From contig JBHLLO010000045.1 of assembly GCA_048885535.1 (NCBI GenBank), positions 1 to 22,904 on the forward strand: a DNA stretch of 22,904 nucleotides, in the 5' to 3' direction. The translations under genes and the position numbers were made by a program. Shown here one piece after another: positions 1-22,904 of the stretch. This DNA is from Candidatus Hermodarchaeota archaeon. Lineage in GTDB: Archaea > Asgardarchaeota > Lokiarchaeia > Sigyniarchaeales > SOKP01. Under the pieces are notes generated by a model that saw nothing but the letters and a program-made list of their open reading frames with translations, made no database searches and was not told the origin of the DNA. Position 1 is the first letter of the stretch, and the number at the start of each line of letters is the position of its first letter.

Positions 1-1610
1 ATAATGAATTAGAAAATAAGAGGATAATAGACCTTAGCTGTGGATGTGGTAGCTTTCTAAATCAAGTTATAAAAGTTAAGATTGAATATTATCTTAATAA
101 ATTCAATTTAAAAGCGATATCAGATCTTTCGATTGAGCAAGTTAAACTAATTATTAAAGAAATTCAAGAAAATGTATATGGTTTAGACATAAATTCTTTA
201 GCTTGTATTTTATGTTGTATAAATCTCTACTTTTCTTTATATGAATTAATTAATATTGTAATACGAAATGATCCTGAATATGAAATTCCAAGTTTGAAAA
301 TTCATAATATTAATGCACTTGAGTTTTCTAAATTTAATAACTTTGATTTTGTTGTGGGAAATCCTCCTTATATATTTTTAAGAGATATTGATCAAGAAGA
401 GAAGAATTTAATTGAGTATGGTAATTTTGATACAATCTCAGGCCAATATGATTATTATCAAATTTTTATTGAATTAGGTATTAAAGTTTTAAGAAATTCT
501 GGATATCTAGGCTACATTTTACCTGATTCCCTTTTAGCTCTTTCAAATCGAAGAGTAATAAGAAAGTACATATATGTTAACACAAAGATCAAAGAATTGT
601 ACTACATTGGACAAAGTTTTGATGATCCAGTTGTATCAAACGTTATAGTAATATTGCAGAAAGAAAACGATGAGATTGAACGACTTGAGAATAAGATACT
701 CCTTAAGAATCGATTAGATAAAAATGAAAAGTTGATTAGATCTATACCACAAATGGTTTTAAAAAAGTGGGATTACAATTTTTTAATTAATTTAGATGAC
801 AGAGATATGCATATTCTTGACTATCTTAATTCTAACTTCCTAAATCTTAAAGAAATAAATATAAAACCGGATTATAATATAAAAATATTTAGAGGAGTAG
901 AATTAGGAAAAGAAGGAAAAGTATTATTTTGTAAAAAATGCGAAAAATACATTCCAATGCCAACAAGGAATAAAATTTGTAAAGATTGCAATTCAATCTT
1001 AAATTTTGATAATTTCGAACGAATTATTGTTGATAAAGTTCCTCGAGGATTAGAAAACCAATATAAACTCTTCCTTTTTTCAATGAGTAGATACCAGTCA
1101 AAAAAATATAAATATATTAACATTAAAAAGAAGGGAATAAATTATAAGAATTTAGAGGATTATGAAGATAGAATAGTTATACGGCAATTAAGCCAAAATA
1201 ATATGATATGCGCTACGTACGATAAATATTCTCTAACTTCTCAATCCTTTTACAATTTGAAAATTCTTAAATCTTCTTTATCCGAGATTAATCATTATTA
1301 CTTGCTAGGCCTAATAAATTCACAGTTACTATCTTATTATTTTATTAAAATGTTTGGCTCTTACAAAAAATTATTTCCAAGGATTCTGATTGAAAAAATT
1401 GAAACTTTACCAATAGCTTTGCCTGAAAATGCTGAAGAGAGCCTTATTGGTAAAGAAATTCAGGAATGTGTTAAAAGGAGATTATTACTTGGTAATTCTA
1501 ATAATGACGAAGCATATAATTTTGAGAAAAATATTGATTCTTTAGTTTTTAAGTTATACAAGATAAGAGATAAGGACAAATTATACATTTCAAAGTTCTT
1601 TACAAACTAA
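1..1610 (+). CDS. N6-adenine DNA methyltransferase (gamma class, Eco57I/TaqI-like) with C-terminal specificity domain; 5'-truncated by the window edge
   Basis: The frame is open from position 3 (NELENKRIIDLSCGCGSFL = SAM-binding motif I; YGLDIN), so the real gene starts upstream of the track's 294 start. Catalytic motif VVGNPPY, DYYQIFIELG and the TaqI_C-like YLLGLINSQLLSYYF follow. There is a CKKC...CKDC insert. Confidence 0.85.
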   Translation, partial: NELENKRIIDLSCGCGSFLNQVIKVKIEYYLNKFNLKAISDLSIEQVKLIIKEIQENVYGLDINSLACILCCINLYFSLYELINIVIRNDPEYEIPSLKIHNINALEFSKFNNFDFVVGNPPYIFLRDIDQEEKNLIEYGNFDTISGQYDYYQIFIELGIKVLRNSGYLGYILPDSLLALSNRRVIRKYIYVNTKIKELYYIGQSFDDPVVSNVIVILQKENDEIERLENKILLKNRLDKNEKLIRSIPQMVLKKWDYNFLINLDDRDMHILDYLNSNFLNLKEINIKPDYNIKIFRGVELGKEGKVLFCKKCEKYIPMPTRNKICKDCNSILNFDNFERIIVDKVPRGLENQYKLFLFSMSRYQSKKYKYINIKKKGINYKNLEDYEDRIVIRQLSQNNMICATYDKYSLTSQSFYNLKILKSSLSEINHYYLLGLINSQLLSYYFIKMFGSYKKLFPRILIEKIETLPIALPENAEESLIGKEIQECVKRRLLLGNSNNDEAYNFEKNIDSLVFKLYKIRDKDKLYISKFFTN

Positions 1611-1673
1611 AAGAATAATAAGGAGGTCTTAGGAGACTTAATTTAATTTTAGGAAAACTTGGTGGAATATAGA

Positions 1674-1847
1674 TTAAATTGAGCGACTTAAATTTTCTCG
1701 ATTAATGTAAGTGTTTAAAATTTTATTCCATTTTTCGGCTAAATCATGTAAACCTGTTTTTTCGAATAATTTCACTGCGCGATCAAAAGTTTGGATAATT
1801 TTAGTTTCATTCGAGATATCATTATTTAGGTTTATATTTTCCGTCAT
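1674..1847 (-). CDS. Small helical hypothetical protein (57 aa), paralog of 1935..2087
   Basis: Hand translation: MTENINLNNDISNETKIIQTFDRAVKLFEKTGLHDLAEKWNKILNTYINRENLSRSI*. ATG at 1847, TAA at 1674-1676. It shares a motif with the adjacent ORF and is below the ORF-track cutoff. Confidence 0.65.
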   Translation of the reverse strand: MTENINLNNDISNETKIIQTFDRAVKLFEKTGLHDLAEKWNKILNTYINRENLSRSI

Positions 1848-1934
1848 GAATTAAGAGAAAAGCAATTTGATTAAAAAAGAATATATTATGGTGATGTAAC
1901 TATTGGAATATGTCGAACTGCCTGTTAAGAGGGA

Positions 1935-2087
1935 TCATCTAATACTTTTTGAATCAGAATACTTTTTTAAAGTGTTTTCTCCTTTTTTTGCTAAATCTAT
2001 AAGACCTGATTGCTTACATATTGAAACTACACGATTTAATATTTTAGCAATATTTTCTTCATGCTCCAGTATCTCATCCTTAACCAT
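1935..2087 (-). CDS. Small helical hypothetical protein (50 aa), paralog of 1674..1847
   Basis: Hand translation: MVKDEILEHEENIAKILNRVVSICKQSGLIDLAKKGENTLKKYSDSKSIR*. ATG at 2087, TGA at 1935-1937. Shared pattern I-x5-R-x-V-x5-[ST]GL-x-DLA-x-K-x4-L-x2-Y. Confidence 0.65.
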   Translation of the reverse strand: MVKDEILEHEENIAKILNRVVSICKQSGLIDLAKKGENTLKKYSDSKSIR

Positions 2088-2225
2088 AGAAGTAAATAAT
2101 ATAAATAAAAGATAAAAAATTGTATAATATGGGGATAATCAGATTGCCCTAAAGAATGAATTTTTTCTAATACCTATATTTATATTAGTAGAAAATATAT
2201 TAATTTTAAGAGGATAATTTAAAGA

Positions 2226-3209
2226 GTGAAGACTTTGGAAGGACTTCCAAACATTAATCTTATTACATCATTACTAAAAAATTATATGTATGAAGTTGAT
2301 GGCGCTGCAGCTGTTGCGTTGTGTGATAGAGACGGTTTTATAATAGCTTCTGAAAGTAAGGAGAAGGAAAACGAAGATTCAGATTCTATTATTGGAGCAA
2401 TTTCAGCATTCTTAGATATCTATATTGATCGTATAAAAAGTGAATATAAGACACAAAGCAATTTTTTCAATATCACTTCGATGCAAAACAGAAAGTTTGC
2501 ATACTGTTCGATGGGACACCATTCAATCTTAACTACAATTGCAGATCCTTCCACTTCAGATGTTGAGCTAAAGGTATATTCTGAACACATTGCAAGTAAA
2601 ATTGAACTGTTATTAGAAGGAAATGAAAATGTATCAATTGAAATCCCTGAAATTATAAGAGTTTTATCCAAAAGAAGAGAAGGGAAATTGCCGAAAGGAC
2701 AATTTACGGCTAAACTTATTCTGACGGGAGATTTTAAAGTTGGTAAAACGTCCCTAATAAAAAGATTTGTTGAAAATAGTTTTAAAGAAAGTTATATCAG
2801 CACGATTGGAGTTGAAATCTCCAAAAAGTCAATAATTATGGACGAAGAAACTAAATTGAACTTCGTCCTTTGGGATATTGGAGGTCAAATTGGACAAATA
2901 AGACCTTATAGGCAAAGGTTCTATGATGGAGCAAATGCAGCATTTATAGTCGTTGATAGAACGCGAAGCCATATAGAGAGCATAAAGTTTTGGCACAAAG
3001 ATATAAAAGAGTCAGTTCCAAATCATATTCCAATAGTATTAGTAGGCAACAAATCAGATTTACAAGATCAGATTGCAATTACAGAAGAACAATTAAAGAT
3101 TATTTCAAAGGAGTTAGATCTTCATTATATTGTTACCTCAGCTAAAACAGGGGAAAATGTAAACGAAGCATTCCTTTATATTGCTTATAGATTTATAGAG
3201 AAAGTATAA
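2226..3209 (+). CDS. Roadblock/LC7-like domain fused to a Rab-like small GTPase (eukaryotic signature protein)
   Basis: N-terminal VDGAAAVALCDRDGFIIAS resembles roadblock/MglB. The C-terminal part has all G motifs: GDFKVGKTS (G1), STIGVE (G2, Rab-like), WDIGGQ (G3), GNKSD (G4), TSAK (G5). There is no C-terminal Cys prenylation motif. Confidence 0.88.
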   Translation: MKTLEGLPNINLITSLLKNYMYEVDGAAAVALCDRDGFIIASESKEKENEDSDSIIGAISAFLDIYIDRIKSEYKTQSNFFNITSMQNRKFAYCSMGHHSILTTIADPSTSDVELKVYSEHIASKIELLLEGNENVSIEIPEIIRVLSKRREGKLPKGQFTAKLILTGDFKVGKTSLIKRFVENSFKESYISTIGVEISKKSIIMDEETKLNFVLWDIGGQIGQIRPYRQRFYDGANAAFIVVDRTRSHIESIKFWHKDIKESVPNHIPIVLVGNKSDLQDQIAITEEQLKIISKELDLHYIVTSAKTGENVNEAFLYIAYRFIEKV

Positions 3210-3366
3210 TTACATTTAATATAGCTTTTTTAATTTGGTTAATTTTCTATAATGATTTAAAGAAACTAATATTAAAAAATTAAAATTTAAAGGAGGTCAT
3301 ATAAAAATAGTATTAAAAGTAGCCTTCAATGAGATTTTTGCAACTTGAAATACTGCGGGTTATCTT

Positions 3367-4236
3367 ATGGGTTTTTCTATAAAAGAGTTAACGTATAAAG
3401 GGAGATATCTATTATATTTAACTGAACAAGAGATGGCGGGTCCATGGTTTAGCTTTAAGCTAAAAGGTAAAAAAATTGGCGTAGTACCTATAATTCTAAA
3501 AAATATTGAACCCACTCCAATATACAAAATGGTAAATAGCCGAACTGGGACGTTGATCGATCGAATCACATTAGATTTTGATATTAAAGAGTATTTAAGA
3601 AAATTAATGAAAAAAGGAGTAATAGAACCTTTATCATTAACAAAACGCCACTCTCTGATACGATTGTACATTGATGTATTTAATCGTCCAAAAGTTCCGT
3701 ATATTAATACATTTTTCACACTAAAAAATATTTCAGATTATGATTTAATTGATTTCTCTATGTATTTTATATTTGACTTTGATATCAATGGTTTAGATGG
3801 ATTCGATAATGATTTTTCGGGATACGATGAAGAAAATGATATATTATACCAATATGACGATACAGGATTATATGCGGGTTTCTCACCAATATCGAGATCA
3901 ACAAACTTTGAGACTTGCTTAACAAAAGATTTTAATATTGATAACCTAAAACTTAATTTAACAAATACACTTCATGATGGAGCGGGAGAAATCTTATCAG
4001 CATTACAAATTAAATTTCAAACATTAACCCCTGATCATACATTTCAAACAGTACTAACAATATCTGGAGGACTAAATAAAGAAGAATTAATACAAAATAT
4101 CAAAGAAGGGAAGGTAAATGCTATTAAATACCTTTCCCAAGTTAACAGATCTGTTAAGTCAGAGCAAAGAAATCAGCAGGAGGAAGCTTTTTTGAAAATA
4201 AATCTTCAAGAAGGAGTTGATTGTAACCAAGATTAA
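3367..4236 (+). CDS. Hypothetical protein (289 aa)
   Basis: Long ORF with a typical composition. It has an acidic, beta-rich central part (FIFDFDINGLDGFDNDFSGYDEENDILYQYDD), but I recognise no family with confidence. Confidence 0.75.
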   Translation: MGFSIKELTYKGRYLLYLTEQEMAGPWFSFKLKGKKIGVVPIILKNIEPTPIYKMVNSRTGTLIDRITLDFDIKEYLRKLMKKGVIEPLSLTKRHSLIRLYIDVFNRPKVPYINTFFTLKNISDYDLIDFSMYFIFDFDINGLDGFDNDFSGYDEENDILYQYDDTGLYAGFSPISRSTNFETCLTKDFNIDNLKLNLTNTLHDGAGEILSALQIKFQTLTPDHTFQTVLTISGGLNKEELIQNIKEGKVNAIKYLSQVNRSVKSEQRNQQEEAFLKINLQEGVDCNQD

Positions 4237-4346
4237 ATCCAAAATAATGATTCAAATAAATAAATCAAACTTGAAAGTTATTTGATGAATACTCTGCGCG
4301 AGTGCGGATTTATAATTAAAAGATGATAATTAATTACCTGTTTAAA

Positions 4347-5567
4347 CTAACTAAAGATATTTTGGATCTGGAACTTCTCAGATATTATTTCATTGAATAA
4401 GAATGACTGAAGTTTCTTTTTAAAATTATTTGTTTGTAAATAACGTTCGAAATGAACCTTGATTTTATCGTATACAAGAGGATTTGAATTAATTACTATA
4501 ATATAATTATCAAATTCTTCCCAATCTAACTTTTTCTTCAGATAGTTTTGAACAGTATTCTCTTCTAATTTGGAGTTTATCTCCTTTTCTAATTCCTCTT
4601 TATTTAAATTATTATTTTCGATTAAAAAATAATCAATTATTATTTTTTGTTTGTTTTGATTCTGAAGGATGATTATTCCCTTTTTCTTTTGCTCCTGGTA
4701 AACGAAGTTTATTACATTGTTGTTTGTTTTTTGAAAGAGTGTGTATAAAAGATATTGAAAATCTTTAAATTCTCCTACTTTAGCGCCTTCAATCTTAGTC
4801 TGGATTAGTGATTGAAAATCTTTATTAATTTCATATCCTATACTTTTACGAAATAATACCTTCGCCACTTTCAGTGAGGTACCAGAACCAACGAAGGGAT
4901 CCAAAATAGTATCTCCAATAAAGGAGAACATACGTATTAATCTGTAGGGTAATTCATCTGGAAACATAGCTATATGTTCTTTTTGTATTATCCCAGGAAA
5001 TTTCCAATGCCCAACAAACCATTTTTTCCATTCTGTTAGAGAAATTTTTGACATCTCTTTGATTTTTAAATCAATTTTTCTTCCTTTCCCGAAAGGTTTT
5101 TTAAAAATTAAGATATGTTCATAATCATAAGTTAATAATCCGTTACGGGGATAATAGATTGACCCCATTAAAGAACAACCTCCTGTAGTATTAGTCGTAC
5201 TAACTTTTTGCCAAATAATATCACCAAGATAATCAAAACCTATTTTTTGGCAATCCTCAATTATTTTACTAGCAATTGATAATATGCGATATCTTCCGTA
5301 TTCTGTAGTCCTAAGATATTGGTCTCCTACATTAATTATCATCCTACAATGCGGTTCCAAAACCCGAAAGCATTCAGTCCATACATTTTTAAGCCTTTGA
5401 AAATAATCCTCAAAGGAGTCAGAAAATCCTATTTGAGATATCGAACCATAATCCTTTATTTTACCATAAGGAGGTGATGTTAGTATTAATTGAATTGAAT
5501 TATCATTAACTTCATTCATTAATTCAGAGCTTTTAAAGTAAATTTTGGGTTCTTCAATATCAAACAT
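4347..5567 (-). CDS. N4-cytosine/N6-adenine DNA methyltransferase (beta class) with C-terminal extension
   Basis: Catalytic motif LILTSPPY precedes SAM-binding motif ILDPFVGSGT (beta order), with HIAMFPDELPYRLI and GYEIN. A GGAG site lies upstream on the minus strand. Confidence 0.88.
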   Translation of the reverse strand: MFDIEEPKIYFKSSELMNEVNDNSIQLILTSPPYGKIKDYGSISQIGFSDSFEDYFQRLKNVWTECFRVLEPHCRMIINVGDQYLRTTEYGRYRILSIASKIIEDCQKIGFDYLGDIIWQKVSTTNTTGGCSLMGSIYYPRNGLLTYDYEHILIFKKPFGKGRKIDLKIKEMSKISLTEWKKWFVGHWKFPGIIQKEHIAMFPDELPYRLIRMFSFIGDTILDPFVGSGTSLKVAKVLFRKSIGYEINKDFQSLIQTKIEGAKVGEFKDFQYLLYTLFQKTNNNVINFVYQEQKKKGIIILQNQNKQKIIIDYFLIENNNLNKEELEKEINSKLEENTVQNYLKKKLDWEEFDNYIIVINSNPLVYDKIKVHFERYLQTNNFKKKLQSFLFNEIISEKFQIQNIFS

Positions 5568-5723
5568 CGTTTAATCTCCAAGCTTTTAATGCTTCTTTAT
5601 TTTAAATTATTCTTAATTATACATTACTTATTTCCTATCTTATCTTATTTTCTTTATATTATTTTAACAAATTTATTAACTGGTTGCAAATTTTTAAGTT
5701 TATAAAACCATTTGAATTAAATT

Positions 5724-7241
5724 ATGAGCAAGACTTCAAAAGTAGATCAAGTAATACTAATTATTCTCGATGATATTCGTTCTTCTCTATTATTTGACTT
5801 AATGGAAAAACGTAAACTTCCAAATTTATCCCAACTTGCTAAGAGTGGTATTAACTCTAGAAATTGTATTACTTCCTATCCAAGTATTACTTTTCCTTGT
5901 TATAGTAATATCGTTATTGGTGCTTATTCAGGTTATTTCCCTAAGGAAGGTAGTGCTGTTCCTCTATATCACTGGTTAAATAGAAAGGATCCGCCCTCTA
6001 CCGATTCTAAATGGCCTTTCTATCGTAATTATGGAGGGGGAATAGATTTGTTAAGGATAAATAAGGATATAGGAAAAAATGTTAAAACTATTTATGAACA
6101 AGCAGGAAAAGGGAATTTTCTCAGTGCTACTAGCTTTTTACATAGGGGGTCTTATTTTGCCCTTTCCCAAAATTACTATGATGTACAACCTATATTTCAA
6201 AATATAGAAATTGCATATAGAAATCCTAGTACCTTTTTTCAAGAAAGAAATGTTCCAATAATTACTGTTGGTTATATTCCTCATACTGACGATATTATGC
6301 ATATGAAAGGATTTGACCATTTGGAATATATAAATTTGATAATCGAATGTGATAAATATCTCGGTTCTCTCATTAAAACCCTAAAAGATACAGGATATTA
6401 TAACAGCACGGCAATTGCGATAATTACAGATCATGGTAACTACAGGGCAGAGAACGTTATAGATCTCGCGCCATTTTTTCATCAAAATAGGTTAATTCCT
6501 TATAATCCTAAAGATGGTTCTGGAGATTTTGACTTAAATGCTGGATCTATGTGTTTTTTCAATTTTCAAGGTGATAATTGGCATTATCATCCATATGTTA
6601 AACAATTAGAAAACTACAAAATAAGTGGAAAAGGGGGTACAAAAATTAACCTATTTGAGACACTTTGGAAAATACCAGGAGCAAAGTTAATGTATTACAG
6701 AGACGATAATAATAAAGCAGATAAAGGAATGATTCATCTTCTCATGAAGAGTGATAAAACTAAAAGTCTTTCTAAAGCAATTATAGAATATGAAGGTTTT
6801 GGAAAAGAGCAGAAAACTAAATATCGTTATAATAATAAAGATGTATTCAATTATGATGATAACATAGAACAAAATAAAGCCTATACAATTGACCAATGGT
6901 TGAAGTTAACAAATCACCTTGATTTTCCTTTAGTTGTCGATCAGATTCCTCGTTACTTTAAAAATCCAAGATCTTGTGATATAATAATATCAACATTGGG
7001 TTCTCATGTATTTCATTATGAGCATGGTGAAACCAAGAGTCAATCTCTATTTTCGCATGATATTGGTCTTAGAAATTCAATGGTAGTTCCTTTTATAATA
7101 GGAGGTTCTTCAAATATTCCTTCATTAAATTTACCGTATTGTAAAACAACAGATATGGTTCCTACTTTATTAGACTTACTAGGAATAAAACCAGATAAAT
7201 CTGTTGTAGGTGAGTCCGTATTGAAGTACAAAATCGATTAA
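5724..7241 (+). CDS. Alkaline phosphatase superfamily, nucleotide pyrophosphatase/phosphodiesterase-like
   Basis: ILIILDD (metal Asp), TSYPSITFP (Thr nucleophile), TDDIMH, ITDHG, SHD and the C-terminal TTDMVPTLLDLLG. Confidence 0.82.
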   Translation: MSKTSKVDQVILIILDDIRSSLLFDLMEKRKLPNLSQLAKSGINSRNCITSYPSITFPCYSNIVIGAYSGYFPKEGSAVPLYHWLNRKDPPSTDSKWPFYRNYGGGIDLLRINKDIGKNVKTIYEQAGKGNFLSATSFLHRGSYFALSQNYYDVQPIFQNIEIAYRNPSTFFQERNVPIITVGYIPHTDDIMHMKGFDHLEYINLIIECDKYLGSLIKTLKDTGYYNSTAIAIITDHGNYRAENVIDLAPFFHQNRLIPYNPKDGSGDFDLNAGSMCFFNFQGDNWHYHPYVKQLENYKISGKGGTKINLFETLWKIPGAKLMYYRDDNNKADKGMIHLLMKSDKTKSLSKAIIEYEGFGKEQKTKYRYNNKDVFNYDDNIEQNKAYTIDQWLKLTNHLDFPLVVDQIPRYFKNPRSCDIIISTLGSHVFHYEHGETKSQSLFSHDIGLRNSMVVPFIIGGSSNIPSLNLPYCKTTDMVPTLLDLLGIKPDKSVVGESVLKYKID

Positions 7242-7276
7242 CTCTTTTTAATTGTTATTTATTTTTTCTTTGAAAA

Positions 7277-7284
7277 TTTATTAA
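7277..7284 (+). promoter_or_regulatory. Putative BRE/TATA box for the GH38 gene
   Basis: GAAAA followed by TTTATTAA, about 60 nt before ATG 7342, with an SD-like GAGGA at 7329-7333. The AT-rich background makes this weak. Confidence 0.35.
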
Positions 7285-7341
7285 ACCATATTTAATTATA
7301 ATCAAAACAAATTAGGCGTTTTAGATAAGAGGATTAAGATA

Positions 7342-10155
7342 ATGAAATCAAAAAATATAATTATTGTTCCGGAAACTCATTGGGACCGTGAAGCCTCATG
7401 AAACTTCTTCTTCAGGCACGATTGGTATCTTCCCTTTCAAGAGTATAGAGCGCGTCTTGTTATTATGATAGATAAGCTCTTAGACATTTTAAAAAATGAT
7501 CCTAATTATACTAATTTTGCTCTTGATGGACAAGTTATCCCCCTTGAAGATTATCTTGAGGTTCGTCCCGAAAAAAAAGAGGAAATCATGAAATATGTGA
7601 AGGAAAAAAGACTATCTATTGGACCAAGTTATGTTCTACCTGATGAATTTTTGATTAGTGGAGAATCTCTGATAAGAAATTTATTAATTGGTCATCAAAT
7701 CTCAAGGAAATTCGGGAGAGTTATGAAAGCTGGTTATATTCCTGATCCTTTTGGCCATATAGCTCAATTACCTCAGATTTTGAAAGGATTCGAGATTCCG
7801 TCATTTATTTTTGAACGAGGTTTTGGAGATGAATTTGAAACCCAAAAGTTGAATATGGAATTTATATGGAATGCTCCAGGAAATGCAGCCTCTATTTTAG
7901 CTATCCATTTAATTTTAGGTTATGGATCGGTCGCAGATTTAGATTATTCAAAAAAGGATGGAGAGTATATCAAAGCTCTTGAAAAAGTAAAGGATCGTGT
8001 TTCTAAATTAGAGGAGTATACTGCTACTCCCATTATTTTACTTAATAATGGTTCAGACCATCATGAGGCTCATCCACAGATTCCTGAAATTATAAAATCT
8101 TGGAATAAAAGGCACCCTTATATTTTAATGGAACAAAATGATTTTGAATATTATATTAATAAAATCTTGGAATGTCAGCCAAAATTAAAGTTTTATCAAG
8201 GAGAACTAAGAGGAAGTAGATATTCGAATATTCTTGCTAGCGTATTCTCTACAAGGATTTGGATTAAGCAAAAAAATACAGAAATTGAACATTTGTTTGA
8301 AAAGTATACAGAACCACTTTCAACCATCACTTGGATTCTTGATAAATATAATGAATTCTCATATCCTAAGACTTATATTCAAGTAGGAATAAAATGGTTG
8401 ATTAAAAATCATCCTCATGATAGTATATGTGGTTGTTCAATTGATCAAGTTCATAATGAGATGAGGACGCGATTTGATTGGTCAGAACAAATAGGAGATG
8501 AGATTATAAAGAATTCCTTTCTATATCTAATTAGATTGATAAACTATGAGAAAAGCTGGACAAAGATTCCTCTTTTTGTCTTTAATCCACTGCCATGGAA
8601 ACGAAAAGATTTGGTTGAATTTAACATCATAAATGAATTTTTTGGATATATAACTTCCACTGACTTTAAAATCGTTGATTCAAATGAAGAAATCGAATAC
8701 CAATATATTAGAGTAAAAGAAGAACCAAGATTTAAGACAACGGCGAGTAAGAGCTATTTATGTACTTTTTTGGCAGATGTTCCAGCACTAGGTTATAAAT
8801 TATATTATATAATCCCCGGGAAAAAGGGTAAAACTTCTTTTGAAGAAAACGAACAATTCAAAATTACCCAAAACACCTTAGAAAATCAATTTTTCCTAGT
8901 TAGAGTAAATTTAAATGGGATGATCGACATCTATGATAAAAGAGGTAAAAAATGGTATGAAAAGCTATGCTTCTTCGAGGATGTCGGAGATTGGGGTGAT
9001 GAGTATGATTTTTCAGGTCCAAATGAAAATCAAACGGATCTAAAATTTACTTCAGAGGATCTTAATTTGTTAGGAATTGAACCATATATTAATGGTCCTA
9101 CCCAAAAAACGATAAAAGTCGACTTAAATCTTAACTTACCAGAATCATTATCGGAAGATAGGTTTAATAGAGAAAACATTTTAGTTTCAAATCTAATCAC
9201 TATCTACATAACTCTATGTAAAGATATTAAACGCATTGATTTTAGATTCGAATTAGAAAATAGTAGCAAAGATCATAGGATTAGGGTGTTATTTCCTACT
9301 GGAATAAAATCTGAAAAAGTAAACTGTGATGACCATTTCTATGTAATATCTAGAAATGTAGAAATACCAAAAGGAGAAAATTGGTATCAAAAGCCTCAAT
9401 TCACTAATTACCAAAAAGATTTTTTGGCAATTAGTGATAGTTCGAGAACCTTTGCCATCTTGAACAGAGGATTGCCAGAATATGAGGCTGTTAAAAATAC
9501 AGATGGCACTATAACCTTAGCTGTAACACTTTTACGTTGTATTGAGTGGCTATCTAGAGATGATCTCGCTACGAGAAATGATATAGCTGGTCCTGCATTC
9601 AACACTCCAGAAGCACAATGTCTTGGAAGTTATACTTTTAACTTATCATTGGTTATTGAAGAGCATAAGATTAGTTGGCTAGACTCAGAAATTCACGTTA
9701 AAGGAATGGAGTTTAACAATCCATTTAAAGTCTTATTCCTGAATATGCTTAAGATTCCCTTCAGATTGCCCAATAAGACTGTTCTTTTTCCTACTCATCG
9801 CATTATTGGTTTTGGATTGACAGAAGATAAAGCTTTAGAAACATATTTGCCACTTGAACTAAGTTTCCTAAAAATTACTAATAATAAAATACTACTCAGT
9901 GCGTTGAAAAAATCTGAAGAAAATAATTATTTGATTGTTAGAGTATATAATATATCTTCTGTCCCTCAAGAATCAACCTTAATATTTTGCAATCAAATTA
10001 AATTGAAGGAAGCAAAAATCGTAAATTTATTAGAAGAACCTCCCATTAATGAAATAAAAGCAACTGTTCAAGTTATAGATGAAAATGTTCTATTAGTCAA
10101 ACTACAAGCACATGTTATAGCTACTGTTAAAATAAAAACTAATAAAAGTCTATAG
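7342..10155 (+). CDS. GH38 alpha-mannosidase (MngB-like), join(7342..7392,7423..10155), 927 aa after removal of a 30-nt intron
   Basis: Exon 1 MKSKNIIIVPETHWDRE joined to exon 2 WYLPFQEYRARLV gives the canonical GH38 Zn-binding HWDREW motif. Also present are LDGQ, GESLIRNL, the nucleophile motif PDPFGH, NGSDH and HPHDSICGCS. The track's 7465 start misses the N-terminus. Confidence 0.9.
7393..7422 (+). other. Putative 30-nt BHB (tRNA-type) intron in the GH38 mRNA
   Basis: GCCTCATGAAACTTCTTCTTCAGGCACGAT contains an in-frame TGA (7399-7401). Central helix CGTG(7387-7390)/CACG(7417-7420), 3-nt bulges AAG and ATT, inner helix CCT/AGG. Cutting after the 2nd bulge nucleotide gives CGT GAA|TGG TAT (REWY). 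Confidence 0.85.
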
Positions 10156-10166
10156 TTGTTACGATT

Positions 10167-10757
10167 ATGTGGAAATCAAAACTTTTAGAATTCATAAAAA
10201 ATTTTGAGCATCCTGCCTGGGGAAAACCTCATTTTGAGCGAATTTATGAAATGTCAATAAAGTTGGCTGAGTTGAACGAGGTTGAGGTAGATAAGGATGC
10301 ATTGTTTGCAGCTGCATACTTACATGACATAGGAGCATTTACACCATATTATTCTAAGGAAAAAGATCACTCTGAAATTGCTGTTAAAGAATGTAGGGAA
10401 ATTTTATCTTCTATAGGATTTCCCTCTAACAAAATTCCACTTGTAAAAGATGTTATAAAGAGTCATATGTTTTATTCAAAACCTTCAGATCAAATAGAAT
10501 CACTAATTTTTCATGATGCTGACACACTTGATTTTATGGGAATGATTGGAATTACCCGCTTACTTTCAATTGTGGGAAAAGATGATTGGACTCCTGATTT
10601 GAACAGCGCTATTAAGATTATTCAAAGATTTTCTAAAGAATTACCTCAATATTTATATACTCAAGCTGCAAAAGAAATAGGTTATAGACGAAAAGAAGAA
10701 ATGGAAGAATTTTTAAAAAATCTGAAAAAGCAGACAAACCAATTTAAAGTTCTATAA
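10167..10757 (+). CDS. HD-domain metal-dependent phosphohydrolase
   Basis: HFERI...AAAYLHDIG...DHS...SH...HDADTLD...G. It starts 11 nt after the GH38 stop, so it is probably co-transcribed. Confidence 0.85.
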   Translation: MWKSKLLEFIKNFEHPAWGKPHFERIYEMSIKLAELNEVEVDKDALFAAAYLHDIGAFTPYYSKEKDHSEIAVKECREILSSIGFPSNKIPLVKDVIKSHMFYSKPSDQIESLIFHDADTLDFMGMIGITRLLSIVGKDDWTPDLNSAIKIIQRFSKELPQYLYTQAAKEIGYRRKEEMEEFLKNLKKQTNQFKVL

Positions 10758-10868
10758 TTATTCATATTCTTGAAAGTTTGAAATCAATAAGAATATTGTA
10801 AATTTGGCGAAGCTTAAATTAAGTTGTAGGTTATCCCAAATAAATCAAATATTATAAAAGTAATTTTC

Positions 10869-11936
10869 ATGAAATTTGGAGAATATTTAAAAGTATATAA
10901 ACAGAACATCAATGAAGCTATAAAGGAAATTTTTGAAAAAAAAATCAGTAAATTAAATAATTCATTTCTTAAAGATTATTATTCTGAATTAAAGGATTAC
11001 TTCTTAGCTGGGGGAAAAAGAATTCGCCCTTTACTTTGTATCGCATCATATAATGCATTTAAAAAACAACAAGATGATAAAATTGTTCCTGCAAGTGTTG
11101 GTATAGAGTTTCTTCATAATGCATCCCTAATACATGACGACATTATTGATAAAGATGATTATAGGAGAGGGAACCCTGCTTTTCATTTTAGATTTAAAAA
11201 TTATCATAAAGGATATAATTTCAAAAAAACAACTGATATTGATTTTGGTAATTCAATAGGTATAATAGGTGGAGATACTGCATTCTTTTTAGGTTTAGAA
11301 GCATATTTTTTTAATGATTTTGAAAATGAGATGAATAATCGAGCTATTAACTTGTATGAACAAGCTTTCATAGATATTGCTAATGGTGTATTAATCGAAA
11401 TGGATATGGTAAATAGAGAAAAAATTGAAATGTCAGATTATATTGAAATGATTTCCTTAAAAACTAGCGCGCTAATAGAAAAGTCGTTGCTAATTGGAGC
11501 AAACTATTCTAAATTAGATAAAGATCATGAAAAGGATTTATCAACTTATGGAATAAATTTAGGTATTGTATTTCAGATAATTGATGATATTTTAGGGACA
11601 TTTGGAGATGAAAAAGTTACTGGAAAACCTACTGATGGAGATATTAGAGAAGGAAAAAAAACTTGCTTATTAATTGAAGCTTTAAATACCTTAGACTCTA
11701 AGAAGAAGAAAAAACTTGAATCTATTTTAAATAAAGTAGAAATTAATGATAATGATGTGGAAACTGTAAGGAATTTATTCCTTGAAGCTGATGTGGTTAA
11801 TTCTAGCAAAAAATTAGCAGAAAAATATTATCAAAAAGCTAAACTGGCTCTAGAAAATTTAAAAGATTGTATTAATCCTCCAGAATTTGAACTATTTGAG
11901 GATCTCTTAAATTTTGTTATGAATAGAACATATTAA
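10869..11936 (+). CDS. Trans-isoprenyl diphosphate synthase (GGPP synthase-like; product chain length uncertain)
   Basis: GGKRIRP, first Asp-rich motif HDDIIDKDDYRRG, GD, KT, second motif FQIIDDILG, GKPTDGDIREGKKT. It is adjacent to the mevalonate genes. Confidence 0.92.
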   Translation: MKFGEYLKVYKQNINEAIKEIFEKKISKLNNSFLKDYYSELKDYFLAGGKRIRPLLCIASYNAFKKQQDDKIVPASVGIEFLHNASLIHDDIIDKDDYRRGNPAFHFRFKNYHKGYNFKKTTDIDFGNSIGIIGGDTAFFLGLEAYFFNDFENEMNNRAINLYEQAFIDIANGVLIEMDMVNREKIEMSDYIEMISLKTSALIEKSLLIGANYSKLDKDHEKDLSTYGINLGIVFQIIDDILGTFGDEKVTGKPTDGDIREGKKTCLLIEALNTLDSKKKKKLESILNKVEINDNDVETVRNLFLEADVVNSSKKLAEKYYQKAKLALENLKDCINPPEFELFEDLLNFVMNRTY

Positions 11937-11960
11937 TTTCTCCAATATTGTTTTAAGCAA

Positions 11961-12209
11961 ATGACTGGATTTAAACTTCCCTTATTTTTATTATTCGGCA
12001 AAAGACCAGTAAAATTTATATCTACAGCTGACGGTGGAATGGATGTTTTAGCATTTAATTGGGAATCTGGTAAATTTGAAAGAGATATGAGCTATTTAAG
12101 TAAATATTTTAAGCATTCACCTGAAGTTGAGGAAGTTAACGAAACAAAATTCAACTCATATGTTGAAAAGTTATTGGAGGAGATTGAAAAAGAACACAAG
12201 AAAGTGTAA
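11961..12209 (+). CDS. Small hypothetical protein (82 aa)
   Basis: ATG-started ORF that fills the gap between the prenyl synthase and the convergent IPK-IDI2 gene, with a protein-like sequence (RPVKF...DGG.DV.AFNWESGKFERD). Confidence 0.7.
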   Translation: MTGFKLPLFLLFGKRPVKFISTADGGMDVLAFNWESGKFERDMSYLSKYFKHSPEVEEVNETKFNSYVEKLLEEIEKEHKKV

Positions 12210-12221
12210 GCGTTTAATTTA

Positions 12222-14114
12222 TCAAATTTGATGCGCCCATTGATTTAAATCCCCAAGTAAAACAATTTTATCCTTATTATTTTTAAGGCTTTCTATATTG
12301 TTTAAATTTAATAACCACATACAAGATTTTAATTCATGTTTTAAAGTCCTTATTTCCTTAATTGTATTAATTGTTGTATTGTTATTGTAATCCTCCCAAG
12401 CTGAAACAAGAAATTTATAAGCGAAACCTCCAATATCGGCTCCTAATATAATACTTTTTGCAATATCTAAACCATCTTTTAATCCTCCAGTAGCTATTAA
12501 TAATTTGCTTGTAACCGCTCTCGCATGTAATATACTAATGGGAGTTGGAATACCCCATTCTCTAAAAGTATCAGCGATTTTTCTAGTAAATACTTCATAA
12601 TCAGAATCATCTCTAAAAGCCTCAATTGCTGCAAAACTTGTACCCCCAGCTCCTCCTACATCGAAACCGTTAAATCCTAAAAGATCAAGTTTTAAAGCTA
12701 AATCTTTATCAAAACCAGTTCCTACTTCCTTTGCGATTAAAGGAATTTTTGCAACTTTTTTTATTTTCAAAAAATTCTCCTGAAAATTATGATATGAAAG
12801 GTCACCGTTTCGTTGAACAAGTTCATGTAAGGCATTAAAATGAATAGCCATTGCATCAGCATTGATCATATCTACGCATTTCTCAAATTCACTTTGTTTG
12901 AAATCTGGATCACTAATTTGTCCTATACCAATATTTCCAATAATAGGGATATTTGGAGCTACCTCTCGAACAATCTCAAATGAATCTATCGTAGATTGAT
13001 TTTCTAAGGCTATACGTTGACTACCTACACTCATAATAATTTTTTCTGATTCAGCAGCTAAAGCTAAAATTTTATTTAATGCTTTGGAAATGGGATGTCC
13101 TCCTGTTATTGCCGCTATACAAATAGGCGCAGAAATAGATTTGTTATAAAATCGAGTAGATAAATCAATATCATTAAAATCAATTTCAGGGAGAGGATGA
13201 TGTACAAATTTTATATCTTCAAAATAATTTTTTGAATGCTGAACGTTATATCTGAGCGGTATTTTTAAATGTTCTATTTTTCGAGAAAAAATCTCTTTTT
13301 GAATTGGAGTAGTTAAATCTGGTTTAATATTGGTAGATGTAATCTTTTGATTTTGTAACGCCTTTAGTATATAACTGTCTTTCAATCCGTTAATTAATTG
13401 GACAGGTATGTTCATTTCACTTATCTTTTTTATAATTTCAAGTTTTCCCTTAATCCCTCCGGTAACATCTATTTTTTCATCAAGTTTGGCTAGCTTTAAG
13501 TTATCTATTTCGCTAGTAGCTATTTCTGTAGCTAATTCTGTATGATCATTTTTTCTAATATATACTCCATCTTTCTCGATTGCAAAAATGACTTTAATAA
13601 TATTCTTTTGAAATCTCTTGCATAACTCTAAAATAATTTGATCACCTGAAAGTATTGAAAAAGAGTTATCTTTTGTAAAAAGAATATCCCCATAAAGTAT
13701 AGGAAGTATATCAAGATTTAACATTGAGTTGATAGGTTCAACTGATTTTAATAAAAGGGTATTCGAGTCCTGAATAAAAATAGTTGATGGTTGTACTGAA
13801 ATAGCAGGAAAATTTTTTTCAATAAATCGATTAATAATAAAAGAGTTAAGTTCATTCATCACTTTATGTGTTTTTGAAAGACCTGTTAATTGATCTCTTA
13901 TTAATGGATTGAAACCTTTAGATATTTGATATTCTTTTGCCATTGGATGACCAAATGATCCACCACCGTGAATAAGAATTAATTTTTGATTACTTTTTAT
14001 AATTTGGTCAATAGTATTATCAATGACATCTTCTCTTAAAGAGAATGGATCATCTTTGTCAGTAAGTAAACTACCACCTAATTTTAATAAATAAATTTTA
14101 TCATTTTTAAGCAA
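12222..14114 (-). CDS. ipk-fni: Bifunctional isopentenyl phosphate kinase / type 2 (FMN-dependent) isopentenyl diphosphate isomerase fusion
   Basis: The N-terminal half is amino-acid-kinase-fold IPK (KLGGSLLTDK, HGGGSFGH, SGD, DVTGGIKGK). The C-terminal half is IDI-2 (RKIEH, AITGG, VGSQR, HFNALHE, KEVG, GAGGTSF, TGG...DIAK). One continuous ORF with a TTG start. Confidence 0.92.
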   Translation of the reverse strand: MLKNDKIYLLKLGGSLLTDKDDPFSLREDVIDNTIDQIIKSNQKLILIHGGGSFGHPMAKEYQISKGFNPLIRDQLTGLSKTHKVMNELNSFIINRFIEKNFPAISVQPSTIFIQDSNTLLLKSVEPINSMLNLDILPILYGDILFTKDNSFSILSGDQIILELCKRFQKNIIKVIFAIEKDGVYIRKNDHTELATEIATSEIDNLKLAKLDEKIDVTGGIKGKLEIIKKISEMNIPVQLINGLKDSYILKALQNQKITSTNIKPDLTTPIQKEIFSRKIEHLKIPLRYNVQHSKNYFEDIKFVHHPLPEIDFNDIDLSTRFYNKSISAPICIAAITGGHPISKALNKILALAAESEKIIMSVGSQRIALENQSTIDSFEIVREVAPNIPIIGNIGIGQISDPDFKQSEFEKCVDMINADAMAIHFNALHELVQRNGDLSYHNFQENFLKIKKVAKIPLIAKEVGTGFDKDLALKLDLLGFNGFDVGGAGGTSFAAIEAFRDDSDYEVFTRKIADTFREWGIPTPISILHARAVTSKLLIATGGLKDGLDIAKSIILGADIGGFAYKFLVSAWEDYNNNTTINTIKEIRTLKHELKSCMWLLNLNNIESLKNNKDKIVLLGDLNQWAHQI

Positions 14115-14144
14115 ATTTAAAACCCTTTTAAAAATACATTTTTT

Positions 14145-15111
14145 TTAACCTATAGTTGTTTTCCATGTTGAAAATCCTTGGTTTTCAATTGCATTAGAGA
14201 TTTTCATCTGTGAATCTAGATCTGAAGTTAAGGCTATTACTAGTCCCCCCCGACCTGTTCCGGTCACTTTTGCTCCTAGTGCTCCATTATTTCTGGCAAT
14301 CTCTACAATTTTATCATTAATTTCACCTGATACAGTTAACATTTGTAAAAGAGTATGGTTTTGATTCATCAGTTTTCCAACTTTGTTCTTTTTTCCTTTA
14401 AGTAATGCTTTCTTTGCATTCATCGCAATTTTTTCATATTGTTTAAATATGGATTTGAACTTATCTTGATTTTTTTCTTTTAATCTTCGAACATCCGAAA
14501 CCACTTCAGCTGTAGAAGCTGTTATACCTGTATCAGCAATAACTAAGTTCATCTTTTCTGCAGATGTTAAACGATCAATTACATTTTTCCCTCCGTTTAA
14601 ATTCTTGACAAACCAGATTAATCCTCCATATGTAGATGCGGTATTATCAATACCAGAGGGTGTACCATGATATGCCATTTCTCCAGCATAGGCGGCATCA
14701 TTAATCTTTTCATCATTTAAGTTTAGATTAAACTCCTCATTAAGCGCACGAGCAAGGGAAGTGCATTGCGCGGCAGAAGCCCCTACTCCACTTGCGGCGA
14801 CTAAATCTCCACTAAAAGTAAGTTCAAGTCTATTATTAAGCGTATCTATATTTAAATATTCTATAACGTTTTTAATTGCTTGTTGTGCTTCATTAAACTT
14901 TGCATCTTTATAACCAGAAGTTGCTATCCTTTGATCGTTGACTATCCATCCTTTACCATCAACAACTTTAACAGTAGTAATTGTTTTAGAGCCTAAAGCG
15001 GAGGCGATAGCTGGGAGACCATAAACCACAAAATGGTAGCGCTTACCCCTGAAGTGGGAGATAAAATTCGCCAAATAGAATGGTTTTCCCATAACCTTTT
15101 CCAGTTCCCAT
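14145..15111 (-). CDS. mvk: Mevalonate kinase, complement(join(14145..15035,15067..15111)), 311 aa after removal of a 31-nt intron
   Basis: ATG 15111 is preceded by AAGGTGA. Exon 1 MGTGKGYGKTILFGE joined to exon 2 HFVVYGLPAIA gives GHMP motif 1 (GKxILFGEHxVVYG). Also present are SGVGASAA, HGTPSGID and GAKVTGTGRGG. The track's 15092 start gives a non-homologous N-terminus. Confidence 0.92.
15036..15066 (-). other. Putative 31-nt BHB (tRNA-type) intron in the mvk mRNA
   Basis: Minus strand TTTTATCTCCCACTTCAGGGGTAAGCGCTAC shifts the frame and contains a TAA in the exon-1 frame. Central helix GGCG(15072-15069)/CGCT(15041-15038), bulges AAT and ACC, 8-bp inner helix TTTATCTC/GGGGTAAG (with G-U pairs). 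Cutting after the 2nd bulge nucleotide gives GGC GAA|CAT TTT (GEHF). Confidence 0.88.
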
Positions 15112-15184
15112 AAATTTCACCTTATTTATCATAAAATTGTGTTATTTTCAAATATTAATTATTTTTTAAAATTTTGTAAAGATT

Positions 15185-15577
15185 TTAGTCTAAAATCTCA
15201 ACTAATCCTTCAGAACCATTAACAACAACATTATCATTATTTTTTATTTTGGTTATATCAATCATATCGATGCAAGGAATTTCGCTTATAATGCAACCCA
15301 CAGCAATAATAGTATCAATATTCTTGTTGATTATTGCTAAAGGAGCAGTATTATTTTTTTTCATTCGATACATTGTATAGGAACCTACAGTCGATCCTTT
15401 CCCAGTAGGAAATACTAAAATTTTCCCTGTTATAATTTGACCTTCTAGTTCATGACCCACTTCTACAACTTTTCCAGAATCGGGATCAACCCCGCCATAA
15501 AATGAAATTCCTTCACTTGTCACAATTGCTTTTCCCGATACGATACCTTTATATATTTTTCTTCCCTCTAATTTCAT
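15185..15577 (-). CDS. Phosphomevalonate dehydratase small subunit (aconitase X swivel domain, DUF126)
   Basis: ISFYGGVDPDSG, GKILVFPTGKGSTVGS and AVGCIISEIP. The start is moved to ATG 15577 (MKLEGRK), which overlaps the large-subunit stop as ATGA. Confidence 0.88.
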   Translation of the reverse strand: MKLEGRKIYKGIVSGKAIVTSEGISFYGGVDPDSGKVVEVGHELEGQIITGKILVFPTGKGSTVGSYTMYRMKKNNTAPLAIINKNIDTIIAVGCIISEIPCIDMIDITKIKNNDNVVVNGSEGLVEILD

Positions 15578-16767
15578 TTTAAAGCCTCCGCTACACACTC
15601 CTCAATTGTGCCAATTCTTACTTTAAATTTGTTTTTAGCTCTACCATAATAACAGGCCTTAGCAGAATCAACCATAATTCCTTTAAAACGCCCTTTGATA
15701 GGAGCAACAACACAACATGTATCTGCAGCAAATTTCGCTCCCGAACTTTCTATTACTTTCGAATATCCAGCCTTATCAGCAATGTTTTTAGTAGGTCGAG
15801 CAGTTGTTATCCAAAATTCTTTATTTACTTTCTTTCCTTCTAATAACCTTGCTATTAATGCAAGTTCATGGATTGAAGCATGAGGACACCCAATACTTAT
15901 GAAATCTATTTCAAGATCTTCATCAATAAGTTCCTTACGAGTCCTATCAAGATCCTCACCTGATATCTGAAAGGAAATCTCTTTCGGTTTAGGATATTTA
16001 TTATACTCGGGTGTTATTCCTTCCATATGAAACAATGCTGTTCCGCCATAAGTAGCAACTGAAGCACAAAATGCTTTGAGCTCTTCGACAGTTGCAGATG
16101 TTATACCCGCGATGTAAGGTATTTTTTGACCAACCTTTACCAATTTATCTCCAATAATTTTTCCTAACACTCCAAATTCATCAGTACCATTTATAGGTGA
16201 ATTAATATTGAATAGTACTTGACCATAACGGTTTTCGCCTATATGATAACCATAGTTTGGTGTTTTACCTGTTAAAGCAGCAGCCAAAGCACTTGGTCCA
16301 CCCTCACGATTCGTCCTAGCCCCTATAACTGAATTAGCATAACAAACAGCGCTACTTTCGGCCCATGCTATATGTTGTCCATAATGGGGAGTATTTCCAA
16401 TTAGATAAGGAGTACAAGAACATGTTGTGATAATTCCCATTTTAGCAAATGCGTCTATAGCACGATTTTGATTCTTAGCAAAATCCTCATCTATTCCTAA
16501 TGTTTCCCAATTTTCTATATCCATGCCCGCAGGATTTAAAGTTGTTAAAACTTTGACTTTCCCATCCTCAGCCATTTCATTGAGAAATTCTAATCCTGCT
16601 TCACCTAAATTGTCGTAGGAAACTCCAGCTATCTGAACACTATACACATCAATCATGTTTTCAGCATTAAAAATTTCTCCTAAGATTGTTAGTATTTCCA
16701 TAGATTTTTGAGCTGCTCTGCCGTAATTTCCATCCAACATGTCTTTTTCTTCAGGTTCCAAAAGCAT
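15574..16767 (-). CDS. Phosphomevalonate dehydratase large subunit (aconitase X catalytic domain, DUF521)
   Basis: AGVSY, TTLNPAG, TCSCTPY, AWAESSAV..ANSVIGARTNREGGP, IGCPHAS and DTCCVVAP. The likely start is ATG 16767 after a GTGA element; the track uses GTG 16776. Confidence 0.88.
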   Translation of the reverse strand: MLLEPEEKDMLDGNYGRAAQKSMEILTILGEIFNAENMIDVYSVQIAGVSYDNLGEAGLEFLNEMAEDGKVKVLTTLNPAGMDIENWETLGIDEDFAKNQNRAIDAFAKMGIITTCSCTPYLIGNTPHYGQHIAWAESSAVCYANSVIGARTNREGGPSALAAALTGKTPNYGYHIGENRYGQVLFNINSPINGTDEFGVLGKIIGDKLVKVGQKIPYIAGITSATVEELKAFCASVATYGGTALFHMEGITPEYNKYPKPKEISFQISGEDLDRTRKELIDEDLEIDFISIGCPHASIHELALIARLLEGKKVNKEFWITTARPTKNIADKAGYSKVIESSGAKFAADTCCVVAPIKGRFKGIMVDSAKACYYGRAKNKFKVRIGTIEECVAEALK

Positions 16768-16776
16768 TTTTATCAC

Positions 16777-18096
16777 TTAAACCGAATTAAAATATTTTTT
16801 TAAATTAACCTTAGGAAAGTATGCTTTATTGAAATCTTTCCCTTTAGTTAGTAATGGTTTAGTTAAGTCAAATCCAATTTTAGTTGTTAATTTTGTTCCA
16901 GGTTCAGCACTAGGGTCTAAACTACTTCCTGGTTCTTTATCTTTAATTATCATCCCTCTGTCTCCTTGAAAGCGAGTTGCCATTGCCCATTCTACTGATA
17001 ATGGATCATAAATATCAATATCTTCATCAACTACAAATACATGTTTACAACTACTGTGACCTGCAAAAGCACCTTGAATTGCCTTTTTACCATCATCTTC
17101 CGATTGTTTATTAATTTTCACAATTGCATGAAGCCATGAACATCCTCCTGGATTTATGTTTACATCCAAACATTTTACTCCTATATCATTTACCTTATTA
17201 AAAATAGTAGGCTCACGAGGCATTCCCATTAAAACCTTATGTTCTAATGCACCTGGCAATAATGCTTGCCAAATTGCATCTTTTCTATGGGTTATTTTCT
17301 TAACTTCAAAAATAGGTTCTTCTCTAACTACATCATATGTTTCTGTTAGGTCTACAAACGGTCCTTCACTGTGTTTCTCCTCCAAGTAGACTCTTCCTTC
17401 TAAAATGAATTCTGCTTCTGCAGGAACTAGCAAATCAACAGTTTTTGCCTTAACAACTTCAATTGGCTCTAAAGCGTTTGCAATTGTTAATTCATCAACA
17501 CCAAGGTCAACAGAAGTAGCTCCAGCAATGAGTATATTAGGAGGATTCCCGATACAAAATGCAACGTCTAATTCACCGTTCTTTTCTAAAAATTTATCAA
17601 AGTGTCGTCCCTTCACAACTCTAGTTGCAAATTTTTCCTTAGAAAACTGCATTGCTCTATGAAAATCCAAGTTTTGTCCATAGTCAGGATCTCTAGTAAC
17701 CACTACAGCTGAACTTATATAATTTCCTCCATCATTTTCACAGTGGAATAAAATTGGAATTTTATCCAAATCTACGCTCGATTCAACTATTTCTTGACAT
17801 GGAGCCGCTGAGATAACCTTAGGCTCTTTACTATTTAAAATCGCTTTGGAAAGCTTAGGTATTAATTCCGCAGGAGTGATATCAAAATATGAGGCAATTG
17901 AATTTTTAGTACAAAACATATTACCAACTACTCGGAAATTAGAATGCTTCACATGGTTAAAAAGTATAGGTGTTGGTTCTAATACTTTTAAAATACCTGA
18001 AATTTCTAACTTCTTTGAGACTTCTGTATCAACCTTCTTAAGAATACCCTTCTCATCAATTTTATTCAAATAGTCTCTAAATCCCACATTTGACAC
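16777..18096 (-). CDS. UbiD-family decarboxylase, probable anhydromevalonate phosphate decarboxylase
   Basis: DGGNYISS, FHR, VPAEAEFILEG, EGPF, VVDEDIDI...VEWAMATRFQ, GSSLDPS. It lies in an operon with the dehydratase subunits and HMGR. Confidence 0.88.
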   Translation of the reverse strand: MSNVGFRDYLNKIDEKGILKKVDTEVSKKLEISGILKVLEPTPILFNHVKHSNFRVVGNMFCTKNSIASYFDITPAELIPKLSKAILNSKEPKVISAAPCQEIVESSVDLDKIPILFHCENDGGNYISSAVVVTRDPDYGQNLDFHRAMQFSKEKFATRVVKGRHFDKFLEKNGELDVAFCIGNPPNILIAGATSVDLGVDELTIANALEPIEVVKAKTVDLLVPAEAEFILEGRVYLEEKHSEGPFVDLTETYDVVREEPIFEVKKITHRKDAIWQALLPGALEHKVLMGMPREPTIFNKVNDIGVKCLDVNINPGGCSWLHAIVKINKQSEDDGKKAIQGAFAGHSSCKHVFVVDEDIDIYDPLSVEWAMATRFQGDRGMIIKDKEPGSSLDPSAEPGTKLTTKIGFDLTKPLLTKGKDFNKAYFPKVNLKKYFNSV

Positions 18097-18169
18097 CTTT
18101 TAATAAATCTTTCAATAATAAAAAATAAATGAAGTAACTAAAGGATTTTATGAACCACTTTTTAAAAAA

Positions 18170-19450
18170 CTAAAGGTTTTTTTGGCTCATTATATCATTC
18201 AATATTTTTTTCGCGTAATCAACCCTAATTTTTTTATCTTTAATTAATTTTTGTGCTACTTGCTCCAAAAGATGATCTGGTACTCCAGCTAGCTTAGCAA
18301 TGTTTCGAGAGTGAAGTGCCATGTGTCCCTTCTGAATACCTTCTGTTGCTAGAGCTCTTAAAGCGGCTACATTTTGAGCTAATCCTACCGCAGCAGCTAC
18401 TTGACATAATTCTTCAGCACTTTTTATCCCTAAAATCTTTAGATTTAACTGTGCCATAGGATGAATTTTAGTCATTCCACCTATAATTCCCAATGCTAAA
18501 GGTATTTCAATCTCCCCAATTAAATTTCCATTTGAATCTACATCAAACATTGTTAAAGGAGTATATTTTCCTTTTAGTGAAGCATAAGCATGAGCTCCAG
18601 ATTCAATAGCTCGTGTATCATTTCCAGTTGCTAAGGTTAGGGCAGCTATTCCATTCATAATTCCCTTATTATGGGTTGTGGCACGATAAGGATCAGCAAG
18701 AGCAAATTCGTATGCGTTTAATATTCCTTCAACAACCTTTTCTCCACCTAGTAAGTCCTTATCAAAGGTAGCTTTACATTTTGCTATTCTATGAGTAGCT
18801 AAATTTGAAACTATTCGTAAATAAATCAAACCGCCACATAATTCCTCAATGTAAGGTGAAATAGCTTCCGCCATAGTATTAACAATATTTGCACCCATTG
18901 CATCCAAAACATTAACCAATAAATGCATGATTAACATTTCACCTTTCTTGGTTTTGATTTCTCTAAGTTCAAAATCATATGCCCCTCCGCCAAGATTTAC
19001 TAAAAATGGATCTTGATCATTAGCAATTCTTAGCAAATCCAATTTATTTTCTATTAATATATTTCTAGCACTCTCAATATCTTCAACATTTGTTATTTGA
19101 ATTTGAGAAATCATAAATGAGTCTACTTTTTCTGAAAAGAAACCACCATGCTTTCGAGCTATTCTTGCTGCATTTGACGCAGCAGCAACCACAGAAGGTT
19201 CTTCTATTACCATAGGAATTAAATAATCTTTATTATTTATTTTAAAATTACAAGCAATACCAATCGGTAATTGATAAGAACCTACTACATTTTCAATTAA
19301 TGTATCAATTTGAGTCTCCTTTAGATATCCTAAATTTTTTAATAGTTTGATATCTTCATCATTAAGATGAACAAGTTCAGAGAGTATTTTCTGTCGTTCT
19401 TTTAGCGATAATTTATAAAATCCTGGGAGATCTGAATGAAATTCACTCAT
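18170..19450 (-). CDS. mvaA: HMG-CoA reductase, class II (bacterial-type)
   Basis: IENVVG, PMVIEEPSVVAAAS, DAMGAN, SNL, RATTHNKGIMNG, GNDTRAIE and GIQKGHMALH. Confidence 0.93.
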   Translation of the reverse strand: MSEFHSDLPGFYKLSLKERQKILSELVHLNDEDIKLLKNLGYLKETQIDTLIENVVGSYQLPIGIACNFKINNKDYLIPMVIEEPSVVAAASNAARIARKHGGFFSEKVDSFMISQIQITNVEDIESARNILIENKLDLLRIANDQDPFLVNLGGGAYDFELREIKTKKGEMLIMHLLVNVLDAMGANIVNTMAEAISPYIEELCGGLIYLRIVSNLATHRIAKCKATFDKDLLGGEKVVEGILNAYEFALADPYRATTHNKGIMNGIAALTLATGNDTRAIESGAHAYASLKGKYTPLTMFDVDSNGNLIGEIEIPLALGIIGGMTKIHPMAQLNLKILGIKSAEELCQVAAAVGLAQNVAALRALATEGIQKGHMALHSRNIAKLAGVPDHLLEQVAQKLIKDKKIRVDYAKKILNDIMSQKNL

Positions 19451-19600
19451 TTTATTACCACCAATTTATTTTTACATTAAGAAATTACATTTTAACTAAC
19501 ATTAATTTATTGGATATATTTACTAAAAATAATTATTAAATACTTATCATTATTAATATGAAATATTTCTTAAAATAAAATCTAAATCTCGTGATTAACA

Positions 19601-20164
19601 TTGATTCTTATAGCAATTACTGGTGCGACAGGAATCTCGATTGCTATTGAATTATTAAAGGTTTTAAGAGAACAAAAAGTCTCAACAGAGTTAATTATAT
19701 CAAAAGCAGCAGAATTAGTATTAAATAATGAAACAGAATTAAATTTATCAGAAATATATAATTTGGCTACTCAAGTGTATGATATTGACGATTTAGAAGC
19801 ACCTCCTGCGAGTGGGTCCCATAAGTTAGATGCTATGATCGTTGTACCTTGCACTATGAAGACTTTAGCATCTATTGCTCATGGATATGCTGATAACTTA
19901 ATCACTAGAGCTGCTGATGTTGCAATAAAAGAACAGAGAAAACTGGTTTTAGTAGTAAGAGAAAGCCCTTTGAGCGCAATCCACCTTGAGAATATGCTCA
20001 AACTCGCAAAACTGGGAGTAGTTATAGCACCTCCAGTTCCTTCCTATTATATCAAACCTAAAAATGTTCATCAACTAGTTAATCATATTGTAGGAAGATT
20101 ATTAGATCAACTGGATTTTGATATAGGGATAAAAAGGTGGAAAGATGAACAAATGGAAAGTTGA
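19601..20164 (+). CDS. ubiX: Flavin prenyltransferase UbiX
   Basis: IAITGATG, PASGS, VPCTMKTLASIAHG.ADNLITRAADV..KEQR.LVLVVRESPLSAIHLENM. TTG start after a GTGA element. Confidence 0.93.
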   Translation: MILIAITGATGISIAIELLKVLREQKVSTELIISKAAELVLNNETELNLSEIYNLATQVYDIDDLEAPPASGSHKLDAMIVVPCTMKTLASIAHGYADNLITRAADVAIKEQRKLVLVVRESPLSAIHLENMLKLAKLGVVIAPPVPSYYIKPKNVHQLVNHIVGRLLDQLDFDIGIKRWKDEQMES

Positions 20165-20471
20165 TTTAGATTCGTTAAAAATGGGAGATGGATTAATCCT
20201 TACATTAAAAGGAGGAGATGCCCCTCATATTGGAGCGGTTGCATTAGCAATTCCTTACAAACAAACTTCAAGTGCGAGTTTACTTAGTGTATATGGTCAT
20301 AAAGATGGTGAAATTGCGAAACCAATTGCAGAAAGGATCGCTAAAAAATTAAAAAAAACTGTTGTAGTCATTGTAGGTATCCATCTTGATAATGCGACAG
20401 AGGAGGATATAAAAAAGTTTATAGATAATTCTAATACTGAAGTTGATAAATTTTTAAAAAAATTTTCCTGA
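20145..20471 (+). CDS. lpdD: LpdD-like prenylated-flavin chaperone
   Basis: GG..PHIGAVALA, GHKD..IA, VVVIVGIHLDNAT..I pattern of the LpdD family. It overlaps the 3' end of ubiX. Confidence 0.72.
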   Translation: MNKWKVDLDSLKMGDGLILTLKGGDAPHIGAVALAIPYKQTSSASLLSVYGHKDGEIAKPIAERIAKKLKKTVVVIVGIHLDNATEEDIKKFIDNSNTEVDKFLKKFS

Positions 20472-20573
20472 TTTAAGCAATTATACTAATTTAAAAGGAT
20501 TTTTAGACAGTTTATGGAGCTGCTTGCTATTTTTTACTCTTCTGTCGTTTTGACTTAAGGACGTCAAGGTAAG

Positions 20574-20581
20574 TTTATATA
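20574..20581 (+). promoter_or_regulatory. Putative TATA box for a leaderless transcript
   Basis: TTTATATA preceded by purines and ending about 25 nt before ATG 20607, which matches archaeal leaderless spacing. Confidence 0.45.
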
Positions 20582-20606
20582 GATTAAAAATTATAATTTA
20601 ATTATT

Positions 20607-21362
20607 ATGCCTATGGAGGATAATTGGGGGACAATCTCATTTTTAATCTTCTATTTAGCGTTCATATGGATCTTTCTGGCTCTAGCGATAATTAAAGGTT
20701 TAAGGAGCCATACTCTTAATCAAAAATCGAGTGTTTGGAAATGGACTTTCTTATCTTACTTTTTCTTGGCTTTTGGCGATGTGTTTCACCTTGGTTTCAG
20801 AATTTTTCTATTCTTAGCAGAAGTACCACTTGAGAGTGAATTATTCAAACTTCTTTTAGGTATAGGCTATGTAGTTACAGGCGTTACTATGACCTACTTT
20901 TATATTGCACTTCTTCATGCATGGTCTAAATTATATGGTGAGAAGTATTCGAGCCCATCTAAAATCAAACTTTATTTAGGTATTTCATATGTAGCTTTCA
21001 TTATTAGAATTATATTAATACTACTTCCTTATAATCATTGGTTTGATTATATTCCACCATTAGATTTTGGATTTGATTTTCGAATCATTACATCAATACC
21101 TCTTTATGTAATTGGTTTTATTACTGTTGGATTGTTATTTAAAGATTCAAAAGCAGAGAAAAATGAATTTACAGGGATTAATATAAATATAAATAAAGCA
21201 AATTATATGGCTTCCATTTGGTTCATTGTATCTTTTGCATGTTATTCTATAACATTATTTGGAGTTGTATATATTTCTTTACTTGGATTATTTATGATAC
21301 CAAAAACAGTCGCGTACTTAGTAGCATTATATTATCATTACAAGTATCTCTTAAAATTCTGA
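20607..21362 (+). CDS. Multi-pass membrane protein (about 7 TM), function unknown
   Basis: Repeated hydrophobic segments, with conserved-looking polar intramembrane motifs LAFGDVFHLGFR and FMIPKT. Confidence 0.8.
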   Translation: MPMEDNWGTISFLIFYLAFIWIFLALAIIKGLRSHTLNQKSSVWKWTFLSYFFLAFGDVFHLGFRIFLFLAEVPLESELFKLLLGIGYVVTGVTMTYFYIALLHAWSKLYGEKYSSPSKIKLYLGISYVAFIIRIILILLPYNHWFDYIPPLDFGFDFRIITSIPLYVIGFITVGLLFKDSKAEKNEFTGINININKANYMASIWFIVSFACYSITLFGVVYISLLGLFMIPKTVAYLVALYYHYKYLLKF

Positions 21363-21372
21363 TTTTTTTTTT
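21363..21372 (+). terminator. Oligo-T archaeal terminator candidate
   Basis: T10 run immediately after the stop codon at 21362. Confidence 0.45.
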
Positions 21373-21470
21373 ATATAGTCAAAAATTGCAAACTTTTATT
21401 TATACATAAGTCAATTAATATTATTATTTTAGATAAAATTTTAAAATAATCGAATTCCAGAAAATTTAGA

Positions 21471-22151
21471 GTGATATTATTGAGTTTAACTGATCCGATA
21501 CCAGATTATGAAAGTATCTTGATAATTTTATTACCATTTAACATTGCAGTAGCTTTGATTATTGGTGTTTTTTATTTTTGGCGACGTAGGAAAACAAAAG
21601 CAACAATCACACTACTTTGGGCACTTGGTTTTACGGGAGTAGGGAGTGGGATACTAATAAATTATTTGATTAGATATACGTTTTATTCCTATTTTAGTAC
21701 AATTTTACCTGCAACATGGGATTACTCCTTATTTAATACCATTGGAATGATGATAATAACCTTTTCATTAGCACTTAGCACTTTTTATGTGAAGCTGTTT
21801 AAGGAATCAGCCGAAAAAGCTGGAAGAATTATCTTAAGTCTTATAAGTATCTTAGGTTTAATTATATTAGTAATTAATTCTTTCATTCCCTTTGATGAAT
21901 ATAGAATTGGGCATTGGATAACAAGAATATTAGCAATTTGGGTCATAATCTTCTTTACTTATTTTAGTATTAATTCCAAGAATTATCGAATTTTGACAAT
22001 TACAATTGGTTTAATTTTAGCTACTACGAGTGGTATTTTAATGACCCAGTTTTATGGTACTATGCTAGGACTTATAGGAAATATTTTACAATTCATCTTC
22101 TACGTTTTTATTGCCTATGGGTTGTTTTTTACTAGGCAAAAAGCTAGTTAA
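21471..22151 (+). CDS. Multi-pass membrane protein (about 7 TM), function unknown
   Basis: Hydrophobic helices separated by short basic loops (WRRRKTK). GTG start. Confidence 0.78.
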   Translation: MILLSLTDPIPDYESILIILLPFNIAVALIIGVFYFWRRRKTKATITLLWALGFTGVGSGILINYLIRYTFYSYFSTILPATWDYSLFNTIGMMIITFSLALSTFYVKLFKESAEKAGRIILSLISILGLIILVINSFIPFDEYRIGHWITRILAIWVIIFFTYFSINSKNYRILTITIGLILATTSGILMTQFYGTMLGLIGNILQFIFYVFIAYGLFFTRQKAS

Positions 22152-22170
22152 ATATTAAATCTCAAAATAA

Positions 22171-22180
22171 TTTTTTTTTT
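22171..22180 (+). terminator. Oligo-T archaeal terminator candidate
   Basis: T10 run 20 nt after the stop at 22151, between convergent genes. Confidence 0.4.
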
Positions 22181-22238
22181 GCTTATAATACTATCTTGAA
22201 AAAACAGTTAGGAATATTAAGAAATAAAGTACTTGAAT

Positions 22239-22904
22239 TTAATAGATTTTTTCTACAGGAAGGTAAATAGGAGCCCAATTTAATAATCCTAGTGCTTCAG
22301 CATTTTTGTTAGCATTGTTTTCAATGCGTCTTATCTCATATTCTAATATATTTCCTTGTGCAACCGTTCCCGTGATTCTAACCAAGCCTTTGCTCAAATA
22401 ACTTAAATCATTACTGTCATTTAGAACTATGGGTTCTGAATCTAAAATAGCAAACAAAGGAAAAAATCTTTCATGAAATCCAGAATGACCTTTAGGACAA
22501 TGATTCAATCCTTCAATATTAGGAATAATACATCCCTCATCACAGAAATGAAGTTTAAATCCACGATGATTATTCTCTTCATGCTCAACTATTTTTCCTA
22601 ATACAATATTCTCCTTAAACTTTCCTTCCTTTATTAATTCGTATTCTTGCACACTTCTTCTTTCTTTAATTGTAATGAAATCATTAATTTGCGGGGGTTT
22701 TTCAACAATACTTTTGAATCCAGGTTGTACTCTTAATAAGCCAGAAATACATGTAGCTCCTGAACCATATGAACCAAAATAGATTGTATCATGAGCGTGT
22801 CCATAATTCTCAAGAATATAGAGGATTTGAGCCCATACTGCTGCGTTGTACATATTCCCAAAGTGCGATGGGACTCTCAATTGTGGAAGAACCTTGTATT
22901 TTAC
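22239..22904 (-). CDS. HMG-CoA synthase C-terminal part with a DUF35-like C-terminal extension; 5'-truncated by the window edge
   Basis: The frame is open to 22904 (VKYKVLPQLRVPSHFGNMYNAAV...FGSYGSGA). GNxY and SYGSG are HMGS/thiolase-fold motifs, and the mevalonate cluster context fits. Confidence 0.8.
   Translation of the reverse strand, partial: VKYKVLPQLRVPSHFGNMYNAAVWAQILYILENYGHAHDTIYFGSYGSGATCISGLLRVQPGFKSIVEKPPQINDFITIKERRSVQEYELIKEGKFKENIVLGKIVEHEENNHRGFKLHFCDEGCIIPNIEGLNHCPKGHSGFHERFFPLFAILDSEPIVLNDSNDLSYLSKGLVRITGTVAQGNILEYEIRRIENNANKNAEALGLLNWAPIYLPVEKIY

Follow-up and report, generated by a model that had tools for sequence, protein, structure and literature searches.

The window, a stretch of 22,904 nucleotides, carries a gene for a GH38 alpha-mannosidase and, on the opposite strand, a gene for mevalonate kinase, each interrupted by a short insert (Table 1). 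The sequence-only reading of this DNA had placed a 30-nt insert in the first gene and a 31-nt insert in the second, and this placement was confirmed to the nucleotide. The inserts also split conserved motifs as it had proposed: HWDRE-W in the mannosidase and LFGE-H in the mevalonate kinase.

Table 1. Features of the two interrupted genes in window positions; a slash marks the predicted cut within a bulge.
Feature	Position	Strand	Remarks
GH38 alpha-mannosidase exon 1	7342..7392	+	ATG at 7342, 17 codons, conserved HWDRE at end
Putative GH38 micro-intron	7393..7422	+	30 nt; in-frame TGA (7399-7401) as third codon
GH38 exon 2, stop included	7423..10155	+	Glyco_hydro_38N match plus middle and C-terminal domains
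GH38 helix H, 5' strand (exon)	7387..7390	+	CGUG, then bulge AA/G
GH38 helix H, 3' strand (intron)	7417..7420	+	CACG, then bulge AU/U
GH38 inner hairpin h'	7394..7416	+	arms 7394-7401 and 7409-7416
Mevalonate kinase exon 1	15067..15111	-	ATG at 15111, 15 codons, conserved LFGE at end
Putative mevalonate kinase micro-intron	15036..15066	-	31 nt; frame-shifting
Mevalonate kinase exon 2, stop included	14145..15035	-	TIGR00549 match
Kinase helix H, 5' strand (exon)	15069..15072	-	GGCG, then bulge AA/U
Kinase helix H, 3' strand (intron)	15038..15041	-	CGCU, then bulge AC/C
Kinase inner hairpin h'	15042..15065	-	arms 15065-15058 and 15049-15042
Alternative 315-aa ORF	14145..15092	-	out-of-frame ATG at 15092, crosses the kinase insert

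Profile matches place the N-terminus of each protein upstream of its insert. The match to the Pfam profile Glyco_hydro_38N starts at profile position 14 for GH38 exon 2 alone and at position 1 for an insert-free ortholog, so the missing N-terminus lies in exon 1, which is kept in 8 loci with the insert and 20 without. The same holds for the kinase, where the TIGR00549 (mevalonate kinase) match begins at profile position 11 for exon 2 and at position 3 for an insert-free ortholog, again locating the missing N-terminus in exon 1. The proposal that a retained insert would block translation was borne out for the mannosidase, where the in-frame TGA intervenes and none of the 8 insert-bearing genes has a start codon that reads across the insert into exon 2, but not for the kinase. 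With the insert retained, the kinase exon-1 frame reaches a stop 7 codons beyond the junction, but the out-of-frame ATG at 15092 reads through the insert, and retention is therefore not formally a block to every reading.

Both genes might accordingly be read as they stand, the kinase from ATG 15092 and the mannosidase from its next ATG at 7465, with exon 1 a decaying remnant or the genes pseudogenes. Open reading frames of 315 aa and, without GH38 exon 1, of 896 aa (7465-10155) exist for this reading, and kinase read-through from another ATG is formally possible in this genome and 5 relatives, but there is no such route in the other 6 of the 12 insert-bearing kinase genes or in any of the 8 mannosidase genes. 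The TIGR00549 match gains nothing from the 19 read-through residues, scoring 215.7 bits with them versus 215.4 (226.8 for an insert-free ortholog), and the 315-aa ORF is unlikely to be the true kinase reading. Exon 1 is moreover conserved, with changes mostly at third codon positions: variable sites among the insert-bearing genes number 3, 1, and 12 at codon positions 1, 2, and 3 for GH38, and 1, 4, and 11 for the kinase. Against the intron reading, the exon-1 start codon is replaced by ACG in four relatives. A further objection to a decayed-gene reading comes from EF-1alpha in related genomes (described below), since a gene whose P-loop contains two stops cannot be tolerated as a pseudogene when it is the genome's sole match. 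Altogether we regard it as very unlikely that the genes are read as they stand.

In the public genome collection, the closest genomes bear the label Promethearchaeota (Asgard), in agreement with the Asgard-like host first suggested. Aligning orthologs for presence and absence of the inserts, a check proposed along with the original observation, gave a clear result in both genes. Across 30 GH38 loci, a 30-nt insert occupies the same site in 8 and is absent with the exact predicted junction in 20, 2 being unreadable; across 30 kinase loci, a 30- or 31-nt insert occupies the same site in 12 and is absent with the exact predicted junction in 17, with 1 locus cut off. Both inserts are confined to genomes of the same genus, while other congeners and all more distant relatives are without them. 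Recurrence at the same site in 8 and 12 genomes, with junctions defined by insert-free orthologs, is more than chance. It also leaves assembly or binning artefacts with a negligible probability: the genome is a 112-contig metagenome assembly, but the recurring inserts differ in sequence among separately assembled genomes, and both are bridged with 0 gaps by contigs of two sequencing runs (from one study, which may include the source sample). As read from these alignments and those of the folded region below, the split exons are shown to be under selection, with exact insert boundaries and a conserved shape, and the putative introns are gained or lost between close species of this Promethearchaeota genus.

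Each insert can be drawn as a BHB-like structure, with a 4-bp helix, a cut 2 nt past each helix strand, and an inner hairpin beyond. A BHB motif is cut after the second bulge nucleotide. Placed by this rule, the cuts reproduce the junctions of insert-free orthologs exactly (20 GH38 and 17 kinase loci), which upholds the earlier claim of exact restoration. The earlier description of a 4-bp helix flanked by two 3-nt bulges stands for the helix and for the 5' bulge, which is clean in both introns, but less clearly for the 3' bulge, which in both is closed by one invariant outer pair only. The outer exon-exon helix is about 1 bp long in both, making this a relaxed BHB motif with a poorly defined 3' bulge and not the strict hBHBh' form. 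As drawn, the GH38 and kinase bulges fit the relaxed HBh' form described previously (PMC5829648), not the strict one. When the rule was applied to the tRNA introns of this genome, 6 of 23 ARAGORN calls fitted, a count affected by the program's mis-modelling of multi-intron tRNAs.

Compensatory changes support the drawn shape in both genes. GH38 helix H (alignment pairs 10-43 to 13-40) is 100% paired in 8 sequences, 5 of the 8 pairs of the inner hairpin are altered on both sides among the 8 genomes, and paired cells make up 92.3% of the alignment versus 25-50% when partners are slid; the covariation score was reached by 0 of 500 shuffles. RNAalifold recovered the central helix, 5' bulge, and hairpin from this alignment without prior instruction, drawing on the 3' side a 9-nt loop closed by GGGA/UCYC in place of the 3-nt bulge. 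In the kinase alignment 86% of cells are paired versus about 45% when slid. Three pairs of kinase helix H are fully kept in 12 sequences, with the outermost pair G-U in 7 and unpaired in 5, and in one genome the strands read GGUG with CACU, a synonymous exon change compensated in the intron. The minimum-energy fold gives exactly the kinase inner hairpin, in which 84% of alignment cells are paired. RNAalifold did not return the BHB motif from the kinase alignment, and single-sequence folds of the flanked insert regions did not exceed shuffles in stability (z = 0.6 to -1.0). A self-splicing group I or II intron or other curated RNA family was considered and set aside, the whole window having 0 Rfam matches at gathering score and the inserts being only 30-31 nt long.

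We conclude that both inserts are most probably archaeal BHB-type introns within mRNAs, cut by EndA and joined by RtcB. In the transcript, the 4-bp helix would arise by pairing of the last nucleotides of exon 1 with the insert's 3' end, and a hairpin of insert sequence alone would extend it on its far side. The two splice sites would then be short unpaired stretches on opposite strands, 2 nt past each helix strand, where the tRNA-splicing endonuclease EndA is predicted to cut. RtcB would join the exons, restoring the split motif of each protein, and probably circularise the 30-nt intron. We infer the cutting and joining in the cell, and the enzymes responsible, from comparative sequence evidence: same-site presence and absence, compensatory helix changes, third-position variation in exon 1, and genes for EndA and RtcB, all of which sustain the original proposal of BHB-type introns in protein genes. 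A search of sequencing runs for this stretch gave no RNA run.

Two other ways of removing the inserts have to be weighed. In the first, the ribosome skips the insert during translation and the RNA stays uncut, as in the programmed bypassing of phage T4 gene 60, where a short, hairpin-forming coding gap is likewise absent from the protein; the inserts here are also preceded by a sense codon. Gene 60 bypassing requires matching take-off and landing codons, which are missing here (GAA versus GAU in GH38, GAA versus UAC in the kinase). Bypassing is also unable to repair the codon splits of other introns described below and leaves the conserved 4-bp exon-intron helix unexplained, and we consider it extremely improbable. 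In the second, the inserts are excised from RNA, but the cutting and joining are done by enzymes different from EndA and RtcB, for example by a hairpin-recognising system acting at the base of any short inverted repeat. The near lack of an outer helix and the failure of half of the GTPase inserts (below) under the strict BHB rule would suit such a system, and animals have hairpin-triggered, RtcB-dependent excision in the form of SOS splicing (PMC12779559). However, the symmetric cuts 2 nt past the strands of a 4-bp helix, which are found in the window introns and again in the EF-1alpha, GTPase, and acyl-CoA dehydrogenase-like cases, are the BHB signature. To our knowledge there is no other archaeal exon-joining pathway, which also counts against another nuclease. 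Asgard EndA is, in addition, reported to be a broad-specificity two-subunit type (PMC5829648), and on these grounds we find another nuclease unlikely.

The enzymes needed for EndA/RtcB splicing are encoded in this genome, with two EndA paralogues (PF01974 matches of about 200 aa each) and one RtcB match. The host EndA is probably the two-subunit, broad-specificity form, able to cut relaxed motifs. The tRNA genes of this genome are also heavily interrupted. A recent preprint (bioRxiv 10.64898/2026.10.13.758758) describes Asgard tRNA genes as heavily interrupted through repeated independent intron gains and, in 44 of the 60 Asgard genomes it counts, reports a pair of EndA paralogues; the term mRNA has 0 occurrences in its text, supplements aside.

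A motif-free comparison of this genome with 1.15 Mb of a congener yielded two further introns in this genome, one of 29 nt in a small GTPase and one of 30 nt in a glycosyltransferase-3 family gene, and two in the congener, one of them within the P-loop of its only EF-1alpha gene. This EF-1alpha intron is 33 nt long, has two in-frame stops, and is present in 3 of 38 congeners, in each case in the genome's single EF-1alpha match. The GTPase gene has one to four introns in 3 other genomes (41 searched) and in 10 of 66 full-length loci of the public genome collection. A strict BHB placement giving the junction peptide of the insert-free reference exists for 14 of 28 GTPase inserts, compared with 0-5 of 28 in slid controls (5 at a slide of -2), and is absent from the other 14 under the coded rule. 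Refining boundaries by protein score had misplaced known boundaries and was replaced by BHB placements checked against the reference peptide. The rule that inserts follow a GAA codon at phase 0 applies to the GH38 and kinase introns but does not extend to the others, several of which split codons at phase 1 or 2. By these comparisons, the affected genes of this Promethearchaeota genus are unrelated and number at least seven, and the putative introns form a class of 28-33 nt (one of 45 nt) that is sporadic across other genes of the genus. Some genes have several introns.

The suggestion that many genes are spliced is too strong for the frequency of the cases: 662 and 666 gene fragments were compared, and lineage-specific introns were flagged in 3 and 2 of them, respectively (about 0.5%), a census that leaves out introns common to both genomes, such as the kinase intron. 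Roughly 30 in-frame, stop-free inserts flagged in the comparison were taken as ordinary indels, and stop-free introns may hide among them. The control gene HMG-CoA reductase has no such intron in 38 genomes. A genome scan for repairs by the BHB rule, which had been suggested as a test, failed to discriminate. Among 594,740 BHB-like placements found by structure only, the true cut rule gave open-frame joins no better than cuts displaced by 1-2 nt, and with lengths limited to 27-34 nt and hairpins to 5 bp or more it gave 32 internal and 220 N-terminal joins versus 32-49 and 286-338 for decoys. The scan is thus without power and gives no genome-wide count. In a scan for short conserved peptides upstream of orthologs, aimed at shared introns, out-of-frame signal from coding DNA drowned any other, so introns shared by both compared genomes stay uncounted.

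A broader reading, which we favour slightly, is that the genus hosts BHB micro-introns of about 30 nt that turn over in the most conserved motif sites of ordinary and essential genes, among them the P-loop of EF-1alpha, motifs of small GTPases, and active-site motifs of a kinase and a hydrolase. Expression of these genes would depend on the tRNA-splicing enzymes, amounting to a working, genome-scattered, non-spliceosomal splicing of mRNA, and the introns may serve regulation and owe their spread to homing-like events or to reverse splicing.

The closest known system is the BHB intron that interrupts crenarchaeal cbf5 pre-mRNA (Watanabe 2002; Yoshinari 2006; Yokobori 2009, PMC2738675), and we found no literature report of BHB introns in archaeal protein genes beyond it. 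Both cases involve a short BHB-type intron in a protein gene, relaxed cleavage motifs, a two-subunit endonuclease in the host, and intron gain or loss between related species (PMC2738675, PMC5829648). The window introns were nevertheless not assigned to the cbf5 type, their hosts being a GH38 mannosidase and a mevalonate kinase and their relatives being labelled Promethearchaeota. As described, the cbf5 intron is one recurrent case restricted to Desulfurococcales and Sulfolobales, whereas here the introns are spread over unrelated genes of a Promethearchaeota genus, are uniform in length, number up to four per gene, and lie inside highly conserved motifs. The BHB introns of tRNA and rRNA share the motif and presumably the enzymes, but an mRNA host offers no cloverleaf to aid recognition, excision must preserve the frame, and unspliced RNA can yield truncated products.

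Among eukaryotic systems, HAC1/XBP1 mRNA loses a very short intron without the spliceosome through IRE1 plus a tRNA ligase or RtcB; cleavage takes place within paired stem-loops, the ends are joined by a tRNA-splicing ligase, and the reading frame changes. The micro-introns would resemble it in all these respects but would involve another nuclease and recognition motif, and scattered housekeeping genes instead of a single regulated target. SOS splicing is not known to restore the reading frame exactly as a rule. SOS splicing resembles the present case in having inverted-sequence pairing in mRNA as its trigger, no spliceosome, and an RtcB-family ligase, and differs in being eukaryotic and targeting DNA transposons (PMC12779559); unconventional splicing of the HAC1/XBP1 type is treated elsewhere (PMC5333776).

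The genome comparisons suggest that close kin of eukaryotes splice some mRNAs without a spliceosome. Archaeal mRNA splicing of the endonuclease type has so far rested on essentially one gene, cbf5. If the interpretation is correct, a scatter of mRNA introns that includes essential genes and genes with several introns would be part of normal gene expression in one lineage. Annotation is affected as well, with such genes called truncated, mis-started, or broken; here the kinase would be given a wrong N-terminus and the mannosidase would be deprived of its metal-binding motif. Gains and losses among congeners offer a natural series for studying the origin of BHB introns. Non-spliceosomal mRNA splicing would be at work in the closest prokaryotic relatives of eukaryotes, and an Asgard cell that tolerates split protein genes, with mRNA maturation tied to a protein-only splicing machine, would bear on how intron-rich genes could be tolerated before the spliceosome.

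The GH38 alpha-mannosidase and mevalonate kinase genes of the window are each split into two exons by a short insert. Taken alone, exon 2 of the mannosidase matched the Pfam profile Glyco_hydro_38N only from position 14, whereas an insert-free ortholog matched from position 1, and exon 2 of the kinase matched NCBIfam TIGR00549 (mevalonate kinase) from position 11, as against position 3 for an insert-free ortholog. Exon 1 thus supplies the missing N-termini in both genes. The remaining window genes with a Pfam match aligned from the first family positions, 3 genes had no family match, and Rfam gave no match anywhere in the window. The sequence-only reading had proposed tRNA-type bulge-helix-bulge (BHB) introns in both genes, and on re-reading the sequence its coordinates, lengths, phases and junctions for the two inserts all proved correct.

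Coordinates of features in the window, in the source genome (G000) and in a relative (G014); C, contig within a genome
Feature	Position	Strand	Remark
Eco57I-type restriction-modification methylase	window 3-1610		cut by window start
Ras/Roc-like GTPase	window 2226-3209		160-residue N-terminal extension
Second DNA methylase	window 4347-5567
Mannosidase gene start	window 7342	+	exon 1 of 17 codons
Mannosidase insert, 30 nt	window 7393-7422	+	third codon TGA
Mannosidase exon 2	window 7423-10155	+	frame resumes after insert
Archaeal-type mevalonate pathway cluster	window 10869-20164
Kinase gene start	window 15111	-	exon 1 of 15 codons
Kinase insert, 31 nt	window 15066-15036	-
Kinase exon 2	window 15035-14145	-
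Arf/Ras-like GTPase intron, 29 nt	G000:C27:15290-15318		helix CUUU/AAAG
Glycosyltransferase-3 family intron, 30 nt	G000:C28:21548-21577		splits KHST/GG
Region with 48/51-nt insert	G000:C34, about 22006-23043	-	seven codons before gene end
19-nt length difference	G000:C66, about 3098-3112	-
60-nt insert	G000:C1:87890-88420		lies within this range; holds three stops
HMG-CoA reductase match	G014, C173:14676-15941		one in-frame TAA

The mevalonate cluster comprises genes for polyprenyl synthase, mevalonate kinase, AcnX small and large subunits, a UbiD-like decarboxylase, HMG-CoA reductase, a flavoprotein, and a fusion protein in which an amino-acid-kinase-family domain is joined to an FMN-dependent dehydrogenase domain.

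In both interrupted genes, a stretch of four exon nucleotides that ends two bases short of the 5' junction base-pairs with four insert nucleotides that end two bases short of the 3' junction (CGUG with CACG in the mannosidase, GGCG with CGCU in the kinase), so that each cut would fall two nucleotides after its own helix strand, on opposite strands. A hairpin of insert sequence only stacks straight onto this helix. Removal by a different RNA-level excision system is the one serious rival to the tRNA-splicing endonuclease EndA, and it is disfavoured by this symmetric helix-plus-two geometry. The helix and hairpin together form the minimum-energy fold of the kinase as such; in the mannosidase they are an alternative to the single-sequence minimum-energy fold and were recovered by RNAalifold from eight orthologs. 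RNAalifold did not find the motif in the kinase alignment. Single-sequence thermodynamic stability is ordinary (z-scores 0.6 to -1.0), the outer exon-exon helix is about 1 bp in both introns, and the motif of both is a relaxed form, not the strict one.

Searches with the exon-2 proteins covered 41 genomes including the source genome, 25 from the same genus and 16 from the same order. The kinase insert, 30 or 31 nt long, was found at the identical point in 12 of 30 loci, all from the same genus, and the mannosidase insert (30 nt) at its identical point in 8 of 30, also from the same genus. Presence and absence of the introns among orthologs had been proposed as a check, and both states were found: exons joined exactly as predicted at 20 mannosidase loci and at 17 kinase loci, the latter made up of 8 from the same genus (6 close orthologs and 2 distant copies) and 9 from other families. 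Two mannosidase loci were unreadable and one kinase locus was cut by a contig end. The distribution is patchy, with one close relative carrying the kinase intron and lacking that of the mannosidase. Assembly error is excluded by the recurrence of the inserts in many separately assembled genomes; contigs of two sequencing runs, which belong to one study and may include the source, span both inserts ungapped, and no form with the exons joined was seen among them.

Under the proposed structure 92.3% of cells in the alignments of insert-bearing genes are paired in the mannosidase and 86% in the kinase, falling to 25-50% and about 45%, respectively, when the partners are slid. Five mannosidase pairs and three kinase pairs changed on both sides, one of the latter by a silent exon substitution, GGC to GGU, with a compensating change in the intron, and the covariation score was reached by 0 of 500 shuffles for the mannosidase and 19 of 500 for the kinase. 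Variable sites in exon 1 fall mostly at third codon positions (1, 4 and 11 at positions 1, 2 and 3 in the kinase; 3, 1 and 12 in the mannosidase), from which it follows that the split-off exon is still translated in its own frame. Translation by read-through of the insert or from downstream starts is contradicted by this conservation and by genomes that lack such routes: none of the 8 mannosidase genes has a start codon whose frame continues through the insert to exon 2, and 6 of 12 kinase genes have none either. A possible read-through N-terminus of the source-genome kinase adds nothing to the family match. As a separate observation, exon 1 of the kinase begins with ACG in four and CTG in one of five insert-bearing relatives (loci L009, L013, L014, L015 and L006), with no other in-frame start after the stop of the upstream gene; in the four with ACG, translation from an ATG in another frame could pass through the insert.

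Further introns came from a comparison that made no use of the BHB motif. The source genome was set against 1.15 Mb of a same-genus genome (the congener) in reciprocal translated searches, with three detectors: interrupted alignments, in-frame inserts that contain stops, and pieces of either terminus displaced by 15-150 nt. Once off-frame shadows had been removed, the comparison covered 662 and 666 fragment pairs. The mannosidase intron, absent from the congener, was recovered as a positive control. Two introns present in the source genome and not in the congener interrupt a small Arf/Ras-like GTPase gene and a glycosyltransferase-3 family gene; the latter has no strict BHB placement under the coded rule, and by eye it shows a helix CAGU/GCUG and one mismatch close to the base of the hairpin. 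Conversely, the congener carries 33-nt introns in an acyl-CoA dehydrogenase-like gene and in EF-1alpha, the second lying between GHIDHGK and ST with a helix AUGG/CCAU and an 8-bp hairpin. Other flagged items are most likely, in part, upstream non-coding sequence. Relative to the congener, the length differences on contigs C34 and C66 could each be an intron, an indel or a frameshift, and the 60-nt insert on C1 falls within a short conserved segment that looks unlike a protein gene and may be an intron-containing RNA gene.

Of 42 same-genus genomes, 38 gave one EF-1alpha match each, and in 3 of these 38 the match is 33 nt longer and contains TAG and TAA. Stops within the P-loop of the sole copy of this essential gene argue strongly that the insert is removed from the RNA, which also speaks against read-through and downstream starts. 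HMG-CoA reductase from the window served as a negative control, and none of 38 genomes had added length in it; the match in one relative (G014), otherwise full-length, has an in-frame stop that is not an intron of this kind. The GTPase protein is 91-98% identical within the genus, and among the 41 genomes its gene has one intron in the source genome and one, three and four in three others. In the public genome collection, 10 of 66 full-length GTPase loci had one to four inserts (counted at 20 nt or more and before codon 190), at least one locus duplicating a genome of the 41-genome set. Overall there are about eleven distinct positions. Strict BHB placements that also gave the junction peptide expected from an insert-free reference (identical save for point differences seen elsewhere in the same orthologs) were found for 14 of 28 insert instances, compared with 0, 0, 1, 1, 1 and 5 of 28 in slid controls. 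Translational bypassing, in which ribosomes would skip the insert, finds no matching take-off and landing codons and could not mend the codon-splitting introns.

Every intron examined lies in or beside a highly conserved motif: HWDRE/W, LFGE/H, the GTPase and EF-1alpha P-loops, and KHST/GG (window 7387-7423 and 15035-15072, the two further source-genome introns, and locus L237). Such placement resembles that of inteins and homing introns, and may in part be an effect of how the cases were found. The hairpin loops of many GTPase introns, including that of the source genome, contain TTCG or TCGA in a genome of 30% G+C, an informal impression.

The source genome encodes two splicing endonuclease paralogues of about 200 aa each, in the regions C6:30393-30617 and C1:55964-56212, and one RtcB ligase, and its tRNA genes are heavily interrupted. 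In one paralogue the putative catalytic residues Tyr, His and Lys are all kept, and in the other the His is missing. These residue patterns suggest a putative catalytic and a putative structural subunit. For Asgard archaea, PMC5829648 reports a two-subunit endonuclease type that has the specificity loop. Public sequences most closely related to the GTPase locus carry the title Promethearchaeota, with Candidatus Lokiarchaeum ossiferum at 70% identity.

The full-text literature searched (Asgard, Lokiarchaeota and Promethearchaeota), which leaves most subscription journals outside, gave no account of protein genes with BHB introns in Asgard archaea; an earlier description is possible. PMC5829648 and PMC2738675 name cbf5 as the pre-mRNA case, and the word 'mRNA' is absent from the main text of a preprint from 2026 that deals with tRNA introns of Asgard archaea (bioRxiv 10.64898/2026.10.13.758758). 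The inserts are a real feature, for which mRNA introns of the endonuclease type are the best reading, with splicing predicted. The suggestion that many genes of this genome could be spliced is too strong; the extent is modest, with four introns known in the source genome and about 0.5% of the compared genes differing in introns between the two congeners. The class is marked by a uniform size of about 30 nt, by its location in conserved motifs of many unrelated genes and in an Asgard lineage, and, in some species, by genes that hold several introns each.

Follow-up and report, generated by a model that had tools for sequence, protein, structure and literature searches.

A GH38 alpha-mannosidase gene is interrupted within its metal-site motif

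The window, by which we mean the whole 22,904-nt stretch of DNA analysed here, comes from a Promethearchaeota (Loki-like Asgard) MAG and carries a gene for a GH38 alpha-mannosidase. Read from the ATG at 7342, the frame runs MKSKNIIIVPETHWDRE-AS*NFFFRHD-WYLPFQ, and a 30-nt insert at 7393-7422 with an in-frame TGA at 7399-7401 separates the codons for Glu and Trp in the metal-site motif HWDRE|WY. A first-pass annotation made from the sequence had described this insert at the same positions and proposed that it is a BHB intron. The 17 codons before the insert and the 910 codons after it add up to 927 aa. Coordinates of the gene parts and of the RNA motif discussed below are collected in Table 1.

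The protein has the N-terminal, middle and C-terminal domains of the GH38 class (Pfam Glyco_hydro_38N, Alpha-mann_mid, Glyco_hydro_38C and Glyco_hydro38C2). The solved GH38 structures 3lvt and 2wyh aligned with an intron-less ortholog from its residue 2 onward, and the H and D of the HWDREW motif matched. The metal ligands of SpGH38 are described as His13, Asp15, Asp125 and His351 (PMC2815779), and H13 and D15 of the ortholog, mapped via the alignment offset, would correspond to the first two, giving the N-terminal His/Asp pair expected of the class. The first downstream ATG-started ORF begins at 7465, encodes 896 aa and lacks the HWD residues, and the N-domain match of a protein started there enters the profile only at position 30 of 270. 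Such a protein would be without the zinc-site His and Asp, as the first-pass annotation had stated. The two GH38 paralogs in the same genome, a comparison that the annotation had suggested, have no internal stops. Upstream, the mannosidase gene adjoins a phosphodiesterase gene at 32 of the 50 ortholog loci, of which 10 are intron-bearing and 22 intron-less.

Table 1. Parts of the mannosidase gene and of the proposed BHB motif (window coordinates; a bar within a motif marks the predicted cut)
Feature	Position	Strand	Remarks
Exon 1, GH38 alpha-mannosidase	7342..7392	+	17 codons, MKSKNIIIVPETHWDRE; includes the putative metal-site residues His13 and Asp15
Proposed intron, 30 nt	7393..7422	+	In-frame TGA at 7399-7401; homologous 30-nt inserts in 15 other genomes
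Exon 2, GH38 alpha-mannosidase	7423..10155	+	910 codons and stop; Pfam domains
Distal outer helix (possible), 5' strand GGGA	7382..7385	+	Would pair with 7430-7433; RNAalifold, 96-column alignment
Distal outer helix (possible), 3' strand UUCC	7430..7433	+	RNAalifold, 96-column alignment
Closing base C of the sole adjacent outer pair C7386-G7424	7386	+	C-G in 16/16
Central 4-bp helix H, 5' strand CGUG, exon	7387..7390	+	Paired with 7417-7420 in 16/16
Central helix H, 3' strand CACG, intron	7417..7420	+	Covariation tally, RNAalifold
5' bulge AA|G	7391..7393	+	Predicted cut between 7392 and 7393
3' bulge AU|U	7421..7423	+	Predicted cut between 7422 and 7423
Inner stem-loop h'	7394..7416	+	Stem 7394-7402 with 7408-7416, loop 7403-7407

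Homologous inserts occur in 15 other genomes

A 30-nt insert is present at the same site in 16 of the 161 genomes of the class that we scanned, distributed over four genera (g1, g18, g27 and g28). A mannosidase ortholog was found in 98 genomes of the family, and the carriers make up 16 of these. Proteins of the intron-bearing orthologs are approximately 60-83% identical to the window copy in the rows listed. At the predicted junction, GAR|TGG is uninterrupted in all 34 distinct intron-less orthologs, so that the ortholog comparison suggested by the first-pass annotation agrees with its reading. For these 34 distinct sequences we confirmed by reading that the insert is exactly absent, and the other family orthologs were judged by the length of their open frame: lengths of 913-921 were found only for the 16 intron-bearing genes, copies cut by contig ends aside, and the lengths of the other orthologs fit absence of the insert. 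A 17th pattern match (genome G048, locus L070) with a 27-nt gap lay in sequence full of stops, in which tblastn detected no similarity to GH38, and was excluded from the counts. Among the matches listed in a metagenome pattern scan, none of 119 fetched stretches had a 30-nt insert in the HWDRE...WY context.

The insert and its flanks carry a covarying, relaxed BHB motif

The central helix predicted by the first-pass annotation, CGUG in the exon with CACG in the insert, is present in the window and paired in all 16 sequences. Its intron strand reads CACG, CAUG or CGCG, each of which still pairs with CGUG (GC/GU and UA/UG variants), and RNAalifold run on a 42-column alignment predicted both this helix and the inner stem unaided. 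The two 3-nt bulges are also as annotated; across the 16 inserts they read AA|R and A-N|U, in exact register and at constant length. The second base of the 3' bulge is U, A or G, and its first base (A) and third base (U of the Trp codon) are invariant.

The inner stem of nine pairs shows compensatory changes at six, and 91% of its cells are paired over the 16 sequences. In the window its core is CCU/AGG, which the annotation had called extendable, and seven of the nine pairs form, with two mismatches. For the whole motif, 94.2% of pair cells are paired in the 16 sequences, with double changes at six pairs and in 18 cells. Slid controls gave 21-49% pairing and none of 500 shuffles matched the observed pairing or the observed compensatory changes, with the qualification that the 16 inserts are homologous and related, so that the shuffle figure and the Fisher figure given below overstate independence.

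On the outer side, the only directly adjacent pair is C7386-G7424, as the annotation had noted, followed by an A opposite a G. Since a strict hBHBh' motif has an adjacent outer helix of at least 2 bp and this one has 1 bp, we filed the motif as relaxed (HBh'-like). RNAalifold on a 96-column alignment suggested a further, distal outer helix (pairs 26-77, 27-76, 28-75 and 29-74, retained in 16, 15, 16 and 16 of the 16 sequences), which shows no compensatory change because both of its strands are exonic. At the 3' strand of this helix (7430-7433), the Leu/Ile codon has a pyrimidine as third base in 16/16 intron-bearing genes versus 17/34 intron-less genes. The same 96-column prediction favoured an exon-exon pairing of columns 30-32 with 67-69, which competes with the central helix. 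Folded as a single sequence, the window insert was not unusually stable relative to shuffles (z = 0.60), and the structure of lowest energy was not a BHB. We built a covariance model from the 16 inserts and ran it over the 3.09-Mb genome, where it found this site alone (55.3 bits, E 6.8e-12; next hit 17.6 bits). No Rfam family matched positions 7000-7800 of the window at E values up to 1.

The predicted cut gives an exact junction and the genome encodes splicing enzymes

If both bulges are cut after their second base, the exons join as GAA|TGG (Glu-Trp), the sequence found in the 34/34 intron-less orthologs; a cut directly behind the central helix would give Asp-Trp instead. Applied to tRNA introns of this genome, the second-bulge-base rule yields a tRNA-Ser(tga) of 85 nt and a tRNA-Pro(tgg) of 74 nt, and the alternative rule turns the same two genes into Thr (85 nt) and Ser (74 nt). 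For cbf5 introns, too, the cut is stated to follow the second bulge base (PMC2738675).

The catalytic residues Tyr-His-Lys can be read in the sequence of an EndA catalytic subunit encoded in the genome, whose nearest relative is the A. pernix protein 3p1z_B. The alignment of the two is free of gaps across a stretch that we take to be the Crenarchaea-specific loop. A second EndA paralog lacks the catalytic His, and RtcB is encoded as well (560.9 bits). The two EndA subunits are encoded in the regions 30393-30617 of contig C6 and 55964-56212 of contig C1. At gene level, the genome has two EndA paralogs and an RNA ligase, and the ability of this EndA to cut relaxed motifs is predicted. Asgard EndA has been described as an (alpha-beta)2 enzyme with an L1 loop that confers broad specificity (PMC5829648).

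We consider it very probable that the 30 nt at 7393-7422 are an archaeal BHB intron within the mannosidase coding sequence, a reading that the first-pass annotation had reached from the window and that the 15 other inserts, their covariation, the exact junction, the frozen exon bases described below and the splicing genes all favour. In the transcript, exon CGUG and intron CACG would form the 4-bp central helix, flanked by the two 3-nt bulges on opposite strands, with the covarying intron hairpin closing the inner side and one C-G pair, possibly aided by the distal GGGA/UYCC helix, closing the outer side. A heteromeric (alpha-beta)2-type EndA would cut each bulge behind its second base and RtcB would ligate the exons, giving a predicted message in which GACCGTGAA is joined directly to TGGTATCTT. 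Translation of this message (...HWDRE|WYLPFQ...) would give the 927-aa enzyme with its metal site intact, and unspliced mRNA would give only a 19-residue peptide. Several points count against the BHB reading: the weak single-sequence fold, the competing exon-exon pairing, the one-pair outer helix, the two mismatches in the inner stem of the window copy, and the position of the intron, which begins 51 nt from the start codon, so that a ribosome following closely could compete with its folding.

Alternative explanations for the insert

The gene could instead have been inactivated by the insertion of a small DNA palindrome, leaving a pseudogene or a truncated protein made from the ATG at 7465 with exon 1 as a leader. 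The in-frame stop 19 codons in, the ATG-started 896-aa ORF and the unremarkable single-sequence fold would all suit such an event. We nevertheless regard it as improbable, because both exons are open in 16 species of four genera and the truncated product would have no counterparts of His13 and Asp15, two of the four SpGH38 metal ligands. In the last 12 codons of exon 1, the 16 intron-bearing orthologs vary at 3, 1 and 8 sites in first, second and third codon positions, respectively, and this concentration at third positions suggests that exon 1 is still coding. Decay would also neither freeze synonymous exon sites nor retain compensatory stem changes. GACCGTGAA is found in 16/16 intron-bearing versus 3/34 intron-less genes (Fisher 2e-10, uncorrected for kinship), the latter using 20 synonymous versions, and the Asp codon that ends at 7386 is GAC in 16/16 intron-bearing genes, compared with 20 GAT and 14 GAC among the 34 intron-less ones.

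Programmed translational bypassing, with take-off at GAA 7390-7392 and landing 30 nt downstream, would remove the insert from the protein and leave it in the mRNA. T4 gene 60 and yeast mitochondrial byp elements resemble the insert in being short, untranslated hairpin gaps with stops in coding sequence, and the length of the insert is a multiple of three in 16/16 genes. In T4 gene 60, take-off and landing codons match and a stop follows directly after the take-off codon. Here, only 2/16 genes (G088 and G023) end the intron with GAA or GAG, which would match the Glu take-off codon, whereas the would-be landing codon is GAU, a mismatch to GAA, in 14/16, and the codon after GAA is GCC, ACC or ACU in all 16 and never a stop. 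Bypassing also does not predict that exon CGUG should pair over 4 bp with the 3' end of the insert, nor 3-nt bulges in BHB register or variation that preserves wobble pairs, and we find it quite improbable.

Recoding of the stop, for example UGA as Sec or Trp, would add 10 residues to the enzyme. A length of 30 nt keeps the reading frame, and Loki-like archaea have been reported to use selenocysteine. However, each of the 16 inserts contains one or two in-frame stops; because TGA, TAA and TAG are all used and four inserts have two stops, no single recoding would rescue all 16. Moreover, the pattern of change in the insert is that of an RNA stem and not that of codons, and the motif that it splits is contiguous in the 34/34 intron-less orthologs and in the solved GH38 structures, which makes readthrough a very remote prospect. 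An assembly or binning artefact, conceivable in a fragmented MAG of 112 contigs and a point on which the first-pass annotation had made its reading depend, has a negligible probability, since contigs from four runs of one study (one of them possibly the source) hold the insert gap-free over at least 7133-7551 with 0-1 differences and 15 other species genomes have homologous inserts. A search for sequencing runs that contain positions 6800-8800 of the window listed no RNA run.

Relation to known archaeal introns

In the literature searched (PMC7714728, PMC2738675), archaeal BHB introns in coding sequence are confirmed for one gene, cbf5 of Crenarchaeota, and our search found no report of a coding BHB intron in Asgard archaea or in a glycosidase. 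The closest precedent is the cbf5 pre-mRNA intron, described from Desulfurococcales and Sulfolobales (Watanabe 2002; Yoshinari 2006; Yokobori 2009; PMC2738675). It is a short BHB-type intron that splits the region of a catalytic site, mostly has a relaxed or 'unconventional' motif that hetero-oligomeric EndA cuts, and has been secondarily lost in some lineages (PMC2738675). The GH38 insert resembles it in its short length, its location and its relaxed motif, and in being absent from some orthologs. The two differ in host, cbf5 being a pseudouridine synthase gene of Crenarchaeota and the present gene a GH38 glycosidase gene of Promethearchaeota (Asgard), and in evidence, since cbf5 splicing has been shown experimentally (PMC2738675) whereas the GH38 intron is predicted here from sequence comparison. 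The cbf5 gene of this genome has no interruption.

The mRNA of Haloferax volcanii HVO_1309, too, has a BHB intron on which the archaeal splicing endonuclease acts, but this one is located in a 5' UTR of a euryarchaeal host, interrupts no reading frame and was shown to be cleaved in vitro (PMC7714728). Non-canonical tRNA introns of Asgard and TACK archaea share the motif, the cut rule and the enzymes. Asgard tRNA genes are described as heavily interrupted (bioRxiv 10.64898/2026.10.13.758758), and ARAGORN placed introns in 23 of the 34 tRNA genes of this genome, with clear hBHBh' motifs among them. In contrast to these, the host of the GH38 intron is an mRNA, the exon half of its motif also encodes Asp-Arg-Glu / Trp, and its outer helix is nearly absent.

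In the genome-wide screen for coding BHB introns, a strict filter gave 126 passes versus 122 and 127 in frame-broken controls and missed the GH38 intron, and a relaxed filter recovered it with 244 passes versus 256 and 283 in controls. As passes did not exceed controls, there is no detectable excess of coding BHB introns, a result of a crude screen that is compatible with a few more. Within this genome, the GH38 intron looks like an isolated case and not a member of some visible class.

Distribution and implications

For the gene tree and the counts, 64 loci were reduced to 50 distinct sequences by collapsing identical proteins, and 16 loci with partial coverage or distant bacterial homologs were left out. 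Intron state changes at least 11-12 times on the tree of these 50 orthologs, a presence/absence pattern far more scattered than that of the cbf5 intron. We offer tentatively, as a history that is possible yet rather unlikely, that an old EndA-dependent mRNA intron predated the divergence of genera in this Promethearchaeota family and was followed by approximately a dozen precise deletions or re-acquisitions. If so, Asgard archaea would actively remove or move protein-spliced coding introns, for example via cDNA of spliced mRNA or recombination between alleles, and production of the enzyme would depend, through the intron, on the tRNA-splicing capacity of the cell.

Overall, our analysis suggests that, in at least 16 species genomes, gene-calling programs will wrongly report this enzyme as a shortened product of 896 aa that lacks the metal ligands. 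The 16 natural variants reveal which bases of the motif are constrained, and the rapid pattern of presence and absence could show how such introns get lost. A BHB intron in this mannosidase gene would extend coding introns of this kind to the archaeal lineage closest to eukaryotes.

A 30-nt insert interrupts the metal-site motif of a GH38 alpha-mannosidase gene

The frame that opens at ATG 7342 starts MKSKNIIIVPETHWDRE, runs through ten codons reading AS*NFFFRHD and continues as WYLPFQEYR... to the stop at 10155. The first-pass annotation had described these ten codons as a 30-nt BHB intron with an in-frame TGA, bounded by a 4-bp CGUG/CACG helix and the bulges AA/G and AU/U and closed on the outer side by a single base pair, and the sequence bears out each of these elements (Table). 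The longest conventional ORF begins at ATG 7465 and encodes 896 aa, and its match to the Pfam GH38 N-domain starts at profile position 30 of 270. An intron-less ortholog aligns with solved GH38 enzymes from residue 2, through ...sHWDREWYLPy.... The catalytic metal ligands of the Streptococcus pyogenes GH38 enzyme are reported to be His13, Asp15, Asp125, and His351 (PMC2815779). With query residue 2 placed at residue 24 of the 2wyh chain, which carries a 22-residue tag, the first two of these ligands would correspond to H13 and D15 in exon 1 (7342-7392). Folded alone, the 76-nt region is no more stable than its shuffled versions (z = 0.60) and the structure of lowest energy differs from the BHB, so the single sequence offers little proof.

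Table. Features of the window. A slash within a bulge marks the predicted cut.
Feature	Position	Strand	Basis or remark
Insert, proposed BHB intron	7393-7422	+	TGA 7399-7401 in frame
Central helix	CGUG 7387-7390 with CACG 7417-7420	+	complementarity in window sequence
5' bulge AA/G	7391-7393	+	
3' bulge AU/U	7421-7423	+	
Inner stem	7394-7402 with 7408-7416	+	7/9 pairs form in window sequence
Adjacent outer pair	C7386-G7424	+	single pair
Eco57I/TaqI-like N6 DNA methylase	3-1610	+	cut by window start
327-aa ORF, C-terminal Ras/Roc/Arf-type small GTPase domain (residues 163-320)	2226-3209	+	Pfam
Unannotated 289-aa ORF between the methyltransferase genes	3367-4236		
N6_N4_Mtase DNA methyltransferase	4347-5567	-	
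Archaeal mevalonate/isoprenoid gene cluster	10869-22904	both	polyprenyl synthetase; 630-aa ORF with amino-acid-kinase and FMN-dependent dehydrogenase domains; GHMP kinase; aconitase X, large and swivel subunits; UbiD-like decarboxylase; HMG-CoA reductase; UbiX-like flavoprotein; weak HMG-CoA synthase C-terminal match
108-aa ORF, proteasome assembly chaperone-like	20145-20471	+	PAC_bac match, PAC4 weaker

The genome, of which the window is contig C45, comprises 3.09 Mb on 112 contigs (~30% G+C, 91.6% complete), and the nearest public relatives of the GH38 gene are in Promethearchaeota MAGs (Loki-like Asgard archaea). The 327-aa ORF encodes a eukaryote-like GTPase of the kind typical for Asgard archaea, and its N-terminal ~160 residues have no Pfam match. 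The two methyltransferase genes and the 289-aa ORF may form a restriction-modification island, and the 630-aa ORF is possibly an isopentenyl-phosphate kinase fused to type-2 IDI.

The insert recurs at the identical site in related genomes

The first-pass annotation had proposed a comparison with GH38 orthologs and paralogs. A search of 61 related genomes with exon 2 (7423-10155) as query identified 30 orthologous loci; in eight, counting the window, exactly 30 nt are inserted at the identical site, and the remaining 22 have an uninterrupted ...HWDRE WY.... Two further GH38 paralogs in the window's own genome are free of internal stops. We also scanned 161 genomes of the class for a degenerate pattern (HWDRE, 12-42 nt, WY). 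It matched in 17 genomes, and 16 of the matches are 30-nt inserts in the GH38 ortholog, each with one or two in-frame stops (eight in genus g1, window counted, six in g28, and one each in g18 and g27). The ortholog is present in 98 of the 135 genomes of the family (E <= 1e-60) where, copies cut by contig ends aside, an open frame shortened upstream (913-921 aa) is found in those 16 only. The 17th match, with a 27-nt gap, was dropped, its surroundings being stop-rich and without GH38 similarity. It lies in another family (genome G048, locus L070, 1477-1569, minus strand; HWDRE, 27 nt ending ...GGCATGA, WY) and could be coincidence, or else a small leftover of the 5' end of the gene together with a decayed intron.

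RNA pairing and flanking exon bases are conserved

We aligned the 16 intron-bearing sequences without gaps and scored the pairs against the BHB structure. Standard pairs fill 94.2% of the 224 cells, with both-side changes in six pairs (18 cells); none of 500 shuffles equalled the real alignment in pairing, double-change counts or covariation score, and sliding the partners by 1-3 columns reduced pairing to 21-49%. The central helix pairs in 16/16, and every variant of its intron strand (CACG, CAUG or CGCG) stays paired to exon CGUG via G-U wobble. RNAalifold predicted the central helix, a 3-nt bulge and a nine-pair stem unaided from the 42 central columns alone. Over 96 columns it retained the stem but preferred an exon-exon pairing competing with the central helix. 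This competing pairing shows no covariation, since invariant coding sequence makes up both of its strands. A covariance model made from the 16 sequences found the GH38 site and no other in this genome (55.3 bits; next hit 17.6 bits), and hence the element is not a dispersed repeat.

The nine bases 5' of the junction are GACCGTGAA in all 16 intron-bearing genes but in only 3 of 34 distinct intron-less orthologs, which have 20 synonymous versions of them (Fisher's test, kinship ignored, 2e-10). Downstream of the junction, a Leu/Ile codon has a pyrimidine as its third base in 16/16 intron-bearing versus 17/34 intron-less genes, so that UYCC stays pairable with GGGA 7382-7385; a distal outer helix of these two strands is possible. 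Exon 1 is still evolving as coding sequence: variable sites in its last 12 codons number 3/1/8 by codon position. Its frame is open up to the 5' cut in seven intron-bearing relatives, where the start is taken to be an ATG or GTG ~17 codons upstream; the other eight were read only from a point 10 codons upstream of the His codon.

Translational bypass over the insert fits these data poorly, as ribosomes would have to land on GAU in 14 of the 16 genes and the take-off codon is never directly followed by a stop. Pseudogene decay does not explain the conservation, leaving the conserved exons, the frozen synonymous sites and the compensatory stem changes unaccounted for. Stop-codon readthrough of the insert is excluded because TGA, TAA, and TAG all occur among the 16 inserts. 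The first-pass annotation had raised the chance that the insert is absent from the reads, but an assembly artefact is excluded by the homologous 30-nt inserts in other genomes and by assembled contigs of four DNA runs from one study (one run possibly the window's source), which all hold the insert and cross the site ungapped with 0-1 differences, with no joined form among them.

Splicing machinery and predicted cut sites

The genome encodes two homologs of the splicing endonuclease EndA and the ligase RtcB (560.9 bits). The 200-aa EndA has the Tyr, His, and Lys positions, as read from its sequence, and is closest to the Aeropyrum pernix endonuclease chain 3p1z_B, with which it aligns ungapped across a stretch that we take to be the Crenarchaea-specific loop. 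The 205-aa EndA lacks the catalytic-position His, and its matches to EndA structures are weaker. Asgard EndA has been described as (alpha-beta)2 with an L1 loop (PMC5829648). We infer that the GH38 transcript is spliced.

The introns of cbf5 are reported to be cut after the second bulge base (PMC2738675). The same rule joins the GH38 exons as GAA/TGG (Glu-Trp), matching all 34 intron-less orthologs; cutting directly after the helix would give Asp-Trp, unlike the orthologs. Three clear hBHBh' motifs are found among the tRNA introns of this genome, and two of them tell the rules apart. With cuts after the second bulge base the products are a tRNA-Ser(tga) of 85 nt and a tRNA-Pro(tgg) of 74 nt; with cuts directly after the helix they are Thr (85 nt) and Ser (74 nt), which clash with the tRNA length classes. 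The third motif (Gly/Cys, 71 nt) does not tell the rules apart. Of the 34 tRNA genes, 23 are called intron-containing by ARAGORN, whose anticodon calls for them are unreliable. In the tRNA genes at 2184-2286, 557-647, and 62641-62746 (contigs C2, C42, and C10) it places the introns 2 nt off the BHB cut sites, so wrong anticodons are named: Thr(tgt) and Leu(taa) versus Ser(tga) and Pro(tgg) by the BHB rule, the latter suiting 85 and 74 nt. The third of these genes is ambiguous, Cys or Gly.

History of the proposed intron

Fifty distinct orthologs (16 intron-bearing, 34 intron-less; first 450 residues of exon 2) were placed in a maximum-likelihood tree, which requires 12 intron-state changes, 11 of them forced by well-supported branches (bootstrap range 12-13). 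Intron-bearing genes formed one group in 0/200 bootstrap trees, and intron state clustered no more on the tree than shuffled labels. The early-branching genes of genomes G067 and G088 both bear the intron. Because site, length and consensus are common to all inserts, the simplest reading is that the intron was gained once, long ago, and has since been lost many times, each time exactly; transfer between alleles may also have occurred. The intron of the g1 genome G005 (loci L009/L080) is identical to those of the g28 genomes G108 (L073) and G135 (L076), yet the exon sequence around it and the place of its gene in the tree are g1-like. The shared intron could be retained ancestral sequence or the result of intron transfer. 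Two contigs of sequencing run X1 (90 and 120 nt) match window 7348-7392 only, with 3-4 differences; both matches end exactly at the 5' splice site, and the upstream loose end resembles the intron-less relative G018 (L007), probably reflecting an intron-less relative living in the same sediment.

Relation to known coding-sequence introns

We screened this genome crudely for BHB geometry at places where the reading frame is closed before splicing and open after it. The screen picked up the GH38 intron, but its 244 passes were no excess over the 256 and 283 in frame-broken controls; a stricter version missed the GH38 intron itself. The cbf5 gene of this genome has no interruption. The confirmed coding-sequence BHB intron described in the papers searched is that of cbf5 in Crenarchaeota (PMC2738675, PMC7714728); Haloferax has one in a 5' UTR (PMC7714728), and introns in other coding genes were predicted and unconfirmed as of 2009 (PMC2738675). 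Within the papers searched, we found no report of a coding BHB intron in Asgard archaea or GH38. Like the GH38 insert, the cbf5 intron has a relaxed motif, sits in an active-site region, goes with a heteromeric EndA and shows secondary losses. If spliced as predicted, the GH38 intron would work like the cbf5 intron of Crenarchaeota, but in a GH38 gene and in a phylum new for such introns.

Follow-up and report, generated by a model that had tools for sequence, protein, structure and literature searches.

A putative bulge-helix-bulge intron within the coding region of an Asgard mevalonate kinase gene

A segment of 31 nt, at 15066-15036 of the window (the whole stretch of 22,904 nt analysed here), is very probably an archaeal bulge-helix-bulge (BHB) intron, located within the coding region of the only mevalonate kinase gene detected in its genome. 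The organism is an Asgard archaeon (Promethearchaeota/Loki-type), with a genome of 3.09 Mb that is 91.6% complete. This core reading had been put forward in a preliminary description of the window, and every comparative test run supported it; the excision of the intron, the enzymes responsible for it, and the exact positions of the cuts are what we infer from the sequence.

The following pathway is proposed. In the transcript, the GGCG at the end of exon 1 would pair with the CGCU at the 3' end of the intron, forming a helix of 4 bp between two bulges of 3 nt each, with the intron hairpin inside. Given that only one base pair adjoins the bulge, a clamp of about 8-11 bp between the two exons, farther out, would keep the motif together. 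A two-paralogue EndA, probably an (alpha-beta)2 enzyme with a broad-specificity loop, would then cut both bulges behind their second base, and RtcB would ligate ...GGC GAA to CAU UUU..., generating the GK.ILFGE|HFVVYG motif and a kinase of 311 codons, while the unspliced RNA would yield only a 22-residue peptide.

The interrupted gene and its surroundings

A ribosome-binding-like GGTGA lies a few bases upstream of the ATG of exon 1. The features of the gene, the putative intron, and the surrounding cluster are listed in Table 1.

Table 1. Features of the mevalonate kinase locus, in window coordinates.
Feature	Position	Strand	Remarks
Mevalonate-pathway gene run	12222..19450	-	One strand; only the kinase is interrupted
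HMG-CoA reductase	18170-19450	-	Cluster
UbiD-family decarboxylase	16777-18096	-	Cluster
Aconitase-X large subunit	15574-16776	-	Cluster
Aconitase-X small subunit	15185-15598	-	Cluster
Exon 1, mevalonate kinase	15067..15111	-	ATG 15111-15109 plus 14 codons, 45 nt, MGTGKGYGKTILFGE; ends GGC GAA at 15067
Distal clamp, exon-1 strand	15080..15091	-	UGGGA-AA-ACCAU in the window; AAGACCAU in most relatives
Central helix, exon-side strand GGCG	15069..15072	-	Gly codon and first Glu base; partner 15041-15038
Putative BHB intron, 31 nt	15036..15066	-	In-frame TAA inside; homologous inserts at the same site in relatives
Exon 2, mevalonate kinase	14145..15035	-	HFVVYG..., 296 codons plus stop, 891 nt; GHMP kinase N- and C-terminal domains
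Distal clamp, exon-2 strand	15012..15022	-	AUGGU-C-UCCCA in the window; AUGGUCUU in most relatives
Isopentenyl phosphate kinase / type-2 IPP isomerase fusion	12222-14114	-	Cluster

Exon 1 encodes ...GKTILFGE and supplies the N-terminal GK.ILFGE portion of the kinase motif, and its frame, when read unspliced, continues as FYLPLQG and then reaches a TAA within the insert. The deletion of 15066-15036 brings CAT TTT GTG GTT (HFVVYG...) into frame, and the 45 + 891 = 936 nt that result comprise 311 codons and a stop. The boundaries of the intron in the window are unambiguous, given that a shift of a single base alters the residues of GE|H. The earlier claims of a 31-nt insert that splits GE|H, a stop in the unspliced reading, and a spliced frame of 936 nt were all reproduced from the minus-strand sequence.

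Exon 2 alone reaches 215.4 bits against TIGR00549 (cut-off 163.05), over profile positions 11-276, and presents the Pfam domains PF00288 and PF08544. An intron-less relative (L012) reaches 226.8 bits over positions 3-276, and the motif that corresponds to exon 1 aligns, in the intron-less relatives, to positions 3-10 of the profile and to solved mevalonate kinases; the alignment to the solved kinase 2hfs_A has an E-value of 3.4e-71. The search for a second intact mvk, which the preliminary description had recommended, found none over the TIGR00549 cut-off in this 91.6%-complete genome, where the cut-off was passed at one locus only and two paralogues lie below it, at 83.5 and 65.6 bits (64.2 in the whole-genome search).

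The mevalonate kinase activity of the product is suggested by its family membership and by its position in the mevalonate-pathway cluster. Among the neighbour genes, no intron-like break was found in 109 related loci (232 query-locus pairs); the sole break falls between IPK and IDI2, which 10 loci encode as separate genes.

Distribution and history of the insert

The loci of the relatives were collected by an alignment-based scan of genome contigs. Within the genus, which comprises 42 genomes, the junction can be read in 31, of which 21 have an insert of 28, 30 or 31 nt exactly at GE|HF, and the uninterrupted GEHF is found in the remaining 10 and in every outgroup. Over all the related loci, the insert is present in 47 of 122 and absent from 75, and the distinct junction strings (n = 37) have inserts of 31 nt in 32 cases, 30 nt in four, and 28 nt in one. 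The series lies within one clade (36 distinct intron-bearing genes and 33 intron-less ones), and counts across relatives overstate independence, given that these are kin. The intron probably had a single origin, close to the root of this Loki-type clade of genus level, which was followed by several exact losses.

As the gene is interrupted in the DNA as it stands, the alternatives of an assembly artefact and of a pseudogene undergoing decay may be considered. The artefact is opposed by the 47 insert-bearing loci, which derive from many independent assemblies, and by the DNA contigs of four runs (from one study, possibly the window's own source), which carry the insert with no indel. Six sequencing runs were listed as containing this DNA, and none of them is recorded as RNA. 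The pseudogene is contradicted by the selection data, given that the dN/dS of the interrupted genes has a median of 0.121 and a maximum of 0.271 (615 pairs of 36 distinct genes, with dS of about 1.5), in comparison with 0.098 in the intron-less genes, and no further gene scoring above the cut-off for mevalonate kinase was found in the genome. The probability left to this explanation is practically negligible, and the earlier argument against a pseudogene is supported by this purifying selection (median dN/dS of 0.12).

Structure of the bulge-helix-bulge motif

The central helix of the window has 4 bp, in which GGCG (15072-15069) pairs with CGCU (15041-15038), and it is flanked by the bulges AA|U (15068, 15067 | 15066) and AC|C (15037, 15036 | 15035). 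Within the intron lie the inner hairpin, the CGCU side of the central helix, and three of the bulge bases (U15066, A15037 and C15036). The inner stem pairs 15065-15058 with 15049-15042 in 8 bp, including three G.U pairs, and closes a loop at 15057-15050, while a single outer pair, U15073-A15034, adjoins the 3' bulge, a place that is occupied by U-A in 36 of 36 relatives. The structure outlined at the outset (the GGCG/CGCU helix, the bulges AA|U and AC|C, the 8-bp inner stem, and one base pair outside) can be seen in the window in full.

Archaeal BHB motifs are cut after the second base of the bulge. The boundaries set by homology likewise lie between the second and third bases of the two 3-nt bulges, and the product has the same GE|HF as the 75 intron-less loci. 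The motif itself is of the relaxed BHB form, which is accepted, according to the account given in PMC5829648, only by (alpha-beta)2 and epsilon2 enzymes.

Motifs of this kind occur in this genome at a frequency of approximately 4.8e-5 per (position, length) pair (19,829 matches over ~6.19 million positions x 67 lengths), and the pair that corresponds to the kinase intron was fixed in advance by the protein homology. The single-sequence fold of the window is not significant (z = -1.05), and the values over the folded sequences are modest, ranging from -1.05 to -4.6. No match to Rfam was found in the window, nor any tRNA by ARAGORN.

The comparison among relatives provides further insights into the pairing. 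The three inner pairs of the central helix are kept in all 36 distinct relatives, and at the outermost position there is G.U in 17 of the 36 distinct sequences, G-C in one, and a G.A mismatch in 18; in the inner helix, 82.5% of the cells are paired. Overall, 88.6% of the cells are paired, as against 39-45% with slid partners, and 16 cells show a change on each side, a number that none of 500 shuffles attained. For example, GGCG/CGCU was replaced by the compensatory GGUG/CACU in two lineages, and the partners CGUC and CGUU are also found, while the bulge bases vary freely. The covariation was counted on the named structure, and the inner-stem columns of the MAFFT alignment were misaligned by indels.

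When RNAalifold was applied to the MAFFT alignment of 37 sequences, the motif was not recovered, and the distal clamp and a competing GCGAA/UUUGU fold appeared instead, the latter being the minimum-energy structure in 5 of 12 folded relatives. In short constructs, the exact geometry is the minimum-energy fold in 23 of 37, and at least three of the four central pairs are formed in 36 of 37.

Exon constraints and the distal clamp

In the genes compared here, the synonymous exon sites located in the helices are frozen only in those that carry the intron. The Gly codon of the 36 intron-bearing genes is GGC in 34 and GGT in two, both of these with a CACU partner, and in the 33 ingroup genes with no intron it is GGA in 16, GGT in eight, GGG in five, and GGC in four. 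A similar pattern is observed in the Phe codon, which is TTT in 36 of 36 genes with the intron versus 12 of 33 without it.

The distal clamp, of 8-11 bp, is separated from the outer U-A pair by 6 nt in exon 1 and 11 nt in exon 2. All eight of the base pairs scored are present in 29 of the 36 intron-bearing genes, seven in six, and six in one, which is the window itself, while the full eight were found in only 1 of the 33 intron-less ingroup genes. The clamp helix was formed in 12 of 12 folded sequences, and it is also part of the minimum-energy fold of the window. Two exon pairings had been proposed beforehand: UGGGA..ACCAU/AUGGU..UCCCA matches the clamp conserved in the relatives, whereas AAACCA/UGGUUU is not conserved.

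Possible routes of reading

The insert contains a stop in the frame of exon 1 in 37 of 37 distinct junctions, and in 19 of these it also has one in the frame of exon 2, located directly before the His codon in 10 of the 19. The amino acids of exon 1 are conserved in their own frame in the 36 intron-bearing relatives, with ...GKTILFGE kept in 35 of them, and the bases outside the helices vary synonymously.

In the window, the frame of exon 2 is open upstream, through the insert, as far as ATG 15092 (an ORF of 315 aa), which makes an unspliced N-terminal variant formally possible in this one genome. The kinase might then be produced with no removal of the insert, from this ATG or from exon 2 alone, lacking GK.ILFGE, and exon 1 would be a small ORF or leader. 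Such a variant would have to contend with the 19 junctions in which the insert stop closes the exon-2 frame, where no conserved start follows, and it is opposed by the conservation of exon 1, whose motif can be aligned, in intron-less relatives, with positions 3-10 of TIGR00549 and with solved mevalonate kinases. It would also leave unexplained the covariation of the synonymous sites of exon 1 with the insert, and its probability is very slight.

Translational bypass, in which the ribosome would hop over the 31 nt in the manner of the phage T4 gene 60 or the yeast mitochondrial byp elements, would account for a short gap with an exon-1-frame stop inside it in every junction and a conserved hairpin, given that a stop codon and a hairpin are also found in the gap of T4 gene 60. 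This mechanism requires the take-off and landing codons to match, and they do so in 0 of 37 distinct junctions: the take-off codon is GAA or GAG, and the last codon of the insert is UAC, UAA, UAG, UAU, AAU, AAA or CAA. Bypass has no need of a conserved pairing between the ends of exon 1 and of the insert, with 3-nt bulges exactly at both boundaries, and an exon-exon clamp that spans the gap would impede the ribosome, all of which makes bypass extremely improbable.

A programmed ribosomal frameshift across the insert may be considered on the basis of its length, since 31 and 28 are each a multiple of three plus one, and one shift might in principle be enough to recover the frame. Four of the 37 inserts have 30 nt and are thus in frame, yet these contain stops, and the stops in both frames of the insert in 19 of 37 junctions leave no window for a shift. 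The product would, in addition, carry approximately 10 extra unconserved residues within the most conserved motif. The layout of the stop codons in the relatives already excludes a frameshift, whose probability is accordingly next to nil.

Splicing machinery and other introns in the genome

The genome presents two EndA loci (PF01974), in the regions of C6:30393-30617 and C1:55964-56212. The first paralogue is alpha-like and catalytic, with its best match in A. pernix (3p1z_B, E 3e-35), and it retains the Tyr/His/Lys positions and the residues K44/R46 of the CSL loop, the role of K44 being discussed in PMC3241643; the second lacks the catalytic His. RtcB is also encoded, at 560.9 bits. Asgard archaea are reported in PMC5829648 to have an (alpha-beta)2 EndA bearing a broad-specificity loop.

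Removal at the RNA level by machinery other than EndA and RtcB may be contemplated, given the relaxed outer side of the motif. The length of 28-31 nt is far below the size of a group I or group II ribozyme, the geometry is that recognised by EndA, and the CSL-bearing EndA alpha, the second paralogue, and RtcB are all encoded in the genome. Another machinery would thus seem very unlikely, and EndA and RtcB are the predicted agents of BHB splicing in this gene.

ARAGORN identified introns in 23 of the 34 tRNA genes of the genome. A calibration of the cut rule on these introns was non-discriminating, given that it produced 15 uninterrupted tRNA calls in 23, as against 13-17 with displaced cuts; a looser first count of 17 in 23 showed the same lack of discrimination.

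A search with an nhmmer profile of the intron recovered in this genome only the kinase intron itself (E 7.7e-9), with the next match at E > 1. A genome-wide scan for mRNA introns, based on the motif and an ORF-fusion filter of our own and controlled by three decoys with displaced cut sites, also recovered the kinase intron, and its 2218 distinct candidates, against 2184-2240 in the decoys, provide no usable excess. When at least 50 codons were required on each side, there were 74 candidates against 55-59 in the decoys, and paralogue alignments spanned 49 candidate junctions against 40-44. In this genome, cbf5 is uninterrupted.

Comparison with known systems

By analogy, the closest precedent is the crenarchaeal cbf5 pre-mRNA intron, the splicing of which was reportedly shown experimentally, in work attributed to Watanabe (2002) and Yoshinari (2006). 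Like the kinase intron, it is described as short, located in a coding region, and of the relaxed BHB type, in hosts with an (alpha-beta)2 EndA (PMC2738675, PMC10485636, PMC7714728), and its patchy distribution is attributed in PMC2738675 (Yokobori 2009) to one gain and later exact losses. That gene encodes a pseudouridine synthase of Crenarchaeota, with splicing supported by experiment, whereas the present case is a lipid-pathway kinase of an Asgard archaeon, with splicing inferred from sequence. For the kinase gene, the present analysis describes a candidate exon-exon clamp at some distance from the motif, together with frozen synonymous sites.

The archaeal splicing endonuclease also acts on an mRNA at the BHB sites of the 5'-UTR intron of HVO_1309 in Haloferax volcanii (PMC7714728), a host that has an alpha2-type enzyme according to PMC10485636. 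The HVO_1309 intron differs from the kinase intron in that it lies in an untranslated leader, where its removal is not needed for the frame, whereas the kinase intron is within the coding frame. The BHB introns of Asgard tRNAs, in which Asgard genomes are said to be rich (bioRxiv 10.64898/2026.10.13.758758; PMC5829648), share the presumed machinery and the motif and differ in their substrate, which is a tRNA rather than an mRNA. The words 'mRNA', 'cbf5' and 'mevalonate' are absent from the text of bioRxiv 10.64898/2026.10.13.758758.

In the accounts given in PMC7714728 (2020) and PMC10485636 (2023), BHB introns in protein-coding genes are extremely rare, with only the crenarchaeal cbf5 and the Haloferax HVO_1309 leader named, and the latter review expects further cases. 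The literature search returned no report of a BHB intron in any protein-coding gene of an Asgard archaeon, or in a mevalonate kinase, and supplementary files may list more mRNA substrates.

If the kinase transcript is spliced as proposed, mRNA splicing by the tRNA machinery would reach the Asgard archaea, which are the nearest relatives of eukaryotes among the prokaryotes, and an essential enzyme of lipid-precursor synthesis would depend on EndA and RtcB; its regulation by the endonuclease, put forward in the preliminary description, is conceivable. The clade would, in addition, offer a natural series for the origin of an intron, the demands that it places on the exons, and its exact loss. Gene callers will call this kinase truncated or frameshifted, and the mevalonate pathway will therefore be wrongly scored as incomplete in these genomes.

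Finally, the HAC1/XBP1 system of eukaryotes also removes a short intron from a coding mRNA without the spliceosome, with a protein endonuclease for the cuts and a tRNA ligase for the joining, and RtcB acts in the splicing of XBP1 (PMC8718801). A more far-reaching and rather unlikely proposal is that the intron of this core metabolic mRNA, spliced by EndA and RtcB, would serve as a gate, working against the conserved GCGAA/UUUGU fold that would bury the 5' splice site, and would tie the kinase, as the first committed one in the synthesis of isoprenoid lipids, to RNA-processing capacity or the growth state, as an archaeal counterpart of the cytoplasmic HAC1/XBP1 splicing and perhaps the first of several Asgard mRNA introns. 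The endonuclease of HAC1/XBP1 is IRE1, whereas EndA is predicted for the kinase intron, and the likeness between the two systems is one of mechanism, not of descent.

The interrupted kinase gene

The minus-strand kinase frame had been described as broken by 31 nt, and the sequence bears this out; excision of 15066-15036 yields a 936-nt frame. Exon 1 comprises the ATG at 15111 and 14 codons, the last two being GGC GAA, and its frame reads FYLPLQG within the insert before reaching a stop, while exon 2 begins with CAT TTT GTG GTT and is open over 296 codons. The exon-2 frame is also open across the intron up to an ATG at 15092, and this 315-aa ORF is probably what gene callers will report as the kinase.

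Exon 2 contains both GHMP kinase domains and scores 215.4 bits, above the cut-off of 163.05 bits, against TIGR00549, the equivalog model for mevalonate kinase, in a match that begins at profile position 11, the absent profile start being the part encoded by exon 1. In L012, a relative that lacks the intron, the alignment begins at profile position 3 with GKTILFGEHFVVYG continuous, and this kinase matches solved mevalonate kinases across the motif. The preliminary description had called for a search for a second intact mvk, and no other locus above the TIGR00549 cut-off was found by a whole-genome model search of the 3.09-Mb assembly, which is 91.6% complete; two GHMP paralogues stay below that cut-off, at 83.5 and 64-66 bits, and one of these resembles a heptose-phosphate kinase.

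In a comparison with the PDB, the L012 kinase type has a much stronger match to the Leishmania enzyme 2hfs_A (E 3.4e-71) than to the archaeal mevalonate kinases 1kkh (1.2e-22) and 6mde (4.7e-29). In two genomes of the genus (G013 and G023; loci L024 and L025), the best kinase match belongs to another type, HAVVYG, with 34-37% identity. The order thus contains two kinase lineages side by side.

The interruption is confined to the kinase within a same-strand run of genes (see the table), which agrees with the archaeal modified mevalonate pathway as outlined in PMC10040528 and PMC8184944. The UbiX-like flavoprotein is likely the cofactor supplier of the UbiD-family decarboxylase. The 630-aa fusion corresponds in 10 related loci (L009, L026, L029, L056, L057, L061, L072, L075, L089, and L094) to two neighbouring genes in different frames, split at the domain boundary with a 12-77 nt gap.

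Features of the window
Feature	Position	Strand	Basis or remark
Ras/Roc/Arf-like small GTPase (Ras-family)	2226-3209	+	160-aa N-terminal extension
UbiX-like flavoprotein, polyprenyl synthetase	19601-20164 and 10869-11936, respectively	+	flank the mevalonate cluster on the opposite strand
HMG-CoA reductase; UbiD-family decarboxylase; aconitase-X large and small subunits; kinase; isopentenyl phosphate kinase/type-2 isomerase fusion			same-strand run
Isopentenyl phosphate kinase/type-2 IPP isomerase, single fusion	12222-14114	-	
Kinase exon 1	15111-15067	-	
Intron	15066-15036	-	
Kinase exon 2	15035-14145	-	
ORF in exon-2 frame	14145-15092	-	
Central helix	GGCG 15072-15069 with CGCU 15041-15038	-	sequence/fold
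Bulges (AA|U and AC|C)		-	sequence/fold
Inner stem (8 bp, loop of 8 nt)		-	sequence/fold
Outer pair (single U-A beyond the 3' bulge)		-	sequence/fold
Distal exon-exon pairing, farther out than the U-A pair		-	sequence/fold

Distribution and coding constraint

The genus comprises 42 genomes, of which 32 have a kinase of this type, with a readable junction in 31; the insert lies exactly between GE and HF in 21 of these, and GEHF is continuous in the other 10. Once named records are included, the junction can be read in 122 loci, of which 47 have the insert and 75 lack it; some genomes are counted twice in this set, under a genome handle and as a named record. With each distinct sequence counted once, there are 37 junction strings, 35 introns, and 95 exon-2 DNAs, the insert being present in 36 of these DNAs and absent from 59. 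The named relatives of the kinase come from metagenome-assembled genomes, most of which bear the label Promethearchaeota or Promethearchaeia, i.e., Loki-type Asgard archaea. Eight loci (L059, L072, L077, L085, L088, L092, L095, and L100) bear the labels Bathyarchaeota, Nitrosopumilales, or “Nanopelagicaceae bacterium”, and their kinases nest in the Promethearchaeota clade at 66-71% identity; these labels are probably wrong.

The insert has 31 nt in 32 of the 37 junctions, 30 nt in four, and 28 nt in one, and invariably contains a stop in the exon-1 frame. The exon-2 frame, which is open across the intron in the window only, is also closed by a stop within the insert in 19 of the 37, in 10 cases right before the His codon, and no landing codon equals the take-off codon in any junction. 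Read-through, frameshifting, and hopping are excluded as routes, since these stops and the lack of codon matches leave none of them available.

The interrupted genes are under strong constraint, with a median dN/dS of 0.121 and a maximum of 0.271 (615 pairs, dS about 1.5), near the value of 0.098 found in the intron-less genes, and exon 1 retains ...GKTILFGE in 35 of the 36 intron-bearing genes. The start-codon site, 45 nt 5' of the 5' splice site, is ACG in six of these 36 (L011, L015, L016, L017, L043, and L045) and CTG in one (L008), and is also ACG in the intron-less L087. These sites directly follow the TAA of the upstream gene, with no alternative in-frame start, which points either to a start codon of a non-standard kind or to ribosomes re-initiating once that gene has been translated.

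The bulge-helix-bulge structure and evidence of selection on it

The bulge-helix-bulge (BHB) structure proposed in the preliminary description is present, from the helix and both bulges to the distal exon-exon pairing. The intron boundaries were set independently, through protein homology, and a given pair of position and length satisfies the motif definition approximately 4.8e-5 of the time in a scan of the same genome (19,829 hits). The fold of the single sequence, with a z of -1.05, is insignificant by itself.

The motif is a relaxed BHB, in which the 3' bulge is adjoined by only 1 bp, and 18 of the 36 distinct sequences have a G.A mismatch in place of the outermost central pair. In the minimum-energy folds of short constructs, at least three of the four central pairs are kept in 36/37 and the exact geometry in 23/37. 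When 12 of the 37 sequences were folded as 82-85-nt RNAs, an outer exon-exon helix, the exon clamp, formed in all 12 and the motif in seven, and a competing fold, which pairs GCGAA, the last bases of exon 1, with UUUGU near the beginning of exon 2, had the minimum energy in five and was also the choice of RNAalifold. This fold is conserved (columns 26-30 with 65-69 of the junction alignment; 15034-15072 region of the window) and hides the 5' splice site; its bases are all under coding constraint as well.

Pairing was counted on the 37-sequence alignment for a structure defined by us, and 88.6% of the cells pair, versus 39-45% when the partners are slid by 1-3 columns. Both sides have changed in 16 cells, a value reached by none of 500 shuffles. 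In two separate lineages (L005/L048 and L101), the helix GGCG/CGCU has become GGUG/CACU, and three further lineages have CGUC or CGUU as the central-helix partner. The first and last intron positions, which are bulge bases, vary freely.

Synonymous exon sites are frozen solely where the intron is present, in groups drawn from the starred tree clade independently of the intron, whose members are kin, so that the contrasts overstate independence. For Gly, 34 of the 36 intron-bearing genes use GGC and two, both of them the compensated cases, use GGT, versus GGA in 16, GGT in eight, GGG in five, and GGC in four of the 33 members of the clade that lack the intron. The Phe codon before it is TTT in all 36 intron-bearing genes and in 12 of the 33 others. 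The exon clamp pairs AAGACCAU of exon 1 with AUGGUCUU of exon 2, farther out than the motif, and has 8/8 bp in 29 of the 36 intron-bearing genes, 7/8 in six, and 6/8 in the window, where the outer pairing noted at the outset (UGGGA..ACCAU/AUGGU..UCCCA) proves to be a shifted version of the clamp common to the relatives. Only one of the 33 intron-less genes, L086, has the full clamp; its Gly codon is already GGA, and it probably represents a recent exact loss.

History of the intron

A quick maximum-likelihood gene tree was built from 95 distinct exon-2 proteins, omitting L020 (junction off the contig), L023 (121 codons only), and nine distant kinases (L024-L032). A single clade, with 69 rows and a support of 97, contains all the inserts; its first three branches have the insert and the rest of it is mixed. 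The insert is absent from a sister family and the outgroups labelled Thor, Hod, Heimdall, and Atabey. At least 13 changes are required, four of them forced by the starred branches. This fits a single gain and several later exact losses, a history likewise proposed for cbf5 in PMC2738675, although this is a gene tree, on which the transfer of intron-less alleles instead of repeated loss would look the same. Under gain and loss, GE|HF is intact after every loss, as would be expected had a spliced copy taken the place of the gene.

Splicing machinery

The genome has two genes with the domain of the tRNA-splicing endonuclease, EndA. One of them, of 200 aa, has its best match in the A. pernix enzyme chain 3p1z_B (E 3e-35) and retains Tyr, His, and Lys at their positions, together with loop residues aligned to K44 and R46; according to PMC3241643, this loop gives a broad substrate range and K44 is required. 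The other, of 205 aa, is without the His, as expected of a structural subunit. Asgard archaea possess an (alpha-beta)2 EndA with this loop, according to PMC5829648. There is one gene for the ligase RtcB. We infer the cut positions, the enzymes that would act on the kinase intron, and any regulation.

ARAGORN called introns in 23 of the 34 tRNA genes, in agreement with the heavily interrupted tRNA genes of some Asgard archaea in a 2026 preprint. Further interrupted tRNA genes were probably missed, since only 34 tRNAs were found in a 91.6%-complete genome.

Comparison with known archaeal mRNA introns

A scan of the genome for further mRNA introns gave no excess over decoys, and a genome search found no other copies of the kinase intron. 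Literature searches, subscription journals and supplementary files aside, revealed no BHB intron described for mevalonate kinase or any Asgard protein-coding gene, and the terms “mRNA”, “cbf5”, and “mevalonate” are absent from the 2026 preprint cited above, which treats Asgard tRNA introns. In passages of PMC7714728 (2020) and PMC10485636 (2023), the mRNA substrates named for archaea are cbf5, from some Crenarchaeota, and the leader of HVO_1309 in Haloferax, and no others; the latter review adds that more probably await discovery. The cbf5 gene bears an intron in some Crenarchaeota, whereas that of the present genome is uninterrupted, and the kinase intron shows an exon clamp separated from the motif. 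Since only cbf5 and HVO_1309 are named in these sources, the kinase, placed among genes with introns of this kind, would raise their number in archaea to three, and its intron would be the first from Asgard archaea as well as the first within the reading frame of a metabolic enzyme.
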